Source: Bdellovibrionota bacterium (GTDB taxonomy: Bacteria > Bdellovibrionota_C > UBA2361 > JAFLCA01). From it: DNA of 64,000 nucleotides. The stretch covers positions 435,556 to 499,555 of the forward strand of contig CP129486.1 of the NCBI GenBank assembly GCA_030584005.1. Reading direction: 5' to 3'. The notes beneath the pieces were generated by a model, which saw only the letters and a list, made by a program, of their open reading frames with translations, was not told the DNA's origin and did not search any database. A program made the translations under genes and the position numbers. Below are positions 1-64,000 of the stretch, one piece after another. Numbering within the stretch: position 1 is the first letter of the stretch; every line of letters begins with the position of its first letter.

Positions 1-1
1 A

Positions 2-442
2 GATAGAATTTCTATGGCGCACTCGTTGGAAACGCGTACACCTTTTTGGTCCCAGGAATTGGTTGCCCTTGTATCGAAAATCCCGCTGAATCATAAGCTT
101 CGCAACGGCACAACCAAGAGTATATTAAGGGATATCGCTTTTCGATTACTCCCATCTGTGGTTGCGCAGGCACCAAAGAAAGGGTTTCCGACGCCGTTTC
201 GTCTATGGTTCAGATCAGGTCTATACGAATTTCTTCGAGAACGATTGCTTTCAACGTCCAAAGTCGAGCTCTACAGAATCGTGCCGCGTAAGACGATAGA
301 AAGCTTATTGCGTTCTCACAGGAAGATACCATTGCCCTTTGCGCTAGATGAGATTCGCGCTCACAAACTTTGGATCCTATTGTGCCTTGAGTCCTGGGCA
401 AGGCAATTCCACGTGCAATTGAACTGTTCTTACAATGATTAA
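2..442 (+). CDS. asparagine synthetase (AsnB/WbpS-like), C-terminal fragment; 5-prime end outside window
   Basis: frame open from position 2; C-terminal KKGFPTPFRLWF-type region typical of AsnB-like enzymes in polysaccharide loci; end overlaps next gene start by 8 nt. Confidence 0.55.
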   Translation, partial: DRISMAHSLETRTPFWSQELVALVSKIPLNHKLRNGTTKSILRDIAFRLLPSVVAQAPKKGFPTPFRLWFRSGLYEFLRERLLSTSKVELYRIVPRKTIESLLRSHRKIPLPFALDEIRAHKLWILLCLESWARQFHVQLNCSYND

Positions 443-1769
443 TGCTCAAGACTACTGCCTGGCTCAATGCAAGAGGTATTGGCCAAAGGGCGCTACCAGC
501 TTATCCGGTCTAAGCATTGCGCAAAGTCCCTCCGATTGTCTGGGCGAAACAATACCAGCCCTGGTAATGGTGACTATGCCGCCCTGGGCGCTCGATCTCG
601 CCCCGCAAGGACAAATGCTGATCCCGGAAGGCCTCCTTGTAGCGGGAGGAGGAGATCCTTGGGAGAGAGTCGACTGGTGGCAGTCCTTGGCTTGGTTTCT
701 ACGCGGAGGACTCGAAGCTGCCTTTGAGCGTATGCACGGTCCGATACATTCCTACAGTTATCGGTTGCATAACTTTCCGCCAGAACTTTGGCAATTTGCC
801 TGGGCAAATCGCATGGCATTGTTTCTCAGAAGATATGCTTCCAGACGGGCGGCGCGCGATGAAACGGAGATGTTTGGTCCGTTACCGCCGGCACGATTAA
901 TAATGACGCATGACGTGGACGCAATCGACAAAACGGTTGCAATTACGATTAAACAGTCGAGTTTTCTCTTCTATCAGACTATCCGTGAACTCCTGCATTT
1001 GCGCTTTGCCTATGCTTGGACCAATGCTCAACGCTTATTTTCTTTCCTGACACTGCGATGTAACTATCGAGAGGCCCTTATGTCATTGTGTGAAATGGAA
1101 ACACAACTCTCTATCGCGGCCATTTACCATTTTGCCGCGCTTAACCTCAAACAGCGATCCTTGGTTAGCAGATTGTTGGATCCGTCGTACGATTTGCTCG
1201 ATTCATCTGTACAAGAGCTTTTGCGTGAAATCACGGGAAGAGGCCACACGATTGGTTTACACCCTTCATTTGAATCGTGGAATGATGAGCTGACGATGAC
1301 ACAGCAGCGATGTAAGCTCGCTGCAATAACCAGACAACAGATTCTGGTCTCGCGGCAGCATTGGCTACGCTTTAGCTGGCACTCGACTTGGCAATGCCTT
1401 GTGAAAGCGGGAATCACCTTTGATTCCACTCTTGGGTTTAATGATCGTCCCGGTTTTCGCGTTGGTGCCGCACTACGTTACCAACCGTGGATTCCCGGCA
1501 GTGACGATTCCTTGAAGATTGATATTGTCCCGCTGATCCTGATGGACTCGCATATTTTTGATTACTCGAGCTTAAAACCAGAACAACAAGAGTCGACTAT
1601 TCAATCGATAATTGACGAACTAGTATTTGTTCACGGAGAGGCGGCAATACTGTGGCACCCTCACACACTCTCGGAAGACTATGGCTGGAGTCCCAGCTTT
1701 CTGGCTGTTCTCAAATATGTGGTATCCATGAGAGAGCAGGGGAAGATTGAAGTTGCGACCTCGCAGTAA
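435..1769 (+). CDS. polysaccharide deacetylase-like (CE4-like) protein
   Basis: 444-aa ORF; MTHDVDA and GLHPSFESW blocks resemble Asp/His motifs of the polysaccharide deacetylase superfamily. Confidence 0.5.
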   Translation: MINAQDYCLAQCKRYWPKGATSLSGLSIAQSPSDCLGETIPALVMVTMPPWALDLAPQGQMLIPEGLLVAGGGDPWERVDWWQSLAWFLRGGLEAAFERMHGPIHSYSYRLHNFPPELWQFAWANRMALFLRRYASRRAARDETEMFGPLPPARLIMTHDVDAIDKTVAITIKQSSFLFYQTIRELLHLRFAYAWTNAQRLFSFLTLRCNYREALMSLCEMETQLSIAAIYHFAALNLKQRSLVSRLLDPSYDLLDSSVQELLREITGRGHTIGLHPSFESWNDELTMTQQRCKLAAITRQQILVSRQHWLRFSWHSTWQCLVKAGITFDSTLGFNDRPGFRVGAALRYQPWIPGSDDSLKIDIVPLILMDSHIFDYSSLKPEQQESTIQSIIDELVFVHGEAAILWHPHTLSEDYGWSPSFLAVLKYVVSMREQGKIEVATSQ

Positions 1770-1822
1770 AGTAATCAGAATGCGGTGCCCGCGAAGTCCG
1801 TGCTAGGAGAGTATGCTTTTCA

Positions 1823-3418
1823 ATGAACGATAACCCTTACCTTACACAGATTAACCTCGTTCTGCCTCGTGTCTTGGGTCTTCTGAATACTGACCCGCTA
1901 CATCCACTGTGTGGCCTAGGTGATCGATATTTTTGGGCCTGGAAGTTAATCGATTTCCCCAATGGTTCATTTCAAGGCATAGCTCATGGACTGTCAGTTC
2001 TCATGGACGCGGGTCTCCTACCTGAAAAGCTACCAGAACCCTACGTTCTTCATCTGGTAGACCGAATTTTCTCGGCAACAGCAAAAATTGCTCGTCGTGA
2101 TGGAAGCTTGGAGGAGGCATTTCCATTTGAAGGATCTTTTTGCGTTACCGCCTTAGTTGCGTATGACTTACTTTCCGCCATTAAAGTGTTGAGGCCTCGC
2201 ATCGATGAACACCGTTTTCAGCGATACCTCAATGTTATTCGTCCACTAATCCGATTTGTTCGCAATAGCGATGAGACTCACGGACGCATCTCAAATCATC
2301 TGATGGTTGCCGCGTTGGTGTTATTGGACTGGCACGCGCTGACCCAAGACGACACACAGATTAAAGCCCGTTCATTATTGGACCGCATTGAAGGGTGCTA
2401 CTCGGAGGAAGGTTGGTTTACCGAATATGATGGAGCTGATGCAGGCTATCAGACGATCACTCATTGGTTTTTGGCGGAACTTTGCGAACGATATGAACAA
2501 GGACGATTCGCTCAATACCTCCTCCAGGCAACTAAGTTTCTCTCCTTTTTCATCCATCCTGACGGTTCTTTCGGGGGCACGTATGGAAGTCGAAATACGC
2601 GTTTCTTTTCACCGAGTGGCTTCGAGCAGATTGCTCATAACGACCCAATCGCTGCGGGCGTGGCACAGACGATGAGGTCATCGATCGAAAAGGGAGCAGT
2701 GGTCAATTTATCGGCAGTTGACGATCATAATCTTCCAATGTTGTTTAACTCCTACTGCAGAGCAGCGAAATTCCTCCATCAAAGAACCTCACCCGTGCTT
2801 ATGATGGAGCCACCGTGTCGACAAAGTGAATCGTGGAGCAAGAAGTTTCCCGAAGCTGGGTTGGTTGTAGAAAATAGCCCTCAGAGTTACACAGTGATTT
2901 CTTGGCATAAGGGAGGTGTCGTCTACCATTTTGTCAAAGATAGCAAAAAAGCCTATATTGACTGCGGCCCGGTGGGTCGCGATTCCAACGGGCGTCTTTT
3001 TTGTTGCCAACTCATGAATCCAGAGAATGAGCTGTCACTTGGGTCAAACGAATACATTGTGACTGCGCCATTTGTTCGACTCTCTTATCCAACTCCTTCG
3101 CCCTCTCAATTTCTGGTGCTTCGATCGGCATGTTGTACGTTTATGAGACTTCGCCCCCTAAGGGAATTTATAAAACGATTACTCGTCCAACATCTTATCC
3201 CCCGGTCCAGGCCCAGCATGACGATTAATCGAAGGCATATCCGTATTGTGAATGGAGTTCTCAAGATCGAGGACAGAATAATAGAGAACCACGCGGCCTT
3301 ACAACCAGTTTCAATGAACGGCCAAGTTTTCTGGGCTGTCCATATGGCAAGTCAGGGATATTGGCAAATCGGAGATGTCCGATGCACATCGAGTGAAATG
3401 ATCGATGGCGCGATATGA
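1823..3418 (+). CDS. hypothetical protein, possibly heparinase II/III-like / polysaccharide-lyase fold (guess from context)
   Basis: 531-aa ORF, protein-like composition, co-directional, stop overlaps next start. Confidence 0.45.
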   Translation: MNDNPYLTQINLVLPRVLGLLNTDPLHPLCGLGDRYFWAWKLIDFPNGSFQGIAHGLSVLMDAGLLPEKLPEPYVLHLVDRIFSATAKIARRDGSLEEAFPFEGSFCVTALVAYDLLSAIKVLRPRIDEHRFQRYLNVIRPLIRFVRNSDETHGRISNHLMVAALVLLDWHALTQDDTQIKARSLLDRIEGCYSEEGWFTEYDGADAGYQTITHWFLAELCERYEQGRFAQYLLQATKFLSFFIHPDGSFGGTYGSRNTRFFSPSGFEQIAHNDPIAAGVAQTMRSSIEKGAVVNLSAVDDHNLPMLFNSYCRAAKFLHQRTSPVLMMEPPCRQSESWSKKFPEAGLVVENSPQSYTVISWHKGGVVYHFVKDSKKAYIDCGPVGRDSNGRLFCCQLMNPENELSLGSNEYIVTAPFVRLSYPTPSPSQFLVLRSACCTFMRLRPLREFIKRLLVQHLIPRSRPSMTINRRHIRIVNGVLKIEDRIIENHAALQPVSMNGQVFWAVHMASQGYWQIGDVRCTSSEMIDGAI

Positions 3419-4629
3419 TCCCCTGCTTTCAACCCCCTATTTCGTGGCATGGAATCTTTGATTCTTTCCTCCCTTCCAAAGGAGATTTGATTCAGCAGTT
3501 TGAGGAAGAGTTTGCGGCAAAGTTTCAACATAGATTCGCGGTCGGGTTTCCCTATGGGCGAACCGCACTGTTCTGCTTGCTAAGAGCGTTGGGAGTATCA
3601 GGAAAGGAAGTCATTGTACCTGCCTATACGTGCGTGGTCGTGCCCCATTCTGTAGTGCGTAGCGGAAACGAGCCGGTATTCATTGATTGCTGCGATCATG
3701 ATTGTAATATGGACCTTATTCAGGCGTCCGACGCCATCAATTCGAAGACCGCGGCATTAATTGCTACCTCAATCTTTGGTAGTCCAATAAACCTAGATCA
3801 GCTGAATAATATTCAAAGCAAGTATCCTCAGTTAATAATTGTTCAAGATTGCGCGCATAGTTTTGCAGCGACATGGTCAGATAAACCTGTGCAACGGGAG
3901 GGACATGCGGCGATTTACGGCCTGAATGTGAGTAAGTTAATAAGTTCAGTTTTCGGAGGAATGGTTGGTACAGATGATCCGATGTTGGCTCAGGAATTAA
4001 TCAGCATTCGCGACAAAGAAATCCAGCGAAGCACAGTATGGACTGATTGCATGCGACGTTTGTATCTCTTGCTCTGCAAAGCCGCATTTAGCCGTTCGTT
4101 GTATCGCTTCACATACCTTCTCAAGAAACGTGAACAACTTGCACGCTGGACAAAATATTACGATCAGAGCTGTATCAGTATGCCGAAAGATTGGCTTGAA
4201 CAGATGTCGAATTTCCAAGCGGCGATTGGCATTGAACAGTTGCCCCACTTTGACGAGTTCATACTTCATCGCAGAGAAACCGCACGTTACTATAGATCAC
4301 AATTAGAGAGCTTACCGCCGTGGATAACGTTAATGCCCGATACTGAAGGATGTACCTACTCGCATTTTACGCTTTTCTCTCCCCGTCGCGGTCAAATCGA
4401 AGCCGCCATGTCCAAGCGAGGCGTTGAAGTGGGCCTCGTCATTGACTACTGCGTACCGGATTTTGATGCCTACCGAGTTCGTACTGGTGCTAGGTATAAT
4501 TATCCCATTAGCAGGAGACTGGCAGCGCAAGCATTCAATTTGCCAATTTTTCCGGGTGTAAACAGAAGTCATGTCATCGGCGCCTTAGGGGATTCAATCG
4601 CCGAAATTGCGAGCACAATCGCCCGTTAG
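3415..4629 (+). CDS. DegT/DnrJ/EryC1/StrS-family PLP-dependent sugar aminotransferase
   Basis: GRTALFCLLRALG...VIVPAYTCVVVPHSV and DCAHSF blocks characteristic of DegT family. Confidence 0.7.
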   Translation: MIPCFQPPISWHGIFDSFLPSKGDLIQQFEEEFAAKFQHRFAVGFPYGRTALFCLLRALGVSGKEVIVPAYTCVVVPHSVVRSGNEPVFIDCCDHDCNMDLIQASDAINSKTAALIATSIFGSPINLDQLNNIQSKYPQLIIVQDCAHSFAATWSDKPVQREGHAAIYGLNVSKLISSVFGGMVGTDDPMLAQELISIRDKEIQRSTVWTDCMRRLYLLLCKAAFSRSLYRFTYLLKKREQLARWTKYYDQSCISMPKDWLEQMSNFQAAIGIEQLPHFDEFILHRRETARYYRSQLESLPPWITLMPDTEGCTYSHFTLFSPRRGQIEAAMSKRGVEVGLVIDYCVPDFDAYRVRTGARYNYPISRRLAAQAFNLPIFPGVNRSHVIGALGDSIAEIASTIAR

Positions 4630-5488
4630 TATTGACATTTTCGTATCATTCGCGGCAATTGAACCCTTGGAGCAGGGTGTTTTAGTAAGTATATTTAAAT
4701 CAATTGAAATGCCACGATTTCGACTCGGATCATACATGCCTCCGAAAATATCTACTGCTCTGTTTGGCGACAGGGCGCAGCATGGCTTGGCCGTACGACC
4801 CGACGATCCGCATTGGATAGAATGGCAGACAAGGTCCCTTGAATTTTATCAAAGTACACAGCGCAGTCGTTTTGGTTTTTGGATAAACCGTCTCGGATAT
4901 CGGGTGCTCTCAACAATCGATCTTTCTGGGAAAAAAGTACTGGAAGTGGGTGGTGGTGACATTCGACATTGTGAGTTTTGGAATGGCATGCCGCAGGATT
5001 ATACAGTCGTCGACAGTGATTGCAAAATGCTAGATTGTGCTTCTGAGAGCCTTCAGAAGAGAGGTATTTCAGCTCGTCGCATACTTCTGCCGCGCAAATG
5101 GCATGAGATGACTGACCTTGACCTTCCCGCCTCCGATGTCGTTGTGATGTTTTATTGTCTGGAGCATTTACATCCGCTGAACATGTACGTCGAAAAACTG
5201 GCTGCGACTCTTAGTCCAGGTGGAGTCTTAGTGGGTGCTGTGCCGTGTGAGGGCGGAATAGCATGGGGCCTCGGTCGATTAGTAACGTCGCGACGTTGGC
5301 TACGCCGAAATACCGATATTGATCCGGATAAAATAATCTGTTGGGAGCATCCGAATTTTGTTGATACGATTATCGAAACACTCGATGTCTACTTGAGTCG
5401 GGAATACTTGTCGTTCTCTCCCTGGAGAATACCAAATCTAGATGCAAACCTTATCGCCTCATTCGTCTATTCCAAACGACGTGTGTAA
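4607..5488 (+). CDS. class I SAM-dependent methyltransferase
   Basis: VLEVGGGDIRH glycine-rich motif I; true start more likely the ATG near 4711 (MPRFRLG...) since 4607 overlaps upstream gene. Confidence 0.6.
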   Translation: MRAQSPVSIDIFVSFAAIEPLEQGVLVSIFKSIEMPRFRLGSYMPPKISTALFGDRAQHGLAVRPDDPHWIEWQTRSLEFYQSTQRSRFGFWINRLGYRVLSTIDLSGKKVLEVGGGDIRHCEFWNGMPQDYTVVDSDCKMLDCASESLQKRGISARRILLPRKWHEMTDLDLPASDVVVMFYCLEHLHPLNMYVEKLAATLSPGGVLVGAVPCEGGIAWGLGRLVTSRRWLRRNTDIDPDKIICWEHPNFVDTIIETLDVYLSREYLSFSPWRIPNLDANLIASFVYSKRRV

Positions 5489-5679
5489 AATTTGTGCGGA
5501 GCACGATATGATTACTACGCAAGTTGAATACCAGCCGCGCTGGACTTTCAATTTACCAGTGGTTTCGGGTGCTAATACGAAACGGGTTTATCACGCGATG
5601 TTGGAATCTATTGAAGCGGCAGACGCAGCAAAGTTACAATACATTTATTTTTATTTAGCAAACGGAAGTTTTACTAGGA

Positions 5680-6735
5680 ATGGAGCCTATCGTTCAGCGT
5701 ACTTCAGATTTAGATGAGGCGATGCAATGGGGATGGGATCGAATGGTGTCTTCTGTAAGCTACGCACCACTATTTGCAACATTAAAATGGATCGCAATTA
5801 TTAGAGATGTTTATCATCTGACCCCACTGCTTATCCTTATTCGACGTGGATCGGAATTTTGTGCCATTACTGGTTTTACACGAAAGCGAATTTTTGCAAG
5901 TCCGTCTTATATCTCAATGCCGTTCAATTTCTATGCACCGATTGTATATTCTCACGAAGACCTTGTTCCGCTGGCATTTGAAGTCTTGAATGACCTACCA
6001 TTTGAGCGAGTAGTACTGAACCACGCTCTCCCTCCCCAATTATCAAAAGGCATCGAGTCGCACTCAGTCGAATCGTATATCAACCTCGAGTGCTCTGAGC
6101 CAGAGCTGAAAGATCGTTTTAGCAAAGGGATGTATCACGATTCTCTCCGACGAGAGCGAAGAAGTGCGGAGCAGGGAGTTACCTTCGACTTTCTCAAAAC
6201 AGAGGAGGAACTACGAAGTTTCTATTTATTGGCGGTTCGCTTTTATCAAAAGCGCTTCGCCATGATTTTCCATCCTGAATCGCTTTTTAAGCGAATCTTT
6301 ACTGATCTGATTCCCAATGATCAAGCACGCATCTACACCGCAAGGTATCGAAGCAAAATTATAGCGGGGTTGGTCATCCTGCGGGCCACCAATTCCAGCC
6401 ATTACGCGTGGGGAATAAGTGATACTGAACACTACCATTTAAGTTTGAATAAGGTTTTGCTAAGGAAAGCCATTATCGACGCCCATTCGGAAGGTCATAT
6501 ATCGTTCAATCTTGGTACCACCCCTCTTAGCAATTCAAATTTACTTGAGTACAAGAGAATGTGGGGTGGAACATCAGTCCCGGTGATGATTACCTGCGTT
6601 AAAGGACACTTCGAGTTACCAAACTACGAACGAGACGTGAAGGTAAGATTGTTTGGCCCTCTCGTTCGTCGAATTCCTGCGCCAATGCTAAAAAGAATTT
6701 TGCCCTACGTCGTTCCCCATCTGGTCGGAATTTAA
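5680..6735 (+). CDS. FemAB-like / GNAT-fold acyltransferase (Acetyltransf_6-like)
   Basis: C-terminal YAWGISD...LNKVLLRKAIIDAHSEGHISFNLGTT...LLEYKRMWGG block resembles FemAB/BioF2-like acyltransferases of polysaccharide loci. Confidence 0.45.
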   Translation: MEPIVQRTSDLDEAMQWGWDRMVSSVSYAPLFATLKWIAIIRDVYHLTPLLILIRRGSEFCAITGFTRKRIFASPSYISMPFNFYAPIVYSHEDLVPLAFEVLNDLPFERVVLNHALPPQLSKGIESHSVESYINLECSEPELKDRFSKGMYHDSLRRERRSAEQGVTFDFLKTEEELRSFYLLAVRFYQKRFAMIFHPESLFKRIFTDLIPNDQARIYTARYRSKIIAGLVILRATNSSHYAWGISDTEHYHLSLNKVLLRKAIIDAHSEGHISFNLGTTPLSNSNLLEYKRMWGGTSVPVMITCVKGHFELPNYERDVKVRLFGPLVRRIPAPMLKRILPYVVPHLVGI

Positions 6736-7517
6736 TGAAAAGAATCGGCATATTGATAGGACCGTATCCCTGGCTTCTCGATCAAGCAGACCTCATAGTA
6801 ACTGCTGTAGGGGCGGACCGTTGCCACCTCATAATCCATGATTATTCAGGATGGAAAAGCCAGTACATCGAAGCAAGACGGCGAGTGCGCCGATATGGAG
6901 TGTGCGGCACCATAAACCAAGTCGCCTTCTACTTACTCGCTAGCCGCCTCGAATCTGAGCGCGACGAGCGAACGTGGAGGGAAGTATTTGACCGTTTTCA
7001 TCGTAAGTATCCTCGGCTCCCTATTGCTACAATTCAAGATGTCAACAGCCTCGAAATGCACGCTATCTTAACGAATGCAGAATTAGATCTATTAGTAAAT
7101 ATGGGGGGTGGCTTGATGAAGGCGGCTACATTCAATCGTCCAAAAATGGGTACGATAAATGTACATCCAGGTTTAGTGCCTTACTATCGCGGAGCGAATG
7201 CAAATTTTTGGGCGGTGTATCACAATGATTTCAAAAAGGTCGGCGTCACTGTGCATCAAGTAGATTCGGGAGTTGACAGCGGACCGGTAATTCTCACAGC
7301 TACGATTCCGGTCTACAAGGATGATTCGTTGTTGAAGATTACACGACGTGCGTATGAAAGCGGTGTTAATATGCTAATTACTGCGTTAGTACAGTTTCAA
7401 TCAAGCGGCAACTTGCCGCCCGCAAAGGCATGCGACGATAAGTTCGCCGCCTATGGATGGTATGGACTTACTCATTATCTTAGGTTTCTCTCAAGACTGA
7501 AATCGCTGAATGATTAG
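6735..7517 (+). CDS. formyltransferase-family protein (Fmt/ArnA N-domain-like)
   Basis: INVHPGLVPYYRGANANFWA ... VTVHQVDSGVDSGPV matches formyl-transferase catalytic core; start overlaps preceding stop (TAATG). Confidence 0.65.
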   Translation: MKRIGILIGPYPWLLDQADLIVTAVGADRCHLIIHDYSGWKSQYIEARRRVRRYGVCGTINQVAFYLLASRLESERDERTWREVFDRFHRKYPRLPIATIQDVNSLEMHAILTNAELDLLVNMGGGLMKAATFNRPKMGTINVHPGLVPYYRGANANFWAVYHNDFKKVGVTVHQVDSGVDSGPVILTATIPVYKDDSLLKITRRAYESGVNMLITALVQFQSSGNLPPAKACDDKFAAYGWYGLTHYLRFLSRLKSLND

Positions 7518-9346
7518 AGACAGGAATTGCGATAGACGTCGAAAATGTCGTTCGAGTATACATGCACTAAAGTTCGTTGCGAATTATTAAGAGCGCCCCG
7601 AGTAACGAGAAAATCTGCCTTCAGTTCGTTCATGAGGTTACATAGCTTTCCTTCATTTGAGTCATAAATCCAACTTATATTGCCAAGAAAACTGCGACCA
7701 TCTAAGCACGCATACGGCGGAGAGTCTGTAGCCTTAATCATCTCATCAACTGGAACACCAAGAAGACTCGCGCGCCTTATGCCCTCCTGGTACATAAGTC
7801 CATTGTTAGTGTAAGCCCAGTGGTACAACCACTCGCGAATATTGCCTGCCTCGGCACGATTTGCCAAATCTCGAAACCCGGAGCCCATTGTTGGATCAAT
7901 AAAGAAAACGCTACCAGGATTAGAATTCACTTGCGCCCACCCCGCGAGCTGCTGAACGGCCCGTGACAATCTTATTTGCGCTGAACTTAATGCTCCCACC
8001 GGAGGAACAAGAGTCGCGATACTCACCAAGATACAAGCAAGTGCCCTCATTCGAAATGACTTGGCCTGCCTATTAAGGAAAATAACAAATACGAGAGGAA
8101 TGACTACAAGAAGCAGCGTAAGTCCCAGTATGGTCCTCACATCAATCTGCGACGGTTTAAACCAGACACCATACAGATAGGGCAAAGCCAACGGCAAAAC
8201 AAGAAGTGAAATCTTGAGTGGTTCTTTCAGTTTCGTGGTTTGATCGAACTCGTGAAGAAGTACTGCGATTGAGTACGCCAATGCGAGAACAATCAGAAGA
8301 TCGCTTGATCTATGTAGCGAGATTTTGATCAATGCTGGACTGATTGGAACTGCAGAAATAGCTATTCCCAACAGCACCATACTAAGTATCGCAATACAGC
8401 CACGTCGCACTGTTCGATCAAGTTCGCTGTACCGTATATTCCGCCAAAATATTTGCATTCCTCGAAATAAGATACAGATTAAGAGGACTGCGCAAGTCGT
8501 CCCTGTCAAATTCCTAAGCGGATAAAAATGGCAGCTGAAAATCTGTGTAAACCGAAACCATGCATCTGCCGGAACGGCAATTTGCAATAGGTTATTTGCC
8601 TCAAATTGAGTTGCAATCCACCATCCTGCTATTGCAAGTGAAACGAAGATCGCTGCAACCTCTCGAGCACCAGGGCGTCCCGCACCATACCGCATAGCCA
8701 GCAATATTATCGAAGTGGTAAGCCCCTGAGTCGGATGAATGGTAAAGATCATTGCAACTATAAGAATAGCGGTGCAATTTCTGCCCGTCAGCATTGACGC
8801 AATAGTCAAAAAACGGAGCGCATCAACAACATTGTAGAATTGCCCTGAAAAAAAAGGTTGCGCATATCCGGCGATGTTTATCGAACGCAGGCTCGTCGAG
8901 CTGGCATAAAGAATTACCAAAAACGGGACAATGGGATTGGAATCTAATCGCAATGCATGAACAAGCAAAAATAGTGAGATTGTAAGAAGGAGGTAATCTA
9001 CGGCAGTAATCCACTGAACGGTTACAGTCGGTGTCTGACCGAGAGCAGCTGCGATTGTGTATATTATTGAGAATGAAGACTTCGAAAATATTTCAACCCC
9101 ACTGGGATAACCATTTACATAATTTTCTGGGAATTGCTTGGTTTGCATCCATGAAAGCGGGCTAAACCCAGACAAAGCAATTCGATCGAAGACTATCGGA
9201 ATCTGCTGAATTAGTTGATACGCTAAGAAACATACCAGAATTGACACATAAAAGACCCATTCACGACTTTCTGTGTCTTTGTAAAACCGACTTGGAGAAA
9301 TCCAAGAGAAAACCTGTCTCAGTCGACTATCATTTGATACCGTCAC
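7514..9346 (-). CDS. large polytopic membrane protein, candidate Wzy-type polymerase or membrane glycosyltransferase
   Basis: 610 aa, >10 hydrophobic segments plus ~170-aa soluble C-terminal domain; sits between sugar-modification genes and flippase. Confidence 0.45.
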   Translation of the reverse strand: MTVSNDSRLRQVFSWISPSRFYKDTESREWVFYVSILVCFLAYQLIQQIPIVFDRIALSGFSPLSWMQTKQFPENYVNGYPSGVEIFSKSSFSIIYTIAAALGQTPTVTVQWITAVDYLLLTISLFLLVHALRLDSNPIVPFLVILYASSTSLRSINIAGYAQPFFSGQFYNVVDALRFLTIASMLTGRNCTAILIVAMIFTIHPTQGLTTSIILLAMRYGAGRPGAREVAAIFVSLAIAGWWIATQFEANNLLQIAVPADAWFRFTQIFSCHFYPLRNLTGTTCAVLLICILFRGMQIFWRNIRYSELDRTVRRGCIAILSMVLLGIAISAVPISPALIKISLHRSSDLLIVLALAYSIAVLLHEFDQTTKLKEPLKISLLVLPLALPYLYGVWFKPSQIDVRTILGLTLLLVVIPLVFVIFLNRQAKSFRMRALACILVSIATLVPPVGALSSAQIRLSRAVQQLAGWAQVNSNPGSVFFIDPTMGSGFRDLANRAEAGNIREWLYHWAYTNNGLMYQEGIRRASLLGVPVDEMIKATDSPPYACLDGRSFLGNISWIYDSNEGKLCNLMNELKADFLVTRGALNNSQRTLVHVYSNDIFDVYRNSCL

Positions 9347-9350
9347 TCGT

Positions 9351-10682
9351 ATGCTCTCACTCTTGAAGCAGTTTTATTGGAACGGGGGTCCTAACACGCC
9401 TTCCGTCGCAACTGTTCTATTCGGTTTATCCTGTAACGTCTTCCGCCTTGTACTTACCTTCCTCACAACAATTGTTGTCGCTCGATATTTAGGGGCCAAC
9501 GACTATGGGGTACTTGCGATCATTCTGGCCTATACATACCCGTTTATATACCTCCTGACTCTTGGTTTCGACAATGCGCTTCCAACTTTGGTTGAGCGGT
9601 GGCAGAGAAATGGCATTGGGGATGTTGCAGATCTTAAATTTCAGGTGGCTTGTTTAGTAGGATTTTGCGTATTTGCGATCCTTTTTATTACCGGACTGGC
9701 AATTGAGTTGAATGTGGTTCCACAAGTAATTGCCTCGCACCAAATCGTGACATATCTGCTCATGGCACAAGCGGGAGCATGGGCATTCGGAAGTATCTTC
9801 AACGGTGTCTTAAGAAGTCGCAATTTGATTGTTCCAGGTATTCTGCGAGAACACGTGATATTTCCTGTGTTCCACTTGCTACTTTCAGCTATCGCTTTGT
9901 CGTGGCTACACGGTGGGTTGCATGCCTATGCATCAGCATATCTTCTCAGCACCACCTTTGCTTCGGCTATTCTTTTCTTTATAGCGCTGAAAAACGACGC
10001 CATCCAAATGCGCTCACTGAATAAGTTGTCTCGAACAATTCGAACTGTTCAAGAAGTCATTCCCCTCTCAGCCATGGCCGCTCTCGATATGCTCATCTCT
10101 TCAGTGAGTATTATGGTTCTAGCCAACTATGTATCGCATCAAGAAGTAGCGACTTTCGCAATTGGGTTGCGCGTGTGTCAGTTAACTCAGATTGCTGCCG
10201 TTTCAGTTTCTCCATACATCGCGGTGCAACTCCTCAATCAATTTAAAAACCAAGTTATCATCCACCCACTGACGCACATCCGTTCTCCTCTCATTGTCGG
10301 AGCGTTAGGGGCAGCTGTTACAGCCACGCTGCTCATTGTTCTGGAACCTTGGGTCTGGTGGATCTTTGGTCTTTCTACGGCTTCTGCCCCAATGTTACTT
10401 CCTATACTCCTACTGGGATTCATTTCGGAGGCATGCAATCTTATTCTTCGCCAAGTGCTAGTTGCCACAGGGTCTAATCGCATCAATTTGGTCAGTTCTA
10501 TAGTAGGGGTGTTCTGCACTCTATTACTGACGACCATATTGTGTCCCACCTATGGATTAATTGGAGCTGCAATTGCCCTTGCGGTTGCTACTTTGGTTGC
10601 AATGCTCATGCGGGTAAGAGCAATCTTGGATCTCCCTCAGCTCTCGGGACAGTCTAAGAGTGCGGCTATTTCTAAACTTTAG
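9351..10682 (+). CDS. Wzx-like polysaccharide flippase (MOP superfamily)
   Basis: 443 aa, ~12 TM segments, N-terminal ...TTIVVARYLGANDYGVLAI... flippase signature. Confidence 0.6.
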   Translation: MLSLLKQFYWNGGPNTPSVATVLFGLSCNVFRLVLTFLTTIVVARYLGANDYGVLAIILAYTYPFIYLLTLGFDNALPTLVERWQRNGIGDVADLKFQVACLVGFCVFAILFITGLAIELNVVPQVIASHQIVTYLLMAQAGAWAFGSIFNGVLRSRNLIVPGILREHVIFPVFHLLLSAIALSWLHGGLHAYASAYLLSTTFASAILFFIALKNDAIQMRSLNKLSRTIRTVQEVIPLSAMAALDMLISSVSIMVLANYVSHQEVATFAIGLRVCQLTQIAAVSVSPYIAVQLLNQFKNQVIIHPLTHIRSPLIVGALGAAVTATLLIVLEPWVWWIFGLSTASAPMLLPILLLGFISEACNLILRQVLVATGSNRINLVSSIVGVFCTLLLTTILCPTYGLIGAAIALAVATLVAMLMRVRAILDLPQLSGQSKSAAISKL

Positions 10683-10772
10683 CTTTAGGACTCGTCTCTA
10701 CAATTGTCCATAGGAATCATAGAAGAGATTTAAAATTGTTTGGAGTACATTTGATTACACTGTCCAGCCCCC

Positions 10773-11546
10773 TTAATTTGTACCAGTTCTAATTAGAGAT
10801 TTCTCCTTTTGTTGATGTTTAAGCTTTCGAGCCAGGAGAGCTGGAGGCAGACCGACTACTCCATGGGGTCTCTCGAAATTGTATTCATGTTTCCATCGTG
10901 TCACCTTTCGTTGCGCATCTGAGATGGAGGAGAAGATCTCTTCGTTGAGGAGCTCATCTCTGACTCGTCCGTTAAACGCTTCGATGAAGGCATTCTGCTG
11001 CGGCTTTCCTGGTTGAATGGTGATGTGGCAGACGCCTCGCTTTGCGCACCAACGCTCAAATTCAGCGCCCTGGAACTCAGGCCCGCCATCGGTTCTGATA
11101 AAGCGCGGAAATCCGCGAAACGTCGCCACTGCATCGAGTCTCTCAACAAGCTTCCACCCAGGGATAGACGTATCAGCATAGAGCTCCAGACACTCCCGGG
11201 AGGCGTCATCGATGAGCGTCAAGAGCCGAAGTGCTCTGCCCGAGGACAAGGCATCACTCATAAAGTCCACTGACCAGCAGTCGTTTACCCATTCGGCAAC
11301 CACCATCTGCGCTCTCTGAACCACCTGCTTCCTGCGCCTCTTTCTCCTTATCTGAAGCTTCTCTTCGCGGTATATCCGTGCCACCCGTTTATGGTTCACC
11401 TGCCACCCAGAGTGCCTTAGCCTTCGGTAAATCATCCGATAGCCAGCTCGCCGGTACTTCTTTGCGAGGAGAATAATCTTCGCCCGAAGCCTCTCGTTCC
11501 TGTCACGCTGCCGCCGGTACCGAAGAAGTGTCCTCGATGCCCCCAC
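10773..11546 (-). CDS. IS3-family transposase OrfB (DDE integrase core)
   Basis: GTG-initiated 257-aa ORF; rve-like core (WSVDFMSD...LIDDASRE...[10 protein letters not shown]...) ; frame open ~100 nt further upstream overlapping orfA end. Confidence 0.85.
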
Positions 11547-11613
11547 CAGTGCCGCTGCCCGACGCTCAGAGAGGTTCTTCTCTTTACGAAGAAACTCAAC
11601 CGCTCGCCTCCGC

Positions 11614-11883
11614 TCATCGGGCGTCGCTGTATTTTTCGAGGAGCGCCTTTAACGCATCAATATCAAGCTCTTTATCAGCTACTATCTTCTTGAGCTTGCG
11701 GTTCTCTTCCTCGAGGCCTCTAAGCTTCCGAAGATCAAGGGCTGTCATCCCCTCGTACCTCTTCCGCCAGTTGTAGTAGGTCGCGTCGCTTATCCCGTAC
11801 CGCCTACATACCACAGCCACTTCTCCCTTCTGCGCCTCAGAAAGAATCCGAACTATCTGCTCTTCACTGTATCGTTTCTTCAT
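11614..11883 (-). CDS. IS3-family transposase OrfA (HTH + leucine zipper)
   Basis: [14 protein letters not shown]...[15 protein letters not shown]; heptad leucines in C-terminal half. Confidence 0.85.
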
Positions 11884-11953
11884 GGTTTCTCCTTTTACCA
11901 GAGAAACCTCTACTACAAACTGGTATTAATCTAGGGGCTCACAGCCATGGGAC

Positions 11954-12292
11954 TTGAGCACAGTGGACCGAGAGATGATAGTCCGGGCGTACCGCCTTCT
12001 AGGCAGCGAACTTGCCCGACTCCGGCTCGGGTTTATGCGTATCGAAAAAAACTTTGAAGCGCTGTTCCCCAACGAAGTTTGGGGTGGATGTCACCATATG
12101 GGCACTACCCGTATGAGTAGCTCAGCAGCGACCGGAGTCGTCGATCGTAATTGTAGGGTTCACGGAATGGAAAACCTCTTCATCGCTGGGAGCTCTGTTT
12201 TCTCAACAAGCGGAGCGGCGAACCCTACCCTAACCATTGTTGCCCTCTCAATTCGTCTCGCAGCTCACCTATCGAGTAAGTTATCAAATTGA
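11954..12292 (+). pseudogene. GMC-family oxidoreductase, C-terminal 112-aa remnant abutting IS copy 1
   Basis: GGCHHMGTTRM...RVHGMENLFIAGSSVFSTSGAANPTLTIVAL matches GMC_oxred_C; no N-terminal FAD-binding portion found on either side of the IS. Confidence 0.7.
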
Positions 12293-12663
12293 AAAGATGC
12301 CTTATGTCCTCACGTCGAGAGTTTCTTGGAGACACGCTTCCCACGCTGGCCTTTGCCGCCATCGCAAGCACACTGCCTGGCTGCGCAGGGAATATACCTG
12401 CCGCGCAGTTACAATCAGTGCTCATGCGAATTCAGGGCACAGCTCCTATTGGAAAAGCTTACTTGCAAGCGGTTGCGGACGAAGCGCATATCCCAGTTCT
12501 GGAAGCAGCCTTTCTCTCCACGGATCATCGAAGCGTTCTTACTCACATTCGAGACCTAATAAATCAAGATTACCTAGATGACAGGCTCATAATAGTTGAG
12601 GGTTGGCTTATGTCGAGAACAGAGGCAAGACTTGCTGCGCTGTCCTACCTTTGCTTCTCCTGA
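12289..12663 (+). CDS. Tat-signal small protein, possibly small-subunit partner of the GMC oxidoreductase
   Basis: SRREFLG twin-arginine motif, hydrophobic region, LPGCAG lipobox-like; start overlaps upstream stop. Confidence 0.45.
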   Translation: MKRCLMSSRREFLGDTLPTLAFAAIASTLPGCAGNIPAAQLQSVLMRIQGTAPIGKAYLQAVADEAHIPVLEAAFLSTDHRSVLTHIRDLINQDYLDDRLIIVEGWLMSRTEARLAALSYLCFS

Positions 12664-12689
12664 GGTGAATGTAGCTAGCGTTCCAGCGA

Positions 12690-14663
12690 TCACGTTACAT
12701 CCTGTCCGATCACTCCGGATGACTTTGAGTCCGGGATAGAAGGCGGACCAAGAAATGTCCGGAAGAATTTCCGCAGTTTGTCATTAATCTCGACCGTCGA
12801 CTGGCATATGGAAATTTCAGCCTCCAGTGTCCTCACTTGTGCAAGCATTCGAGTTTGCATTCGCTGCGAGCGAACTTCCAGAATCTTTGGTAAACTGCTC
12901 TGCGCCATAGACTCGTCATCACTGAACAGTTTCTCGTGTAGCCTCTCCCCAGGACGGATGCCGATATACTTAATCTCGATTTCAGGACGATTCGCGACCT
13001 CCAACATACGACGCGCTAGATCAACCAATCGAATCGGCGCACCCATGTCTAGCACAAAAAGGGAACATTGCTTGGAAATGGTTAGAGAATTAAGAACCAA
13101 CGAAACAGCCTCTGGAACGGACATAAAGTATCTCGTCATCTGAGGATCGGTGACTGTAACTGGACCGCCTCTTAGAATTTGCTGTCGAAACGTTGGTACT
13201 ACACTTCCCGTACTTCCAACAACATTACCAAACCGTACAATTGTTGTTTCGGTTTGGATGGTGGTACCGCCGGGTTCGGTTAGCTCTTGGACCAGGGCCT
13301 CTGCAGCTTTTTTCGTAGCTCCAAGGACATTACAGGGCTCAACTGCCTTATCTGAGCTAATCAAAAGGTAGCGTTGAGCACCAGCCCTCTGCGCGGCCGT
13401 CAGGGTATTGATCGTTCCAAGGACATTCACCTTGAAAGCTTCGAAGGGATTCGCCTCTGTCAACGGAACATGCTTCAAAGCCGCAGCATGAATCACTACA
13501 TCCTGGTTGCCTCCAAAGACCCGCTGCAATCCTCCTTCATCACAGACATCGCACAAAGAGTAAGTCGTTGGATAACCAAGCCTCAATGAGTCTAACTCTT
13601 GTTTCAAATTAAAAAGATTCAACTCACAGTTATCGATTAGGAGAAGAGACGAAATATCTAATGGCGCGATCTGTCGGACGATCTCTGACCCGATCGAACC
13701 GCCTGCTCCAGTCACTACGATTTTCTTTCCGCGTAAATACTCAGTTACAGCTGCAACACTTTCAGCATGTTCCATACGCTCGAAAAGCTGTTCCATGGGG
13801 ACATTAACGCGGTCTCCATCTCCCGCGAGAACGAGAGATTGTTGAAATGCTATTTGGTCAAGCGAGTCGATTCGGATCAGACTTCTTCCGAGCTCCTTGC
13901 ATACGCGTTGAATCTCAAACATCCGATCAAGCCCCATGGTGGGAATGGCGACGATTACGGCCTTGGCTGTTGGGTCCGATCGAAGCAACTCCGGGAGCAA
14001 GTCAAAGCCTCCCAGGACTGGGATTGTGTGAACGAGCGTCCCGTGTAGTTGCGGATTAGTGTCAAGAACAGCGATTGGAAAAAATCTTGAACTGGTCTGC
14101 GAGCGCAACATGCGGACTAGCGAGCGGCCCGTTGACCCTGCACCCAAAACGACCGCTCGATGAATTGACCCATATTCCTTGGGCTTAACCTTTGGAGTTC
14201 GTTCAAACAGTCGACGCGCTGTCAACCGAAAGCCGCCCGCGATAGCCAAGGAGAGCAACAGCTCGATCAATACTACCGAGCGCGGGAACCCCTCTATGCG
14301 CAAAAAAAGAGCAACTCCAGGGAAGAATAGGCTACTCCAAAAGTGTGCTTTGCATAACGAGAGCGCATCATCTGCTGAGAAGTATCGCCAAGGAAGCCTA
14401 GGAATTCGGAAGTACAGATAAAAGAGGGCGCGCAGTGCAAGTAACCCGAGAATCCCTCGAAGTAAATCGAGTTCTGCGGGGAACTGAGAGAAGTTAAACT
14501 CAAGCCTCAACCCTATCGCTAGTAGGTAGCTTATAGCGGTGAGCGGGATCAGCAAGACCAGTTCGCGCAGATAGGCAACCTTGCGACTTTTAAAGGATCG
14601 TTTGAGCGCTAGTACCTCTCGCTTAAACCAACCTATGATTTTGTTAAATAGCACCGCGATCAT
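12690..14663 (-). CDS. CapD/WbpM/PglF-like membrane-anchored nucleotide-sugar 4,6-dehydratase/epimerase
   Basis: 657 aa; N-terminal TM segments, two Rossmann regions incl. VTGAGGSIGSEIVRQI; typical Polysacc_synt_2 architecture. Confidence 0.8.
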   Translation of the reverse strand: MIAVLFNKIIGWFKREVLALKRSFKSRKVAYLRELVLLIPLTAISYLLAIGLRLEFNFSQFPAELDLLRGILGLLALRALFYLYFRIPRLPWRYFSADDALSLCKAHFWSSLFFPGVALFLRIEGFPRSVVLIELLLSLAIAGGFRLTARRLFERTPKVKPKEYGSIHRAVVLGAGSTGRSLVRMLRSQTSSRFFPIAVLDTNPQLHGTLVHTIPVLGGFDLLPELLRSDPTAKAVIVAIPTMGLDRMFEIQRVCKELGRSLIRIDSLDQIAFQQSLVLAGDGDRVNVPMEQLFERMEHAESVAAVTEYLRGKKIVVTGAGGSIGSEIVRQIAPLDISSLLLIDNCELNLFNLKQELDSLRLGYPTTYSLCDVCDEGGLQRVFGGNQDVVIHAAALKHVPLTEANPFEAFKVNVLGTINTLTAAQRAGAQRYLLISSDKAVEPCNVLGATKKAAEALVQELTEPGGTTIQTETTIVRFGNVVGSTGSVVPTFRQQILRGGPVTVTDPQMTRYFMSVPEAVSLVLNSLTISKQCSLFVLDMGAPIRLVDLARRMLEVANRPEIEIKYIGIRPGERLHEKLFSDDESMAQSSLPKILEVRSQRMQTRMLAQVRTLEAEISICQSTVEINDKLRKFFRTFLGPPSIPDSKSSGVIGQDVT

Positions 14664-14800
14664 TGAGTTCGAGTATATTGGTTAAACTATCGGGGTGAAA
14701 CTAGTAACCTCGTCACCTATGGATTCTTCTGGCAAATAGCTCTATCCTGGACTCCAAAGCGAGCATGATTTCTAACACACCTCTCTACTTGATTTAGAAG

Positions 14801-15694
14801 ATGGCGTCCAAAGTCAGAAAAGCCGTAATCCCCGCTGCTGGTCTCGGCACTCGGTTCTTGCCCGCGACTAAGGCCGTGCCTAAGGAGCTGCTCCCGATTG
14901 TCGATACCCCGACCATTCAGTATATCGTCGAGGAGTGCGCCGGCTCAGGTATTGATACAGTTGTGTTGGTAACTGCCAAGGGTAAGTCACGAATCGTTGA
15001 TCACTTCGACATCTACCCTGAGCTTGAGGAGAAGCTCGACAAGGAGGGGAAGCCAGAGCTCGCCGAAGCCCTGCGCAGAACCAGCAGCATGGTTCGAATG
15101 GTCATGGTTCGACAGGGCACCCCGAGAGGTCTTGGCCACGCCGTACTATGCGCCAAGGAAATTGTGGGTGACGAACCATTTGCCGTGCTGCTCGGTGATG
15201 ATCTCGTAGATGCGAAGACACCATGCCTCAAGCAAATGATCGATGTGTACGAGCGGCACAGAAAGTCGGTCGTCGCGCTTATGGAAGTTGACGAGAGTGA
15301 CGTGAGCAAATTCGGCATTTGCGGCGGTCAAGAGATAGAACCAAGAGTTTTCAATCTGGATGCAATGGTCGAGAAGCCCAAGCTGGAGCAGGCGCCTTCC
15401 CGAACGGCAATTGTCGGACGATATATCCTATCCCCAGCAATTTTCAGGATTCTCGAGAACCAAGCTCCCGGAAAGGGTGGTGAGATTCAGCTCACCGACG
15501 CCATGGCAACATTGATGAGGCAGGAAGGGTTTATAGGTTATCAATTCGAGGGCGATCGCTACGACGCCGGTGACAAATTTGGCTTCTTACAAGCAAATTT
15601 GGCATATGGCTTAAAGCGTCCCGATATCGCGCCTAAATTAATCGATTACATGAAGTCCGTGCTGACACAGCGGGGAGTCATCCGCAATGGCTGA
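14801..15694 (+). CDS. galU: UTP--glucose-1-phosphate uridylyltransferase
   Basis: KAVIPAAGLGTRFLPATKAVPKELLPIVD N-terminal signature. Confidence 0.9.
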   Translation: MASKVRKAVIPAAGLGTRFLPATKAVPKELLPIVDTPTIQYIVEECAGSGIDTVVLVTAKGKSRIVDHFDIYPELEEKLDKEGKPELAEALRRTSSMVRMVMVRQGTPRGLGHAVLCAKEIVGDEPFAVLLGDDLVDAKTPCLKQMIDVYERHRKSVVALMEVDESDVSKFGICGGQEIEPRVFNLDAMVEKPKLEQAPSRTAIVGRYILSPAIFRILENQAPGKGGEIQLTDAMATLMRQEGFIGYQFEGDRYDAGDKFGFLQANLAYGLKRPDIAPKLIDYMKSVLTQRGVIRNG

Positions 15695-15962
15695 TGCGCC
15701 GATATTGAAATGGGTTCCCTACTGGGTCCGAAATTACGGGCAACCCGGGGTCGGTGAACAGCGCGCAGTCCAGGACTTCGTAGATTGCGAAACGATGGAG
15801 GCATGGCGCGGGTTCGAATCCGAGCTCATGGCCATTGCGAGCGGAAGCGTTCCAGAGAAAACCTTGGATGGCCTGGTCGGCGTAGCCAGAAGAGTCAAGT
15901 TTAACTCTTATGAGGAGTGGGCCAAAATGATGGTCGCGTGGCTCGCGAGCTCACGACGGTAG
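15687..15962 (+). CDS. hypothetical protein (91 aa), start overlaps galU stop
   Basis: overlap of 8 nt with galU suggests translational coupling; no recognisable family. Confidence 0.4.
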   Translation: MADAPILKWVPYWVRNYGQPGVGEQRAVQDFVDCETMEAWRGFESELMAIASGSVPEKTLDGLVGVARRVKFNSYEEWAKMMVAWLASSRR

Positions 15963-16512
15963 GTCCGCGCGCACTGCACGCTCTGCCCGATAGCGCCGGC
16001 GACAATCACCCAGCGGCCCGCTTTCCAGGGGACTCAGAATGAACCCAACAGTATAATATCAAAGTTAACGCCCCTACATAAAAGAAGCTCTGGGAGTACG
16101 TAAGGCTTGTAGACAGGACAGTAGAAACGCTCATGATAAGGAAGCTCATAAATGACCGTAGCTTTTCCCCGTCACTCGACCCCAGTAGGGGACCAACAGC
16201 AAAACAGTAAAGAGGTAATCCAACTATTAAGTCAGTCGGCCACGCATGCGGCACAAATAATACTTCTACAACCGTCGAACCTCTCCATCCATAGAACAGA
16301 TCGCGAAGCGGATTACTAACCTACACCGACTGAAACGTAATTACTGAGATGCGCCGCCAAAGATGGAGACAATACTCCAACATACGCCATTGGTTGAGCG
16401 GGCGCCTGTCAGGACTGATATTACTAAGAATAGTACGGGCGCTGACACCAGGAATCGTGTCTAGCCAATAACGATTGCCTGTACAGCTGGTCTTTGTAAG
16501 CCAAGGGGCTAG

Positions 16513-17316
16513 CTATACCTTCTGCCCCTGCTTCGCCAGGAACTCATCATGATTCTTTGAAACTATGTTGAAGGCCTCCTCAGGTCCGCTGGCAATTGTT
16601 ACGCAATCGAAGTCCTTGGCGCTGACGAGCCCGCGCTTGAGCGGGTACTCCTTCATCCAGTGAATAACCCCCTCCCAGAACTCCTTGTCCATCAGCACAA
16701 TAGGACGGGGAGAAATATGCTTTACCTGGATCAGCTGCCAGGTGAAAAAGAGCTCCAAGACGGTACCGATGCCCCCTGGGGTAACTACCACCGAGTGCGA
16801 AAGCCGCATGAAGTCATCCAGTCGCGAGGAAAATTTGTGATGATGCCGCTTCACGTCCAGGTGCTGATTGGGCGTCGGTTCGAACTCCAGCTGGATGGAG
16901 ATGCCATAGGATAAACTTTTGGATTTCTTTTCATCGACCCCAAGCTTGGCACCCTTGTTGGCCGCCTCCATAAGACCCGGACCGCCGCCGGTGAGAATAT
17001 CGATGCCGCGCCACGAAAGCATCCGCGCCAACGTAAAGACATCCTGATATTCCTTTGTGTCCGGCTTAATGCGGGCACTGCCGAAAATGCAGGTGCGGTA
17101 AAACCGGTTCTCGTCGAGACTATGCAGCTCTCGCTCAATTAACATCACCCGCTGATAGAGGAGGCGCAGCCTCTCATCAAGATGCTTGCGCCGCTGGCCA
17201 CGCGAGACCTTGGCAATCTTCGGACGCTTTACTGACTCGCTCTCCGGAACCGCTACTTCCACATGCTTGATGCTTTTGCCCACTGGACTACGAGGGGTTT
17301 TTGACTTCATTTTCAT
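16513..17316 (-). CDS. LOG-family protein (cytokinin riboside 5-prime-monophosphate phosphoribohydrolase-like) with ~80-aa basic N-terminal extension
   Basis: TGGGPGLMEAANKGA and PGGIGTVLELFFTWQL motifs; lysine/arginine-rich N-terminus. Confidence 0.8.
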   Translation of the reverse strand: MKMKSKTPRSPVGKSIKHVEVAVPESESVKRPKIAKVSRGQRRKHLDERLRLLYQRVMLIERELHSLDENRFYRTCIFGSARIKPDTKEYQDVFTLARMLSWRGIDILTGGGPGLMEAANKGAKLGVDEKKSKSLSYGISIQLEFEPTPNQHLDVKRHHHKFSSRLDDFMRLSHSVVVTPGGIGTVLELFFTWQLIQVKHISPRPIVLMDKEFWEGVIHWMKEYPLKRGLVSAKDFDCVTIASGPEEAFNIVSKNHDEFLAKQGQKV

Positions 17317-17369
17317 GATGCGAGCTTACAACGAACTAGCGAAAAAGAGTATCACAGCAAAACATGATG

Positions 17370-17804
17370 CTACCCAGCAATCTTAAGTCGCGGGGGCGCT
17401 GGGATAGTGTCCTGCTCGACCTTGTGGTGATCGTTGGAGGCTGCCGCGACCTCCTGCCGGGAAGAAACCAACTGCTCCCTGATCAGCGATGTCCAACTCT
17501 CCCAACCCGAGAGCTCCGAGCGCTCCGACACCACCTGAGCTAACTCTGCTTCAGAGTCCCCCGGATGGGCGTCGCAGATAGTCTGTAGTGAGGCCTCTAC
17601 AAATCGAATGGCCTTGAGCACATCCGTGAAATGCTCGGGCATAATAGGGGGGGTCGGCGCACGTCGAGTACGCGCTTGAGCCCTTTCAAGCGCCTTACGC
17701 AACTCCGATGCCGCTTGCTCAAGTTCGCACAGCTCCTGTTGGCGCAGATGCGTGTTGTGAAGTCGTGGATTGTGATGCGGGTGGAAGAAGCGGTAAATAT
17801 CCAT
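17370..17804 (-). CDS. hypothetical protein (144 aa)
   Basis: ORF only; helical, charged composition. Confidence 0.35.
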   Translation of the reverse strand: MDIYRFFHPHHNPRLHNTHLRQQELCELEQAASELRKALERAQARTRRAPTPPIMPEHFTDVLKAIRFVEASLQTICDAHPGDSEAELAQVVSERSELSGWESWTSLIREQLVSSRQEVAAASNDHHKVEQDTIPAPPRLKIAG

Positions 17805-17934
17805 TCAGGGCACACCCATACAGCCTTAAGCTATACATGGGGCCCTATCATTCGCTCAAGGGGGAATCTTTACCCGAGTCCCGGGTCAGTATTCCACTCG
17901 GCTTCTTCAGTTTGATCAAGATTCCGGCCAGGCT

Positions 17935-18279
17935 ATGACAACCGCAATTTACGTAATTTGGTTTAGCTTACCCGCCCTCCTGTTCCTCATGGCTCTCTGG
18001 GCCTGGCTCGAAAAACTGAGTGACAAGCATAAGAAGACCCGCCCGGGTGAGCTCTTTAAGCAGGGGGTATTTGTGCTGGTTTGTGCCGGTATCGCTGTGC
18101 TCATCGATAAATACCTACTGGTCGAGGTCGCGGCTGCTATAAACTCGGAGTGGCTACCCCTCACCTTTCTCCAGATCATCCTCCTTCCGATCATCCTGCT
18201 CATTGGGGCTCGCCTATTGGGCCCCTCCGAGAAGATCCTCATCGGCAAGGAGACCAATAAACCGGGGGGACGACGTTAG
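17935..18279 (+). CDS. small membrane protein (114 aa, 3 predicted TM)
   Basis: hydrophobic segments; ends exactly where rnhB starts. Confidence 0.4.
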   Translation: MTTAIYVIWFSLPALLFLMALWAWLEKLSDKHKKTRPGELFKQGVFVLVCAGIAVLIDKYLLVEVAAAINSEWLPLTFLQIILLPIILLIGARLLGPSEKILIGKETNKPGGRR

Positions 18280-18869
18280 TGCGAATCGCAGGGGTAGACG
18301 AGGTTGGAAGAGGCCCCCTTGCTGGTCCCGTGTGCGCCGCGGCCGTGGTACTACCCCCAGGGTACCAAAACTCGTCCATACAGGACTCCAAGAAGCTCAC
18401 TCCCCGCCAAAGAGAGGCTCTGGTGCCAGAGATAAAGCGGATCGCGCTCTCTTGGGCTATCGTCTCCGTTGGTCACCACAGGATCGAATCGCTCAATATT
18501 CGTGAGGCCTCCAGAGTTGCCATGAGCCTAGCTGTGAAGCGGGTCCAGGCCGATTTGGTGCTAGTCGACGGTAATGTTCCAATAGAGGTGCCCATCCCTC
18601 AACGAACCATAGTAGGTGGGGACGCCTCTGTAATTCAGATTAGCGCGGCATCTATCCTTGCCAAGGTTTGGCGTGACCACCTCATGGCAGTCCTGGACGG
18701 TCGATACCCGCAGTATGGCTTCAAGCAGCATGCCGGGTATCCAACAAGCAGTCATCGAGCCGCCATAAGGCTCTACGGACCTTGTAATGTGCACAGAAGA
18801 ACATTTCGAGGCGTCGTCGAGTACCTTGGACTTGCCAGTGCCCCTAATGGGGCCAGCCCGGCCTCTTAG
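18279..18869 (+). CDS. rnhB: ribonuclease HII
   Basis: MRIAGVDEVGRGPLAGPV N-terminal catalytic motif. Confidence 0.9.
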   Translation: MRIAGVDEVGRGPLAGPVCAAAVVLPPGYQNSSIQDSKKLTPRQREALVPEIKRIALSWAIVSVGHHRIESLNIREASRVAMSLAVKRVQADLVLVDGNVPIEVPIPQRTIVGGDASVIQISAASILAKVWRDHLMAVLDGRYPQYGFKQHAGYPTSSHRAAIRLYGPCNVHRRTFRGVVEYLGLASAPNGASPAS

Positions 18870-18938
18870 GCGCTATTTTTTTGAGTAGCTCCTCTAGGGA
18901 AACACCCCCGATGCATCTCCGATAACAAGGATGCCCCC

Positions 18939-19412
18939 GTGTTCTGCCGCACGGCAGGAAACGAGACCCCGGCTATGCTTTCACGGATCCTTTCATCAGC
19001 GCTGCGTCCACGGGCCTTTGTTCGAGCTCTGCGAAGAAGGATACTTGGAGCTCGCGGGGAAAGCTGTGCGTGTGCATACTTGAGGAGGCGCGGATTCCTG
19101 ATCCTGGCCATGAACTGGCGGTGGCGGCGGGGTGAAATTGATATCGTGGCGGGAATTGGCCATCACCTCGTCGCTGTTGAGGTGAAAACGCGGCGGAGGC
19201 TCTGGAATCTGACCACTCAAGAGCTTGTGCGGGAGAGCCAACAGAGAGGCATGAGACACCTTCTAAAGGCCTACCGGAGTCAGCACTCAGCCCTGGTGAG
19301 ACGATTGCTTCTCTGGCACGACAGAGCTGATTTAATCATCATACGGCCCACGACGAACTTGGGTACCGCGTGGCTAAAAGTTACTCATCATCACGAGCAC
19401 TTTTTCTTTTAA
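18939..19412 (+). CDS. yraN: YraN-family (UPF0102) endonuclease-like protein
   Basis: AYLRRRGFLILAMNWR..GEIDIVA....LVAVEVKTRR matches YraN core; conserved rnhB-yraN adjacency; real start probably downstream of 18939. Confidence 0.7.
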   Translation: MFCRTAGNETPAMLSRILSSALRPRAFVRALRRRILGARGESCACAYLRRRGFLILAMNWRWRRGEIDIVAGIGHHLVAVEVKTRRRLWNLTTQELVRESQQRGMRHLLKAYRSQHSALVRRLLLWHDRADLIIIRPTTNLGTAWLKVTHHHEHFFF

Positions 19413-19428
19413 GGCCCAGAGCCAGAAC

Positions 19429-20694
19429 TTACTCCGGAAATGGCTTCACAAGGCGAATAAGCGTCTCTACAGCGGAAACCATCGAGGAAAGGGCGATCCA
19501 TTCTCGCCTTGAGTGAAACAATACCCCCCCTGCAAACAGATTGGGCGTTGGATGCCCGGCCGCGCTAAGCAGGCTGCCATCAGTGCCTCCCCGTATCGGC
19601 ACTTCCTGTAGAGTAAGCCCTGCCCTGCGGATGGCAAACCTCGCACGTTCTACTACCTCAGGGGCCTTATCGAGCACTCCCTTCATGTTCTCATACTGCT
19701 GGCGCGCCTTCATGGTGAGCTTGGCTCCGGGCACACTTTCTTGGAGAAACTGACAGGCCCGATCAAATGCCCTAATCCTCTCCAAGTTCTTCTCTCTTGC
19801 GAAATCACGCAAAATAAAGCTCAAGGTGGCTCGCTCATGATCCCCTTGAATCCCCGTGAGGTGCCAGAACCCTTCACGACCATCGCTGCGCTCGGGGGTA
19901 TCTCCTTGGGGTAGCATGCTCACCAGTCTAGATGCGAGGACCGCTGCATTTATCATCCTTCCTTTGGCATACCCCGGATGCACGCCGACCCCTTCAATCT
20001 GTATGTCGACCGCGTGAGCATCAAAGCACTCCACCTCTAGCGAACCAGGGAGCCCTCCATCAACCGTGTAGCAAGCACGCGGCAACCGAGAAAGGTCGAG
20101 CCCCAATATGCCCCTTCCGATCTCCTCATCATGGGTGAAGCATACTACCAAGTCGGTATGGGGCAGCTTCTTAAACTCAATCAGCGCTGCCACCAGGCTC
20201 ATAATCTCCGCCACACCCGCCTTGTCATCTGCTCCCAGGAGCGTACGTCCCGATGCAGTAATAATCGAGTCACCGATGAACGCGTACAGCTCTGGACAGG
20301 TTTCCTTGGTCAGCCGCAGCTCCGCATCTTCAGGAAACAGGATAGCACTGCCATCCCAGTCCCGGTGCACCTGAGGCTTCACTCCATCACCGGGCTGATC
20401 GGGCGACGTATCAACATGCGCCAATAACCCAATCGCCTCGCCCCGGCTACGCCCTGCCAGACGGGCATATAAATATCCGTACTGGTCTCGAAACACATCG
20501 GTAAGCCCCATACCCTTGAGCTCTCTTTCGAGCTGCTCGACCAGCTCGAGTTGGCATGCTGAGGAGGGATTCGAGGAGGAATTCGGATCCGAAGTGGTAT
20601 GAATCTGAACATACTCCAGGAATCTGCGCTCTACATCCGCAGCGATAAAGGAGCGCAGTTCCGCTGGCAGATCAGATCTCGATAGGCTGCTCAT
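19429..20694 (-). CDS. pepT: peptidase T (M20B tripeptide aminopeptidase)
   Basis: 421 aa; HVDTSPD and downstream M20 blocks. Confidence 0.8.
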   Translation of the reverse strand: MSSLSRSDLPAELRSFIAADVERRFLEYVQIHTTSDPNSSSNPSSACQLELVEQLERELKGMGLTDVFRDQYGYLYARLAGRSRGEAIGLLAHVDTSPDQPGDGVKPQVHRDWDGSAILFPEDAELRLTKETCPELYAFIGDSIITASGRTLLGADDKAGVAEIMSLVAALIEFKKLPHTDLVVCFTHDEEIGRGILGLDLSRLPRACYTVDGGLPGSLEVECFDAHAVDIQIEGVGVHPGYAKGRMINAAVLASRLVSMLPQGDTPERSDGREGFWHLTGIQGDHERATLSFILRDFAREKNLERIRAFDRACQFLQESVPGAKLTMKARQQYENMKGVLDKAPEVVERARFAIRRAGLTLQEVPIRGGTDGSLLSAAGHPTPNLFAGGVLFHSRREWIALSSMVSAVETLIRLVKPFPE

Positions 20695-20738
20695 AGGGAA
20701 ACCTCAATAGTTAGCTGCACCGTTACAGTGCACCAAGT

Positions 20739-23591
20739 TCATGGCGCGGGGGCACTACTCTTTGTCGATAGCTGCACGGCCGATTTACGGGCTGCTGCAT
20801 TTGCCAGAAGTTCCTGTACCTTCTCTAAAAGCTTCGAAGTCTTGAATGGTTTCTGCAAGAAGTCACTTAGAGGGTGCGGAGCCGCGTGCACGTTCTCTGT
20901 AGAGAATCCGGACATCAGAAGCAGGGGGATATCCCCGAAGGCCTGCCGCAGATCCTCTGCAAACTGCATTCCCGTCCGATGCGGCATCACGATGTCGCTT
21001 ACAATCAAAGCAAACTTCTGCGGATTGCTCTTTACAATCGAAAAGGCCTCGTCTACCGATGCCGCCTGCATCGTAGTGAAGCCGTGGGCGTTAAGGATCT
21101 CGGCTGTGCCCTGTCGTACAAGAGGTTCATCATCTAAGACGAGAATACACTCTCCGCTGCCTTGGAACACCGCCTCATTCGACTCCTCCACCCGTGTCGC
21201 ATCTCGGAAGGCCGGCAGGTATACGGCAAAAGTAGTTCCTACACCCTCTTCGGATTCCACACGAATAAAGCCGTGCGCCTGCGTTACTATTCCGTAAGCA
21301 ACAGGCAGTCCTAATCCGGTTCCGCGTCCCGCCGGTTTCGTCGTAAAGAAAGGCTCGAACAGTTTTGGCCGTACCGAGGATGGAATACCCTGCCCCGTGT
21401 CGCACACTTCGAACACCACGTAATCGCCCGCTGGTGCCTGGTCATTCCCGAGTCCTTCTGAACCATCCAGGCGCCGTTCCGATGCCCGTATGGTGAGCGT
21501 TCCTCCATGAGGCATGGCATCTATTGCGTTCAGAGCCAAATTCAACAGGACCTGCTGTAACTGGTTCGGGTCAATCAGTACCGATGGGCAATCCGAAGGG
21601 ACAGAGGTATGGAACTCGATGTTGTTCTTGACGATGGAATGAACCAGGCTGGCGAGATCGTCAATCGCCTCACTGGCCGAGAGCAGCTGCGGGTCTACTT
21701 GCTGCTTGCGTCCAAAGGTAAGGAGCTGCTGAGTTAGAGCGGACGCACGAGCAACTGCTGTTGAGATGTTCTGTACATGCCGCTCCTCTAACGGACGCCC
21801 TCCTGAGTCTCGAATCAGCCGAGAAAGCAGATCGGCATTCGCCCCGATAACCGTGAGCACGTTATTGAAGTCATGCGCCACGCCTCCGGCGAGCTGTCCC
21901 AAGGCCTCCACTCGCTGCACATGCTCGAGTTGGCGTCGCAGCTCCGCCTCTCTCTCCCGCGCCTGCACCTCATTAGTTATCTCAAGGGCCAGCCCACCAA
22001 TGTACTTTTTGCCATGCTTGTCACGAACCAGGAACTTCACGGTCATGAACACAAGAGCACCTTTATCCGTCGGTATCTCCTCCGTCACCACTATCGACTC
22101 GCCCGTGTCGAGCACATGATTATCATTGCGCGTAAACTGTTCGGCCGCCCCAGGCCACAGCTCCGCATCGGTACGCCCTACCACGTTGCTTGCAGCAAAA
22201 TGAAAGCGCTTCAAGAATGCCGTGTTCGTATACAGGTGTCGGCCAACGGAGTCCTTGATGAAGGCGATAACGGGACTATGATCCATAAACCGGTGGAATC
22301 TCTCCTCGCTTTCTTTCAGGGCGTCCTGAGCTTCTTTCTCACGGGTTACATCCTGCACGATCCCCACTACAACACCCACCGTCCCATCTGCTTCAATGAC
22401 GGGAGCCGTGTGCGCATACAGCCAGCGCTCGGATCCGTCCGCAGCACTGACTCTGAATCGAAAGCCATCGGGATCAGGTTCAGTGGGATTGAGCATTTTC
22501 TGTACGACGGACTCACGATCTTCGGGGGCGATTCGCCTCTGCCATGCGTCGGGGTGCACTGCCAGCTCGTCCGAACTGAAAGAGAACAAACGTTCAAAGC
22601 CAGAGCTCACGTAGGAGAAGGTGTTACTTTCCGCTGAGGCCACAAATAGCCCGTGTTCCAAGTAGCGGCCCAATGTCGTCAGAAAGCGATCCCGCTCGAT
22701 GAGCCTTTGCCCCAATTGCCGGCGTTCGACCACTAACGCAGCTAGCAAATGAGTGGTGATGCTGGCTACGATAAGAAACCCCTGTTCCCAAACAATCGCC
22801 AGGGTTGGATGAAGGGGCACACCTGCGGAGCCGCGTGACCCGAGTATGAGTCCTAAAGATATAGACATCCCGATCAACACGACCGAGATGGCAGTCGCAA
22901 ACGTTCCGACTCGCCAGGCTGCCCAAATTACAAAGGGGAGTAGACTCATGGTGACGAACACGGAGGCTGAATGCTCTGCGATTAAGCCAGCAAAGAGTAG
23001 GCTCGCTAGCCCCGCTACCCCGAAAAGACATAGCAATGCTTCGGAGAGGCGGACATCAAAAAGGTCCTGCTCAGCACGCAGCCTCGAAACAAGGACATGC
23101 GTCACGGGACCTGCGACGAGCACACCGGTTAATGTCCCGAATAACCAGTGTTGAAAGAAGTGGACACCCTGATAGTCCAGGGCAAAGCCTTTTGTGTAGA
23201 TCGTCGAAAGCGTCGCCGAGACGAGAGACGCTGCGAGCCCAGATCCAATGCTGAAATAAAGAACATGCTGGGGCTTTGAGAAGCTGAACGATTTGCCGCG
23301 TAACAGGGCGCGCACAATGAGAACGCCAACTATTCCTTCGATGATTGTGATGAGGGTATATACAACTGCCGTCGGAACGGATTGCCCCTCGACGAGATTC
23401 CCAAGGATGTTGGAGCAGGCGAGTGCCAAGCATATGAGCCACCAGATGTGCTTTGCGTGCAGAAGCAAAAGTGCCCCAAACACTCCGCTTGGCAGCCACA
23501 GGAGGGCAATATGTTCTGAAGGAATTACCGTTAATGCGCTCCATAGCGCACTCACAAGGAAAAGAACCGAGGCCCCGAGGAAGAGCCGCAC
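20739..23591 (-). CDS. hybrid sensor histidine kinase/response regulator (MASE1 membrane domain, PAS x2, HisKA, HATPase, REC)
   Basis: 950 aa; N-terminal multi-TM MASE1-like; H-box VAHDFNNVLTVI; G-boxes; C-terminal ILVLDDEPLV...DIVMP receiver. Confidence 0.85.
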   Translation of the reverse strand: MRLFLGASVLFLVSALWSALTVIPSEHIALLWLPSGVFGALLLLHAKHIWWLICLALACSNILGNLVEGQSVPTAVVYTLITIIEGIVGVLIVRALLRGKSFSFSKPQHVLYFSIGSGLAASLVSATLSTIYTKGFALDYQGVHFFQHWLFGTLTGVLVAGPVTHVLVSRLRAEQDLFDVRLSEALLCLFGVAGLASLLFAGLIAEHSASVFVTMSLLPFVIWAAWRVGTFATAISVVLIGMSISLGLILGSRGSAGVPLHPTLAIVWEQGFLIVASITTHLLAALVVERRQLGQRLIERDRFLTTLGRYLEHGLFVASAESNTFSYVSSGFERLFSFSSDELAVHPDAWQRRIAPEDRESVVQKMLNPTEPDPDGFRFRVSAADGSERWLYAHTAPVIEADGTVGVVVGIVQDVTREKEAQDALKESEERFHRFMDHSPVIAFIKDSVGRHLYTNTAFLKRFHFAASNVVGRTDAELWPGAAEQFTRNDNHVLDTGESIVVTEEIPTDKGALVFMTVKFLVRDKHGKKYIGGLALEITNEVQAREREAELRRQLEHVQRVEALGQLAGGVAHDFNNVLTVIGANADLLSRLIRDSGGRPLEERHVQNISTAVARASALTQQLLTFGRKQQVDPQLLSASEAIDDLASLVHSIVKNNIEFHTSVPSDCPSVLIDPNQLQQVLLNLALNAIDAMPHGGTLTIRASERRLDGSEGLGNDQAPAGDYVVFEVCDTGQGIPSSVRPKLFEPFFTTKPAGRGTGLGLPVAYGIVTQAHGFIRVESEEGVGTTFAVYLPAFRDATRVEESNEAVFQGSGECILVLDDEPLVRQGTAEILNAHGFTTMQAASVDEAFSIVKSNPQKFALIVSDIVMPHRTGMQFAEDLRQAFGDIPLLLMSGFSTENVHAAPHPLSDFLQKPFKTSKLLEKVQELLANAAARKSAVQLSTKSSAPAP

Positions 23592-23667
23592 TTGTGCTTG
23601 GGGGGGCTGTGAGCCCCTAGATTAATACCAGTTTGTAGTAGAGGTTTCTCTGGTAAAAGGAGAAACC

Positions 23668-23937
23668 ATGAAGAAACGATACAGTGAAGAGCAGATAGTT
23701 CGGATTCTTTCTGAGGCGCAGAAGGGAGAAGTGGCTGTGGTATGTAGGCGGTACGGGATAAGCGACGCGACCTACTACAACTGGCGGAAGAGGTACGAGG
23801 GGATGACGGCGCTTGATCTTCGGAAGCTTAAAAGCCTCGAGGAAGAGAACCGCAAGCTCAAGAAGATAGTAGCTGATAAGGAGCTTGATATTGATGCGTT
23901 AAAGGCGCTTCTCGAAAAATACAGCGACGCCCGATGA
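23668..23937 (+). CDS. IS3-family transposase OrfA
   Basis: identical to copy 1 except R/K, G/S substitutions. Confidence 0.85.
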
Positions 23938-24004
23938 GCGGAGGCGAGCGGTTGAGTTTCTTCGTAAAGAGAAGAACCTCTCTGAGCGTCGGGCAGCGAC
24001 ACTG

Positions 24005-24778
24005 GTGGGGGCATCGAGGACACTTCTTCGGTACCGGCGGCAGCGTGACAGGAACGAGAGGCTTCGGGCTAAGATTATTCTCCTCGCAAAGAAGTACCGG
24101 CGAGCTGGCTATCGGATGATTTACCGAAGGCTAAGGCACTCCGGGTGGCAGGTGAACCATAAACGGGTGGCACGGATATACCGCGAAGAGAAGCTTCAGA
24201 TAAGGAGAAAGAGGCGCAGGAAGCAGGTGGTTCAGAGAGCGCAGATGGTGGTTGCCGAATGGGTAAACGACTGCTGGTCAGTGGACTTTATGAGTGATGC
24301 CTTGTCCTCGGGCAGAGCACTTCGGCTCTTGACGCTCATCGATGACGCCTCCCGGGAGTGTCTGGAGCTCTATGCTGATACGTCTATCCCTGGGTGGAAG
24401 CTTGTTGAGAGACTCGATGCAGTGGCGACGTTTCGCGGATTTCCGCGCTTTATCAGAACCGATGGCGGGCCTGAGTTCCAGGGCGCTGAATTTGAGCGTT
24501 GGTGCGCAAAGCGAGGCGTCTGCCACATCACCATTCAACCAGGAAAGCCGCAGCAGAATGCCTTCATCGAAGCGTTTAACGGACGAGTCAGAGATGAGCT
24601 CCTCAACGAAGAGATCTTCTCCTCCATCTCAGATGCGCAACGAAAGGTGACACGATGGAAACATGAATACAATTTCGAGAGACCCCATGGAGTAGTCGGT
24701 CTGCCTCCAGCTCTCCTGGCTCGAAAGCTTAAACATCAACAAAAGGAGAAATCTCTAATTAGAACTGGTACAAATTAA
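24005..24778 (+). CDS. IS3-family transposase OrfB
   Basis: identical to copy 1 OrfB; frame 2 open from 23903, i.e. +1 relative to orfA. Confidence 0.85.
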
Positions 24779-25038
24779 GGGGGCTGGACAGGGGGAGGGA
24801 CGTTCAAATGATGTCGGATATGGAAGCGCCACTATTGCTGCTCTCCCGTAAAAGCTTTGACGAAGGCCGCTGGATTGTACCCTAGCTCGAACGTAACGTT
24901 AACCAGTGCATGCCGCGGGGACAGTGCTCGGAATTACTCGCTCATTCGGATCTTGCAAAGTCGTTCGAAAAGGCACACCACATCAGCTTCTTGGGCAGGT
25001 CATAAGAATAGCCCGAAAATCGAAATAACGATACAAGA

Positions 25039-27450
25039 TCACTGTTTCAGCGGGTGTCCGGCCGCGCTGAGTTTGGTGATTACTCGCTGCGAAAGGGCGT
25101 TGAGCTCTTCACCGGAGAGGGTGCCCTCCTTGCTTCCAAAGGTGAGCCTGAGAGTAACACTCTTTTCATGGTCATTCAGCTCATACACACTTAACACGCT
25201 CAAACGCTGAAGCTCCGCGAGGCTGAGGCTTCGCACGACCTCTATCACCTGCGATATCGACTGGTCACGTCCTGCGAGCACGGTTAGATCGATTTCCGAA
25301 AGCGGAAACCGCGCGAGCGGTTGGTAGCGAATAGGATCACTCAAGTACAGCTCCTCTACAGCGGTCACATTGACAACGGCAATGCTGACGTGGGCTGAGA
25401 TCTTGAAGTTCCTAAGCAGCATCGGATGAATTCTTGCTACGACTCCAACTTCGCTATCTCCGGACCATAACGACATTACCTGGTCGGGATAGAGCCCCGA
25501 CCATTCACTCGGGATTAAGCCACCGCTAGTGCCATTATCAAACCGGATAGGCACTTTGAGCCGCCGGAACAGCGCTTCGATGGTGTCCAGCAACGCCACC
25601 GTTTTATCTGCTTTCTCATCACAAAAGAGACAACCGAGATGCGTTTCCTCGCGAGAAAAATGTTTGGGATCCGCGAAGTAGGATCGTCCGATCTCGAACG
25701 CTCTAAATGCAGAGTAGTGCTTGTGGTTCAAAGCGCACACATCAAGGAGAGATGGGATGAGAGAAGGTCGCATTCGATCCCGATCTCGTGAAATGGGATT
25801 CGCCAGCTCAAGCTCTTGTGCAGCCCTCTTCCACTCTGCGCGATTGAGCAGATCCTCACCAATCATCGGGTAGGTGGTGACTTCCAGGCTGCGGCCATGC
25901 AGTACCATCACATCTCGGATCAGCCGGTGCACCCGCAGTCCAGTTGAAGGGGCAAGCGGCGAAATAACTCCCGCCGGTGCCTTGGGCGCAATATTGTCGT
26001 ACCCAATGATACGACCAACCTCTTCTGCGATATCGGCATCGAACTCGAAATCGCGGGTCCCTCTGAATGACGGTACCGTTACCAGCAGTGCTGAGCGATC
26101 CGCCTTCACCGTAAACCCCAGTCGTGTCAGTATGTCCACGATTTGATTCTCTGCTATCTCTCTACCGAGAGCCGCCTCGATGCGTTGGGTAGAGGTTCGA
26201 ATCTGCCGCAGGGGGAATGCATTCTCAGGTGGACCCGCGTATTCGAGACTTCCGCTCACCACGGCGCCAGGGCAGATCTCGAGGGTCAGTTCAGCGGCGC
26301 GTAGCACCGTTATGATTACTCGGGAAGGATCCAGTCCCTTTTCAAAGCGAGCGGATGAGTCAGTTCGCACCCCCAAACGTGTGGACAGCTTCCGGATCTC
26401 AGAGGGGAGCCAGTTGGCCGCCTCAATGAACACGCTCTGCGTATCCGGTTGAATGCCGCTGGAGAGCCCTCCGATGATGCCCCCGACTACCAGCGGGCCC
26501 TGGGCGTCGCATACCACGGTGTCCCCCGGCACAAGCTGTGCAGTCGTTCCGTCAAGTAGCGGGAGCTCAGAGGGTTGGCTGAGTCTACGCACCACTATCT
26601 TGTTGGCCCGAATCTGTGATCTATCGAACATGTGAACGGGGCCGCCCACTTCCAGCATCACATAGTTGCCGATATCCACCAAATTGTTAATAGGCCGAAG
26701 CCCTGCCGCGATAAGTCTTCGCTGCATCCACAGAGGACTTGGTGCTACCTTCACATTGTCGATGGAGAGGCCGTAATAGCAGACACAGCTGGATGGGCCA
26801 TCCAGCGATACCTGTATCGGGCCTCGATGAGGAGGGAGCTTTTCCTGCCATTTTGACTGCCAACTCTCGGCATACAGATCCTTAAATGGCCGTCGGAGAA
26901 TTGCGGCCAGCTCACGACCTACTCCCAGGTGGCCCCATAGATCTGGCCGATGGGTGAGGGACTTATTATCGAACTCAATAACGACATGCTCATCGCCAAG
27001 TATGTCCCGAACTGATTGACCCATCCGCGCTGCTGCTGGCAGCTCCCACACGCCCGAATGGTCTGAGCCAACCCCCAGTTCCTGTTGCGAGGCGAGAAAG
27101 CCGGAAGAGCGTTCCCCCTGGATATCTTTTGCCTCTACTGGCCCCGCAGGGAGCACCACTCCCGCAGGGGCATAGGCACATTTCATCCCTGAGCGCACAT
27201 TCGGAGCACCACATACCACCTGAAATTTCCCTGCCGGCCCAGCGTCGACCTCTGCCACCTGCAAATCGCGATTCTGCGGGTGCGGTCTGAGGGTCCTAAC
27301 CTCGACGACTAGACAGTGTTGGAGATGGGCCTCTGGACGAAGTACATCCTCCACCTCAGCGGTGGTTGAGGTAAAAAGTTTGGCCAAGCCCTCGGGGGAG
27401 GTGTCGTTGAGTGCTACAAAGTCTGAGAGCCAAGATAATGAAATTCGCAT
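25039..27450 (-). CDS. pheT: phenylalanine--tRNA ligase beta subunit
   Basis: 803 aa; MRISLSWLSDFV start typical of PheT. Confidence 0.9.
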   Translation of the reverse strand: MRISLSWLSDFVALNDTSPEGLAKLFTSTTAEVEDVLRPEAHLQHCLVVEVRTLRPHPQNRDLQVAEVDAGPAGKFQVVCGAPNVRSGMKCAYAPAGVVLPAGPVEAKDIQGERSSGFLASQQELGVGSDHSGVWELPAAARMGQSVRDILGDEHVVIEFDNKSLTHRPDLWGHLGVGRELAAILRRPFKDLYAESWQSKWQEKLPPHRGPIQVSLDGPSSCVCYYGLSIDNVKVAPSPLWMQRRLIAAGLRPINNLVDIGNYVMLEVGGPVHMFDRSQIRANKIVVRRLSQPSELPLLDGTTAQLVPGDTVVCDAQGPLVVGGIIGGLSSGIQPDTQSVFIEAANWLPSEIRKLSTRLGVRTDSSARFEKGLDPSRVIITVLRAAELTLEICPGAVVSGSLEYAGPPENAFPLRQIRTSTQRIEAALGREIAENQIVDILTRLGFTVKADRSALLVTVPSFRGTRDFEFDADIAEEVGRIIGYDNIAPKAPAGVISPLAPSTGLRVHRLIRDVMVLHGRSLEVTTYPMIGEDLLNRAEWKRAAQELELANPISRDRDRMRPSLIPSLLDVCALNHKHYSAFRAFEIGRSYFADPKHFSREETHLGCLFCDEKADKTVALLDTIEALFRRLKVPIRFDNGTSGGLIPSEWSGLYPDQVMSLWSGDSEVGVVARIHPMLLRNFKISAHVSIAVVNVTAVEELYLSDPIRYQPLARFPLSEIDLTVLAGRDQSISQVIEVVRSLSLAELQRLSVLSVYELNDHEKSVTLRLTFGSKEGTLSGEELNALSQRVITKLSAAGHPLKQ

Positions 27451-27461
27451 GAGGTTGTGAC

Positions 27462-28505
27462 CTAGATGGAGCGGAATTGGGAAGCAAATCTCAGATCCCC
27501 TGAGCGCAAATGACGGATATCCTCGATGCCATGTCGCATCATCAGCAGGCGATCTACCCCGAGTCCAAAGGCGAATCCGGAGTACTCCTCAGGATTGATA
27601 CCACCATTGGTAAGCACACGCGGATGCACCAGTCCGGCACCGAGGAGTTCAACCCATCCAGAGTAACCACAAACAGGGCACCCCTTCTCGGCGCACATTA
27701 AACACTTCATATCGATTTCCAGTCCTGGTTCGACGAACGGGAAATAACTCGGACGGGTGCGCACCTCGACCGTATGATGAAAAAGGCTCGAGTAGAGCTG
27801 TTGGGCGAAGTATATCAAATGGGCGATGCTAATATTCCTGTCGACAAGCATCCCCTCGAATTGAAAGAAGGTCATTTCATGGGATGCATCAGTGCGCTCG
27901 CAACGAAACACACTGCCCGGGCCGACAAATCGGAATGGGGGCTTTCTGGATTCCATGCCCCGGATCTGAATGCAGCTTGTGTGGGTGCGGAGCACATGCT
28001 GATTGTCGTGGAACCAGAAGGTGTCTTGCATGTCGCGGGCCGGATGGTCGCGAGAGACATTGAGGGCTTCAAAGTTGTGCCAATCATCTTCGATGTGTGG
28101 GCCATCGAGCACATCGAATCCCATGTAGAGGAAAATATCCTCGAGTTCACGCAAAATAGAAACCAAAGGGTGGTAGCCTGCTGATTTGAGCCCGCCTTCA
28201 AGAATGGAATCCCGGAGGCCCAGATCTACACGACCCCCTAATAGTTCCTTATTCACTCTTGCCTTGACGGCTTGCTGCAAACGTTCCTCGATCAATAACT
28301 CGGCCTTTGTTTTGGCCTGATTGACCTCGGCGCCAAAACTGCGCTTCTGATCAGGAGGCAGGTCCTTCAGGAGTTTGAGCTGCTGCGATATCTTGCCATC
28401 TTTGCCGATGAAATTTGCCTTTACTTTCAAGACCTCGGGCTCGCTGCTGGCCTGAGCAAGTGCTGTGCTTAATTCCTTCAGGATGGAGTCTAGAGACTGG
28501 CTCAT
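27462..28505 (-). CDS. pheS: phenylalanine--tRNA ligase alpha subunit
   Basis: class II aaRS motifs; table ORF extends to 28799 but PheS-length start is the ATG at 28505 (MSQSLDSILKEL...). Confidence 0.85.
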   Translation of the reverse strand: MSQSLDSILKELSTALAQASSEPEVLKVKANFIGKDGKISQQLKLLKDLPPDQKRSFGAEVNQAKTKAELLIEERLQQAVKARVNKELLGGRVDLGLRDSILEGGLKSAGYHPLVSILRELEDIFLYMGFDVLDGPHIEDDWHNFEALNVSRDHPARDMQDTFWFHDNQHVLRTHTSCIQIRGMESRKPPFRFVGPGSVFRCERTDASHEMTFFQFEGMLVDRNISIAHLIYFAQQLYSSLFHHTVEVRTRPSYFPFVEPGLEIDMKCLMCAEKGCPVCGYSGWVELLGAGLVHPRVLTNGGINPEEYSGFAFGLGVDRLLMMRHGIEDIRHLRSGDLRFASQFRSI

Positions 28506-28841
28506 AAACCTAGGGGAGAATTCAGTGCTTATGACCACAAGCAATAGCAGATCGGAGCGCCTCTCAGCAATTTCTAGAGCGCATCCGGAAATGCCCTCTA
28601 GTGTACTGTTCATTGGACTCCGGACTCCCTGTCCTGCGTCGAATTCGCTCCAAGCTCTGCTGGGCGGACCCCGAGAAGCCCAGCTCCGCGTCGCTCCAGC
28701 CGCTTCGCGGCTGCCTGGCCACCCCTGGCCGGCTAGTTTCCTGAGACTCGACTTATTTACGAAACTCATTGACTCGGGCGAAGACGGTTGAACCGACAAG
28801 AGCTGCGAAATAAAATCAAGGGCAGCGGGCTGTTCAGCAAT

Positions 28842-28876
28842 AAAAAAAGCCCTACGAGGCTTGCGCCTCGTAGGGC
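28842..28876 (-). terminator. rho-independent terminator of the rRNA operon
   Basis: minus strand GCCCTACGAGGC-GCAA-GCCTCGTAGGGC followed by TTTTTTT, 65 nt downstream of 5S. Confidence 0.75.
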
Positions 28877-28942
28877 TTCACTGAGATGGCACGAACTCAA
28901 TCGTGTCTCTCAACACCTTCCCCACTTCTCAGTGAGAAAGGT

Positions 28943-29060
28943 AAAGTCCCAGCAACTTCCTACTTTCGCGGGAAATCCCACTATCATCGGCTCTAGAGGG
29001 CTTAACGACCGTGTTCGGTATGGGAACGGGTGTGGCCCCTCCGAAATAATCACCAGGGCT
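28943..29060 (-). rRNA. rrf: 5S ribosomal RNA
   Basis: reverse complement reads GCCCTGGTGATTATTTCGGAGGGGCCACACCCGTTCCCATACCGAACACGG...GGGAC, canonical 5S. Confidence 0.9.
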
Positions 29061-29797
29061 TAAAGATCCAATAAATCTCTAAGCTCTAGCGACATCCCGC
29101 TGGCACTATTCAGGCCACACATAGAGCGCATGTGAAATCTTGGCGCTAGCCAAGTTTCACAAGCAAGCATGCTTGGCCCCTCCGAAATAATCACCAAGGC
29201 TCAAAAGTCTATTTCAACTTTAAGCTTTGAGGATCCATCGCGGAGTTCTAAAAACAGAAACTGGATTTCATGCGAGCAAAGTACAGCACTGGCCAAACTT
29301 TGCTCGCAGAAATCGTGGTAACTCCAGATTCCTGGAGTACCTCACACCAGAACTTCAGTCCTGGCGATCAACTAATCGTCATTATCGAGCGCGATTCGTA
29401 AAATAAAAATCTACGTTTCGCAGATATTGCACATCTCGGTGCTTACCCCTCGTTTCAGCAATCATTGATAGATCAAGCACGATCTAAAAAATGTCGCGTA
29501 AACCATTGGTAAAAAAAGCATTGTAGCGTCGGTGGTCTGAATTAATCAGACAACAAGCTACCTACCTTGAATTACGCAATCTCTCCACGTGCAAGCACGC
29601 TCTTGAGAAAGCGCTTCCGCGTAATTCAAATCTTGGTTTTGCCAAGTTTGAATTGCTAGAAACAAGGAGGAATTAAGAAAATTTAAGCCGATCGGCAAAT
29701 TAGTACTGGTTAGCTCCATACATTACTGTACTTCCACACCCAGCCTATCAACGTTGTAGTCTACAACATGCCTTAAGGGAGATCTTATCTTGGAGGC

Positions 29798-29830
<33 letters not shown>

Positions 29831-29946
29831 GTTCCGGACATAGCTACCCAGCTGTGCCACTGGCGTGACAACTGGTGCACCATAGGTCCGTTCACTTCGG
29901 CCCTCTCGTACTAGAAGTAACTCTCCTCAAATCTCCTACGGCCACG

Positions 29947-30005
<59 letters not shown>

Positions 30006-30036
30006 TGGCGAACAGCCAAACCCTTGGGACCTACTC

Positions 30037-30091
<55 letters not shown>

Positions 30092-30108
30092 GACTCGTGG
30101 GGGAGATA

Positions 30109-30147
<39 letters not shown>

Positions 30148-30303
30148 CGACCCTTCCATACAGGATCGCCGGATCACTAAGGCCTACTTTCGTACCTGTT
30201 CGAGATGTCCCTCTCACAGTCAAGCAAGTTTATGCCTTTACACTCGACGCGTGGTTTCCAAGCACGCTGAACTTGCCATTGCGCGCCTCCGGTACTCTTT
30301 GGG

Positions 30304-31394
30304 CAACTATGTTTTTCTCCTGCGTGGCACTTTGTAAAGAAAAGATGGCAGTATGAACGGCTCTACAAGAGCTTGGAATTGTTCATACGATCGCCCAGAT
30401 ATATATATTTGGACTCCGTCTTTTTGATGACGCTCCTTGCAAATGAGCTTGAACTTTGTCTCCAGCGTTCGAATAGCGATCGCTATACTTTGTGCGTCGT
30501 AACCCTGTGTATTTAGTATGACGGTCTTTGAGTCCTTCGATTTGAGTGACCCATCATCCATATACCAGTACGCCAGAGCCCGTGGTGTTAACCATCGGTG
30601 TAGCAGTTTTGGAATCGACTTGTGTCGGCCCTTATAAAACTGCTGCGCATAAAAGCGGAAAGCTGCATGGCTATAAGTTTGAAACGTTAAGTTTGTGGAC
30701 TTACTGCCAGTACTGCTTTGTACTATTCGCTCGCGAGGGGGAGTTCTTACCCACTCCTTGAAAAGCTCATAGAGGTGATTCACGTAATCGGCATGAGCTG
30801 CCGACTGTTCTACCTTCACTCGAAAGATGTTTCCGCCTGGCCGACGCTCCAGATGGGCGTCACCGAGGAGAATTCCGACGAGTGTTTCGTGCTGAATCTC
30901 AGAGATTCGCAACGATCTTTTGAGCTCTTCAATTTGTTTTGAGCGCATCGATTAAAGTGCCGCGAGAGTTCTGACTAATAATGTCAGCTTTCAGTCGCCT
31001 GAAAGTTCAGACTGTATCACTCTCCAATGGTACTACTGTATACCATGGAGACTTGGCGTTCAGTCGTTGAGGGGAAATCGAAGCGCAACTTGAATCTTGC
31101 TCCGAAGTCTTCCCTGCTGATTGTCCGCACCAGTGCATTTTCACTGAATCATTTTTTAACCTTCCGAATCGTGGTGTTACCAGGTTCGGATAGTTGCTGA
31201 TTCAGTAGCACATGGATTCTAACCCTTTTTCAACCGAAGCAAGAGTGAGCTTCGATGATGAAGAGACGGAGTTTCCAGCATACAGCCAAATTTGCCTTAC
31301 ACGTTACCGTGTAAGCGCCCCTAATTTCATTCCACAGGTCATTTGATCTATGGAAAGTCAATTTATCAGGCGCGATAAATTGCTTATGCGGTCG
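30304..31394 (-). other. group-I-type intron in 23S rRNA at approx. E. coli position 2262 (beside P-loop)
   Basis: exon reads ...GGGGCGGTCGCCT | intron | CCCAAAGAGTACCGGAGG; upstream exon ends in U, intron ends in G; exon between the two introns is exactly 331 nt = E. coli 1932..2262. Confidence 0.75.
30307..30948 (-). CDS. double-motif LAGLIDADG homing endonuclease encoded in the 23S intron
   Basis: 213 aa; motifs LVGILLGDAHL and LAYWYMDDGSLK; stop codon 3 nt before the intron 3-prime end. Confidence 0.8.
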   Translation of the reverse strand: MRSKQIEELKRSLRISEIQHETLVGILLGDAHLERRPGGNIFRVKVEQSAAHADYVNHLYELFKEWVRTPPRERIVQSSTGSKSTNLTFQTYSHAAFRFYAQQFYKGRHKSIPKLLHRWLTPRALAYWYMDDGSLKSKDSKTVILNTQGYDAQSIAIAIRTLETKFKLICKERHQKDGVQIYISGRSYEQFQALVEPFILPSFLYKVPRRRKT

Positions 31395-31678
31395 AGGCGA
31401 CCGCCCCAGTCAAACTACCCACCACGCGCTGTCTTGGATGAGGATTACTCATCTCAGTTAGAGGTCAGAAACTGTAAGGGTGGTATTTCAAGGTTGACTC
31501 CATTAAGGCTAGCGCCCTAACTTCAAAGTCTCCCACCTATCCTACACATACAATTCCCGACATCAACGCGAAGGTATAGTAAAGGTGCACGGGGTCTTTT
31601 CGTCCTGCCGCGGCTACCCGGCTTTTTTACCGAGATATCAATTTCACTGAGTTCGTCGTCGAGACAATGGGGATGTCG

Positions 31679-31725
<47 letters not shown>

Positions 31726-32356
31726 CAGATCTCCTAATTTGTTTCCAATTTAGCTGGACTTTCTCTTTGCAATCCGCGGTTCATCTTTATTGCTATGGAG
31801 CGAATTTCTTCAATTCCATTTTTTCTTAAATGAACCCCACCTTCCATCAATAAGAGCACTGACTTGAATAATTCAAAATCAAGCTTCTTTTTTGATTGAA
31901 GTGGATGCTTACTGAAGAACGGGATAATTATTTCACGTAGGTGTTCTAATTTTCGAACTCGATAGGCTAGACGGTCTCCGTGATTCACCCGAACCACGCC
32001 ACAACCGAAAAAGCTTTTCAAGGCTTCTAATAATTGAACGTCTCGTTTGTGTTGGACGACTGTGAATTCAGGCAAGACCTGAACACCCAGCGTCATTTCC
32101 TTATGAGTATTAATACCCACATGGAAACAACCTTCTCCATCTACAAATCCTACAACCCAATCTGCATTAAGATTCATGGGACGCACCAAACGTAAAGTCT
32201 CTGAGGGTTCCCGGAACGACCCGGGCCTTCCCTGCTGATTGCCTCCCTGTCTGTTGGATTTTCACTGCCAGAACAAGTTCTGGCGAGTACCATACAGTTT
32301 TTGAAGGGTTTCCAGCATATGGTTTAGTTTTACTAAGGCTAGCGATTCTATCTTTA
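31726..32356 (-). other. group-I-type intron in 23S rRNA at E. coli position 1931
   Basis: exon ...CGGTCCTAAGGT | intron (631 nt, ends in G) | AGCGAAATTCCTTGTCGGG. Confidence 0.8.
31734..32189 (-). CDS. single-motif LAGLIDADG homing endonuclease (I-CreI-like size class) encoded in the 23S intron
   Basis: 151 aa; WVVGFVDGEGCF motif; stop 8 nt before intron 3-prime end. Confidence 0.8.
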   Translation of the reverse strand: MVRPMNLNADWVVGFVDGEGCFHVGINTHKEMTLGVQVLPEFTVVQHKRDVQLLEALKSFFGCGVVRVNHGDRLAYRVRKLEHLREIIIPFFSKHPLQSKKKLDFELFKSVLLLMEGGVHLRKNGIEEIRSIAIKMNRGLQRESPAKLETN

Positions 32357-32401
<45 letters not shown>

Positions 32402-32485
32402 GCTCATCGCTTCGCGTAAAGCTAACGATTCACCTTAACCTTCCGGCACCGGGCAGGCGTCAGACCCTATACTTCCTCTTACGAG

Positions 32486-32519
<34 letters not shown>

Positions 32520-34074
32520 AACCCCCTGCTCTCTGCAACCCTCAATAGCTTCAAAAAGTAAATTCTTTAACTATCGAAGGCCCACCTTCTCCCGAAGTTA
32601 CGGTGGCAGTGTGTTGAGTTCCTTGACGACGATTCTCTCAAGCGCTTTAGTATACTCTACTCGCCCACCTGTGTCGGTTTACGGTACGGGCAGTGCTGTA
32701 CTCACTTAGAGGCTTTTCTTGGAAGTGTGGGATCAATCAGTTCGCTCCGGGTTTCCCCTTTGCTCCCCATTACCTCTCGGAATATGCCAGAGCGGATTTG
32801 CCTACTCCAGCTTCCTACGGGCTTAGACCGCGAACCAACATGCGGCTGATCTACCCTCCTTCGTCCCCTCATCGCTAAAACGTACAACGCTGGCACGGGA
32901 ATATTAACCCGTTTTCCATCGACTACGCCTTTCGGCCTCGCCTTAGGACCCGGCTTACCCTGGTAGGATTACCCTAGCCCAGGAACCCTTGGGCTCACAG
33001 CGGAAGAGTTTTTCACTCTTCTTATCGTTACTCATACCGGCATACTCACTTGTCTGAACTCCACGCGTCCTTACGGTCACGCTTCAATGCACAGACAACG
33101 CTCCTCTACCGCTCCTCAGGTCCGAAGACCTGTTAAACCCGTAGCTTCGGTACAATGCTTAGCCCCGTTAAATTTTCCGCGCAGGAAAGCTTGACTAGTG
33201 AGCTGTTACGCTTTCTTTAAAGGATGGCTGCTTCTAAGCCAACCTCCTAGTTGGCTTAGCTCTCCCACAACGTTTGCCACTTAGCATTGATTTTGGGACC
33301 TTAGCTGACGGTCTGGGATCTTTCCCTCTCGCGAACGGACCTTATCACCCGCCCACTGACTCCCGGATTCTGACTCTAACGGTATTCGGAGACTATCTGG
33401 ATTTGGTAGACTGGTAGGTCCCCTAGTCCAATCAGTGCTCTACCCCCGTTAGATATATTGTCCGAGGCTATACCTAAATATATTTCGAGGAGAACCAGCT
33501 ATCACCCGGCTTGTTTAGCCTTTCACTCCTACTCACAGCTCATCCGAGAAATTTTAAACTTTCACCGGTTCGGTCCTCCGCCAGGTGTTACCCTGGTTTC
33601 AACCTGTCCATGAGTAGATCGCACGGGTTTCGGGTCTACTCCGTGTAACTAGACGCCCTTTTAAGACTCGCTTTCGCTACGGCTACGCCTCACGGCTTAA
33701 CCTAACGCTACACAGAAGTAACTCGCCGGCTCATGATGCAAAAGGTACGCGGTCGCACGTTAAGTCCGAAGACTTCATAGTGCTTCCACTGCTTGTAGAT
33801 GTACGGTTTCAGGTCTATTTCACTCCCCTTTAGGGGCGCTTTTCACCTTTCCCTCACGGAACTAGTTCACTATCGGTCAGTAACGAGTATTTAGCCTTGG
33901 ATAATGGTCCACCCAGATTCCCACAAGATTCCTAGTGTCTCGTGGTACTCAGGAACGTACTCACAGCCTTTGTCGGTTTCGCTTACAGGGGTTTCACCTT
34001 CTGTGCCCTAGCTTTCCAACTAAGTTCAACTACCCACTCGGGTCTGCTTTATTGTACGCCCTACAACCCTCGAC

Positions 34075-34262
34075 GAGCATTTATGCTCGTCGAGCACGCC
34101 GGAGGCGATATGAAATACGCGTAGCGTAGTTCACGTCGCGGAGGCGGGCTCTCCTATGCATAAATGTTTCAGTCAACCTTCGCTTGCTCGCGCAAGCTCC
34201 GGCCGATCTCCTCGCATTTATGTTCGCTTCGAACATAAATGCTCGTCGAGTTTAGGCTCTTC
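34075..34262 (-). other. extra ~185-nt hairpin-rich insertion in 23S domain I (approx. E. coli position 270); candidate intervening sequence / expansion segment
   Basis: ends CTCGACGAGCATTTATG ... CATAAATGCTCGTCGAG are long inverted repeats; internal hairpins; absent from E. coli alignment. Confidence 0.5.
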
Positions 34263-34798
34263 CCTTTTCGCTCGCACTACTGGGGGAATCTCTTTTGATT
34301 TCTCTTCCTGCAGGTACTAAGATTTTTCAATTCCCTGCGTTGGCTTCCTTTCGGATGGTCATAAAGACCAGGTTTCCCTATTCAGAAATCTCCGGGTCAA
34401 AGTTTATTCGGCAACTCACCGGAGCTTATCGCAGCCATATCACGTCTTTCTTCGCCTGTTACTGCCGAGGCATCCACCGTACACCCTTAGTAGCTTAAAT
34501 ATTTCTTAATATCTGTCGCTACCGATTGATGTGCTTTCTATTCTACTACCGCAGAGCTTGCGCCCTGCGAGTCAATTCCGCCTCGTGGAAGTTTTTTGCG
34601 CGTCCACGAAGTTATCTCCAACAGGTGACACTTCACATGCTGAAGAACAAAAATTGACAAATCGCGCTCGAGAATGACGACTCAGTCAACTTATTCGTCT
34701 ACCCATATTCAATTGTAATCGCGACCTACTACTGCTCGGTCGCAAGCGGCCTTTTATGTTAGCCGCAAACAAATCTTCGACTCGTTGCCTGTGTTGAG

Positions 34799-34932
34799 CG
34801 TAATTGGAATCTTGGCAGAGCCAAGTTCCAATAGCTAACTCCCGGCGTAATTGGAATCTTGGCAGAGCCAAGTTCCAATAGCTAACTCCCGCTGTAATTG
34901 GAATCTTGGCAGAGCCAAGTTCCGATAGCTGG
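34799..34932. repeat. 3 x ~46-nt tandem repeat in the 16S-23S spacer, each unit with hairpin GGAATCTTGGCAGAGCCAAGTTCC
   Basis: GTAATTGGAATCTTGGCAGAGCCAAGTTCCAATAGCTAACTCCCG repeated three times (third unit diverged). Confidence 0.8.
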
Positions 34933-35347
34933 AAATGCCGCAACGGTCATCGATAGAAGCTGGTTTTGCTCAAGCGTAGCAGGATAGCGTGCTGTAACTA
35001 TCACCGTGTTTCCACAGTGAATCATCCAGCGTAATCAAAATATTGGCACGCCTACGTTTCGTAGAAACTACGGCGCGTAGACTCCGCCAATTTTTGATAG
35101 CTAAAAAACTGAGCTCAGGGAGTAATACTATCTTCGTCATGTAAGCGTCTTGCGACGCTATCTCGTAAAAGGTGGATCTTACCTGAGGATCCGAGATTGT
35201 TTGTCGTTTCCGTTTCGTCCAACAGAAGCAAAAAGCTCTGTCTTTCTAACGGTATCCTGATTCATGTCCAGCTTTGCTGTTTATGAATCCAATCCATTCT
35301 GAAGCCCGATGTTGATCTTTCGATCGCACGGAACTTGAGGACTCCTT

Positions 35348-36865
<1,518 letters not shown>

Positions 36866-37413
36866 GAAAAATCTGCTACGCAATTCGCTGTCTTAGGTAA
36901 ATCAACCAAGACAGCAGGTTCTTTCACGACACACAGTCGGAAAGGACCTACGTATAATCATTCTCACACCCAACGAGAATCATCTGACTTTTGGAAGGTC
37001 GATTTATCGTTCTGCGCATCCAACTAAGCAGGGGCTCAGTTTTCAGTTATCGCATGCGATAATCGACTCTACATCCTCAGTCAGTGACGGCTACTTATCG
37101 TAGCCTTCACGACGAAGACGCGTCACTCTATCTGGCCGCTCAGTTTCCTGAGCAACTCCAGCTTCTACCCATAACCGTTGTTTTGACGCGTAAAACAGCA
37201 GTCGTGTCAACCGCTTGTTATCGCCAGGCGCCGGCCACAGCTGTGGCACGGCAGACATCGCATTTCTAATGATTCCCGGTGAAAAGTCAAGCAAAGCTCC
37301 TTCACTTTTCGAAGCTAATACTTTGATTTCACTTGGGGGGAAATCTGCGAGCGAGTCGGAGAGATTAGGTTAGTTGACCCCTAGGTGTCAAGCGGGACAA
37401 ACAAATAAATATT

Positions 37414-37629
37414 TTATTGGATCTGATCGACTAGTAGTTCAAGTCGCTTTAAGCAACTACTAAGGTACTCAATCCTCCTTGAGGGATCGCGATTGGCCCT
37501 GGAATCGATCTGTAGAAGTTCGATGCCAGTCTGGAGAGCCGTGCCGATGTTCCTCAATTCATGGACGAGCCAGCGCTTATCGTCTTCGGACTGAAATGAG
37601 AGCTGTCGCTTTTCCTCACTGTTGCTCAT
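37414..37629 (-). CDS. 71-aa ORF with histidine-kinase H-box-like motif (HELRNIGTAL..GIELL); stand-alone HisKA-like fragment
   Basis: WLVHELRNIGTALQTGIELLQ resembles the HisKA phosphoacceptor helix; no ATPase domain; adjacent to rRNA operon upstream region. Confidence 0.3.
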   Translation of the reverse strand: MSNSEEKRQLSFQSEDDKRWLVHELRNIGTALQTGIELLQIDSRANRDPSRRIEYLSSCLKRLELLVDQIQ

Positions 37630-37772
37630 AGCCTCTACCTACATCTTCACCAATCGCAGTTTCGGCACCACGACATCTTTTGAGCGCCAATGCCTTTCGT
37701 TAGGGATACGCTAAATACGTTCAGTGTACTCTAAGAAACCAGGCTGGCCTTTCAGCCCATCCTCTGCTTTCC

Positions 37773-38963
37773 TTGATACCCATGCAACCCGCAGTGATGA
37801 TTTCTTCAGGTGAACTCTCCGGCGAACAGTATGGCGCCGATGTCGCGCGAGCGCTGCGTCGCGCACACCCCGATGTGCATCTGCTGGGCATGGGAGGCGG
37901 CGCCATGCGCAACGCAGAAGTTCAGCTCCTTGTTGATTGCCAATCACATGGGTCAGTAATGGGGTTTTTAGAAGCCGTCCCTTCCCTTATGAAGATTCGC
38001 GCTGCATATCGGAAGTTGGTGAACGCTCTTGACGTCGACAAGCCGGCCCTATTGATCCTCATTGACTATCCGGAATTCAATCTAAGGTTGGCCCGGGCGG
38101 CCAAGCAGCGCGGCATCAAGGTGCTCTATTACATAACTCCCAAACTCTGGGCATGGCGTGCGAGGAGGGTAAAATGGTTTCAGCGCTACGTTGATCGAGC
38201 GGCAGTGATCTTTCCATTTGAAGCACAGTGGTTTTCATCACATGGATGGAATAGCGCCGAATTCGTGGGACATCCGCTGGTTGATTCGATACCCGAGCGG
38301 CGTCTGGAAAGCCGAGAGCGCGATGAGTATCTTACCTCGCTTTCGCTTGACTCGGCCAAGCCGGTACTGGCCGTGTTTCCCGGGAGCCGTTCACAGGAGA
38401 TAGCACGCCACGTCCAGCCGCTCAGTGAGGCACTTGCGCTTCTTCATCACCAAGATCCGGATATCCAGCCAGTCGTTTGTCGTGCGCCCTCAGTTCCCGC
38501 ACGATCACTCGAATGCTTTGCTGGAGTTCCGGGAACTCGCGTCGTGGAGACTGCGCCGGTTACTTTGATGCGCAGCGCGGATGCTGGGCTGCTTAAGTCA
38601 GGTACGACCAATCTTCAGGCAGCGCTAGCGGGACTGCCATTTTCAATGTTTTATAAAGCCTCCGCCACATCGGCATGGATCGTGCGAAACTTCGTGTCGA
38701 TTCGGGAGTACTCAATTGTCAATCTGGTCCGACCAGGCGCGGTACGGGAGATTGTGCAGGAGCAGGTGACCGCAGAAGTACTGTGCACGGAGGCAATCCG
38801 ACTGATTCGGGATGCAGCGTATAGGGAGAGAGTACAACAGAATCTAGCTGGACTTAGGGAGGCGCTTTCGTTGAAAAATTCGGAGCACACGGGAATCAAA
38901 ACAGACGTACCAACGCGCGTCGCCAAGATTGCCATTTCCCTTCTCGGTGAGGGGACGCAGTGA
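37773..38963 (+). CDS. lpxB: lipid-A-disaccharide synthase
   Basis: 396 aa; N-terminal ISSGELSGEQYGA.. and central LpxB blocks. Confidence 0.85.
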   Translation: MIPMQPAVMISSGELSGEQYGADVARALRRAHPDVHLLGMGGGAMRNAEVQLLVDCQSHGSVMGFLEAVPSLMKIRAAYRKLVNALDVDKPALLILIDYPEFNLRLARAAKQRGIKVLYYITPKLWAWRARRVKWFQRYVDRAAVIFPFEAQWFSSHGWNSAEFVGHPLVDSIPERRLESRERDEYLTSLSLDSAKPVLAVFPGSRSQEIARHVQPLSEALALLHHQDPDIQPVVCRAPSVPARSLECFAGVPGTRVVETAPVTLMRSADAGLLKSGTTNLQAALAGLPFSMFYKASATSAWIVRNFVSIREYSIVNLVRPGAVREIVQEQVTAEVLCTEAIRLIRDAAYRERVQQNLAGLREALSLKNSEHTGIKTDVPTRVAKIAISLLGEGTQ

Positions 38964-39502
38964 TCATCGGTTCACAAGCAGATCGTCTAGTGACTGTCGC
39001 ACTCGGTGGAAATGTTGGGGATAGGCTAAAAACCCTGCGCTCAGCCGTGGATGGGCTCAGTAAACTCGGCGCCATGGAGCGAGTATCCCCCACTTACGAG
39101 ACCATCGCGCTGACCGCTCCGGGTATGTACTCTCCTGATGCACCGCGATTTCTCAACGCCGTGATACAGCTTCGCACAGTTCACTCCCCACCCGAGCTGC
39201 TTTCAGTACTCCTTGATATCGAACGGTATCATCAGAGGAGCAGGGACCCAAAGCAGCGCTGGGGCCCCCGAACACTTGATCTCGATATAATCGCCATTGA
39301 GGATGTAGTAGTAGAGCTGAGTGAACTCACGATCCCACATCCGGAAATGCACAGGAGGAGCTTTGTCCTCTGTCCGCTGTGCGACATCGATCCGGATTGG
39401 GTGCATCCGTTGTTAAAGAGGAGCGCACGCGAACTGCTGGCCGACCTTCCCCGCGAGGAGTTCCCTCCATATCGGATTCAAGACTCAATCGAGGCGCCTT
39501 GA
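38960..39502 (+). CDS. folK: 2-amino-4-hydroxy-6-hydroxymethyldihydropteridine pyrophosphokinase (HPPK)
   Basis: VTVALGGNVGDR...RWGPRTLDLDII HPPK motifs; start overlaps lpxB stop. Confidence 0.85.
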   Translation: MIIGSQADRLVTVALGGNVGDRLKTLRSAVDGLSKLGAMERVSPTYETIALTAPGMYSPDAPRFLNAVIQLRTVHSPPELLSVLLDIERYHQRSRDPKQRWGPRTLDLDIIAIEDVVVELSELTIPHPEMHRRSFVLCPLCDIDPDWVHPLLKRSARELLADLPREEFPPYRIQDSIEAP

Positions 39503-39846
39503 GATCGTCAGCGGTACAATTCAGACCAGCGTGCGCTGCTGTCAGACACCAGCCATTTGCTCAGCGTCATCGAACTCATTCGCTGTACTGCCGGAGAGAC
39601 CTGCCGCACCAGCGGGTCTACATTGATCGCACCTCCGTCGCCACCGTGCCCGAAGTGACGGAGCGCAACAAAAAGTGTGACAGGTCCCCTGGCGCACCTT
39701 TTTGACTAAGCGCGGAGGAGAATCGTTAGGCGAGCAGGCACTCTCTGTGAGCCACTACCACTTATCTTGGAAGCGCCTCTGGCTCCCCTGCACTTAATCA
39801 CACAAACGCACCAAACAAGTTGAGCGAAGGAAGGTAGAGCTGAAAC

Positions 39847-41053
39847 CGGCCGGGGGGAGCGTATATGACGCCCACCCCCGGCCGGGTATCGAGACCTTTT
39901 GGCGGAACCTCCACTCGGCTTACGGAGGAGGGATTCTAGCGGTGCTAAGCGCCTTGGGCTTGCACTTGCAGCGCCGACGACTCTTCACGCAGAGGGCGAC
40001 CATGGCCGCAGTACAGAACGTGTGCGGCTCTGGGACGGCAAGCGTCTCCACCCGCACCGCTGCATTGGTTCCCCATGTAAAGACGGGGTGCTGACTCAGC
40101 AACTCCGGCGGTCCAAACGGACCGACGTCCGAAGCCCACCAGTCCTCAAGGCCAGAGCCCGACATGCGCGGGGCAAAGTACGGAATCACTCCCGGCATAA
40201 TCTCCTGACCGTCGATTGACAGGGAGATCACATGCTGGGCGCCCGCTGTGGTGAGCCAGTTGTAGTCACGCACATCGATGGTGATCAGGTAGAGGTTGTG
40301 GTTGATGCCCGGCTCGTCGAGGTTGGTTGAGGTGCCGATAACATCCTGCCAGCCGGGGTTGACGATGTCTGAAGTATCGAACTCCTGGAAGTAGTTGGGG
40401 TTCTGTGGATCCCAACAAAACGGGTCATCGATGTAGGAGGTGACATCAGGGTGGAACCCCGCCCGAATGGTGAAGTCACCCTCCTCAGCCGGATGGTTCG
40501 GCGTGTAGTCACCGTAGTCGAGGGACATGACGAAGGAGATCTGACTCACCTTCTGGCCGTTGCCCGGGATGGTGAGGCCCAGACTCGCCTTCCCACTGGG
40601 GTCATAGCCCGCGGAGATGCGGTGGTACGGGATTTCACCCGTAAACTGGTTGAGGTTGTCCTTGATGATGTCAGCGTGGGCGGACTGTCCCATGATGACA
40701 GTGAGGATGAGGGTCCCCACGAGGCCCATGACGCTGTTGATGGTACGCATTCCTTCGCTCCTGTGAATTGAAACCGCGATGCTGCTCTTCCTTGTCATCC
40801 GGGTACGCCCCGGTTGATCTACTGGCAGTGAGTCCCGCGCTTAACATAAGCCCACGACTCACTGCCACAAAAAACAGCGTGAAACCTTAAGAACTCTTTA
40901 GTTCCTTCGCACGACTTCTTTGGAATTCGTGCATGCGGCTTCTACCAATTCCCTGGCGACCTGATAATGAACCTTTCAAGGCCACAAGGCTACCACCACG
41001 CTCTCCTTTAGTCACGCGCACTTACGACCGATACAAAGAGCGGAGGCTCCGAG
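39847..41053. repeat. 1.2-kb direct repeat, copy A (carries intact PEP-CTERM gene)
   Basis: ~97% identical to 45199..46406 over ~1207 bp. Confidence 0.85.
39920..40798 (-). CDS. secreted protein with PEP-CTERM-type C-terminal sorting signal
   Basis: signal peptide MRTINSVMGLVGTLILTVIMGQSAHA; C-terminus ...AVPEP-HTFCTAAMVALCV-KSRRRCK. Confidence 0.65.
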   Translation of the reverse strand: MTRKSSIAVSIHRSEGMRTINSVMGLVGTLILTVIMGQSAHADIIKDNLNQFTGEIPYHRISAGYDPSGKASLGLTIPGNGQKVSQISFVMSLDYGDYTPNHPAEEGDFTIRAGFHPDVTSYIDDPFCWDPQNPNYFQEFDTSDIVNPGWQDVIGTSTNLDEPGINHNLYLITIDVRDYNWLTTAGAQHVISLSIDGQEIMPGVIPYFAPRMSGSGLEDWWASDVGPFGPPELLSQHPVFTWGTNAAVRVETLAVPEPHTFCTAAMVALCVKSRRRCKCKPKALSTARIPPP

Positions 41054-41200
41054 AGAAGGAGTAAAGGTGAATCAAGATCTCGACAGCCGAGAAGGAGAGT
41101 TGGTTATAGGTCGTGCACCTCGAATCCCAAACCAACAGCCCCGCCGAGACAAGTACAAGCACGAGTCCAAGAAAACCTCTCGTCCGCTTCGCAACTTTCG

Positions 41201-41854
41201 TCAGGTCAAATCCGCATATTTTTGCGTCACGCAAATACCTTGTACTGCTCTATCCCCCGCCAAGTCGGGAGAATGCGTCAGATCTGAGCCGAGAGCAGAA
41301 AGGAGCGCCGATGAAAGGTCAGTCGATGAGATGACCTCCTCGTCAATCGATACTCTGATAAGAGCCGGATGCAAAGTGGCTGGATTAAACGCTACGGACT
41401 GCGGTCCTGGCATTCTACCTTCAGGATTATTACGTAGGAATAAACGGCGTGCGAAACAAAGCCCGTCCGTGGTCACTCCAAACATGTCTGTCAGCCAGAG
41501 AGGTTGCTTTGCAATGGCAAGGTCAAGCGAGCGTGCAAGACACCTGCCTTGTCCCTGCAAAGTAGGAGAAGGCAGGCCCTGTAAGTGCGCATGTAGAGCT
41601 CGCACAGAAAGAACGACCAAAGCTTTCACAGCATTGGTCCAATGGAATGTGCCACATCCCGCATGCACCCCGGCTGTCTTTCCCCTCACACACTGGAGCG
41701 TGCCTACTAGTGGGTGCTGGAAGAGCGTGGAGGATAATTCCGGCTTTGCTCTGTCATACAAGCGGAGATCAAGTAGGGTCATAACATGATTCTGGTAATT
41801 ACCCACGCCATCTGGTGAGCTATGTTCATGGTCACTTTTTATGACTATACGCAA
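41201..41854 (-). CDS. possible hypothetical protein downstream of the XRE-like gene
   Basis: 217-aa ORF co-directional with operon; overlaps a competing plus-strand ORF; weak. Confidence 0.25.
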   Translation of the reverse strand: MRIVIKSDHEHSSPDGVGNYQNHVMTLLDLRLYDRAKPELSSTLFQHPLVGTLQCVRGKTAGVHAGCGTFHWTNAVKALVVLSVRALHAHLQGLPSPTLQGQGRCLARSLDLAIAKQPLWLTDMFGVTTDGLCFARRLFLRNNPEGRMPGPQSVAFNPATLHPALIRVSIDEEVISSTDLSSALLSALGSDLTHSPDLAGDRAVQGICVTQKYADLT

Positions 41855-41889
41855 GACGGGTCAACAAGAATCGCTGCTATGGTCATGCA

Positions 41890-42741
41890 TTACCTATAGT
41901 TGTTCGCCGCGCGCCTCAGCAAAGCATTGGCCTCGTGACCTCCCACTGAGGCATCATACATCAGATCAAACGCTCGATTGAGCCACGCAATGGCTTCTTG
42001 ATCCGTGCAATGCACTGCCCCTACTGCTGTTTCAAGCGTGGCTGACATGGAATCGAAAACACAGAAACTGTACATAAGCGGAACTGGCAAATTTGTGCCA
42101 CGAGGCAAGAGGCGAAATGCTTCAGGATTAGATTTTAAAATTGCTGCTAAGTGCGCCAGCTGCTCGCCCATTACCGTGCGCGAACCTACTACGCGATACA
42201 ACGCCTCTTCATCGATTATGCAGAGAATATCTTTTCGTGAGTTAGATTTGGAGGCTGCCCTTTTGAGCATTTCCGCACCGATTCGACTTCGTAACTTGCT
42301 TGCTTCTCGAGCATCTTTCTGGTCAACAGAGTGCAACATCATCATCTCATAGGCATAGCGTTCCGTTTGACAAAGCCCTACTAAAGCCAATGTTCCGACC
42401 TCTCTGTAGGTACTTGCTTGTTTTAGACGAGCCCAATATTCGACATGCAGGTCCTCTGCGTTCTTGCTTGAGCTTCGCCACGGGTCAAATTGAATTAAGA
42501 AGACTTTGCCTAGTTCCCGCAGTCTGACATGCTCATTGGAAGATAGGGCAAGAGCTTTGGAGAAAAGATCGATGTAGTCTAGATCTATCTTGATCTCGCC
42601 TCGTTCACGCTTGAGTATTCCGGATACACTGTAGCGTCCGCGCATTGCTCTGGAGAGCGTCGCGGGGCTCTCCATGCCCTTCTGATAGCGGATCGAACGC
42701 AGGCGGCGCCCGAGGCTGTCTGGTTTATCTAACTGGGGCAT
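41890..42741 (-). CDS. XRE-family HTH regulator with DUF5753-like C-terminal domain (Scr1-family-like)
   Basis: N-terminal LGRRLRSIRYQKGMESPATLS...RYSVSGILKRERGE HTH; C-terminal ...ALVGLCQTERYAY...ILCIIDEEALYRVVG...MGEQLAHL... block pattern. Confidence 0.6.
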   Translation of the reverse strand: MPQLDKPDSLGRRLRSIRYQKGMESPATLSRAMRGRYSVSGILKRERGEIKIDLDYIDLFSKALALSSNEHVRLRELGKVFLIQFDPWRSSSKNAEDLHVEYWARLKQASTYREVGTLALVGLCQTERYAYEMMMLHSVDQKDAREASKLRSRIGAEMLKRAASKSNSRKDILCIIDEEALYRVVGSRTVMGEQLAHLAAILKSNPEAFRLLPRGTNLPVPLMYSFCVFDSMSATLETAVGAVHCTDQEAIAWLNRAFDLMYDASVGGHEANALLRRAANNYR

Positions 42742-42753
42742 AAGGAAGTAAAT

Positions 42754-43359
42754 CTAGAACGACACCCGTAATGGAGCCTCGCGCATCATCTTTAAGTAAT
42801 CGCTCAACGGTACGGCAACTTTCATTAGCTCGTCACGTAGTCCAGTGAACTTCGACACCGTTCCTGGCGTATTATCGAACTCCATATTCTTTAGCTGGCT
42901 CCCATCGAAATTAATTTCGAGCACAGATGAAGCATCGAACAGGTAGAAGTCCCTCCCGCGGAGCTCTACAAACCGCGGGTGTCTGTCAATGTTAACAAGA
43001 TAAACTTTCTCACCTGCTGGGGCATTAAACAGAGTGTATGCCCACTCTATCTCGTAGCGGAGATACGGGGTTAAGACCTCTGGGATCAAATGCACCCGCA
43101 CCATTTCCTTACCAGCCGATACTGCGGCCTTCACTCTGTCATACCAGGCCGTCCAGCCCGAGTCTGTGAACGGTGGATTGATACCACCGTTCACATACTC
43201 GCGCAGGACACGGTCGTCGTCTACCACGGCATATGTATCAAGGGTCTCGACGCGGAAGGCCGAATGATTAAACTTCCAAAATATCTCCTGCTGCTCCGCA
43301 GGAGTGACAATGCGACGTTCGCACGGATCCACATGGTGACCTTGTTGGGTAGACGGCAT
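42754..43359 (-). CDS. hypothetical protein (201 aa), middle gene of three-gene operon
   Basis: 13-nt gap to XRE-like gene, 16-nt gap to upstream gene; no recognised motif. Confidence 0.5.
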   Translation of the reverse strand: MPSTQQGHHVDPCERRIVTPAEQQEIFWKFNHSAFRVETLDTYAVVDDDRVLREYVNGGINPPFTDSGWTAWYDRVKAAVSAGKEMVRVHLIPEVLTPYLRYEIEWAYTLFNAPAGEKVYLVNIDRHPRFVELRGRDFYLFDASSVLEINFDGSQLKNMEFDNTPGTVSKFTGLRDELMKVAVPLSDYLKMMREAPLRVSF

Positions 43360-43374
43360 AAGCTCTCTCTACTA

Positions 43375-43677
43375 TTAGACCTCAGGGGCGGCAAGTTTCA
43401 ATAGTTGCGGATCAATACGGACCGCAAATTCATCATCGTAAACTTTCACGAGCCCCGTAGCTTCCAAATCCTTTAAGTCAGAAGCCATAAGTCGCTTGCC
43501 CACTATTACTATAGACCCATCTTCGCACTTAAGGATTGATGGGCACGTTCCCTGTGGGCAGCACGCCTCCTTGCCGGTAACAAACTGACCCGGGAAGCTC
43601 TCCTTGGCAATCATAGTAAACTTGGTCGACATAGATCCTCCATAAACGCGCTTCTCAAACAAGAAAAGACGAAACAC
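43375..43677 (-). CDS. small Cys-containing hypothetical protein (100 aa; possibly starts at internal Met giving ~85 aa), weakly DUF397-like
   Basis: ...ACCPQGTCPSILKCEDGSIVIVGKRL... loosely resembles the Cys + DG-x-V-x-VRDSK core of DUF397. Confidence 0.4.
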   Translation of the reverse strand: MFRLFLFEKRVYGGSMSTKFTMIAKESFPGQFVTGKEACCPQGTCPSILKCEDGSIVIVGKRLMASDLKDLEATGLVKVYDDEFAVRIDPQLLKLAAPEV

Positions 43678-43933
43678 AGCTAAGCAAACCGCCGCTAGAA
43701 ACTAGACCGGCAAATCGCTGTAGTCAATAAAATTGACCACCCCATTTGAAAGGGTGGCAATCTGAATCTATTCGCAAAATTAGCCTGTTGGAAATGCCTC
43801 CTCCAGAACGAAGCGTTCAATGTCCTGCGCGGATAATTTCTGAATCCTGGTCCCACATCTAAATGTGGTGACAGCTGCTAGTCACTAGCTACAAACCCTC
43901 ATTGACTATGCGACTAGACTGTAAGAGGCCACC

Positions 43934-44207
43934 ATGACAAAAAAGCGCTGCTCCTCACGACAAAGGAGGCAGCATCAATTCTTCGAGTCAATCGCACAAA
44001 ACTGTATGACCTCATCAAGGGAGGGGTAATTCCAGGGGTGCGAATTGGAGCTGATTGGCGCATTCCAATTGAATGCATTGAGAGACTTTGCGCGGCAACG
44101 ATCCCCGACGCGTTTTTTCAACAGCGAGTCCCTCCGCGAAGAAAAGGTGGGCGGCCGAAACTAACCGAAAAGAAGGTGCGCGCCACAATCCCCGTGGCGT
44201 CCACATA
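43934..44207 (+). pseudogene. excisionase-family HTH (HTH_17-like) gene interrupted by -1 frameshift in an A6 run
   Basis: ATGACAAAAAAG...: with one extra A the frame reads MTKKALLLTTKEAASILRVNRTKLYDLIKGGVIPGVRIGADWRIPIECIERL... to stop at 44207. Confidence 0.6.
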
Positions 44208-44241
44208 GGACCCGCAATCTTGCAGACATTAGGAACTTTAT

Positions 44242-44867
44242 ATGACGATCGAAACTGCTCTCCTATGGGTCACCTACCTTGGTGTGGTCTGCCTTATCTT
44301 TACGACCTACGAACTCGGAGTGCTCCTTGGCTCTCGATTGTTCGGGGGAACGTGCACTGGTTGTGACTGTGGATTTGGGCCACCTATAGTGGATGGTGTG
44401 GTGGGAAGTATTCACCTACGACTTCGCATTCTCCCCATCCCTATTGGCTTTACAATTGCGATGCGAGAGAAGGTCGCCGGGCATTTAGTAATCAGAAGGC
44501 CTCTTATCGAGCAGTTAAGAAGGCACTATGGCCCCCAAGTCAGGGTCGACCATCACATCAGTCCACTGCAACCTGTGCCCCACGTATGCTCATACCTCTC
44601 CTTGGAACGGCTCTGCTTGTGCTTATGCTTGTGGCATCTCTCGGCGTCGTCGCCCCTTGGTTGATTGTCATTTTATCTGCAGCAATGGGACCCATGACGT
44701 GTTGCACGGCATCCCAATGTGCTCGCATGGTGTTCATGCTAAGTGGCGCATCCGTGATTGTAGCACTCTACAACCTCTTCCCAGTTAAAAGACTGAATGA
44801 TGGCGCACTGCTTATGGAACTCATTCGAACCCCGCGGCTTCAAACCCTATACTGGACCAATACATGA
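44242..44867 (+). pseudogene. possible site-2-protease (M50)-like membrane protein, frameshifted and with degenerate HExxH (YELGV)
   Basis: two overlapping ORFs in different frames; C-terminal LYNLFPVKRLNDGALL resembles the M50 NxxPxxxLDGG motif. Confidence 0.25.
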
Positions 44868-45198
44868 GACCTCGAACGTAGCCTTCAAATGAGCTCGGCA
44901 CGGGGGGCCTGTTTTATTGGATCAGGAGTTGAGCTACTTGTCCCAGCAGAACGACCGCTACGACACCTAGAATTATCTCACACTAATGTCCAATCTTGAG
45001 CCAGTTCGGCCCACTAACATTGTGGTCGTTACTCCGCAGCGGGAGCTGGCGGCGATCCGGGACGAGTGAGCGATAGAACGACTCCGACGCAGGCTAAGCA
45101 TAGGTAGACAGTTACAAACAGTGCTAGGGCTACCGCAATCGGGACAAAGGTGAAGAAGGGTCGTAGAGGGGCACCAACGCCTCCCCGGGCTTTAGTTC

Positions 45199-46406
45199 CG
45201 GCCGAGGGAGCGTATATGACGCCCACCCCCGGCCGGGTATCGAGACCTTTTGGCGGAACCTCCACTCGGCTTACGGAGGAGGGACTCTAGCGGTGCTAAG
45301 CGCCTTGGGCTTGCACTTGCAGCGCCGACGACTCTTCACGCAGAGGGCGACCATGCCGCAGTACAGAACGTGTGCGGCCTCTGGGACGGCAAGCGTCTCC
45401 ACCCGCACCGCTGCATTGGTTCCCCATGTAAAGACGGGGTGCTGACTCAGCAACTCCGGCGGTCCAAACGGACCGACGTCCGAAGCCCACCAGTCCTCAA
45501 GGCCAGAGCCCGACATGCGCGGGGCAAAGTACGGAATCACTCCCGGCATAATCTCCTGACCGTCGATTGACAGGGAGATCACATGCTGGGCGCCCGCTGT
45601 GGTGAGCCAGTTGTAGTCACGCACATCGATGGTGATCAGGTAGAGGTTGTGGTTGATGCCCGGCTCGTCGAGGTTGGTTGAAGGTGCCGATAACATCCTG
45701 CCATCCAGGGTTGACGATGTCCTGAAGTATCGAACTCCTGGAAGTAGTTGGGGTTCTGTGGATCCCAACAAAACGGGTCATCGATGTAGGAGGTGACATC
45801 AGGGTGGAACCCCGCCCGAATGGTGAAGTCACCCTCCTCAGCCGGATGGTTCGGCGTGTAGTCACCGTAGTCGAGGGACATGACGAAGGAGATCTGACTC
45901 ACCTTCTGGCCGTTGCCCGGGATGGTGACGCCAAGACTCGTCTTGCCGCTCGGCTCGTAGCTCGCAAAGATGCGGTGGTACGGGATTTCACCCGTAAACT
46001 GGTTGAGGTTGTCCTTGATGATGTCAGCGTGGGCGGACTGTCCCATGATGACAGTGAGGATGAGGGTCCCCACGAGGCCCATGACGCTGTTGATGGTACG
46101 CATTCCTTCGCTCCTGTGAATTGAAACCGCGATGCTGCTCTTCCTTGTCATCCGGGTACGCCCCGGTTGATCTACTGGCAGTGAGTCCCGCGCTTAACAT
46201 AAGCCCACGACTCACTGCCACAAAAAACAGCGTGAAACCTTAAGAACTCTTCAGTTCCTTCGCACGACTTCTTTGGAATTCGTGCATGCGGCTTCTACCA
46301 ATTCCCTGGCGACCTGATAATGAACCTTTCAAGGCCACAAGGCTACCACCACGCTCTCCTTTAGTCACGCACACTTACGACCGATACAAAGAGCGGAGGC
46401 TCCGAG
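45199..46406. repeat. 1.2-kb direct repeat, copy B (carries decayed PEP-CTERM gene)
   Basis: see copy A. Confidence 0.85.
45271..46151 (-). pseudogene. PEP-CTERM protein gene, second copy disrupted by several 1-nt indels
   Basis: split into ORFs 45636..46151 and 45271..45771; indels clustered near 45690-45735 and 45350-45375 relative to copy A. Confidence 0.65.
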
Positions 46407-46653
46407 CAAATGGCCCGAAAAGGCATCGTTTCAAGAAGTTATGCTGCCGCTCGAGATAGTGTTTCATCAAGACGCTGGAATTTGGTGTATCTGGCCAGCG
46501 CAATGGCCTTTCTATCACTCCTGTTACTTGTAGGGGTTTCCGGGATTCCTAGTATCTCTGCTGCACTCCAGAGCTACTGGCTGGCACCCAAGGGGGTGTA
46601 CATAGACCTTCGTTCCCGACGCCCCAATAGGAAGAGTTGATATTGAGGTTACA

Positions 46654-47292
46654 TTGAACCGCGACCTTTCATTCAAGGTGCGGGAACGGACAGTCAAGGT
46701 TTTCTCTGACCCGTCCAAGATGTCACACACCTCCGCAAAATTGATTCCGCTCAAAACTGGTACCACATGCCACGGCGAGGATGCGGTAGCGATCGATGTG
46801 GTAGTAAAGAATGCAGTCACGTGGAATTTCAACGAAGCGAATAGTATTAGCAAGAATGGGAGTCCAGCTGCACAGATTACCGTCCCCTCACGCTTCACAC
46901 TGATTCCGATTGAGTCGTCTCCTGCAAATGTGCGTCAACTTGATAAGGGAGTGAGCGAGGAAGTCGAGATTCACTACACCGTGGAGGGAATATTTCGGGA
47001 ACGTGGCACACTACTTCCCTTAATAACACCGCCAAGCATTGCAGCTGACGCATTCAGTGTCTCGTTTGAAAGACCAGAAGTACTGGGCAGCGATCTAGAG
47101 GTTGCACTATGTTGGGGCAAGGATGCGGCGCTCTCTGAGCTTCCACTCAAATACAAGACAACAACCCTGGATGGAAATGTAATTACCACGTGGGAAAGCG
47201 ACATGATCCAGGGAGGAAGCATGCCGAGCCCTGCACTTCCCACACATACCACCCTGGCCCTTGCACTTAAGCCGATTAAGAACGACAGATAA
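46654..47292 (+). CDS. hypothetical protein (212 aa); may be fused by a frameshift to upstream TM-containing ORF 46410..46640
   Basis: frame 1 open from 46606 overlapping end of frame-3 ORF; no family recognised. Confidence 0.35.
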   Translation: MNRDLSFKVRERTVKVFSDPSKMSHTSAKLIPLKTGTTCHGEDAVAIDVVVKNAVTWNFNEANSISKNGSPAAQITVPSRFTLIPIESSPANVRQLDKGVSEEVEIHYTVEGIFRERGTLLPLITPPSIAADAFSVSFERPEVLGSDLEVALCWGKDAALSELPLKYKTTTLDGNVITTWESDMIQGGSMPSPALPTHTTLALALKPIKNDR

Positions 47293-47391
47293 TCACGCCG
47301 CTTGTACCGCGTCCCACTCATTGCGTCGATCCTAGAAAGTGCTCTCCCGACGCTAGCAGGGTCCAAACCCAGCACCGCAGCTACTGCCTCT

Positions 47392-48298
47392 TTATTCGAT
47401 TGAAGTTGAAGCCCTCCTCCAACCCCCCATTACCGCATTCTCAAATTCAATCGACGCGCCTTGAGTCCTCTCCCAAAAACTCGAAAAAGCTTCGCGCCAT
47501 AGCAACATTGTGCGTTCGAATGAACGAAGCTCCATTGAGATAAGCGCTGAGGCCTGCGAGCTGCGAAATGGATCTCGTTCCCCGAGAGCACCGCCTAGGA
47601 ATCCCTTTCTCGATGCACCGATCATAATAGGCTGTGATAGGCCAGCGGCTCTAAAGCGTGGCAGATCTCGCAGCAGCTCAAAGGAATAGCGTGGATCGTT
47701 GCTTACGAAGCGGCCCATACCCGGATCAACAATAATGCGAGCCGGAGAGACCCCTCTTCGCACCGCCTGTTCCACCCGCTCACAGAGAAAATCCGCGATA
47801 TGGCCCACCACGTCAATCGTACTCACGCGTCTCCGGGGTAACATGCGGCAAAGGAGCATCCTTGGCGTACATCAATACTAGGTAGGCATCGAATTCCGCT
47901 ACGACCTCGGCGAGCTGTGGGCTCGGCTCTTAGAGCCGACACATCATTATGATTCGGCATCCTGCGGCCAGGGCGAACCTCGCAACTGTAGACTTGTAGG
48001 TGTCGATGGAGCAGCAACTAATCCTGGGACCCAGAAGCTCTAACAGCGGTCTTAAGCGTTGCAATTCCTCAGAGGCTGAGAGCGGGGTTGATCCGGGACT
48101 GGTTGCTTCTGCCCCGATATCTAGGAGTGCAGCACCAGAGCGCAGCAGTGTATCGCAATATTCAACGGAGGTGCGCAGGTCTACGAGCCTACCTCCATCA
48201 CTGAATGAATCGGGAGTCACATTCACTACACCGACTAACACCGGGCACTTAGGGCTTAGCCCTAAGCCGGAATAGTCAAAGTCGAGCTGTGTGTTCAT
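47392..48298 (-). pseudogene. folP: dihydropteroate synthase with at least three frameshifts
   Basis: N-terminal part VVNVTPDSFSDGG...; motifs NDVSAL, LAEVVAEFDAYLVLMYAKDAPLP, and IIVDPGMGF each in a different frame within ~150 nt. Confidence 0.7.
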
Positions 48299-49203
48299 GG
48301 AATTTTTATTGCCATCTTCCCACGGGTGTGGCCGGCCTTACTTCGTCGCAGTGCCTCCGCGGCCTCATCCGCCGTGAGAGCAAAGCTGGCACTCACATGG
48401 GTGCGGAGTGCGCCGCCCTCGATCAGCTTGGTCAACTCCCTCAGCTGTGATTGCTCGGGGCGTACAAAAACATACTCAAATACGACCCTAGAAGGTACTT
48501 TATCGAAGGCGTCATTATGAACGATGCTCACCAAACGGCCGCCATCTTAAGCACATCGGCGCTTCGCAGGAAGATATCGCCGCCTACGGTGTCAAAAGCG
48601 AGATCTATCCCTTGTGGGAACTTCGTGCGCACTATTTCTCGAAAATCAACTAAGGAGTAGTCAATTACCTCGTCCGCACCGAGACGGCGAATAAACTCAT
48701 GGTTGCGCAGCAAGCCGGTCGAGATCACATGCGCTCCGGTGTACTTGGCAAGCTGCACGGCAAAGCCACCGACGCCGCCTGCCCCGGCATGGATGAGGAC
48801 TGTCTGCCCGGATTTGAGTGAGCCGGCCTCAAAAGGGATTGCCACGCGGTTAGTGCGGCGAGGGGCACCGTCGCAGCCTCTTCAAACGTCATATTGCGCG
48901 GCATGCGGGCACAGAAAGTCTCCGGCACAACCACATACTCGGCGTAGGTCCCCCACTTGACGACGGGCTTGCGGCAGTATGCATACACTTCATCGCCGAT
49001 CGACCATTGGGTAACACCACCGCCGGTGGACTCAACGATTCCTGCGGCATCCCAACTAGAATGATTGGAAACTCATGCGGAAGTCTATCTCGAAGCAGTC
49101 CTTCCCGGATCTTCCAGTCAACGGGGTTGACGCCGGCAGCCTTGACCCTGAGAAGTATCTCTCCCACAGCGGGCTGAGGCTTCTCGATCTCGACAAGCTT
49201 CAT
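48295..49203 (-). pseudogene. quinone oxidoreductase / zinc-type ADH superfamily gene fragmented into four frames
   Basis: fragments VKAAGVNPVDWKIREGL / YAEYVVVPE...EEAATVPLAALTAWQSL / GQTVLIHAGAGGVGGFAVQLAK / ...HTRGKMAI in successive frames. Confidence 0.65.
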
Positions 49204-49362
49204 GCGATCGCTTTGGCCAACTCCTCATAGTGATTGCTTTCATGATAACCTGCCATTTCCCCACAGGGTGAAACATATAGGAGAAGACCCTCGAGAGTAA
49301 ACGCTCAGTCGAGCCCTGACGATTTGAAACATCGAGACAGCCGGGTTATCCTGCACCCATCC

Positions 49363-49424
<62 letters not shown>

Positions 49425-49438
<14 letters not shown>

Positions 49439-50161
49439 ACTGAGCAAGGCGAAGTTGGCGGACAATAGGCAGGATTCGAACCAAGAAACAGGGCGAATCC
49501 GCGAGCGAGTGTCGCTCGCGAGCAATCTGCCGGGTACGCCAACTGAGCAAGGCGAAGTTGGCGGACAATAGGCAGGATTCGAACCAAGAAACAGGGCGAA
49601 TCCGCGAGCGAGTGTCGCTCGCGAGCAATCTGCCGGGTACGCCAACTGAGCAAGGCGAAGTTGGCGGACAGTAGGCAGGATTCGAACCAAGAAACAGGGC
49701 GAATCCGCGAGCGAGTGTCGCTCGCGAGCAATCTGCCGGGTACGCCAACTGAGCAAGGCGAAGTTGGCGGACAATAGGCAGGATTCGAACCAAGAAACAG
49801 GGCGAATCCGCGAGCGAGTGTCGCTCGCGAGCAATCTGCCGGGTACGCCAACTGAGCAAGGCGAAGTTGGCGGACAATAGGCAGGATTCGAACCAAGAAA
49901 CAGGGCGAATCCGCGAGCGAGTGCCGCTCGCGAGCAATCTGCCGGGTACGCCAACTGAGCAAGGCGAAGTTGGGCGGACAATAGGCAGGATTCGAACCAA
50001 GAAACAGGGCGAATCCGCGAGCGAGTGTCGCTCGCGAGCAATCTGCCGGGTACCGCCAACTGAGCAAGGCGAAGTTGGCGGACAATAGGCAGGATTCGAA
50101 CCAAGAAACAGGGCGAATCCGCGAGCGAGTGCCGCTCGCGAGCAATCTGCCGGGTACGCCA
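49425..50161. repeat. ~7 x 103-bp tandem repeat beginning inside the tRNA-Arg 3-prime end
   Basis: unit GGGTACGCCAACTGAGCAAGGCGAAGTTGGCGGACAATAGGCAGGATTCGAACCAAGAAACAGGGCGAATCCGCGAGCGAGTGTCGCTCGCGAGCAATCTGCC; copies differ by a few SNPs/1-nt indels. Confidence 0.85.
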
Positions 50162-50331
50162 GTGGAAAGAGGCAGGCGCTTCTCCTTAAAAAGTTGCGGT
50201 CGAGGTTATCCTGCGCGAGTCACACCACTGTATATACACGCGAGAACAGCGCATCTCCTCCCTCTACCTTGACTCGACCATTGGCTTGAAGATGCCGCAG
50301 GATAGAGAAGATGGCAGGTGTTGCGTCCTCT

Positions 50332-51842
50332 CTATCCATCGATCGAGCGAGCTGGTTCGACGCTGTAGCTCCCTGAATGCTCCCGTAAAAAGGCAAGCAC
50401 AGCGGACTGGAGCTGTAACACCTCATTAGCCGCCTTCTTTCCGGCCTCGACCCCGGGCTGGTGGTAGGCGTTTACGTTTATGAGCGAAGCGTAAAGTCCG
50501 ACCGCTCTTTCAAACAGGGCGATCAACATTCCGAGGTTGAACTCGGAAACCTCTGAAATGGTAATCGTGATGCTCTCGCGACTCTTCTCGAACAACGCCC
50601 GGCGAGTCCCCTGTAGGAACCCGCTCAGGTAATCGCCGCTTGTTACGCCGGGGTCCACCTCAAAGGCATGGGCTTGGAACTCACCAGAGAGGGCTCCGCC
50701 GCTAGTCCGTGCGAACGATCTTTGAGGACCTCGATGAAAACGGCGAAGAAATTGTTTATTCCGTCGCGGAGCTGCTGCACATACGCGTGTTGATCGGTTG
50801 ATCCCTTATTTCCATACACGGAGAGTCCCTGATCGACTCGTGCTCCATCCCTGTCCAGTTCCTTCCCTAGACTCTCCATCACAAGCTGCTGCAGATAGCG
50901 GCTAAAAAGTTCGATCCTATCGTTATAGGGGAGCACGACCATGGACTTTTGTCCCTTTCCTCCTACCCGCATAGAACCACATCAGGGCAAGGGAGGCCGC
51001 CGGATTTCGAGTGGCGTCAGGATTTCGTGTCAGGACATCCATGTGGCGGGCTCCGGCTAACAAGGCATCAAGGTCTGCCCCATGGAGAGCAGCGGGGAAG
51101 AAGTCCCACAGCACTCAGCTCGCTCGTCCTTCCTCCAACCCAGTCCCCACATTGGGAAGGTAGCAAGCCACTTCTGCGTGGTTGCTGTCCGATACAGTTC
51201 ACTGCCGTCACTGGTCACTGCTACAAAATGCTTTGAGAAATCGAGACCCAAGGAGTGCAAAGCCTGCGCCTGCAATGAACTGGCCATTACGAGTTTCCTT
51301 GGTCCCACCAGACTTAGAGATCACCACGCAAAGAGTACGAGCGAGATCGGGGATGCTTCGTAGAGTCATCTCCATCCATCTGGATCGGTATTGTCAAAGA
51401 AATAGAGTCGCAGTCCCTTACTTCCCAGCGCCCGATACACGAATTGGGGTCCCAGAGCCGAACCTCCAATGCCGATGATGAGCGCTGACTCAAAAGATGT
51501 CCATCTGAGCTCTTTATCTCGCCAGCCAGCACCGCTGCGGTGAAGCGCTTTACCGATTCAATCGTAGAATCAATCTGATTCCGATCTCCCGCGATGGTGC
51601 CCGCTGGCTATCGCGAAGCCAATAATGCCCAATCATGCGGCCCTCATCGGGATTGGAGACTGCGCCGCTCTCTAGCGCCGCCATTTCCTTCAAGGCCTTT
51701 TCAATGCGTGGTCTCATTCGACTCAAAAACGCTGAGTCAAAGTGCATTCGGGAGATGTCTAGAGAGAACTCCGTGCGCTCATCATGGAAGTAGTAATTCT
51801 TTAGGGCGTTGCCAGAGCTTTGGTTCGTCCATCGCGATACAT
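50332..51842 (-). pseudogene. pgi: glucose-6-phosphate isomerase fragmented into at least six frames
   Basis: fragments ...SNPDEGRMIGHYWLR..., ...[34 protein letters not shown]..., ...[16 protein letters not shown]..., ...[17 protein letters not shown]... match PGI blocks. Confidence 0.65.
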
Positions 51843-51992
51843 TCCAAATTAAAGTAGTTGCAGAATGACCCTATCCTTGACCGAGTAATGCCATCGGGCA
51901 AGGGCTTGAAACCCTGAGCAAAGTTCACAAGGTGGGGACTACTACTAAGAATTCGATTAGTTATGATAAGGCTTTGAGATGAACAGCGATTA

Positions 51993-52640
51993 GTGCTATT
52001 GAAGCCCTGTCAACCGTCCGGGGCACATGAATCTATGATCAGAGAAAATCTTCTTTTCTTTAAAGAGTTTCTCCAAGAGTTCGAGAACACGGGAACCTGT
52101 TTCCCGACATCGCGTCAAGCAGCGCGAGCCCTTGCCCAGCCGGTGCTTGAATCATGCGCCCCGAAGAAGATCTTAGAACTGGGGCCCGGAACCGGATCGG
52201 TCACTGTTGAGATACTGCGGGCGATGCGAGAAGGGGATGAACTGGCAATTTGCGAGATCAATCCCCGATTTATGGAGGCGCTAAAGGAACGTCTACACGA
52301 TAACCCCGACTATATTCGACACCGGGCGAGGATTAGGTTCTTCCAGTGCGCGGCCCAGGAACTTCCCGAAAATCAGCATTATGATGTGATTGTATGCGCC
52401 CTTCCATTTTTAAATTTTACCCCGGAAGTGGTCGCGGAGATCTTTCAAAAGATTGAGCGCCTTAGTCACCCGGACAGCGTCATGACCTACTATGAATACA
52501 TTGGATTGCGAAAACTAGGAATGACCGTGGCAGCGCCGCCTAGAAAGCAACGAATTAAGGAAATCAACAACTTCTACCGGAATCTGGCGTCGCGATGGCG
52601 TATTTCCCGTCGTAAGCTGGTTCAACATGCTTCCCATTAA
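51993..52640 (+). CDS. class I SAM-dependent methyltransferase (possibly phospholipid N-methyltransferase-like)
   Basis: ILELGPGTGSVT motif I. Confidence 0.6.
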   Translation: MLLKPCQPSGAHESMIRENLLFFKEFLQEFENTGTCFPTSRQAARALAQPVLESCAPKKILELGPGTGSVTVEILRAMREGDELAICEINPRFMEALKERLHDNPDYIRHRARIRFFQCAAQELPENQHYDVIVCALPFLNFTPEVVAEIFQKIERLSHPDSVMTYYEYIGLRKLGMTVAAPPRKQRIKEINNFYRNLASRWRISRRKLVQHASH

Positions 52641-52729
52641 CATCTATCGGCTCCAGATCGCCGCATAGAAATCTAACTTTTAGTTACTTAAACTTTGTTG
52701 ACTAAGGATCGCCCTGCCTGCATCATCAT

Positions 52730-54173
52730 GTGCGGGATTTACTGACTTCCCTGCACCATATGCCCCAACTCTCCACCAGTGGTCTTTCGACAACATTCTT
52801 ACCCAGCTCCGCGCAACCCCCCGTCGCGCCCCTACCAGTACGCATCCCTACTCGCGATGAGATCCGAGGATCAGCAACACTACCAGAGCGCGCCGCAGAG
52901 CATCTAGTCCTAGGATTTCGAAATATTATTAGTGCACTGGAAGGTCGCACCGAGCCAATCATCTCAGTGTACGGCAGTGCGCGATTGAACAGCGGACATC
53001 CCGCCTATGAAGCCGCGCGTGAACTCGCTCGCCAGATGGCTATCGGCGGCTGGTCGGTACTTACTGGAGCAGGACCCGGGATCATGGAAGCGGCGAATCG
53101 GGGCGCCTACGAAGCCCGACAATCAAAAGCCGGTCTTTGGGGGTAAAGGTCGATCTCCCCCGTGAGGGCCAGGTCAACCCGTATGTGAACGAGATGTATG
53201 CATACGTATATGATTTTTTTGTCCGGAAGGTGCTGCTCATTAAACCATGCAGCGCAATCGCACTCTGCACAGGCGGATACGGAACCCTCGATGAAGGGTT
53301 CGAGGTGCTCAATCTGATCTCCAAGGGGAGTGTCAAGCCCATCACATTTAAGGACGGCTCAGTAGGTCCAATGCCGGTGGTAGGAGTGGGCAAGGAATTT
53401 TGGCAGCCACTCAAGATGCGTTTGGCGAGCATTTCAAATCGCAGGGTGGCTCGGGTGCGCCGGATAATATCGATCTCCTGCAGATCGCATCAAGCGCAGA
53501 GGAGGCTGCAGCGCAGCTCCTCAAGGCCGGTATCTCACCCAAGCGTGTGCAGGTTGACGACGAGATGGCCTTCAAGGTGTGGGGAGACCTTGAAGCCGGG
53601 TTCAAAACTCTTGAGTCAGTGGGACCTCGCGTCGCCATATACGGAAGCAGCAAACATGCCCCCAATGACCCCTTTTGCAAACTTGCCGGCCGACTAGGGC
53701 ACCTTCTGGGTGAGGAGAAGATTCCCGTAGTGACTTGCGGAGCTTCCGCTCTCACCAATTCGGTTAACGCGGCAGCAAAGTTCGCGGGAGGGCGATCTGT
53801 AGGCATCAGCAGTCAACACGAACCCTCTCCTAATGGACACGTCACTGACTCAATTCGAACCACTTACAATTGCACGGCTAAGGTGTTGGCCACTCGAGGC
53901 GCCACCACATCGATATTCTTCCCCGGTGGATTCCAGACAATGGATGCTGTTTTTGAGGTGCTCACCCTGCATCAAACTGGCAAATCAGACGAAACTCCAA
54001 CTGTATTCGTTGGCAGGCCCTGGCATGTTGTCAAAGCCGGGCTTAAGACCATGCTCGATGCGGGGACAATCGAGAAGCGTGACATCGATAGGATCATGGT
54101 CGTTGAAAAGGCCGAGCACGCATTTGATATCGCTAGGGCTTCAGTCCAGAAAGCGCGTCAGCAGCTCGCATAA
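52730..54173 (+). pseudogene. two-domain LOG-family (TIGR00730-like) gene with two frameshifts
   Basis: first LOG domain split across ORFs 52730..53146, 53137..53697 (GAGPGIMEAAN; PVVGVGKEFWQPL); second degenerate LOG-like domain in 53400..54173 (PGGFQTMDAVFE). Confidence 0.55.
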
Positions 54174-54330
54174 TCGAATGATATTGCCAATCCACGCTCG
54201 TGGGGGAAAAGGCTAGAAGCTATTTTCTAAATAGCTTACAGCTTGCGACACCGAGCCGGGGCACTTTAGGCCCCCCGACGAAGCTTGGAGCGCTTTTTAA
54301 ATGGGCAGGCGGCCATTTAAAAAATAAATT

Positions 54331-55122
54331 CTAGTGGGTTGAACTATCAACAGTTCGTGCGCCCTCATTGGGAGGAATCGCGGTGACACTCCTGCCCTTT
54401 CGCCTCATAACCCAGATGCAGGGACCACTCGCTACGTAACCAGCGGCGAGGCACAGCAGGCCCAGTTGGTGATTGTACCAGATCAAAGCAATCAGAGCCC
54501 CCATCGCCACAAACACGGGCAGCGGGAGGTGTTGGATCTGGATCTTCTTAATGCTTACAAACTCAACCTTCGACACCATCAAGAAGGCAAGCAGCAGCAT
54601 CAGCACGGATGCAACAGTAAGAAAAATCATATCCATCTTAAGGTCCGGCGCGTAGTGTACCGTTGCCGCCACGAGCCCCGCTGCAGCCGGCGTAGGGAGC
54701 CCTTGAAATGTCTTTAAATTCTCGGCTGATAAGTTGAAGCGGGCCAACCGAGTTGCTGCTCCCAGCGCAAACATGAAGCTCACGAACACTCCCCACTCAT
54801 CCGCCAAGGCTCGGAATCCCCAGTGATACACCACCATTGCAGGAGCAACGCCAAAGCTCACAAAATCTGCAAACGAGTCAAACTCTCCACCAAACTTCGA
54901 AGTGGCGTTGAAGCGCCTCGCTACCCGACCATCGAGGCCATCAAAAAGAATTGCTAACCCTATGGCGAGAACCGCCTTCTCGTGACGGGCAGTGGCTGCA
55001 TATATGATCGCCAGAAAGCCGCAAAACATGCTGGCAAGTGTGACAAGGTTGGGGAGAATGTATCGGCGGCGATACAAGCGCTCCCGCAGATCGATGGGAT
55101 TTAATTTTCTCGACATGACCAT
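54331..55122 (-). CDS. pssA: CDP-diacylglycerol--serine O-phosphatidyltransferase (CDP-alcohol phosphatidyltransferase family)
   Basis: DGLDGRVAR...G...D...D motif; multiple TM segments. Confidence 0.8.
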   Translation of the reverse strand: MVMSRKLNPIDLRERLYRRRYILPNLVTLASMFCGFLAIIYAATARHEKAVLAIGLAILFDGLDGRVARRFNATSKFGGEFDSFADFVSFGVAPAMVVYHWGFRALADEWGVFVSFMFALGAATRLARFNLSAENLKTFQGLPTPAAAGLVAATVHYAPDLKMDMIFLTVASVLMLLLAFLMVSKVEFVSIKKIQIQHLPLPVFVAMGALIALIWYNHQLGLLCLAAGYVASGPCIWVMRRKGRSVTAIPPNEGARTVDSSTH

Positions 55123-55447
55123 AGTGCACTGAACGGCTTCTTAGATTCTTTCTAAGGATATACTGAAGAAGTGCCCTCCAAGACCCTTATTTAGACTCTC
55201 CACACTACGCCCGCGCGCGGCGTAGCACGGGCTTACACTTAGGTTTCAGTCCTAGCGCACGCCATCCGGGCGCGCGCTAGGGATGCGCTGAACTTGTTCA
55301 GCGTATCCCTAAGACCAGATCCGGAAATAGGCCGTAGCCGATTTCCGGATGCACTCTAGCAGTTACCACCGGGACAACTGCCCCCAATGTTCCCCTATCT
55401 TACCAGACCCGACTCTAAGCACCAACAGAGCGGCCACCCGAGCTCTA

Positions 55448-57379
55448 TCAGGCGTCCGGGCCTCTCTCCTTGAGTACGCTCTCTACCGCCATAATCTCCC
55501 CCCCGGTGCTTTGAATCTTCTCAAGTAACTTGACGTATACTCGCACCCGGCTGGGCGAGAGGCCCGGGCTTAAACCCTCCAAGATCCATAACGCTGCTGC
55601 CGGATCTGCTACAGTGAGCAAGGACCTAAACAGAGTTATCCTCCTTCTTTCGGCCAGAAAGAGCCTCTGAAAAGGAAATCCCGCGCGATACTCACCAAAA
55701 CCGATGTCAATGAAATACCTGTACAGCTCCGCCTCGGCATCTGTTGCAAACACGCTTTCAGGAAGATCCCGACAACGGCGGCTCCATAGTTCGCCTAAGC
55801 GAATTCCCTGCACGATGAGCTCCGCCGCCTCGGGATCATAGCGCTGCCCCCGACACTCCGGACAAAGCATGGCGGTAACATCGGCGACAGCAAGGGTCCT
55901 GCCAGCTCCCGCACAGTATCGGCACAAATGACTGCCATGCGGGAAAGCGATCGTATCGGCAGTTATCCCTAGAACACGCGCTTCAATGGTGCTTGAGAAA
56001 TGTGGGGCAATCAGGTCATGAAAGCCAGAGGCGACTAAAAGCGGTTGTGCCCCGCTCATTCTGCGCTTCTGTTCACATAACTGCCCGATATCCAGCACTC
56101 GTCTTGATGAGGTCACCGCTTCCCGCTGATTGGGCTTGGTCAAGAATACAACTGGCCCTTTATCTGTGCGCTCTCTCTGTTTGACGGCCGAGAGAGCATC
56201 GAGGTGTTCCGCACAGCGCGCACTGGGACCTCCAAGAACATGGAGCCTCGCCCCTTTTGAGCCCAACAACTGCACAGCACGGTTGAGGGCGGGCCACCTA
56301 TCCTTTTCCACATAGCTCCAGAGATCCTCTACGATTACCCGCACACCTGCCAACGCGAATCGGGCCATGGTCGAACCATCAAGGAGCATCAGCTGTGTCA
56401 ACCCAAGATCCTCAAGTTTTGTGCTGAGCGAGAGTTCCCCCAACCCAAAATCACACAACCCGGAAAGGGTGCTCCGCAAATCCCAGGCGCCCTGTGGGGT
56501 GGATTTCTCTAACAGGGCAAGCAATGAAGACACTGGCTGCTCCAAGAGGAGCTTGAGGCCCATACCGCCCAACCGATACTCAAACTGGGAGGAGCAAAGA
56601 TCACGCGGTCTAAGGGATTCAATCGGAACACGCACAGCGCAGTTCGAGCAAGAACATTGGAAGGGAAAGAAGCCAATGTCATCGATGACCTTGCGATCGC
56701 GAGATGCCATCACCAGTCTGCCGCCGAGCTTCAATGCTGCCAATGTATGTGCTACTCGCTCCTCCTCGCCGGGGGCAAGTGGTAGTGTCACGCTTGTGAT
56801 CACTGCGTCTAGAGCTTCGCGATCCGACGCCTCATCCTTCCGGAGCAGCCTGTTCTGCGACACATAGTACTCGACCGCAGAAAGCTCAGGCACGAGTTCT
56901 CGCTTGACTACAAACAGCAGCACTCCCTGCGCTTGTAATTCTCTGACTACCCTGTGCCATGGGACACATTCCGCCGGCGCATTGCACACAGTGCATGTCA
57001 ATAGGCCCTGCGTAGTCACTAGCGTTCCAAGCGCACTGCCCAAAGAGAGATAGCCCTCCAAGGTATGCGTGCCCACTACTGTGCGGGCACTCCAGGACAA
57101 GACAGGTGTTTCATCCGGGAACTGGAGGATCCCGTCTGCGAATTCGTGCAGTCCCGGTTCAAGCTCTCCTGAAGTGGACTCAAGCCGTTGACTTACATTA
57201 GTGCCGGGATCGAATCGAAATCGATCCATGAGGAGCATACCCCCTTGCGCTTCAAATTCGGGAGAAGTTACGTTCATGTCATCAGAACATTGGCTCACAG
57301 CCACGCATGGCTGCATCCTTAAACGATTGCACGGCACGCCCGCTCTGGATGGGGGAAGAATAAGGCGATGAACACACAC
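55448..57379 (-). CDS. UvrA-like protein lacking recognisable Walker A motifs (degenerate excinuclease ABC subunit A paralogue)
   Basis: CRYCAGAG-x17-CPECRGQRY zinc finger typical of UvrA; DFGLGELSLSTKLEDL signature-region-like; no G-x4-GK[ST] anywhere in 643 aa. Confidence 0.45.
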   Translation of the reverse strand: MCVHRLILPPSRAGVPCNRLRMQPCVAVSQCSDDMNVTSPEFEAQGGMLLMDRFRFDPGTNVSQRLESTSGELEPGLHEFADGILQFPDETPVLSWSARTVVGTHTLEGYLSLGSALGTLVTTQGLLTCTVCNAPAECVPWHRVVRELQAQGVLLFVVKRELVPELSAVEYYVSQNRLLRKDEASDREALDAVITSVTLPLAPGEEERVAHTLAALKLGGRLVMASRDRKVIDDIGFFPFQCSCSNCAVRVPIESLRPRDLCSSQFEYRLGGMGLKLLLEQPVSSLLALLEKSTPQGAWDLRSTLSGLCDFGLGELSLSTKLEDLGLTQLMLLDGSTMARFALAGVRVIVEDLWSYVEKDRWPALNRAVQLLGSKGARLHVLGGPSARCAEHLDALSAVKQRERTDKGPVVFLTKPNQREAVTSSRRVLDIGQLCEQKRRMSGAQPLLVASGFHDLIAPHFSSTIEARVLGITADTIAFPHGSHLCRYCAGAGRTLAVADVTAMLCPECRGQRYDPEAAELIVQGIRLGELWSRRCRDLPESVFATDAEAELYRYFIDIGFGEYRAGFPFQRLFLAERRRITLFRSLLTVADPAAALWILEGLSPGLSPSRVRVYVKLLEKIQSTGGEIMAVESVLKERGPDA

Positions 57380-57894
57380 GCATTTACATTACTATCTGCT
57401 CTCCCTCGATCACACTGAGTGTTTCCCCTAGCTGCAATATCGAATGAGACCAATCCCATAGCAGGAAAAAGTATAGGTAAATGTTGAAAAATTCCAGCAG
57501 GCAGTGCAACTAAGGCGCAGGATGAACTATGCTCTTTGACGCTGTTAGAGTTAACAGTCGTCCCTCGAGATCTCCTCCGTCCCTGGGAACGAAGAGCCCC
57601 GTAGTTGAAATTCGCATTGAAAGTACGGGCAGTTGCTGCGAAAAGCGCTCCTATAGCATTAGGTGATCCCGACATGACATGGTTGTGACCAAGGCATTCT
57701 AGCCCTGGAATAGATTTTGCTTTCGACAGACCATGGTCCTGTATGTACAATCTCCTGTCTGAAGGGGGGAGGCTAACTACCGCGGCTCATTCAAGGTGAT
57801 ATGTCCTTATCTCGATTCTGCGGCGGTTGATGGTAATTTGTCTGATATACTGCAGCAAAAGTGCTCGACACAATTGCTCTGAACAGATGTAGAT

Positions 57895-58581
57895 ATGGAA
57901 CAACAAACACCACCTTCTGTTCGCGTTGTACTAAGCGACGACCATGCGATCGTTCGCCACGCGATACGCACTATTATTGAAGCATCGCCTCGTTTCCAAG
58001 TTGTTGGAGAAGCAGATGATGCTTACTCTACTATGGAATTGCTTGCATCTGCGCAGCCCGATGTCCTCATTCTGGATCTCGGGCTTCCTGGGAAAAGCGG
58101 CTTGGAGGTGCTTTACGAAATTAAGGCACGAAAGTTGCCTACAAAGCTAATCATCCTGAGCATGTTTGATGACGAGCTTAAGGTAAGGCAGGCGCTTGCA
58201 GCGGGTGCACATGCATACTTAGTGAAGGACTCCAGCCCTGCTGATCTGCTGGCTGCGCTCGATGCGGTCCTGCGAGGAAACCGTTTTGTGGCGAGGCGCT
58301 TCCAACATCTTTTGGATCGTTTTAAAGAGGATGCTTCGACTAATGGGCGCTCTCCGGATCCTGGGCTTGCGCTCGATCCCCTGGGAATACTGAGTGATCG
58401 CGAACGCGAGATCTTTTATCTTTTGGCGGACGGGCTGCCCAATCGTGTTATCGCCAAGAAGCTGTTCATAAGTCCCCGCACGGTAGAAACGCACCGTGCT
58501 CGCATTCTGAAGAAATTGAACTTTTCTTCAACTGCCGAGCTTGTACGATACGCCATTCGAAATAATCTGTTGAGTGTGTAA
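57895..58581 (+). CDS. two-component response regulator, NarL/FixJ (LuxR-type HTH) family
   Basis: RVVLSDDHAIVR...DVLILDLGLPG receiver; C-terminal LSDREREIFYLLADGLPNRVIAKKLFISPRTVETHR. Confidence 0.9.
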   Translation: MEQQTPPSVRVVLSDDHAIVRHAIRTIIEASPRFQVVGEADDAYSTMELLASAQPDVLILDLGLPGKSGLEVLYEIKARKLPTKLIILSMFDDELKVRQALAAGAHAYLVKDSSPADLLAALDAVLRGNRFVARRFQHLLDRFKEDASTNGRSPDPGLALDPLGILSDREREIFYLLADGLPNRVIAKKLFISPRTVETHRARILKKLNFSSTAELVRYAIRNNLLSV

Positions 58582-58704
58582 GAATACGGCCCACGTTATC
58601 TACGGGTAGCCGATCTTTTGAGGCCAGCCTGGTTTCTCTGGCAATCTCGGCTGCATAGGCACAATCGCGGGTAGGCCCCGACACTGTTCTATTTAGGTGT
58701 ATAT

Positions 58705-60189
58705 TTGAAGACGTTCCCCTCCATTATCCCGACAGGGCGTAATAGGATGCCCTGGTCAAGGGTGCGATCTAATCTTACCTGGCGCGGTTTAATCGTGCTG
58801 TTCTTTGGACTGTATCTGCTCCTCGGGCCGGTCAAGCAGAGTCACGATGTTGTCGCTGCGATGATTGGGGTTGGGTTGCTGGTCCTTCTGGGTGTCGTCC
58901 TAGGGGCGACTTTGTTCACCGGTTTTCGGCGCAGACAACAAACCTTGGCCACACTGCATGGGGGTTTTGGGAATCTGGATTTCGGAAGTTGGTCCATTCT
59001 GCCAAGCAGGAATACACCTCACCTGCTGACGCTGGAGCTTCATGAGATTGGCGTTCCGCCGGGCTATCACCTAGTCATTGCGCCGATGTGCACGCCCTCC
59101 CTTGTGCCTGAAGTGCGGGTGGTAATTCCATCAAACGCACAGCGGGAGGTGCGCATCCCCTTCCAGATCTCTTTCCCTCACCGGGGCGTCTGGCACTTCC
59201 ATGCCCTCGACTGTGCTCTTCGTGACAACTTTGGACTGACAGCATTCCATTGGAGGGTTGGATTCGATGTCACCACGGAAGTCACCGTGGTCCCACCGTT
59301 CCAAGAGAATTCTGAGACTCCTATGTACACATCAGCAAGCCGTGAGGGTGACCTAATGACCTCACCCTATAACCGACACGGCGATCCGTTTGATATAAAA
59401 CCCTACCATCCATCGGATGGCATGAGAAAAATCCTCTGGAAGTTGTACGCAAAGCGTCGAGAGTTGCATGCGCGGCATCCGGAGTTTGCGGCGAGCCCCG
59501 AGGGTTTGTCGGCAATCATCGTTTGGGCTGACATAGATGAGGATGCTGTGTGCAGCGAAGCGCTTTCTTACACAAAGAAGCTCTTCGATGCAGAGATTGG
59601 CGTGCGCGGATTGGCCAAGTTGTCGAATGGTCCTCAGATTGCAGCATCCCCAGATGAACTTCTTGCGTTGTGCTCGCGTTTTTCCGTCACCGATGCGCCT
59701 TCTGGTTATGCTCTTGAACCTGAGCCGAGCACCCCTCAGGAGGTCGTGGAGCGACTTTGTGCCCATAACGAATTACAAAGGGCCATTATTTTCTGCTCGA
59801 GCCGGTGCACCCATGAGGACAAGGGCAGCCTGGAAAAGATAGGAACACTCCTTAGTGCACGCGGAGTGAAACCGGTGTTTGTCGTCGTCTCTCCAAGCGC
59901 CAGGCAATCGGAGGGTGGTAACGACAGAGCAAAAGCGGAGGGGCTCCTCTCTATGCTTTTTTATCCGGAGGAAAGGCACAGCCCATCGACCCTGCTGCAG
60001 CCAGCGCTCGACTTCATACAGATATGCTACAAACATGACTGGATGATCGAAGTGCCGGCGGCAGAGCTGCCCGTTCAGGACTCCAGCTCCTCTGGTCCTA
60101 CTCTGGCATACTCGGCTCCTCAATCGTATAAAATGGGGGTGGCGGCCAAACCAGGAGGTGCTCCCTCTTCACAGGCCGGAGATTCTTAG
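58705..60189 (+). CDS. DUF58-domain protein (MoxR-associated family)
   Basis: GDPFDIKPYHPSDGMRKILWKLYAKRRELHAR matches DUF58 core; N-terminal TM pair. Confidence 0.65.
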   Translation: MKTFPSIIPTGRNRMPWSRVRSNLTWRGLIVLFFGLYLLLGPVKQSHDVVAAMIGVGLLVLLGVVLGATLFTGFRRRQQTLATLHGGFGNLDFGSWSILPSRNTPHLLTLELHEIGVPPGYHLVIAPMCTPSLVPEVRVVIPSNAQREVRIPFQISFPHRGVWHFHALDCALRDNFGLTAFHWRVGFDVTTEVTVVPPFQENSETPMYTSASREGDLMTSPYNRHGDPFDIKPYHPSDGMRKILWKLYAKRRELHARHPEFAASPEGLSAIIVWADIDEDAVCSEALSYTKKLFDAEIGVRGLAKLSNGPQIAASPDELLALCSRFSVTDAPSGYALEPEPSTPQEVVERLCAHNELQRAIIFCSSRCTHEDKGSLEKIGTLLSARGVKPVFVVVSPSARQSEGGNDRAKAEGLLSMLFYPEERHSPSTLLQPALDFIQICYKHDWMIEVPAAELPVQDSSSSGPTLAYSAPQSYKMGVAAKPGGAPSSQAGDS

Positions 60190-60204
60190 AAAAGCCAACT
60201 ATAA

Positions 60205-62403
60205 ATGCCCGCGGTCTCCCATCCTCAGCTCTCCTCACCCCAGCAGCGCCGCTTCGTCGTGGTAGTTGTCCTTTTGCGCTGTCTTCTCGTGGCCGGGGTG
60301 CTCATGACATTGCGCTGGGTCATCAACCTATCGACGCCTGCGGTCCTGCTTCTGATCCCATCCCTTCTCGCTGTCCTTGGCGGTACGCGGATTGCCTTTA
60401 GTCGGCTGAGAGGGCGCGGATTAGTCATGCTCGTAATGATCGCCGCCGTGGCTTACGTCGCGCTGAAGTCCCTTCTCTTGTCATTCCCACGTTGGATCGG
60501 GGGCGGTTCTTTTCAGTTGTTGGATCTATTTTGGCACCTCGACACAATCGTCACCGCACTCATTATTACCTTTTTGAGCACGGTACTATTCTGGCGTGCT
60601 CGCTGGGTAGCAACAGCGGAGGCTCTGCTTTTCTCCGCAGGATGCATCACGCTCTTTTCGACTCACAGAAATTTCCGCCTTGACCTGCCGAGGGCCATTA
60701 ATGATATCTCGTGGTACTTTGGTCTTACCCCTCTCTCCACTCTCATTATCTTTGCCGGTGGGTGCCTGACCATCCTCATCGCCTACTTTCTTTGCGCGAG
60801 CTCTCCCAAGCGGCCAATCGCACGACTTGACCTTCCGCTGACCATTTTTGCTAGAACGAGGGCCTCGCGTCTGTCCACTTCAGCAGTAAGCGCAATCGCT
60901 GCGGTGACCGCGGTCATGCTCGGTATACAAGTGTATCGCCAGTACAATATCGCCGCAGGATCAAGACTTGCTAACGGTGTCGGGCAGGAAGATAGTGCGG
61001 GGCTTTCTCCCTTGGGATTTCACTCGGCGTTGGGCAGCACTAATCAACCTGCCGCCCTGGTACGGCTTGAGGGAGACTATAGCGAGAACCCCTTCTCCCC
61101 CATGATGTATCTGCGTGAAGGCGCACTCTCTGATTTCAATGGAACAGAGATTGTGATTGCCAAAGAGGGGTACGATCCTGATGTGCCGAGGCTCATGCCC
61201 GAGCAGGCTTTTGATCTAGAAGCTCCGAACGACAGGACGGGGCGAACAGAGGTCGTGCAATCCGTGTACCTGCTGGCTGATCATAAGCTGGCTTTTGCCC
61301 TCGATTATCCACTACGTTACGCTCGGCTTAAGAATCCAAACCCGGGGAGATTCAAGCGTGCCTATCGTGCAGTGTCCCTGGCACCAGCCTTCACTTTGGC
61401 CGCGCTTGAAGCCTTTGAGGTGGGAGACCCCTCATGGACTCCTGAGGTGCTGCAGCACTACCTGGAACCGCATAGTGACAGTCGATACTCGGAGATGGCA
61501 TTCCGACTAACTGAGGACGCCGCCTCGCCCATTGCCAAGGCGCAGCTCATTGTCGAGTACCTGAATGCAAATACAATCTACACTCTAACTCCAAAGCACG
61601 AAGTTGAGAAGGGAGCTGACCCCGTAGCTCCCTACCTATTTGGGGACATGCGTGGGTACTGCGTCCATTTCGCTCATGCGATGGTATACATGTTCCGTGC
61701 ATTGGGAATTCCCGCACGCATCGGAACGGGATACCTCACCGATCTATCCCAGGCCCGTGATGGTCACATACTGTTGAGAATGAGTGATCGACACGCATGG
61801 TCGGAGATTTACATAACCGGAATCGGCTGGGTGCCCTTTGATCTTCAGCCTCAACAGGTAGAAAGCCACGCAGACACGGAGGTCGACATGCATCTCCTAG
61901 AGGAGCTGATGGGAATGATCGATCCTGCCGAAGAAATCCTCCCGCGGCCGACCGGCGATGACAGGGAATCAGAAGCGCAATGGCCAGTGCCATCATTAGA
62001 TTCCATTCTCATCGTCATTGCTGGCTGTTTGTTGGTTCTCGTCGCGATTAAGGTGTGGTTTGTAGAGCGCTGGAGGTTTGCCTCCAGCCCTAATCGGCGA
62101 ATACGCTGGTGGTATCAGCGGGTCACGTTGCTTCTCGGCGAAATGGGGATGGTGCGTGCATTCGGTGAAACACGCTCGGAGTTCCGCGAACGCATTAGCC
62201 GCACCCTGGGTTACGACCCGTTATCGACGACACCGCTATTCTTGCGGTCGTGCTATGGGCGTTCACTGGTCTCCGAGGCGGAGAGTCGACATGCTATTCG
62301 CTCCGACCGATCTATCCTCGACGCTCGCCCCCGCTGGCTACGAATATGTACCTACCTAAGTCCCGGCGGAGCTCTTCGTGTGCTTATGGGAAAACCGCTA
62401 TGA
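60205..62403 (+). CDS. membrane-anchored transglutaminase-like (TgpA-like) protein
   Basis: multi-TM N-terminus; catalytic triad context GYCVHFAHAMV ... DRHAWSEIY ... D. Confidence 0.7.
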   Translation: MPAVSHPQLSSPQQRRFVVVVVLLRCLLVAGVLMTLRWVINLSTPAVLLLIPSLLAVLGGTRIAFSRLRGRGLVMLVMIAAVAYVALKSLLLSFPRWIGGGSFQLLDLFWHLDTIVTALIITFLSTVLFWRARWVATAEALLFSAGCITLFSTHRNFRLDLPRAINDISWYFGLTPLSTLIIFAGGCLTILIAYFLCASSPKRPIARLDLPLTIFARTRASRLSTSAVSAIAAVTAVMLGIQVYRQYNIAAGSRLANGVGQEDSAGLSPLGFHSALGSTNQPAALVRLEGDYSENPFSPMMYLREGALSDFNGTEIVIAKEGYDPDVPRLMPEQAFDLEAPNDRTGRTEVVQSVYLLADHKLAFALDYPLRYARLKNPNPGRFKRAYRAVSLAPAFTLAALEAFEVGDPSWTPEVLQHYLEPHSDSRYSEMAFRLTEDAASPIAKAQLIVEYLNANTIYTLTPKHEVEKGADPVAPYLFGDMRGYCVHFAHAMVYMFRALGIPARIGTGYLTDLSQARDGHILLRMSDRHAWSEIYITGIGWVPFDLQPQQVESHADTEVDMHLLEELMGMIDPAEEILPRPTGDDRESEAQWPVPSLDSILIVIAGCLLVLVAIKVWFVERWRFASSPNRRIRWWYQRVTLLLGEMGMVRAFGETRSEFRERISRTLGYDPLSTTPLFLRSCYGRSLVSEAESRHAIRSDRSILDARPRWLRICTYLSPGGALRVLMGKPL

Positions 62404-64000
62404 GCTGTTTGGCAAAGCGCCTTAGTCCCTTCCTCCTGTTGCTCTGCACCCTCGGAGTGATCGTTCGATCCGCGGCCCTCCATGGGCAAGTGCTTGATCC
62501 ATTCGATCCTTTCGATATCCCCCAACTCTTGGATCCATCTCAGAACGATGAGGAGAAATCCCCGGACGAACTCGTTCTAGAAGCAGCCTTCCTGATGGAG
62601 GATAAGCGGCTTTTGGATGCACGCACCAAACTGTTGAAAGCGCTCCGCAAGGACCCTGCACATCTGCGCGCACACTTGATGCTGGGCGGCTACTATCTGG
62701 TGCATGTAGGGCACTTTCGACTGGCACTGCGCTATGTCACACGAGCCCAGGAAATATTCGTGGAACAGAATGGCCCTCCTCCCTACACCGATACTATTCT
62801 TAAGAGCGAACACTCCCACATTCTCTACTTGCTCTCGCAGATTAATCTTGACCTAGACAAATACGAAGAAGCGCTCAAGCTGCTCGACGAATACAGCTCA
62901 TGGGGCTATTACGCGACCTGGTATCCCGCCTCCCGCGCGTGGATACTTATGAAGCTTGGCAAGCTCGACGAGGCTATCCGGGTTGCCAGGCTTGGTCTGC
63001 TGGCGGGTGCAGATTTTGGGAGGACCGTTAATATTCTCGGAATACTGCTGTCCATGAACGGCAATTCAAAGGAAGCCCTTGATATCTTCCGCCAAGCTAT
63101 CGAGTACGAATTCTCTCAGGGCATTCAAGGGCAGCCTGCAACGCCCCTGAATAATTCCGGAGAGGTCTATAAGGAAGCATTCCTGGAAGAGAAAGCGGAA
63201 AGCTCCTGGCTGCGTGCTACCAGTCTGCCTGATGGATGCGAGCATGTATTGCCCAGCTTGAACCTCGCCCTACTCTACATCGAACAGCTCAATTTAAGCG
63301 GTGCAACCCAGGCTATGAACAACTTTGAGAGTTGTGTGGCACAGTACCCATTGAGAAATGGTGAGGAGCACCGCGCGCTTGTTAAACTCGCTCGTGGACG
63401 GATCGCGCTCCTGTCAGGACATATAGGAACAGCGCTGGACGCACTGAATGATGCCTTGGCCCGCCGGCAGTGGTTCGGGAAAATAGGCACGAATCAGGAG
63501 GATCTTGAAGCAGCAATTCTTGTATCATTGGCCCAGGCCAATCGAGCAATGGCGAATCTACTCGATCAGCGCGCGACTTCGGGACCTCTCGAAACACTCC
63601 AGCACATGCTGCAATCGGCCCATCACCGCCTTGCCGCCTGGTGGTATCGCCGGAGAGCGCGCCAGGTCTTAATGGGACGACTGAACGATTTTGAAGATCT
63701 TGAAATTCGAAATACCGACAGCTTGCTGGAGTATCCCACGCTCGGCGAGTTACTGCGTGACATTCCCTCCTCCCATTTAAGTCAGCGTATAGGAGATATG
63801 CTCATACGAGACAAACGGCCGGAGGCGGCGGTGGTCTATCGAAGCTACCTCGCCGAGAATCTAATGGCTGGGGGAGATCGGGCCAAAGGGATTGAGCTCT
63901 TTGGTAATGTGATGGCTTCGTTGCGACCCCGTTTTGATGACCTTCTCAGAGTGCATCTATTGCTCACTCGCTTGGAGATGCTTAGCCCAACCTCTGCCGA
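62400..64000 (+). CDS. secreted TPR-repeat protein, 3-prime end beyond window
   Basis: ATG overlaps upstream stop (ATGA); signal peptide MSCLAKRLSPFLLLLCTLGVIVRSAAL; uninterrupted frame to window end; not in ORF table because no stop is reached. Confidence 0.65.
   Translation, partial: MSCLAKRLSPFLLLLCTLGVIVRSAALHGQVLDPFDPFDIPQLLDPSQNDEEKSPDELVLEAAFLMEDKRLLDARTKLLKALRKDPAHLRAHLMLGGYYLVHVGHFRLALRYVTRAQEIFVEQNGPPPYTDTILKSEHSHILYLLSQINLDLDKYEEALKLLDEYSSWGYYATWYPASRAWILMKLGKLDEAIRVARLGLLAGADFGRTVNILGILLSMNGNSKEALDIFRQAIEYEFSQGIQGQPATPLNNSGEVYKEAFLEEKAESSWLRATSLPDGCEHVLPSLNLALLYIEQLNLSGATQAMNNFESCVAQYPLRNGEEHRALVKLARGRIALLSGHIGTALDALNDALARRQWFGKIGTNQEDLEAAILVSLAQANRAMANLLDQRATSGPLETLQHMLQSAHHRLAAWWYRRRARQVLMGRLNDFEDLEIRNTDSLLEYPTLGELLRDIPSSHLSQRIGDMLIRDKRPEAAVVYRSYLAENLMAGGDRAKGIELFGNVMASLRPRFDDLLRVHLLLTRLEMLSPTSA

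Follow-up and report, generated by a model that had tools for sequence, protein, structure and literature searches.

The two IS copies and the genes around them

The window, meaning the whole 64,000-nt stretch of DNA that was analysed, contains a single inverted-repeat pair (10760-11946 and 23605-24791), with arms of 1187 nt and 11658 nt between them. Each arm holds one copy of an insertion sequence of the IS3 family, 1186 bp long and carrying orfA (HTH_Tnp_1) and orfB (rve). The genes and other features of the locus are, from left to right:

9351..10682, forward strand: Wzx-like polysaccharide flippase (Pfam Polysacc_synt), intact-looking
10761..11946, reverse strand: IS copy 1, 1186 bp, the older copy
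11947..12292, forward strand: 3' remnant of a GMC-family oxidoreductase gene, ~115 codons, cut exactly at the IS end
12289..12663, forward strand: small protein whose start overlaps the GMC stop, with a twin-arginine-like signal (SRREFL)
12690..14663, reverse strand: CapD/WbpM-like membrane-anchored sugar 4,6-dehydratase (Polysacc_synt_2)
14801..15694, forward strand: galU (TIGR01099, 353.7 bits against a cut-off of 326.8)
15963..16279, no strand: scar of a strain-specific loss, where relatives hold 1865 + 937 extra bp
16513..19412, no strand assigned: LOG-type (Lysine_decarbox) gene, two hypothetical genes, rnhB and yraN, the core order
19429..20694, reverse strand: pepT (NF003976, 439.6 bits against a cut-off of 255)
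20739..23591, reverse strand: kinase body (MASE1-PAS-PAS-HisKA-HATPase-REC, 950 codons), severed from its 5' end
23605..24790, forward strand: IS copy 2, 1186 bp, the younger copy (orfA 23668-23937, orfB 24005-24778)
25039..28799, reverse strand: pheT and pheS, contiguous with the kinase gene in strains without copy 2

The original prediction had described 1184-bp copies differing by a few SNPs. Two near-identical copies are indeed present, but their length is 1186 bp. They differ at nine positions (99.2% identity), all confined to element positions 204-538, and such clustering within 335 nt has a probability of about 3e-4 under a uniform-spread model. Part of these differences is common to other copies of the element (contigs L003 and L005). 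The clustering and the sharing together suggest a donor other than copy 1 for copy 2, or else gene conversion. The end motifs of the element occur exactly twice each in the window and never in shuffled sequence. Assemblers classically go wrong at repeats of 1.2 kb and could in principle have duplicated or misplaced one IS. This is practically negligible here: nine positions separate the copies, and four of four IS junctions of the window were recovered in independent short-read contigs (Logan assemblies), which end at the repeat boundary and do not link the two flanks of a single copy.

The predicted contents of the segment between the copies were borne out by the family searches. The products of galU, rnhB and pepT scored above NCBIfam equivalog cut-offs, and YraN (UPF0102), the LOG-type Lysine_decarbox protein and the MASE1-PAS-HisKA-HATPase-REC kinase scored above Pfam cut-offs. 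The LOG protein, with 10-kb flanks, served as the query against the GTDB species representatives. The nearest ones were 65-71% identical and shared just the yraN-rnhB-hypothetical-hypothetical-LOG core, so they are uninformative on both IS junctions; the synteny kept at this level of identity indicates that the cargo is native. The GC content of the segment (53-56%) matches that of the downstream chromosome. At 15963..16279, the extra sequence of the related strains encodes two polytopic membrane proteins (507 and 403 aa).

The element and its transposase reading frames

The fused OrfAB product matched the NCBIfam model NF033516 'IS3 family transposase' with 250 bits (cut-off 160) over model positions 1-361 of 369. 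Its orfA gave an HTH_Tnp_1 match of 74 bits, and the overlapping orfB contained HTH_21, rve and rve_3 domains (Pfam), in agreement with the predicted IS3-family membership. In copy 1, the orfB end (TGTCCAGCCCCC...) points outward and the orfA end (...GGGGCTCACAGCC) inward. IS3-family elements have imperfect terminal inverted repeats that end in TG...CA. Of the two termini here, the orfB-side one is the canonical ...GGACA. The orfA-side terminus reads GGC+TGTGAGCCCC, in which the GGC outside the TG is invariant in seven of seven copies and corresponds to the first bases of the relatives' 13-nt terminal repeat; homology thus puts the terminus at GG. Among 58 complete relatives on metagenome contigs, six showed a target duplication, of 4 bp in every case.

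The element may be placed as an IS407-like member of the IS3 family, with the subgroup judged by the resemblance of its terminal repeats and duplication. It shares with IS407-like elements an 89-aa HTH_Tnp_1 OrfA, an overlapping OrfB with HTH_21 and rve DDE domains, terminal repeats related to TGACCTGAGCCCC, a 4-bp duplication and a length of about 1.2 kb. The IS407 subgroup duplicates 4 bp of target within a range of 3-5 bp for the IS3 family. The closest annotated relative found was ISRle4 (Rhizobium), with 44% amino acid identity. The element differs from its IS407-like kin in the orfA-side terminus (GG rather than TG) and in the orfB frame (+1 rather than -1), and it is about 90 bp shorter than the ~1277-bp relatives. 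All plasmid-borne elements were less than 50% identical to it, which makes it an unnamed element.

The reading frames of copy 1 are arranged as follows, with the orfA and orfB frames overlapping at 11614-11648:

10773..11546, reverse strand: orfB (HTH_21, rve, rve_3), its frame open upstream as far as 11648
11614..11883, reverse strand: orfA (89 aa, HTH_Tnp_1)
11631..11637, reverse strand: GAAAAAT motif at the frame overlap, with orfB in the +1 (equivalently -2) frame relative to orfA

The +1 (= -2) position of orfB was seen in both window copies, in five further copies and in five relatives at 60-85% identity, and GAAAAAT is invariant in the element and these five relatives. More distant relatives have the canonical -1 frame in 72 of 76 cases. 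A -1 orfB frame with programmed frameshifting is typical of, though not strictly defining for, IS3 elements, and exceptions are known (PMC6211511); the window element does not have it. A homopolymer sequencing error in the A5 run was ruled out, as A5 was found in Illumina-based contigs of at least six samples and in the five diverged relatives. In one member of the +1-frame clade (L184), a stop codon of the orfB frame lies directly before AAA AAT, which confines the frame shift to 24 nt or less. This clade comprises six or more distinct elements, which come from unrelated metagenomes and show 60-100% identity. A single-sequence fold near the motif gave no support for a stimulatory RNA structure (z = 0.04), nor did a six-sequence consensus fold, in which the covariation term was positive with one compensatory pair.

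These observations allow the tentative proposal that the clade makes OrfAB by a conserved, non-canonical recoding at GAAAAAT. This could involve ribosomal frameshifting by -2 (or +1), or the loss of 1 nt during transcription of the A5 run. According to a 2016 review, IS elements with +1 ribosomal frameshifting had not been identified (PMC5009743). The IS1447 subgroup (PMC6211511) and an IS630 element of Roseiflexus (cited in PMC5009743) likewise have a transposase split in two frames at a short A-run; these elements rely on slippage during transcription, either at A7-A9 or at T5C5 with a nascent hairpin (PMC6211511, PMC5009743). The window element, in contrast, has only A5, a +1/-2 frame relation and no supported RNA structure. 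The frame arrangement may interest researchers of recoding; it concerns the IS and not the bracketing of the segment.

Copy 2, its empty site and the orientation of the segment

Two contigs from independent metagenome samples, L097 (SRR16693997, 19.5 kb) and L098 (SRR10807626), are about 99.4% identical to the window and have no IS at the site of copy 2. Their gene order is pheS-pheT-207 bp-kinase (967 aa)-pepT-yraN-rnhB and onward, in the orientation of the window, and the junction at the empty site reads CCCTCCCCCCAAGCAC. The empty allele is CCCT-C6-AAGCAC, as compared to CCCT-C5|IS|C5-AAGCAC in the window, and the run of six on the G strand equals 5 + 5 - 4. The features at the insertion site are:

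23601..23604, no strand: left half (GGGG) of the target-site duplication of copy 2, from the empty-allele comparison
24791..24794, no strand: right half (GGGG) of the same duplication, from the empty-allele comparison
24792..24832, reverse strand: codons 1-13 (VALPYPTSFERPS) of the kinase ORF, now orphaned; the ORF has 967 codons as called in the allele without the IS
24874..24902, reverse strand: promoter-like site TTAACG-17-TACAAT, a consensus match only, which faces the kinase and is now separated from it by the IS

The duplication is masked by the G-run, and a chance match alone would be expected at about 1/256 in a homopolymer; it is convincing because the empty-site allele exists. Neither copy had been credited with a target duplication, which holds for copy 1 but not for copy 2, where a clean GGGG/GGGG is present.

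Copy 2 lies at codon 14 of the 967-codon kinase ORF, and its right flank is 247 bp long before pheT begins. The kinase body is severed from its start codon, its ribosome-binding site and its putative promoter, which makes a knock-out or a change in expression of this MASE1 hybrid kinase probable. The orfA end of the IS was scanned for a promoter directed outward at the kinase; 23450-23800 contained none, and only the displaced, native-looking site at 24902-24874 appeared.

The empty site shows that the segment already lay here, oriented as it is now, when copy 2 inserted. These 11.7 kb belong to the resident chromosome and keep their original orientation, with no net inversion. The original prediction, which read the arrangement as a composite transposon or an IS-mediated inversion, had itself named relatives with the same gene order and no IS as evidence against that reading; for copy 2 such relatives exist, and together with the clean duplication they contradict it. 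The empty site could alternatively stem from precise excision of an ancestral copy 2 in the L097 and L098 lineages, which would leave exactly the observed allele. Precise excision between 4-bp repeats is rare, and it would be needed in the very lineage that still keeps two genes missing from the window strain. We consider it highly improbable, and the argument on segment orientation would be unaffected even if it were true.

Recombination between the inverted copies could also have flipped the segment, so that the present orientation would be derived. The copies are a competent substrate for such an event, being inverted, 99.2% identical and 11.7 kb apart, and copy 1 has no duplication. However, the strains without copy 2 share the orientation, with the kinase next to pheT and the GMC remnant next to copy 1. 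In addition, both halves of the duplication are still at copy 2, whereas a flip would have shifted one of them to copy 1, and the swapped flank pairings of the two copies fail to match. Polysaccharide genes also lie on both sides of copy 1 (Wzx outside, the capD-like gene and galU inside), and the opposite orientation was not seen in the relatives L097 and L098. An inverted origin is therefore very improbable.

Short-read contigs leave the orientation unphased in the two-copy strains, as the 1.2-kb repeats exceed their resolution and contig L010 ends inside the IS on both sides; these strains may include a flipped subpopulation or have flipped an even number of times in the past. That a flipping subpopulation re-wires the expression of the kinase is a decidedly remote prospect.

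Transposition of both copies and the 11.7 kb between them as one unit would explain why the segment lies between inverted copies of one IS, as in Tn10 or Tn5. Against this, the segment is at the same place with only one IS in L097 and L098, and the outer flanks (ACAC on the left, GGGG on the right) form no duplication around the unit. The housekeeping cargo, with its synteny conserved in distant relatives, and the GC content shared with the downstream chromosome also argue against it, and no second genomic site with an IS-segment-IS unit was seen. We regard such a transposition as next to inconceivable.

Copy 1, the proposed history and comparison with known systems

Copy 1 adjoins the Wzx gene on its outer side, with 78 bp from the stop codon to the IS. 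This gene ends a polysaccharide cluster of lower GC content (44-50%), and upstream genes of the cluster were also seen on contig L007. The flanks of copy 1 are ..TTACAC outside and ATGG.. inside, and no target-site duplication was found under any end model. As predicted, the GMC gene is a C-terminal remnant: its GMC_oxred_C match covers only the last ~65 positions of the Pfam model, and its frame runs open to the IS boundary. The annotation of a Bdellovibrionota MAG at NCBI includes an identical product of 105 aa. The downstream small protein, for which no family match was found, is presumed to be a partner subunit of the lost dehydrogenase.

The outer junction (Wzx|IS) was found in three samples and the inner one (GMC|IS) in six, in all of which the GMC remnant adjoins copy 1. 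A contig without copy 2 starts inside the IS, in the orfA end that adjoins the GMC remnant, and the same samples hold the Wzx|IS junction. Copy 1 is thus older than copy 2, because strains without copy 2 already carry it.

The expected absence of a GMC N-terminal part on either side was confirmed, with the Wzx-like flippase to the left of copy 1 and pheT to the right of copy 2. A Pfam search of the large ORFs at 29-64 kb of the window was negative, as was a six-frame scan of the window for GMC and FAD motifs (PROSITE-type). A homologue search with the fragment for an intact allele gave the identical 105-aa fragment and then matches of at most 58% identity. Since all the matches listed were 203 aa or less, the absence of a full-length allele among them is weak evidence. 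Among the sampled relatives, none turned up in which the copy-1 site is empty or the GMC gene complete, and the deletion at copy 1 is accordingly read from its signature.

For copy 1, recombination or adjacent deletion, as originally proposed for the whole pattern, remains the best reading, given the lack of a duplication and of the 5' part of the GMC gene. The observation that the flanks do not pair holds at copy 1, but an exchange of flanks between the copies does not, as both duplication halves are together at copy 2. The flanks are unpaired because copy 1 lost one original flank, not because the copies swapped theirs. This flank was likely lost by IS-adjacent deletion or by recombination with a third copy that has since been lost. 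Copy 1 could instead mark the edge of a horizontally replaced polysaccharide locus, with the low-GC cluster imported with the IS or recombined at it. GC content rises from 44-46% left of copy 1 through 49-51% to 53-56% rightward, polysaccharide loci are often exchanged, and the same region holds a strain-specific indel of membrane-protein genes. However, neither a donor sequence nor a second boundary was found, the junction is identical in all samples, and the loss of one flank exactly at the IS end is the same signature as that of a plain adjacent deletion. We consider a locus replacement unlikely, although less so than the alternatives weighed for copy 2.

Taken together, the arrangement very probably reflects two independent, time-separated IS3-family insertions into the resident chromosome of an uncultured Bdellovibrionota bacterium. 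Copy 1 came first; it lies between the low-GC polysaccharide cluster and the GMC remnant and is present in every sampled population. It would then have lost one flank, with the 5' part of the GMC gene and half of its target duplication, by IS-adjacent deletion or by recombination with a since-lost, directly oriented copy. Copy 2 arrived recently as a simple insertion in the opposite orientation, by the usual IS3-family route, and duplicated GGGG within the G6 run. The bracketing by inverted copies is then a coincidence of two insertions, and the segment was not imported as a unit.

The bracketing itself is ordinary and matters little. It is a textbook example of unrelated insertions of the same IS that look like a composite transposon or an inversion, and it shows that a target duplication can be hidden in a homopolymer. 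It also provides a dated micro-history of an uncultured Bdellovibrionota population, in which genes were lost in connection with an old IS at the margin of a surface-polysaccharide locus, and in which a more recent strain-specific insertion has probably left a MASE1 hybrid sensor kinase disabled or re-wired. The inverted copies are now a substrate for future RecA-mediated inversion.

IS copies without a duplication, arising by adjacent deletion or IS-IS recombination, are documented and frequent (PMC11708052). Copy 1 resembles the cases of Ngan et al. 2024 (PMC11708052) in lacking a duplication and in having a neighbouring gene truncated exactly at the IS end; no ancestral sequence of its locus was found. 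Chromosomal inversions bounded by IS481 in Bordetella, or by IS elements in the E. coli long-term evolution lines, likewise involve inverted homologous copies, which are a potential substrate here; in this locus, however, the orientation matches that of the single-IS ancestor, and the two halves of the duplication are still together at copy 2. As in Tn10 and Tn5, two inverted copies of one IS surround a DNA segment, but here the housekeeping cargo was resident with one IS, no duplication spans the unit and there is no sign of movement.

The inverted element pair and its ends

We searched the 9-27 kb region for repeats and found one inverted pair only, at 10760-11946 and 23605-24791, each arm 1187 nt long and the two 11658 nt apart. 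Base-by-base comparison of the two copies showed 9 mismatches, all at element positions 204-538; the first 203 nt and the final 649 nt of the element are identical. Within the 64-kb window, each terminal motif had exactly two occurrences, and shuffled sequences had none. Both orfA ends point inward and both orfB ends outward. The conceptual OrfA-OrfB fusion scored 250 bits on the NCBIfam model NF033516 'IS3 family transposase' (cut-off of 160), which, with the repeat pair, bears out the original prediction of two inverted copies of one IS3-family element.

GGC was present directly outside the TG of the orfA-side end in 7/7 copies (five from Logan metagenome contigs, L001-L005, plus both window copies), and the base preceding GGC varied. 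Relatives in JGI metagenomes are ~1277 bp long with 13-nt termini TGACCTGAGCCCC, and the orfA-side terminus of the window element, GGCTGTGAGCCCC, was aligned to them on the common TGAGCCCC core. The orfB-side terminus is TGTCCAGCCCCC, i.e. ...GGACA on the top strand, and a relative with 82% identity (L102) ends likewise in ...GGACA. Because of the GGC in all seven copies and the termini aligned to the relatives, we assign the element a length of 1186 bp, with the following features.

Features of the element pair and the enclosed segment
10761-11946, minus strand: copy 1, 1186 bp
23605-24790, plus strand: copy 2, 1186 bp
In each copy: orfA, 89 aa, HTH_Tnp_1 (74 bits)
In each copy: orfB, 257 aa, HTH_21, rve and rve_3
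11631-11637 and 23914-23920: invariant GAAAAAT at the orfA/orfB overlap
Between the copies: GMC_oxred_C remnant, small twin-arginine-signal protein, CapD/WbpM-like dehydratase, galU, LOG-type protein, rnhB, yraN, pepT, MASE1-PAS-HisKA-HATPase-REC kinase

The predicted gene content of the segment was confirmed by domain and family matches. A second LOG-type (Lysine_decarbox/SLOG) gene at 53400-54173 (plus strand) is a paralogue of the one in the segment.

Copy 2 and the enclosed segment

Contigs of the same population were found in several public runs by exact-protein look-ups. Two of them, SRR16693997_45985 (19,466 bp; L091/L097) and SRR10807626_68342 (L098), are 99.4-99.5% identical to the window and carry pheS, pheT, a 207-bp spacer, the MASE1 kinase (967 aa), pepT, yraN, rnhB and onward, in the gene order and orientation of the window; the pheT-kinase interval contains no IS. 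The junction of this empty allele reads GAACGTCCCT-CCCCCC-AAGCACAAG, and in the window the IS lies between ...CCCT-CCCCC and CCCCC-AAGCAC. With the 1186-bp ends, the target duplication of copy 2 is 4 bp, GGGG at 23601-23604 and 24791-24794 (plus strand). Among 58 complete relatives, the duplications were also 4 bp in 6/6 contigs showing any, with 0.2 expected by chance. The empty allele and the duplication indicate that copy 2 is a clean, simple insertion. The original prediction saw no target duplication at either copy, which was wrong here; the G-run merges with the starting GG of the element, and the duplication was thus missed.

The same comparison bears on the proposal of a composite transposon or an IS-mediated inversion. 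A composite transposon delivering the segment was rejected, since the segment is present in L097 and L098 without copy 2, and a net inversion between the copies was rejected, since the orientation there is that of the window. Comparing related genomes without the IS, the check suggested with the proposal, thus returned unchanged gene order and orientation at the copy-2 site, and the empty site together with the 4-bp duplication refutes both versions. The segment was already at this site, oriented as it is now, at a time when copy 1 was the only copy. Furthermore, no duplication surrounds the whole IS-segment-IS unit (ACAC on the left vs GGGG on the right), and copy 2 retains both halves of its own duplication. 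Even the nearest GTDB genomes (65-71% identical) share the yraN-rnhB-hyp-hyp-LOG core order, and copy 1 has polysaccharide genes on either side. All four junctions were reproduced independently in short-read assemblies, and the arrangement is therefore not an assembly artefact. One contig (L010) contains the whole segment plus 29 nt of IS at each end; the short-read contigs stop inside the IS, so they are silent on a flipped minority among cells carrying both copies. Overall, the arrangement reflects ordinary IS biology in a lineage that has been sampled poorly.

The kinase ORF of the uninterrupted allele is called from a GTG corresponding to window position 24832; upstream of it lie a stretch containing GGAG and, at 24902-24874, a promoter-like TTAACG-17-TACAAT. 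Copy 2 sits in codon 14, and the first 13 codons now read into the IS and then a stop. The remaining 950 codons include the complete MASE1 domain and begin with a GTG located 13 nt from the IS end; no ribosome-binding site is recognisable for it. The insertion probably created a null allele or one with strongly altered kinase expression.

Another difference between strains was observed inside the segment. Comparison of window positions 15963-16279 with L097 positions 11526-14640 showed that 1865 + 937 bp present in related strains are missing from the window strain, leaving a 313-bp remnant. The missing DNA encodes two polytopic membrane proteins of 507 and 403 aa without a Pfam match, and the difference is a gene loss at the strain level, next to galU and the polysaccharide genes. 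Beyond copy 2, an rRNA operon (28947-36865, minus strand) adjoins pheS. Its 23S gene spans 4822 nt vs 2925 nt in the model, and contains a Rfam group I intron match (30988-31364) and two LAGLIDADG endonuclease ORFs (30307-30948 and 31734-32189); the 23S gene of this Bdellovibrionota genome probably carries two intron insertions.

Copy 1, its missing flank and the donor of copy 2

The contig without copy 2 begins 29 nt inside the orfA end of an IS that directly abuts the GMC remnant, and the outer Wzx-IS junction is present in both samples without copy 2 (L008, L009). These junctions date copy 1 as older than copy 2. The GMC-IS junction was found in six runs (SRR16693997, SRR24881069, SRR10807626, SRR34646263, DRR779145 and SRR25316600).

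All nine differences between the copies fall within 335 nt (P ~ 3e-4 under uniform spread), and five copy-2 alleles recur in L003 and L005. Variants among the window copies and L001-L005, including L003 and L005, appear mosaic. Probably a copy other than copy 1 acted as the donor of copy 2, or the copies exchanged tracts by gene conversion or recombination.

Copy 1 has no target duplication under any end model (flanks CCAT and GTGT in element orientation), as predicted. The GMC reading frame stays open as far as the IS boundary, with only the last ~115 of ~540 codons left. Also in agreement with the prediction, the 5' part lies on neither side: on the left, 78 bp separate copy 1 from an apparently intact Wzx-like gene, and on the right, 247 bp separate copy 2 from pheT. 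Domain searches of large ORFs and a motif scan did not find the 5' part in the rest of the window. A homologue search with the 117-aa GMC fragment found no contig with an uninterrupted gene; at least 120 homologues were listed, all of 203 aa or less, though full-length GMC enzymes are common. Short queries seem to bias this word-based search towards short proteins, weakening its negatives.

As the gene is cut exactly at the IS terminus and the duplication is lost, the predicted adjacent deletion or IS-IS recombination remains our reading of copy 1, though not of copy 2. An IS-adjacent deletion may have taken the GMC 5' part, or recombination with a second, directly oriented copy may have removed the DNA in between. 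In a variant, the polysaccharide cluster left of copy 1 (GC of 44-50% vs 53-56% in the core) could have been exchanged in a recombination event bounded on one side by the IS. Adjacent deletion and recombination between directly oriented copies are both documented as frequent causes of duplication-less IS copies (PMC11708052). Elsewhere, the match of a 155-aa ORF at 47392-47859 (minus strand) to the Pterin_bind (dihydropteroate synthase) model is limited to the model's C-terminal third, and this ORF is possibly another truncated gene.

Transposase frame and kinship

Five subgroups of the IS3 family are listed (PMC7371123). The closest annotated elements in the plasmid collection are ~44-46% identical, e.g. 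ISRle4, whose ends are TGACC...GGTCA. We class the window element as an unnamed and rather small member of the IS3 family; its assignment to the IS407-like type is based on the terminal repeat and 4-bp duplication rather than a tree.

The orfB of ISRle4 is in the usual -1 frame, whereas in the window element orfA occupies frame 1 and orfB frame 2, placing orfB at +1 (= -2) and not -1. The +1 frame was observed in all seven copies and in five diverged relatives (OrfB identity of 85% in L102, 70% in L182, 65% in L183, 67% in L184 and 60% in L185), the latter sharing an invariant GAAAAATAC at the orfA/orfB overlap; among relatives at 43-50% identity, 72/76 have the -1 frame. Conservation of the orfB-frame peptide, KNT(A/G/V)(T/K)PDERR, starts at the A-run. 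L184 has an orfB-frame TAG immediately before AAA AAT, so the shift must fall within the 24 nt between this TAG and the orfA stop. In L183 (1380-1500), a related IS end (...GGGGGCTGGACA) abuts the frameshift region (GCTCCTCGAAAAATACGG...) of a further related copy; we read this as the insertion of one IS into another near the recoding motif.

On GAA-AAA-T, the lysyl-tRNA at AAA could re-pair perfectly two bases back; alternatively, a 1-nt deletion by RNA polymerase would yield the fusion. No RNA structure was supported near the motif. Since copy 2 inserted recently, the element appears active in its +1 form, unless a copy elsewhere supplies transposase in trans. The +1 frame at GAAAAAT may represent a recoding mode not yet described for an IS3-family transposase, and we regard it as a lead rather than a result. 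According to a 2016 review, no case of +1 ribosomal frameshifting had been identified among IS elements, and transcriptional realignment giving +1 was already known (PMC5009743). IS1447-type elements differ in slipping on A7-A9 (PMC6211511).

Follow-up and report, generated by a model that had tools for sequence, protein, structure and literature searches.

A probable mobile group I intron with an I-SceI-like endonuclease gene after position 2262 of a Bdellovibrionota 23S rRNA gene

A 1,091-nt insert beside the P-loop in the 23S rRNA gene of a Bdellovibrionota MAG belongs to a large, little-described family of bacterial introns; it is real, but its kind is not out of the ordinary. We read it, with a probability of roughly 0.88, as a group I intron that is mobile and is part of a widespread bacterial lineage that we designate ‘L2262’ after its insertion site. 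This reading is built on the site itself, a fold backed by covariation, a pairing that positions the 3′ splice site, an intact enzyme fold with its catalytic residues, and the fidelity of the family to a single site. The insert had been described in a first-pass annotation of the sequence, and what that annotation observed of it was confirmed in every detail.

The window (the whole 64,000-nt stretch of DNA that was analysed) contains one rRNA operon, which is bacterial and lies on the minus strand; in it Rfam locates the 16S (35349-36865), 23S (29679-34500), and 5S (28947-29057) genes, with 4,822 nt in the 23S gene vs 2,925 positions in the model. Global alignment with the E. coli 23S gene identifies two large insertions, 32356..31726 (631 nt) and 31394..30304 (1,091 nt), the second having the length and coordinates first assigned to it. 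The numbering reference is the RefSeq E. coli 23S copy (2,905 nt), which is offset by +1 from standard numbering between 1911 and 2605; 18/18 modified-nucleotide positions fit this offset, so the sites are after 1931 and after 2262. The discontinuity that the annotation had put at approximately 2262 therefore follows U2262 in the E. coli alignment, within helix 81 on its 5′ strand, and Rfam likewise reads the sequence as inserted relative to its LSU model; the upstream exon ends in ...GGGGCGGTCGCCT, the insert runs from CGACCGC... to CATAGTTG, and the exon resumes with CCCAAAGAGTACCGGAGG. The spliced exons align with E. coli 23S without gaps, and the exon between the two introns is 331 nt, a length that had been offered as a cross-check of the junctions and that holds in this alignment. 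The same 23S gene has a candidate intervening sequence in domain I.

The U at the end of the upstream exon and the G at the end of the insert are both present, as had been read. Because C is the first base of the intron and of the 3′ exon alike, the boundaries could be shifted by one base from the window sequence alone; this ambiguity is removed by the family, in which the first intron base is T in 7/63 introns, and the U.G/terminal-G rule and the P9.0 covariation (vide infra) agree with the assigned boundaries. In Logan assemblies, the intron is present at ≥99.7% identity in five separate runs, and three contigs (L089, L090, and L092) span both exon junctions; an assembly chimera, which the annotation had named as grounds for dismissing its claim, is contradicted by these independent assemblies. 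The strains from the five runs are 0–3 substitutions apart, and the one substitution in P2 (A>G at 31298) preserves the pairing as U.G. When metagenomes were scanned with an exact 40-mer across the spliced junction, no allele without the intron was found for this species; seven contigs matched the 40-mer, but with a 23S identity of only about 78% they are from other organisms and are uninformative on polymorphism.

The insert matches Rfam Intron_gpI (RF00028) with 61.7 bits (gathering score, 50; model positions 1-253; E = 3e-13). Together with a core that covaries across 63 introns, that is, all related introns in which both junctions could be resolved, this score bears out the original assignment to group I. 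In these 63 introns, the 52 pairs in the nine helices of P1–P9 are paired in 94.8% of alignment cells, compared with 36–46% when the partners are slid; 32/52 pairs show compensatory changes, and the covariation score of 0.402 (0.06–0.08 with slid partners) is matched by 0/500 shuffles. All core helices are intact in the window, and the P3–P9 core with its P3/P7 pseudoknot is supported by covariation.

Within the intron (30304..31394), the ribozyme takes up the 5′-most ~425 nt; this and all of the features that follow are on the minus strand unless stated otherwise. P2 is an 8-bp hairpin with a GUAA loop (31296..31315) that shows changes on both sides in 8/8 pairs across the family. The segment 31072..31291, assigned from the Rfam alignment, folding, and the covariation of P3/P4/P5, contains the P3 5′ strand (31285-31291), P4 (31275-31280 with 31115-31120), P5 (31266-31270 with 31124-31128), a long P5 extension that includes a conserved GUGAAAAUG element, and P6. 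The P7 5′ strand GACUG (31061-31065), J7/3, and the P3 3′ strand GCCAAGU (31051-31057) occupy 31051..31065; the fifth pair of P7 is A-U in 31 members of the family and G-C in another 28, and six of the seven pairs of P3 show compensatory changes, as do 5/5 outer pairs of the P8 hairpin (31022..31050). The P7 3′ strand CAGUC (31010-31014) and J7/9 (UGAA) follow at 31006..31014, and 31005 to 30971 is occupied by P9 (30988-31005; 7 bp, GCGA loop, compensatory changes in 5/7 pairs) and the P9.1 hairpin (30971-30987), on the evidence of covariation and folding. The spacer between P7 and the P3 3′ strand is only 3 nt (AAC), that is, P7.1/P7.2 are not present, and this excludes subgroup IA (e.g., IA3 at L2593).

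[quoted passage not shown] This U.G pair is retained in 61/63 introns, and compensatory changes are found at exon positions −4 and −5. The P1 loop (intron 2-73, 31322..31393) was characterised by folding and by comparison with the 14 other introns that share the ‘CGACCGC’ start, in which it is ~18 nt; the window has an extra ~55 nt of its own, folded as two hairpins, one of which displays an exon look-alike, GCGCCU, in its loop. Throughout this subtype, intron bases +2..+7 (GACCGC in the window) can pair with exon bases −10..−5 (GCGGUC), which belong to the 3′ strand of the P-loop helix; the pairing could gate use of the 5′ splice site, or else keep the 5′ exon in place once the first step has freed it. 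When the 5′ region of the window is folded in isolation, a hairpin between exon GCGGUCG and intron CGACCGC is favoured and the guide pairs with the internal GCGCCU, not in P1, so splicing could be slow or need a helper. Simultaneous formation of P1 and the exon/GACCGC pseudoknot before cleavage is sterically unlikely, with one linking base over 4 bp, and the exon/GACCGC pairing may be an alternative structure or a post-cleavage clamp.

The 3′ splice site is fixed by a 2-bp P9.0. Its 3′ strand, UU, and the terminal G (30304..30306) are an instance of the (U/A)UG end found in 63/63 introns, every one of which has the terminal G. The partners in J7/9 are A388 and A389 (31007 and 31006); the J7/9 alignment column (715) covaries perfectly, in 63/63, with the third-last intron base, the variable pair being U-A in 44 introns and A-U in 19. 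A long-range helix, for which we coin the name P9.2, closes the loop that contains the ORF by pairing a 5′ strand at 30954..30968 with a 3′ strand at 30317..30333 that is within the last ORF codons (…YKVPRRR). The energy of this duplex is −18.3 kcal/mol; across the family, cognate duplexes have a mean of −16.1 kcal/mol vs −10.1 kcal/mol for non-cognate combinations (~6 better). The P9.2 5′ strand ends 5 nt upstream of the start codon, where relatives carry a Shine-Dalgarno sequence. P10, read from the sequence, has ≤1 bp, and we reject it as a determinant of the 3′ splice site because the 3′ exon CCC pairs with at most one base flanking the guide. A scan of all alignment columns found no partner for a conserved (G/U)AACA element located 7-11 nt before the 3′ end; only P9.0 emerged.

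The endonuclease gene (30307..30948) encodes 213 aa, is full length without a frameshift, and contains two LAGLIDADG motifs (LVGILLGDAHL and LAYWYMDDGSLK); only TTG stands between its stop codon, TAG, and the exon, so it ends 3 nt before the 3′ splice site. The ORF, its two motifs, and its distance from the splice site are in the sequence as first reported, and the monomeric double-motif type that had been proposed is agreed on by Pfam, the match to I-SceI, and the predicted fold. The LAGLIDADG_2 profile (PF03161; 2.1e-46, 158.4 bits vs a gathering score of 25) is covered from position 2 to 168 of 168 by residues 21-191. I-SceI is matched with E = 1e-34 over 207 residues, and the identity to I-SceI/I-WcaI is 32%; GILLGD30 and YWYMD131D132 align with the I-SceI motifs GLILGDAY and AYWFMDDGG, and 32 family members show no variation at the catalytic residues D30 and D131/D132. 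The AlphaFold2 model (pLDDT 91.5, pTM 0.88) predicts a monomeric, pseudo-symmetric two-domain fold that Foldseek superimposes on I-SceI (5a0m) with a TM score of 0.89 and an rmsd of 1.8 Å; with I-WcaI the TM score is about 0.89–0.90. Upstream of the ORF no Shine-Dalgarno sequence is recognisable, and the bases leading up to the start codon are paired. The enzyme would be without a target in its own cell if there is only one rrn operon in the genome. Two ORFs on the plus strand, 30546-30761 and 30718-30942, lie inside the endonuclease gene on the opposite strand and were discarded as chance ORFs.

We define the L2262 lineage by insertion between ...GGCGGUCNCCU and CCNAAA..GUAACGGAGG of 23S together with a homologous ribozyme and a homologous enzyme; the window intron belongs to it, and its ribozyme can be aligned throughout. 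A protein search found 485 homologues of the endonuclease, and a search of the GTDB species genomes gave 162 hits. The related loci that we fetched, from about 20 phyla, have the gene at the same 23S junction in 80/80 cases; the 3′ junction is resolved in all 80 and both junctions in 63. Approximately 20 of these loci are from Patescibacteria. Protein identity to the relatives is 42–59%, and the nearest proteins outside the species reach only 57–59%, a distance too great to inform on recent mobility. No intron at position 2262 of 23S was described in the literature that we searched and read; organellar cases near 2262 are reportedly listed in the Gutell-lab compilation of intron positions in rRNA.

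In this family, gene and ribozyme share sequence. The last ORF codons, which encode a conserved YK(L/V/I)P...RRT tail, are also the P9.2 3′ strand, P9.0, and the 3′ splice site, and pairing to the KLP codons sequesters the ribosome-binding site of many members. The frame continues into the exon in 37/63 introns, with the UAA of the rRNA itself serving as the stop codon in 31, so the full-length protein can be made only from the unspliced precursor. The window ORF stops earlier than in these 37 relatives, which fits a host exon that lacks the UAA used by relatives (GAGUAC in the window). If these couplings, including the exon/GACCGC pairing of the ‘CGACCGC’ subtype, are functional, endonuclease expression would be linked to the splicing state. 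The broader proposal that the L2262 introns are an undescribed pan-bacterial, I-SceI-like homing lineage with structurally interlocked gene and ribozyme is one that we hold tentatively, at about one chance in three.

The anatomy suggests how the element may function. The intron would be transcribed within pre-23S rRNA and its ribozyme would fold into the P1–P9 core; CGCCU and the guide GGGCG would pair so that the U2262.G wobble marks the 5′ splice site, where free guanosine would attack. The 3′ splice site would then be recruited by P9.2 (closing the ~640-nt ORF loop), P9.0 (UU paired to the AA in J7/9), and the terminal G, which would dock in P7, and ligation of the exons would restore helix 81 (CGCCUCC/GGAGGCG). 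By homology and the site fidelity of the family, the endonuclease is expected to cut intron-less 23S genes across GGGGCGGTCNCCT^CCNAAAGAGTA, with GGGGCGGTCGCCTCCCAAAGAGTACCGGAG as the candidate target duplex; repair from an intron-bearing copy would spread the element (homing). We infer splicing, DNA cleavage, and mobility in this way.

Several other explanations were weighed. The protein might be kept mainly as a maturase, with endonuclease activity and homing secondary or lost: LAGLIDADG proteins with maturase activity exist, including that of the Thermotoga 23S intron (PMC3984707), a helper is plausible given the 5-bp P1, the near-absent P10, and the competing 5′ structures, and intact ORFs have been kept across many phyla. 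That retention is biased by our search, however, because the loci were found through the protein; also, conservation takes in the two catalytic Asp residues and the entire DNA-binding scaffold, and a patchy distribution with strict site fidelity in about 20 phyla fits homing. The two roles are not mutually exclusive, and we regard a mainly maturase role as unlikely. We consider it quite improbable that the insert is a decaying relic with an inactive ribozyme or enzyme, tolerated, removed in some other way, or located in a non-functional rRNA gene. The private ~55-nt insertion in the P1 loop, the enlarged P5 extension, the absent Shine-Dalgarno sequence, and the early stop codon could be taken as signs of decay, but the stop codon suits the host exon, all core helices and the reading frame are intact, and the strains from the five runs differ by 0–3 substitutions, with the one in P2 neutral for pairing. 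If this operon is the working one, failure to splice out 1.1 kb from helix 81, beside the peptidyl-transferase centre, would very probably kill the cell.

Intervening sequences processed by RNase III, that is, excised without ligation to leave a fragmented 23S, are frequent in bacterial 23S genes (PMC11270868), and the gene has the candidate in domain I. The present insert, in contrast, is in the universally conserved helix 81 and not in a variable helix, has a group I core backed by covariation and a defined 3′ splice site, and shows no long terminal stem between its ends. An artefactual chimera is contradicted by both junctions in three independent contigs and by the same arrangement in 80 other genomes; either explanation has only a very small chance of being correct. 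A mobile L2262 intron accounts for this evidence best.

The first intron (31726..32356, 631 nt, after position 1931 in the E. coli 23S alignment) contains an ORF at 31734-32189 (minus strand, 151 aa) with a single LAGLIDADG_1 motif (PF00961, 4.7e-26); its Intron_gpI match (29.9 bits, E = 1.4e-5) is below the gathering score. The annotation had called two homing-endonuclease introns in one bacterial 23S gene unusual, and this was overstated: about 27/61 related loci have at least one further insertion of ≥160 nt in the same 23S gene, bacterial genes of this kind have been on record since Synechococcus C9, with its three introns (L1917, L1931, and L2593; PMC1995217), and multi-intron 23S genes are very frequent in CPR bacteria (PMC11270868). 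Two introns per 23S gene are not rare among uncultured bacteria.

Nothing in these findings overturns current understanding; their value is in what they add. In the 23S gene of this MAG, introns account for 1.7 kb and contain two protein genes that are unannotated, and the same arrangement, present in at least 162 species-level genomes, can break rRNA primers, rRNA gene calling, and binning. Bdellovibrionota join the bacteria known to have group I introns in their rRNA, and 23S genes with several introns prove common in non-CPR bacteria as well. Hundreds of natural enzymes with the I-SceI scaffold act on one conserved 23S sequence beside the P-loop, if they cleave as expected; they should be useful for studying the evolution of LAGLIDADG specificity and for meganuclease engineering, and a sister enzyme at another site is active.

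One of the closest known systems is the omega intron of yeast mitochondria (Sc.L2449), which encodes I-SceI, together with the related I-WcaI; these likewise combine a group I intron in LSU rRNA with a monomeric, double-motif LAGLIDADG_2 enzyme that has the same catalytic Asp residues. The omega intron is at 2449 in the peptidyl-transferase ring, whereas the window intron follows 2262 in helix 81 of a bacterial host. The I-SceI ORF is reportedly in the P8 loop; in contrast, the window ORF is in the 3′-terminal domain (the P9.2 loop) and overlaps 3′ splice-site elements.

In bacteria, the Thermotoga and Simkania L1931, Coxiella L1917/L1951, and Synechococcus C9 introns are elements of the same kind in the same gene, with ORFs that may extend into ribozyme core elements (PMC1995217, PMC3984707). 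The first intron of the window shares the L1931 site with Thermotoga and Simkania; however, the enzymes of those introns are single-motif and homodimeric, whereas the 2262 enzyme is double-motif. Site 2262 is absent from the 2007 compilation (PMC1995217). The metagenomic 23S-intron enzyme I-MG11, an I-SceI-like monomer of 219 aa and thus similar in size to the window enzyme, cuts its reconstructed exon junction (bioRxiv 10.64898/2026.03.18.712669); its target, TAAAAGGGTACGCGAGCTGGGTTCAAACCG, has a conserved core, GAGCTGGGTT, located at about 2576 in E. coli, so its site and specificity differ and we reject it as a member of the L2262 family. In CPR/Patescibacteria, Tsurumaki et al. 2024 described LAGLIDADG group I introns at recurrent 23S sites, including 23IS9-11, which are said to be unreported in known bacteria and which the text orders between sites 1952 and 2593 without positions (PMC11270868). 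Given this order and the approximately 20 related loci from Patescibacteria, L2262 is probably one of these sites; the CPR survey stresses single-domain enzymes, whereas the intron described here encodes a double-motif enzyme in a non-CPR host, a member of the Bdellovibrionota.

The single rRNA operon in the window is encoded on the minus strand (16S, 35349-36865; 23S, 29679-34500; 5S, 28947-29057), and its 23S gene spans 4,822 nt compared with the 2,925 positions of the model. A global alignment to the E. coli 23S gene places two large insertions in it, 32356..31726 (631 nt) and 31394..30304 (1,091 nt); the flanks of the second read ...GGGGCGGTCGCCT / CGACCGC...CATAGTTG / CCCAAAGAGTACCGGAGG. 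The E. coli copy used as the reference is 2,905 nt long, and 18 known modified-nucleotide positions (1911 to 2605) all fit an offset of +1 for this copy; with this offset, the insertion sites are after standard positions 1931 and 2262. The exon between the two is 331 nt. In the established 23S secondary structure, position 2262 falls on the 5' side of helix 81, immediately 3' to helix 80, the P-loop hairpin. When the exons are joined at 2262, a perfect CGCCUCC/GGAGGCG stem is restored. The 16S-23S spacer (34501-35348, minus; 848 nt) contains no tRNA gene detected by ARAGORN, and the 23S-5S spacer (29058-29678, minus) is unusually long (~620 nt).

The 1,091-nt insert is a group I intron (the L2262 intron). 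The Rfam group I model matches the window at 30988-31364 with 61.7 bits (gathering score 50), and the whole model is covered. Relatives were collected using the encoded protein: 485 homologues were found in the protein collection, and 162 matches among 185,579 species genomes yielded 80 loci that were kept; in every one of these 80, the gene occupies this same junction of 23S. Both junctions could be extracted in 63 loci (window included), with intron lengths of 890-1,139 nt. The hosts of the fetched loci are Bacteroidota, Chloroflexota, Planctomycetota, Armatimonadota, Elusimicrobia, Omnitrophota, Bipolaricaulota, Thiomargarita, Desulfobacterales and Patescibacteria, among others. The ribozyme parts of these introns align well (alignment A2), and the structure that we tested (P1-P9, with P7 as a pseudoknot) was drawn from the window sequence. 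In the drawn structure, 94.8% of the cells are paired, as opposed to 36-46% when partners are slid by 1-3 columns, and the covariation score is 0.402 versus 0.06-0.08 for the slid partners; none of 500 shuffles attains the observed values, although a structure derived from one of the aligned sequences is somewhat favoured in such a comparison. Both sides change in 32 of the 52 pairs; the bias of derivation cannot account for the number of compensatory pair types in P2, P3, P8 and P9, for an A-U/G-C switch in P7 (31 vs 28 introns) or for a double change in P4 (one case, U-A to G-C).

With intron positions counted so that the window coordinate is 31395 minus the intron position, P1 is formed by exon CGCCU with GGGCG (75-79), which places U2262.G75 at the splice site. 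The remaining helices are P2 (80-99), P3 (104-110 with 338-344), P4 (115-120 with 275-280), P5 (125-129 with 267-271; its extension of 137 nt includes GUGAAAAUG, an element present throughout the family), P6 (281-323), P7 (330-334 with 381-385), P8 (345-373), P9 (390-407) and P9.1 (408-424). Subgroup IA was considered and ruled out because the P7.1/P7.2 helices are absent.

The insert is not an artefact of assembly: the same intron is present in short contigs from five independent sequencing runs with 0-3 differences, and three of these contigs (L089, L090 and L092) cover both exon junctions. One difference between runs changes a U-A pair in P2 to U.G, that is, pairing is kept.

The whole catalytic core is located 5' of the ORF, and the 3' splice site is ~680 nt past P9. 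Covariation between the last base of J7/9 and the third base from the intron's 3' end has no exception (U-A in 44 introns, A-U in 19), and the neighbouring U-A pair is invariant; together these are a 2-bp P9.0 that sets the 3' boundary to the base. A long-range helix, here named P9.2 (427-441 with 1062-1078 in the window; -18.3 kcal/mol), connects the stretch just upstream of the start codon with the last codons of the ORF, so the gene is looped out. Across the family, an intron's own tail averages -16.1 kcal/mol in P9.2 versus -10.1 for the tails of other introns (6 kcal/mol better); in over half of the introns, the own tail is among the three best of the 63. P10 amounts to one base pair at most; P9.0 and P9.2 explain how the distant 3' splice site is found. 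A conserved (G/U)AACA element, for which we identified no partner, occurs 7-11 nt upstream of the 3' end of the family introns.

The ORF (30948..30307, minus; 213 aa) encodes an intact endonuclease, full length relative to its homologues and free of frameshifts. The protein matches the full Pfam LAGLIDADG_2 profile (2.1e-46) and I-SceI (1e-34 over 207 residues), D30 and D131/D132, the acidic ends of the two LAGLIDADG helices, are invariant in a 32-member alignment, and its AlphaFold2 model (pLDDT 91.5) superposes on I-SceI and I-WcaI (TM 0.89-0.90, rmsd 1.7-1.8 A). Outside the species, the closest relatives share only 57-59% identity.

Gene and ribozyme overlap near the 3' end of the intron (30304-30333, minus, in the window; the 3' ends of L003-L077 among the related loci). 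In 37 of the 63 family members the reading frame crosses the 3' splice site, and 31 of these take a UAA of the exon itself as their stop (CCU AAA GAG UAA), with the protein ending ...LPK(E/R/K/L)*. The window exon reads GAGUAC, so this stop is absent and the ORF ends on a TAG three bases upstream of the splice site; the only other GUAC locus (L011) likewise ends on a TAG before the site. The Shine-Dalgarno sequence of many family members (GGGAG or GGAGG) is base-paired to CUCCC, which encodes the conserved K-L-P motif; in the window GGCAC pairs with GUGCC, and K-L-P thereby becomes K-V-P and the Shine-Dalgarno sequence is gone. These couplings are observed; their function we infer.

From the observed ribozyme fold, splice-site pairings, enzyme fold and site fidelity, we propose how the L2262 intron most likely splices, cleaves and moves. 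It would be transcribed as part of the pre-rRNA and removed by guanosine-initiated splicing, with P1, P9.2, P9.0 and the terminal G choosing the two splice sites. Either the precursor or the excised intron would serve as template for translation of the I-SceI-type enzyme, which would cut across the junction sequence in 23S genes that lack the intron, and repair would copy the intron in. The sister enzyme I-MG11, which belongs to another 23S site, has been shown to cut its own reconstructed exon junction (bioRxiv 10.64898/2026.03.18.712669). That the protein acts as a maturase is a reasonable secondary hypothesis. Three features argue against easy self-splicing: P1 of the window intron is short, and, when the region is folded in isolation, intron CGACCGC takes exon GCGGUCG as its partner and the guide binds GCGCCU, a look-alike displayed in the loop of a hairpin specific to the window.

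The hairpin (31359-31382, minus; intron 13-36) has 9 bp and is formed by the window-specific insertion in the P1 loop; its 6-nt loop, GCGCCU, mimics the 5' exon end and is a better partner for the guide than the true exon. A decoy and a site of circularisation are possible roles. Fifteen of the 63 introns open with (C/U)GACCGC (the window and L006, L009, L010, L012, L016, L018, L020, L025, L034, L036, L038, L039, L044 and L057), a perfect complement of exon GCGGUC(G) in the 3' strand of the P-loop helix (31388-31393 with 31399-31404, minus, in the window). These bases are conserved and the next loop bases variable; the exon side is invariant, which places the pairing outside the reach of a covariation test. 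The pairing might conceal the 5' splice site in an alternative hairpin, or it might clamp the 5' exon once this is freed.

The first intron (31726-32356, minus; 631 nt, after position 1931) encodes a single-motif LAGLIDADG_1 protein (31734-32189, minus; 151 aa), and this ORF stops 8 nt short of the 3' splice site. The intron scores only 29.9 bits (E = 1.4e-5) against the Rfam group I model, under the gathering score, and would therefore be missed by annotation at default settings. In domain I, near E. coli 270-290 (34038-34252, minus), ~165-186 nt are extra relative to E. coli and the Rfam model; they fold into a branched structure (z-score -6.4) whose closing stem is perfect over ~21 bp (CUCGACGAGCAUUUAUGUUCG...). 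This stretch resembles an intervening sequence of the RNase III type more than an intron, and the 23S rRNA would then be fragmented. A small 24-nt expansion relative to E. coli (UAACAGGUCUUCGGACCUGAGGAG; 33112-33135, minus) is located near E. coli 1183, in the helix-45 region, a frequent seat of intervening sequences.

The first-pass annotation, which had described this second 23S intron and its endonuclease, was correct, and its interpretation stands except that two introns in one bacterial 23S gene are not unusual. Approximately 27 of 61 fetched loci have at least one further insertion of at least 160 nt in the same gene (intervals 1907-1949, 2445-2577 and 2577-2604), so two introns per gene are common among the related loci, and multi-intron 23S genes in bacteria were reported in 2007 (PMC1995217; PMC3984707). 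Several non-CPR MAGs (Elusimicrobia, Armatimonadota; e.g., L036, L048, L053 and L058) combine three insertions (365-853 nt each) within the 3' half of a single 23S gene: the L2262 intron plus inserts in those intervals. In CPR bacteria, 82% of the 23S genes have introns, at recurrent sites; 23IS9-11 are called new for bacteria and come, in numbering order, after the site named at 1952 and before the one at 2593 (PMC11270868). These three, whose positions the text of that paper does not state, probably include L2262; among the papers searched, none names an intron at 2262. The window intron is a new and divergent representative of a lineage that is widespread but apparently has no name, and the element is of a well-known kind; its interest is modest, with the worthwhile details in the sequence shared by gene and ribozyme. 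Well-known sites of HEG-bearing group I introns in bacterial 23S genes are L1917, L1931, L1951 and L2593 (PMC1995217; PMC3984707); those introns encode single-motif enzymes, whereas the L2262 enzyme has two LAGLIDADG helices.

Follow-up and report, generated by a model that had tools for sequence, protein, structure and literature searches.

Group I introns at position 1931 of the large-subunit rRNA (L1931, E. coli numbering) have been known in bacteria since 1999. The position is found at the subunit interface, immediately 3′ of helix 69. It is the target site of I-CpaI (PMC6019428), and L1931 introns with single-motif LAGLIDADG genes, the open reading frames (ORFs) of which run into the ribozyme core, have been described (PMC1995217). 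The intron of Simkania negevensis (U68460) is 654 nt long and carries a 143-aa single-motif LAGLIDADG ORF (PMC1995217, Table 1; PMC6019428); a title cited in PMC11270868 reports it as unspliced in vivo. The L1931 introns of Thermotoga naphthophila, T. neapolitana and T. petrophila measure 698–700 nt, with a 162-aa ORF (PMC1995217), and are published as self-splicing, according to a title in PMC11270868; maturase-like activity of the T. neapolitana protein is cited in PMC3984707. Those of Synechococcus lividus C1 and Synechococcus sp. C9 are 666–675 nt long and encode 162–167 aa (PMC1995217). Organellar L1931 introns, including that of I-CpaI, occur in green-algal chloroplasts and mitochondria and in Acanthamoeba mitochondria, and also encode single-motif LAGLIDADG proteins (PMC1995217; PMC6019428); it is after this family that the site is named. 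The 23S genes of the candidate phyla radiation (CPR, Patescibacteria) frequently have group-I-like inserts with LAGLIDADG_1 ORFs at 1931 (site 23IS7); I-ShaI, which belongs to this class of site, cuts its own insertion site and forms homodimers (PMC11270868). Subgroup IB4 introns at LSU/1931 are numerous in archaea and are missed by the Rfam model RF00028 (PMC6125680).

The locus described here lies within a 64,000-nt stretch of DNA, the whole of which is hereafter called the window. Its rRNA operon is arranged as follows:

28947–29057, minus strand: 5S rRNA
29679–34500, minus strand: 23S rRNA
35349–36865, minus strand: 16S rRNA

The 23S match takes in the entire 2925-position model over 4822 nt, with approximately 1.9 kb inserted. 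On the minus strand the 5′ exon reads ...ACGGTCCTAAGGT through 32357, and the 3′ exon begins at 31725 with AGCGAAATTCCTTGTCGG; in longer context, ...AACGGUCCUAAGGU extends to 32357 and is followed by AGCGAAAUUCCUUGUCGG from 31725. Numbering was referred to rrlH of E. coli K-12 MG1655 (2904 nt), in which 1931 is the last base of CGGTCCTAAGGT and 1932 the first of AGCGAAATTCC, placing the insertion directly after U1931, the site named in the original prediction. That prediction had also described the downstream exon as colinear with E. coli 1925–1960; the colinearity holds, whilst the range has to be corrected to 1932 onward. The insert (5′ UAAAGA...GAUCUG 3′) is 631 nt long with a G+C fraction of 0.42, and the Rfam LSU model is colinear on both sides of a 634-nt unaligned block at L1931. 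Since a shift of one base destroys exon colinearity, the boundary is unambiguous, and the coordinates first proposed (31726–32356, with exon ends at 32357 and 31725) are all confirmed, as are the U that ends the 5′ exon and the G that ends the insert. An intron-less 1931 target in 23S would read ...AACGGTCCTAAGGTAGCGAAATTCCTTGTCGG..., with the insertion point between CGGTCCTAAGGT and AGCGAAATTCC.

Judged by its sequence, the insert is a genuine group I intron with a complete conserved secondary structure, and is predicted to splice. Its features, in approximate 5′ to 3′ order on the minus strand, are these:

31726–32356, minus strand: whole group I intron, after E. coli U1931 (exon colinearity, E. 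coli numbering, same-site homologues)
32357–32363, minus strand: CUAAGGU, the final 7 nt of the 5′ exon and 5′ strand of P1 (pairs with GCCUUAG)
32333–32345, minus strand: internal guide sequence, with UCGCU at 32341–32345 (P10) and GCCUUAG at 32333–32339 (P1), read from the sequence
32322–32327, minus strand: P3 5′ strand, CUAAAC (covariation, RNAalifold)
32233–32317, minus strand: P4–P5 domain (P4/P5 pairing, P5a covariation)
32312–32317 with 32233–32238, minus strand: P4, UGCUGG/UCAGCA
32303–32307 with 32242–32246, minus strand: P5, CCUUC/GGAGG
32248–32297, minus strand: P5a/P5b extension with an A-rich bulge
32205–32232, minus strand: P6 (GGG/CCC) and the P6a hairpin
32196–32201, minus strand: P7 5′ strand, G(A)GACU, the bracketed A being bulged; predicted guanosine-binding helix
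32186–32191, minus strand: P3 3′ strand, GUUUGG (covariation, RNAalifold)
32179–32185, minus strand: P8 5′ strand, UGCGUCC, ending one base ahead of the ATG
31734–32177, minus strand: P8-loop ORF of 147 aa if begun at ATG 32177 (151 aa if at TTG 32189), stop UAG at 31734–31736
31768–31775, minus strand: P8 3′ strand, GGAUUGCA, within the ORF and coding for part of ...NRGLQ...
31761–31767, minus strand: J8/7, AAGAGAA (includes column 216 of the family alignment)
31756–31760, minus strand: P7 3′ strand, AGUCC, within the ORF
31734–31755, minus strand: P9.0 5′ strand, AG (31754–31755), then P9 (31734–31753), a hairpin capped by a GAAA tetraloop
31726–31728, minus strand: P9.0 3′ strand, CU, followed by omega-G (31726), the intron's last base, at the 3′ splice site
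31721–31725, minus strand: AGCGA, the start of the 3′ exon (5 nt, E. coli 1932–1936) and P10 partner

In P1 (CUAAGGU/GCCUUAG) U1931 stands opposite a G, giving a G·U wobble pair at the 5′ splice site. Across the L1931 family 96–98% of P1 cells are paired; covariation is impossible in this helix, as its exon side is invariant rRNA. The guide-sequence motif CGCUAGCCUUAG is kept across the family, in which P10 (UCGCU/AGCGA in the window) is paired in 68–80% of cells. Only 5 nt (UAAAA) lie between P1 and P3, so the intron has no P2. P7 contains a bulged nucleotide next to a G-C pair, as in the guanosine-binding helix of group I introns, and is predicted to bind guanosine; P8 (UGCGUCC/GGAU(U)GCA) has 7 bp and one bulged U. 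The lack of P2, the presence of P5a/P5b and an ORF running from the P8 loop into P9 are traits of the lineage as described in PMC1995217, and by analogy with the described members, from which we take the label, the intron would be IB4 or IC1-like, without P2 and with an extended P5.

A search with RF00028, suggested together with the original prediction, aligned the full model (positions 1–253) at E = 8.5e-5 over 5 kb, the 441-nt ORF being placed as an insert within P8; the score of 29.9 bits falls below the gathering threshold of 50, and the alignment wrongly takes rRNA helix 69 as P1. The weak score is explained by the experience with archaea, where RF00028 found none of the IB4 introns at LSU/1931 (PMC6125680).

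Taken alone the RF00028 match is no more than suggestive; comparison with same-site relatives decided the matter. A pattern-limited scan with the ORF as query, using one genome per bacterial or archaeal species, gave 72 loci in more than 10 phyla, the hosts including Gamma- and Alphaproteobacteria, Acidobacteriota, Chloroflexota, Chlamydiota, Patescibacteria, Omnitrophota, Planctomycetota, Cyanobacteriota and Zixibacteria, amongst others. The 23S exons of the window are approximately 70–81% identical to those of these 72 genomes. At 66 of the loci both conserved exon words were found, bracketing an insert of 565–749 nt at the identical L1931 site; a terminal G is present in 65 of these 66 relatives (66 of 67 with the window included). 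The ribozyme parts of the 67 introns, window included, were aligned with the ORF interior removed, and pairs were formally counted in 35 diverse members after removal of lineage-specific insertions, the length-variable P6a and P5b being left out.

In the 35 members 92.0% of cells are paired, compared with 27–48% when the 3′ partners are slid by 1–3 columns, and 35 of the 62 pairs have compensatory changes on both sides. The covariation score is 0.437 against 0.164 in shuffled alignments, none of the 500 shuffles scoring as high. P3 is 100% paired, with compensatory changes in five of its six pairs; P4 is also 100% paired and P5 96%, and P5a covaries in six of seven pairs. P6 is 100% paired, its third pair being G-C in 40 of the 67 introns and A-U in the other 27. 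Pairing in P7 amounts to 99.4–99.7%, with one pair changing from U-A to C-G in three sequences. All 8 family pairs of P8 and all 8 pairs of P9 covary, as do both pairs of P9.0 (G-C/A-U), which are 93–95% paired. The full 67-sequence alignment agrees with the 35-member count, and RNAalifold, given no structure beforehand, recovers P3, P4, P5, P5a, P5b, P6, P6a, P8 and P9. This pattern of substitution indicates a real group I core, on which selection acts throughout the L1931 family. A P3–P7 core can thus be drawn with covariation behind it, and the group I assignment of the original prediction is borne out by P1 with its G·U pair, the P3/P7 pseudoknot, P4–P6, P8, P9.0, P9 and the terminal G, with covariation in 35–67 homologues.

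The longer form of the ORF (151 aa, from TTG 32189 to the stop ending at 31734) contains WVVGFVDGEGCF and stops 8 nt from the 3′ end of the insert, as had been stated. It has one LAGLIDADG motif (WVVGFVDGEG), no frameshift and no internal stop. Pfam LAGLIDADG_1 matches it in one stretch, residues 13–111 of the 151-aa form, at 92.1 bits (cutoff 23.1; E = 4.7e-26), and the best match among solved structures, the single-motif protein of PDB entry 5gkk (170 aa), aligns over residues 5–142 at E = 1.3e-49; alignments were likewise obtained to both halves of I-PanMI, I-SmaMI and I-OnuI, which are two-domain enzymes. These matches uphold the reading of the ORF as a gene for a single-motif LAGLIDADG endonuclease, the activity of which is predicted. 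The acidic residue of the motif is kept (GFVDGEG), and we take this D to be equivalent to D20 of I-CreI. The 5gkk protein, rich in K, R and E, may be a Thermotoga L1931 enzyme; the literature search found no paper naming this entry.

The ORF was first given as 151 aa; it is present at that length, but its start is likely to lie further in, since the ATG that corresponds to 32177 is conserved as the start of its homologues. Translation therefore probably begins at this ATG rather than at TTG 32189, with a probable product of 147 aa. No clear Shine–Dalgarno sequence was seen ahead of ATG 32177. The expected overlap of ORF and core helices can now be specified, and comprises the P8 3′ strand, J8/7, the P7 3′ strand, P9.0 and P9. 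Metagenomes hold 4269 protein relatives, the closest 73–75% identical; among viral contigs no relative of the L1931 endonuclease was found, and exact look-ups of the 147-aa and 151-aa ORFs returned no record. The original prediction was right that 1931 is a known intron site, whilst its restriction to a few bacteria is out of date, given the 72 species-level genomes in more than 10 phyla, the metagenome relatives, and the CPR and archaeal introns on record (PMC11270868, PMC6125680).

The window copy departs from the family in five of the 124 columns that are at least 90% conserved among the 66 other introns. Four of the five differences make up two compensatory pairs, G-C to U-A in P4 and C-G to U-A in P5, which argues for continuing selection on the fold; the P4 double change is found in the window alone among the 67 introns. 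A separate scan for the P4 variant returned 38 contigs, which were set aside as unrelated group I introns, with only the core motif in common.

The fifth difference is a U to G change in J8/7 (31764; AAGAUAA to AAGAGAA), at column 216, where 61 of the 66 others have U and five have G. The usual ORF of the family is 138 aa long and ends at a UAA stop in J8/7, approximately 35 nt ahead of the 3′ splice site. The change removes this stop, and the window ORF consequently continues across the 3′ strand of P7, P9.0 and P9 as far as a UAG within the P9 3′ strand, which adds a 9-residue tail. Six relatives have ORFs that end 3–8 nt from the 3′ splice site; together with the G in five relatives, this indicates that extension of the ORF is recurrent rather than unique to the window. 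With P7 and P9 thus lying within the ORF, the core would be unfolded by translating ribosomes, and a precursor under translation could not fold its core. In the absence of the J8/7 stop, splicing could in this way be coupled to translation of the endonuclease. If true, this would be a regulatory twist not described for the L1931 family. We hold it to be a slim chance, in a joint estimate with the suggestion that the intron could still be mobile and polymorphic in a deep-branching, non-CPR host. A metagenome scan for an intron-less allele with the host-specific 23S exon word AATCGTTAGCTTTACGCGAAGCGATGAGCC gave no match.

The surroundings of the intron give some indication of its host. LpxB and PheST are encoded beside the rRNA operon, the G+C content is 52–55%, and the 16S gene is at most 79% identical to plasmid-borne 16S genes. 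An exact match to PheT was found only on a 5-kb Logan contig from SRR24881069; the L2262 endonuclease described below and PheT occur exactly in three public runs, the L1931 endonuclease in none of them.

The 23S gene of the window contains two further inserts, neither of them mentioned in the original prediction. A second group I intron (30304–31394, 1091 nt) follows U2262 and scores 61.7 bits with RF00028. Its ORF encodes an I-SceI-like LAGLIDADG_2 protein of 213 aa, which has 485 relatives, and stops 3 nt from the splice site. Introns at L2262 were seen in at least six other contigs, four of which have an L1931 intron too; the literature search found no paper naming an L2262 intron site. The other insert, 165 nt in domain I (approximately 34076–34240), folds as one long stem (−94.9 kcal/mol, z-score −8.25), and is a probable intervening sequence of the RNase III type, for which such a stem is typical.

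Taken together, these observations support, with a probability we put at about 0.88, a mobile group I intron of the L1931 lineage with its own homing endonuclease, splicing and cleavage being predicted from sequence. The intron would be transcribed within the 23S precursor and then fold. An external guanosine bound in P7 would attack the bond after U1931, presented by the G·U pair of P1; P10, P9.0 and the terminal G would set the 3′ splice site, and ligation of the exons would yield a continuous 23S rRNA. Translation of the ORF would give a protein of approximately 17 kDa, likely a homodimer by analogy with other single-motif enzymes, which would cut intron-less 23S rDNA at 1931, repair then copying the intron in (homing). 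The host copy would be immune to cutting, because the insertion splits the target. The protein may also aid folding of the RNA, in a maturase role such as that reported for the T. neapolitana homologue.

The part of this reading most exposed to doubt is the activity of the endonuclease. Homing endonuclease genes often decay once fixed. The ribozyme could be functional in a fixed, immobile intron, with the ORF decaying or serving as a mere splicing helper; such a state is favoured by the cyclic gain-and-loss model for intron homing endonucleases (PMC1995217), by the loss of the usual stop with its 9-residue tail, and by the want of an obvious ribosome-binding site. Nonetheless the ORF is of full length, aligns end-to-end with a solved homologue, and has its catalytic motif and no frameshift, whilst the six relatives with ORFs reaching 3–8 nt from the splice site suggest that the extension is tolerated; we regard an inactive endonuclease as unlikely. 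We consider it more doubtful still that the insert, whilst a true group I intron by descent, is retained in the mature 23S rRNA or only slowly removed. Such an outcome has a precedent at the same site in the 'unspliced group I intron' of S. negevensis (a title cited in PMC11270868; site in PMC1995217 and PMC6019428), and the window does have G in place of the conserved J8/7 U. Five relatives, however, share that G, and the intact helices with their compensatory changes would be unexpected in a fold no longer in use. A 631-nt insert would also be hard to tolerate beside helix 69 at the subunit interface.

Two further explanations would dispense with the intron altogether or assign it elsewhere, and both have very little in their favour. 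rRNA operons are prone to misassembly in metagenomes, and the operon might be a chimera that has taken up an intron-bearing fragment of another organism, in line with the finding that the exact L1931 ORF is on no record, whereas the L2262 ORF and PheT of the window are. Against this highly improbable origin, the intron is identical to that of no relative (top protein identity 73–75%) and carries a P4 double change absent from the 66 other introns, the flanking exons are continuous with a single 23S gene aligned over the full model, and the pairing of L1931 with L2262 introns recurs in other genomes. Scarcely credible is an RNase III-type intervening sequence, excised without ligation to leave a fragmented 23S rRNA. 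Bacterial 23S genes often contain such sequences (PMC11270868), and domain I of this very gene has a probable example; yet the 631-nt insert has no single long stem and instead holds a covarying group I core and a homing endonuclease, and known sites of intervening sequences are the tips of variable hairpins, unlike the universally conserved stretch at 1931 (PMC11270868).

A mobile L1931 intron in the window has consequences chiefly for annotation and for the known range of the family. It extends the host range of a family of selfish rRNA introns, already well described, by one host from a Gram-negative lineage that is apparently deep-branching, and the known working of L1931 elements is unchanged by it. 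Tools that expect a 23S gene of approximately 2.9 kb would mis-annotate or break one of 4.8 kb, and the intron ORFs should be kept apart from ordinary host genes in gene counts. The L1931 lineage is under-called by the general Rfam group I model, and the 67 same-site introns in more than 10 phyla show a phylogenetic spread of L1931 introns in bacteria far wider than one would gather from the older literature.

Amongst the described systems, the intron of S. negevensis resembles that of the window in site, in size (654 and 631 nt), in endonuclease family and in having a bacterial host. Five of the relatives are from Chlamydiota, Simkaniaceae included; the sole Simkaniaceae member of the set has a broken P7 pair, whereas P7 of the window is intact, and the two proteins are 59% identical. 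The Thermotoga introns share the site and the type of ORF with the window, but reside in hyperthermophile hosts and are longer in both intron and ORF; the host of the window is Gram-negative, with a G+C content of 52–55%. The Synechococcus introns match the window in site, in the single-motif ORF that extends from a peripheral loop into the core, in the lack of P2 and in a complex P5, and also in that several endonuclease-bearing introns occupy one 23S gene (PMC1995217); the companion introns differ, being at L1917 and L2593 in Synechococcus and at L2262 in the window. The I-CpaI family differs in its organellar hosts; the likeness is one of site and of single-motif type, I-CpaI not being among the solved structures.

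Six of the relatives belong to Patescibacteria. I-ShaI is described as closest to I-CeuI, so that orthology with the window protein is uncertain, and LpxB, large sensor kinases and moderate G+C indicate that the host of the window is not a member of the CPR. With its 631 nt and predicted 147-aa endonuclease, the intron of the window is, on these comparisons, a typical addition to the known and widespread L1931 lineage.

The 23S rRNA gene that carries the L1931 intron, a group I intron inserted after E. coli U1931, holds a second group I intron and a further insertion in domain I. The features of the operon discussed here, in window coordinates, are as follows.

30304-31394, minus strand: second group I intron of the 23S gene, 1091 nt, inserted after E. 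coli U2262 (L2262)
30307-30948, minus strand: LAGLIDADG_2 ORF within the L2262 intron, 213 aa
about 34076-34240, minus strand: 165-nt insertion in domain I of the 23S gene, near position 283 of the Rfam model
34501-35348: 16S-23S spacer, about 850 nt

The L2262 intron is inserted just 3′ of the P-loop in 23S; a U closes its 5′ exon, G is its last base, and the group I model RF00028 matches it at 61.7 bits (window 30988-31364). Its ORF, which resembles I-SceI and has 485 relatives, stops 3 nt 5′ of the 3′ splice site. The same site is also filled in the related locus L026 and in L076-L080, with both the L1931 and L2262 introns being present in L026, L076, L077 and L078. A literature search found no paper naming L2262 as an intron site in bacteria.

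The domain I insertion folds into a single long, nearly perfect stem (-94.9 kcal/mol, z = -8.25), and looks like an intervening sequence of the kind processed by RNase III. No tRNA gene lies in the 16S-23S spacer, the sole tRNA of the whole window being at 49363-49435.

Exact copies of PheT and of the L2262 endonuclease of this organism occur across the public runs SRR24881069, DRR779145 and SRR26321453 (Logan contigs L073, L080 and L081). Exact look-up of the 147-aa and 151-aa forms of the L1931 endonuclease (window 31734-32189) returned no record, and its nearest relative anywhere has 75% identity. The missing record could be due to short contigs, or the L1931 intron could be polymorphic for presence or absence.

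Of the L1931 introns in the alignment, only that of a Simkaniaceae MAG (L067:2770-3453) has a broken pair in the guanosine-binding helix P7, with C opposite A; Simkaniaceae is the family whose L1931 intron has been published as unspliced, going by a title cited in PMC11270868.

In P4 the window intron has a sequence variant, CAUAUGCUGGAAAC ... GCAAUCAGCAGG, that no other of the 67 L1931 introns shares. The exact variant is present in 38 JGI metagenome contigs (L082-L119) which, outside it, resemble the window intron weakly or not at all; presumably, these represent other group I intron families with this core motif in common.

Many related loci (L001, L003, L012, L016, L018, L023, L026, L030, L036, L040, L046, L048, L061, L066 and L069) carry extra 23S insertions near the L1931 site, approximately 13 nt upstream and 21 nt downstream. 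Clusters of two to three introns inside 35 nt of exon appear to be common, and the flanking positions fit the known intron sites L1917 and L1951/1952.

Follow-up and report, generated by a model that had tools for sequence, protein, structure and literature searches.

Organization of the three-gene operon

We analyzed a 64-kb stretch of a Bdellovibrionota metagenome-assembled genome, referred to here as the window. It contains three closely spaced minus-strand open reading frames, encoding a small cysteine-containing protein, a 201-aa protein and a DNA-binding regulator (Table 1). A preliminary description of the sequence had reported a tight minus-strand operon at this place; the three reading frames lie at the coordinates it gave, and the gaps between them are 15 and 12 nt rather than the 16 and 13 nt claimed. 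The first frame is open over positions 43375-43677, which would give 100 aa from a GTG. Because GGAGGA lies 6 nt 5' of the ATG at 43632 and the same start is used in all 14 of the 14 relatives, this ATG is almost certainly the true start, giving a protein of 85 aa. Compared with a 70%-identical relative, all of the genes are under strong purifying selection (pN 0.10-0.16, pS about 0.87). The module had been described as uncharacterized, and we found no mention of DUF6879, the family of the middle protein, in a text search of roughly 8 million papers and preprints, and no match in PADLOC. The three genes are a real, uncharacterized cassette that is present in several bacterial phyla.

Table 1. 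Genes, repeats and candidate control sites in and around the operon
Feature	Position	Strand	Description
Direct repeat, left copy	39846..41053		292-aa PEP-CTERM-like gene and its upstream region
P4 gene	41201..41782	-	193-aa protein, family not recognized; tblastn and HMM matches, alignment
Candidate operator O2	41831..41845		Palindrome GTCATAAAAAGTGAC; between regulator stop and P4 start
XRE-HTH/DUF5753 regulator gene	41890..42741	-	283 aa, pI 9.3; Pfam DUF5753 and PDB HTH profile matches
DUF6879 protein gene	42754..43359	-	201 aa; Pfam DUF6879 match
Small protein gene	43375..43632	-	85 aa; two-Cys motif family, unnamed
Candidate operator O1	43723..43737		Palindrome GTCAATTTTATTGAC; 105 nt upstream of small gene ATG
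24-nt block	43836..43859		GATGTGGGACCAGGATTCAGAAAT; near-identical in L003, surrounding intergenic DNA diverged
HTH_17 gene	43934..44208	+	Excisionase/MerR-like, divergent; Pfam HTH_17 on L001 and L003 orthologues
M50-like membrane protein gene	44242..44906	+	tblastn of the L003 229-aa protein; two frames here
Direct repeat, right copy	45198..46406		98.2% identical to left copy; gene frameshifted

Setting of the operon

The two direct repeats are 1211 nt long, and each contains a copy of a PEP-CTERM-like gene. The 4.1 kb between them has a GC content of 49-52%, compared with 57-60% in the repeats, and the same six-gene block is found in another genomic context at a related locus, L003 (related loci are given L numbers throughout). 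These observations support the earlier proposals of a direct-repeat-bounded island and of a mobile or variable setting for the trio. No integrase, recombinase, transposase or att-type repeat was found in the part of the window from 39 to 48 kb; of the usual marks of an island, the block has the repeats, the deviant composition and the changed context, and has neither a recombinase nor att repeats. Looking up the PEP-CTERM protein to find an empty site yielded no record. An excisionase-like gene had also been placed on the island. The HTH_17 gene is indeed there, but in this assembly its reading frame shifts after codon 4, where one nucleotide that two independent contigs have is missing (GCCGCTG in L001, GCGCTG here).

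The regulator is an XRE-DUF5753 protein

Residues 108-277 of the regulator match Pfam DUF5753 (PF19054) with 78.1 bits (gathering cut-off 23.4; E = 8.8e-22). For the helix-turn-helix (HTH; residues 6-69), a profile made with relatives matched the PDB structures of the controller proteins C.BclI (E = 9.5e-7) and C.AhdI (E = 1.4e-3), the closest solved relatives. Orthologues of the regulator carry Pfam HTH_31, and the regulator of the window searched alone gave no Pfam HTH match at E ≤ 1. The XRE HTH plus DUF5753 architecture initially suggested for this gene is borne out by these matches, and the shared architecture supports its suggested kinship with the actinobacterial WhiJ and Scr1 regulators. 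The protein is only a distant relative of the NCBIfam Sco1979 family (NF058600, an equivalog model), scoring 41.2 bits (1e-10) against a cut-off of 350. It is a full-length match to PHROG 9908, annotated as 'DNA binding protein' (E = 1.9e-15). A metagenome scan with the regulator alignment recovered one further short contig only.

DUF6879 has a phospholipase D-like fold and is related to DUF5753

The 201-aa protein had gone unrecognized in the preliminary description. It is not an orphan: a Pfam HMM search places it in DUF6879 (PF21806; 116.6 bits, gathering cut-off 23.9; E = 1e-33). Structure prediction, one of the checks proposed for this protein, gave a confident phospholipase D (PLD)-like alpha/beta fold, with TrmB among the top matches and also the nuclease Nuc. 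The fold neighbors also include NucT, Zucchini and the nuclease domains of restriction enzymes, and the non-catalytic PLD folds of TrmB and FAM83 match the model equally well. Searches of the PDB by sequence returned nothing meaningful. The catalytic motif HxK(x)4D(x)6GSxN (HKD), which defines the PLD nucleases (Nuc, NucT, Zucchini and the BfiI and SauUSI nuclease domains), is absent from DUF6879, which has no conserved Lys among 120 sequences. The sole conserved His, H90, lies within R-V-H-x-x-P and has no Lys at +2. Judging from the order of secondary-structure elements only, the x-D-F-[WY]-L-F-D-D (DFYLFD) strand probably corresponds to the strand that carries HKD in the nucleases. Many polar residues of DUF6879 are invariant (R36, E38, R88, H90, R101, E103, E117, D137 and D142) and might together make up a novel kind of catalytic site.

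Profile comparison shows DUF6879 and the adjacent regulator's DUF5753 domain to be homologous, with a probability of 68-86%: hhalign gave 68% (E = 5e-5, 133 columns) and 86% (E = 5e-6), compared with 0.1-0.2% for controls. Weak matches to Pfam DUF5753 were found for 4 of the 120 DUF6879 proteins. If the predicted fold is extended by homology, DUF5753 would also be a non-catalytic PLD-like domain, like the effector-binding domain of TrmB.

The small protein belongs to an unnamed family

The small protein has an acidic pI (5.0) and four Cys, two of them in a conserved C25-x4-C30-P motif. The motif of its family, which has no name, is C-x4-5-CP[AS]V..DG..VVG...E.AV...LL, and comparison with folds in the PDB gave no match. 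It had been described as loosely DUF397-like, an assignment that we ruled out. None of 15 family members matched Pfam DUF397 even at E ≤ 10, and profile-profile comparison (hhalign) with 10 DUF397 sequences gave 0.04-0.6%, the level of negative controls; an earlier comparison with 5 DUF397 sequences likewise gave ≤0.6%. No DUF397 structure was found in the PDB for comparison with the small protein, and the list of open reading frames in the 4.1-kb block contains nothing DUF397-like. Genuine DUF397 genes do adjoin a member of the small family in Lentzea, in a single operon with the order XRE-DUF5753, DUF397, small gene, DUF6879. The small domain also occurs in an apparent in-frame fusion to DUF6879 (L016) and fused to a J-domain with a DUF6879 gene immediately downstream (L034).

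The gene order is conserved in other phyla

Genes in high-GC loci were identified by HMM searches of stop-to-stop segments, because greedy longest-ORF calling is unreliable there. The order small gene, DUF6879, XRE-DUF5753 was found in the window and in L003, L013-16, L018/19, L021, L025, L026-28, L029 and L030. It is conserved in five further phyla (Proteobacteria, Acidobacteriota, Planctomycetota, Chloroflexota and Actinomycetota), which bears on the phylogenetic distribution that the preliminary description had proposed to check, and is present on 55 actinobacterial plasmids. The extra partner gene, DUF6879, is no oddity of this genome; it is the conserved core partner. The flanking contexts of the trio loci are unrelated to one another.

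Neither the small gene nor P4, an adjacent gene on the same strand, is obligatory, since the small gene is missing from L004, which has the closest relative of the DUF6879 protein (61% identity), and P4 is missing from L021 and L025. Solo intact DUF6879 genes, with both neighbors missing, occur in L006-10 and L011, and DUF6879 sits between NfeD and Band_7 at an insertion site that varies from strain to strain. DUF6879 was found neither in the INPHARED phage collection nor by a pattern scan of IMG/VR, and in PHROGs the regulator alone was matched. It had been proposed that the trio be compared with known defense systems; PADLOC-DB 2.0 (5027 models) gave no match for any trio member, nor for P4, the M50-like protein or the relatives tested. 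The HTH_17 orthologue gave only a weak, generic HTH match to mad1.

Candidate operators adjoin the proposed operon promoter and P4

The palindrome GTCA-N7-TGAC (here GTCA-W6N-TGAC) is present at only two sites in the 64 kb, compared with 0.04 expected. The right half of O1, TTGACT, could also serve as the -35 hexamer of the operon, with TAGTTT 17 nt downstream, and O1 has conserved counterparts at the same position in L003, L025 and L029. The window, L003 and L029 share the layout of the proposed promoter (-35 TTGACT or TTGATT, 17 nt, TAnnnT). A scan for sigma-70 consensus promoters did not flag the proposed promoters because their -10 elements are weak. O2 precedes the P4 ATG by 49 nt; an identical site is found at the same position in L003 and a similar one adjoins P4 in L029. 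In L021, an O2-type site lies upstream of the small gene. The motif in L003, L021, L025, L026/27 and L029 is intergenic, adjoining the small gene and adjoining P4, and the regulator is the sole DNA-binding protein common to these loci and the window. Another candidate for binding to this intergenic DNA, in the window as in L003, is the HTH_17 protein.

P4 and the trio occur together in five loci, and the placement of P4 varies. In the window and L003 it follows on the same strand; in L024, L026-28 and L029 it lies upstream, in divergent orientation. Its pN relative to L003 is 0.31, and it has no matches in Pfam, the PDB, PHROG or PADLOC. Its association with the trio and the nearby palindrome suggest that P4 is likely the regulated output gene of the module.

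A model for the cassette

We favor the interpretation that the cassette is a WhiJ/Scr1-type transcriptional switch, or autorepressor module, in a non-actinobacterial host, and estimate the probability of this at roughly 55%. Most likely, it switches a neighboring gene on and off. A dimer of the XRE-DUF5753 protein would bind GTCA-N7-TGAC. The similarity of its HTH to restriction-modification (R-M) controller proteins, which are palindrome-binding autoregulators, counts in favor of this model. Points against it are the promoter scan that did not flag the proposed promoters, the 68-86% probability of the homology between DUF6879 and DUF5753, the loci that lack the small gene or P4, the invariant polar residues of DUF6879, and the HTH_17 protein as a second candidate for binding upstream of the operon. 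Because O1 and the proposed -35 element overlap, binding there is proposed to repress the operon rather than activate it, and binding to O2 in the P4 promoter region would make P4 the output of the module. In this reading, DUF6879 is a separately encoded paralogue of the sensor-type DUF5753 domain in the regulator; as in the TrmB effector-binding domain, the catalytic His-x-Lys has been lost from its PLD-like fold. It most likely alters DNA binding, either by forming hetero-oligomers or competing with the DUF5753 domain of the regulator, or by binding the same ligand. The small Cys protein may be a dedicated partner of DUF6879, with a role analogous to that of DUF397/BldB beside DUF5753 regulators, and the pair would modulate the regulator in response to a presumed signal.

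A toxin-antitoxin (TA) or defense role, as raised in the preliminary description, is less supported than the switch. In a three-component TA or addiction module, modeled on paaR-paaA-parE or toxin-antitoxin-chaperone systems, the toxin would be DUF6879, acting as a PLD-like nuclease or phosphodiesterase, with the small acidic protein as antitoxin or chaperone and the XRE-DUF5753 protein as regulator. The tight operon on mobile DNA such as the actinobacterial plasmids, the neighbors of the trio (type IV secretion and R-M genes in L025, IS66/IS91 in L026), the nucleases among the DUF6879 fold neighbors, the acidity of the small protein with its fusions to DUF6879 and a J-domain, and the candidate autoregulatory operator would all fit such a module, and PMC10364602 cites Makarova et al. 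2009 for the prediction that XRE/DUF397 pairs are TA systems. We nonetheless consider this unlikely. The HxK(x)4D motif of PLD catalysis and any conserved Lys are missing, the non-catalytic folds match equally well, DUF6879 occurs intact without either neighbor, and L004 lacks the putative antitoxin. No toxin or antitoxin family in Pfam, NCBIfam or PADLOC was matched, the phage collections searched did not yield DUF6879, and the DUF397 proteins from 14 XRE/DUF397 pairs of Streptomyces showed no toxicity (PMC10364602). Because DUF6879 is related by profile comparison to the regulator's own C-terminal domain, a regulatory partner fits better than a toxin.

Alternatively, the trio might detect infection or stress and then release P4 or other variable neighbors from repression as toxic effectors, acting as an abortive-infection switch against phage or other mobile genetic elements (MGEs). 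The constant trio with varying outputs (P4; DUF6415 pairs in Streptomyces; a sigma-70-like gene in L025), the strain-variable site between NfeD and Band_7 and the operator directly upstream of P4 are consistent with this, as are neighbors such as R-M, Vsr and SNase genes (L025), Cas9 (L004), a PIN-domain protein (L031) and a restriction endonuclease (L033). This neighborhood evidence is anecdotal, however; P4 has no recognizable effector domain, no component was matched in PADLOC, and the WhiJ-type modules of Streptomyces control development and antibiotic production, not defense (PMC10364602, PMC10294661). We regard this role as quite improbable. It is very improbable that the trio, with the HTH_17 and M50-like proteins, controls excision, transfer or maintenance of the block by recombination between the 1.2-kb repeats. 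The flanking repeats, the lower GC content, the second context in L003, the adjacent HTH_17 gene and the conjugation genes beside L025 would agree with such a function, but the block and its surroundings contain no integrase, recombinase or transposase, the repeats are not att sites but duplications of host-type genes, the HTH_17 and M50-like genes are missing from all other trio loci, and many trio loci are in non-island settings. A broader possibility, which we hold to be doubtful, is a new and widely dispersed class of mobile signal-transduction cassette in which a catalytically dead PLD-fold sensor-mimic and a small protein of unseen fold gate an XRE repressor of a variable, possibly toxic effector (such as P4 or the DUF6415 pairs), keeping it silent until there is a signal of stress or infection. 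If true, this would be a modular switch for abortive infection or MGE conflict, and would also explain how WhiJ/BldB-type regulators act.

Comparison with known regulatory systems

The switch that we favor resembles the WhiJ/BldB/AbaA and Scr1/Scr2 loci in its XRE HTH plus DUF5753 regulator and in the small, non-DNA-binding-type partner encoded alongside; BldB, a DUF397 protein, does not bind DNA (PMC10294661). The XRE-DUF5753 protein WhiJ9 attaches to repeats within its intergenic region and regulates iosA next door (PMC10294661), much as proposed for the sites that adjoin the cassette's neighboring gene. The systems also differ. The partner in WhiJ/Scr1 loci is an adjacent DUF397 (PF04149) protein, whereas the cassette has the unnamed-family small protein and the PLD-fold DUF6879 protein, both kinds of partner being combined in the Lentzea operon. 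The AbaA-like anti-sigma gene of the WhiJ/BldB/AbaA loci is missing from the cassette, WhiJ9 binds direct repeats whereas the candidate operator is an inverted repeat, and the hosts are Streptomyces rather than a Bdellovibrionota with relatives in at least five other phyla.

Other likenesses concern single components. R-M controller proteins autoregulate through palindromic operators overlapping their own promoter, the arrangement proposed for O1. They are HTH-only proteins of ~75 aa that control R-M genes, whereas the regulator adds a C-terminal domain of roughly 180 aa and has two accessory proteins. TrmB-family proteins combine an HTH with a PLD-like effector-binding domain; their HTH is of the winged-helix type, not XRE, sequence similarity to DUF6879 is not detectable, and the cassette differs in encoding a second, free-standing copy of the domain beside the regulator. 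Anti-repressors of the SinI/SinR type share the oligomerization domain of the repressor. There, the repressor gene has beside it a gene for a small or truncated paralogue of the domain that does not bind DNA, which is the logic proposed for DUF6879 and DUF5753. The folds are unrelated, making this a functional analogy in which the interaction within the cassette is a predicted one.

XRE-DUF5753 regulators (WhiJ, Scr1 and many paralogues) act in development and antibiotic production in Streptomyces, and how they work with their small partners is a decades-old puzzle. The small Cys protein and DUF6879 are a second set of partners, conserved in at least six phyla, and a partner that mimics a domain of the regulator is a concrete hypothesis for this large family. 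The Gram-negative clade offers a simple, clearly defined candidate palindromic operator and one candidate output gene, in a compact four-gene system that is testable in E. coli.

Divergent part of the block

The M50-like protein matches Pfam Peptidase_M50 slightly under the cut-off (E = 4.4e-6), and its HExxH motif is degenerate (YELGV), likewise in the intact L003 orthologue. The 24-nt block between O1 and the HTH_17 gene may be a control site for this divergent gene.

Three minus-strand genes under purifying selection

The preliminary description placed three closely spaced minus-strand genes in this part of the window, and we found three open reading frames there (see table), near a gene for LpxB. 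A Bdellovibrionota MAG has annotated proteins identical to these on a 2.28-Mb contig. The gaps are 15 nt between the small gene and the DUF6879 gene and 12 nt between the DUF6879 gene and the regulator gene. The small gene is open from a GTG; its real start is almost certainly the downstream ATG. GGAGGA lies 6 nt upstream of this ATG, gene callers chose the corresponding start on independent contigs, and all relatives of the small protein align from it. We compared the trio with its relative in L003, a related locus with 70% DNA identity. Synonymous sites were saturated (pS about 0.87) and non-synonymous differences were few (pN of 0.10, 0.12 and 0.16 across the three genes), with the small gene the most conserved. 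The low pN relative to the saturated pS indicates that all three genes are genuine and under purifying selection.

Features of the trio, its surroundings and the rRNA operon (window coordinates unless indicated)
Feature	Position	Strand	Remarks
folK (HPPK) gene	38960-39502	+	intact; before left repeat
Left direct repeat	39846-41053		PEP-CTERM-like gene copy
P4 (fourth conserved ORF)	41201-41782		193 aa; downstream of regulator
Palindrome, site 2	41831-41845		between regulator stop codon and P4
XRE-DUF5753 regulator gene	41890-42741	-	283 aa
DUF6879 gene	42754-43359	-	201 aa
Small protein gene	43375-43677 from GTG; likely 43375-43632 from ATG	-	85 aa
Palindrome, site 1	43723-43737		105 nt upstream of small gene
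Conserved 24-nt block	43836-43859
HTH_17 gene	43934-44208	+	frameshift after codon 4
M50-like (site-2-protease-like) membrane protein gene	44242-44906; L003 4637-5326	+ in window	split into two frames in window
Right direct repeat	45198-46406		PEP-CTERM-like gene copy
Dihydropteroate-synthase-like ORF	47392-47859	-	truncated; beyond right repeat
rRNA operon	28947-36865	-	complete
23S-internal ORF	30307-30948		213 aa
Group I intron in 23S gene	30988-31364		RF00028
23S-internal ORF	31734-32189		151 aa

Families of the regulator and the 201-aa protein

The regulator has the XRE and DUF5753 architecture originally proposed for it. Its Pfam match is DUF5753 (E = 8.8e-22), with a distant match to the NCBIfam Sco1979 family, and over residues 6-70 a profile of the regulator and its relatives matches two XRE-type restriction-modification controllers, C.BclI (E = 9.5e-7) and C.AhdI. 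The 201-aa protein, earlier thought to match nothing recognizable, belongs to Pfam DUF6879 (E = 1e-33), a family of which we found no mention in the literature searched. Four of 120 DUF6879 proteins weakly matched Pfam DUF5753. Comparison by hhalign of the DUF6879 alignment with the regulator alignment gave a probability of 68% (E = 5e-5, 133 columns), and with 25 DUF5753 C-terminal domains 86% (E = 5e-6); the controls (P4, the small-protein family and DUF397) gave 0.1-0.2%. These sequence comparisons make DUF6879 a paralogue of the DUF5753 domain within the regulator itself.

An alignment of 120 members of DUF6879, which was modelled with a phospholipase-D-like (PLD) fold, had no conserved lysine and no HxK motif. 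The sole conserved histidine lies in R-V-H-x-x-P, and the equivalent of the HKD strand, placed by the order of secondary structure, would read x-D-F-[WY]-L-F-D-D. Given the homology of DUF6879 and DUF5753, the regulator is probably TrmB-like in its logic, its HTH being joined to a PLD-like domain that is non-catalytic. A free-standing copy of this domain would also be encoded in the operon, together with a small partner of that copy.

The small-protein family

Pfam, NCBIfam, PADLOC and PHROGs contained no match to the small protein. When 1.84 billion representatives were searched exhaustively with phmmer, just 14 relatives emerged, each about 85 aa long, and the family shares the motifs C-x4-5-C-P-[AS]-V, DG..VVG and E.AV...LL. 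Its suggested likeness to DUF397 did not hold: none of the 15 family members matched DUF397, even at E ≤ 10, and profile-profile probabilities against 10 diverse DUF397 sequences were 0.04-0.6%, equal to negative controls. Moreover, three Lentzea genomes have true DUF397 genes next to a small-family gene in one operon, ordered XRE-DUF5753, DUF397 (one to three copies), small gene, DUF6879. Two fusions link the small protein to DUF6879. In a Chloroflexota MAG (L016) the two are apparently joined in frame as one small::DUF6879 ORF, and on a short, low-coverage contig (L034) a J-domain::small-domain protein is encoded directly upstream of a DUF6879 gene.

Distribution of the cassette

Many loci share the order small gene, DUF6879, XRE-DUF5753. 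It was found in L003 (84, 78 and 76% protein identity); on a 46-kb contig between an NgoMIV-type restriction-modification system and T4SS genes (L025); beside IS66 and IS91 in a Proteobacteria MAG (L026-28); in locus L029; in Terriglobales, Phycisphaerales, Chloroflexota and Thermoleophilaceae MAGs (L013-16, L018/19, L021); and on an Amycolatopsis plasmid (L030). Streptomyces linear plasmids have the same arrangement, but with a Cys-less small ORF that is probably a divergent member of the small family (hhalign 27%, E = 6.6e-4, correct register). DUF6879 occurs on 55 PLSDB plasmids, all actinobacterial; searches of phage collections (INPHARED, and IMG/VR by a pattern scan) did not find it. On the Streptomyces plasmids (L031, L033 with two copies, and PLSDB matches) a DUF6415 gene accompanies the trio, as does a small ORF; their position varies, divergent upstream or downstream, much like that of P4. 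Several of these matches are no more than a few kb from the end of a linear plasmid.

Locus L004 (61% identical), the closest relative that lacks the full trio, has DUF6879 and the regulator without the small gene. The pair is flanked by a Cas9 gene and an ATP-grasp-like ORF (L004 293-3274 and 6575-7498), the latter preceded by a 75-aa ORF, a setting reminiscent of graspetide clusters, with which DUF5753 regulators are reported to be associated (PMC8939145). In L006-10 (6001-6594) an intact DUF6879 gene stands alone between NfeD and Band_7 genes, at a site that varies among strains, with 99.5% DNA identity over 664 nt to the trio copy of L027; short repeated sequences border this site.

The island and its neighbors

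The trio lies, as first described, in an island bounded by direct repeats, which are 98.2% identical and enclose 4.1 kb of lower GC. Within the island lie P4, the trio, a divergent HTH_17 gene and a gene for an M50-like membrane protein, six genes in all, and the same six occur together in L003 in another genomic context. No integrase or transposase was found in the island. The block is better regarded as a variable segment, probably acquired horizontally, than as a defined integrative element.

In this assembly, frameshifts affect the HTH_17 gene, the M50-like gene and the second PEP-CTERM copy. Compared with two independent Logan contigs, which lack the frameshift, the HTH_17 gene is missing 1 nt (GCCGCTG to GCGCTG), so assembly errors are likely; this deletion is probably one, although the gene could be a pseudogene. 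The M50-like protein has a degenerate HExxH (YELGV and YEFGI) and keeps NxxPxxxxDGG, and its gene accompanies the HTH_17 gene in the window and in L003 alike. Of the 244 positions of the Pterin_bind model, the truncated dihydropteroate-synthase-like ORF matches only 138-223; its presence beyond the right repeat, with intact folK before the left one, may be a remnant of rearrangement around the island.

P4, a candidate operator and the proposed switch

P4 matched no known family in Pfam, PDB, PHROG or PADLOC. Its homologue adjoins the trio in the same position in L003, and upstream and divergent in L024, L026-28 and L029. Alignment of the window with L003 in the intergenic region preceding the small gene revealed islands of conservation, one of which is the palindrome GTCAAT-TTT-ATTGAC. 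The corresponding motif, GTCA-W6N-TGAC, has only two sites in the 64-kb window (0.04 expected), and it recurs in intergenic regions adjoining the small gene and P4 in L003, L021, L025, L026/27 and L029. The right half-site (TTGACT/TTGATT) is followed by 17 nt and TAnnnT in the window, L003 and L029, so the candidate operator overlaps a plausible -35; a consensus scan called no promoter there. Two Phycisphaerales loci (L014, L015) instead have TTCCA-N5-TGGAA upstream of the small gene, which suggests clade-specific operators and fits co-evolution of operator and HTH. Because XRE-DUF5753 is the sole DNA-binding protein common to all motif-bearing loci compared, we infer that it binds the candidate operator, autoregulates and controls P4. 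A separate 24-nt block, GATGTGGGACCAGGATTCAGAAAT, is nearly identical in the window and L003 while the rest of the intergenic region has diverged, and may serve to control the divergent HTH_17 gene.

We favor, with a probability of roughly 0.55, an autorepressed switch of the WhiJ/Scr1 type. XRE-DUF5753 would bind the palindrome and repress its own operon, P4 would be the output gene under its control, and the small-protein/DUF6879 pair would act on or alongside the DUF5753 domain, tuning the switch. WhiJ9 is a precedent, binding its own intergenic region and controlling the adjacent iosA; the DUF397 protein BldB does not bind DNA (PMC10294661). That the trio is instead a toxin-antitoxin system is unlikely: the fold neighbors of DUF6879 and the mobile contexts lend it some support, but the PLD catalytic motif is missing, DUF6879 genes also occur alone, DUF6879 shares homology with a domain of the regulator itself, and 14 Streptomyces XRE/DUF397 pairs had no toxicity (PMC10364602). 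A defense switch with P4 as effector, which has no database support (PADLOC), also seems unlikely. The observations of the preliminary description were confirmed, and its interpretation is partly supported. The locus belongs to the known XRE-DUF5753 partner-protein regulatory modules; new here are the set of partners, an account of DUF6879 and DUF5753 in structural and evolutionary terms, a defined candidate operator and a candidate output gene.

Elsewhere in the window, the 23S gene of the rRNA operon spans 4.8 kb, about 1.9 kb beyond the model length. The 16S-23S spacer contains no tRNA. Besides its group I intron, the 23S gene contains two ORFs that may encode homing endonucleases.
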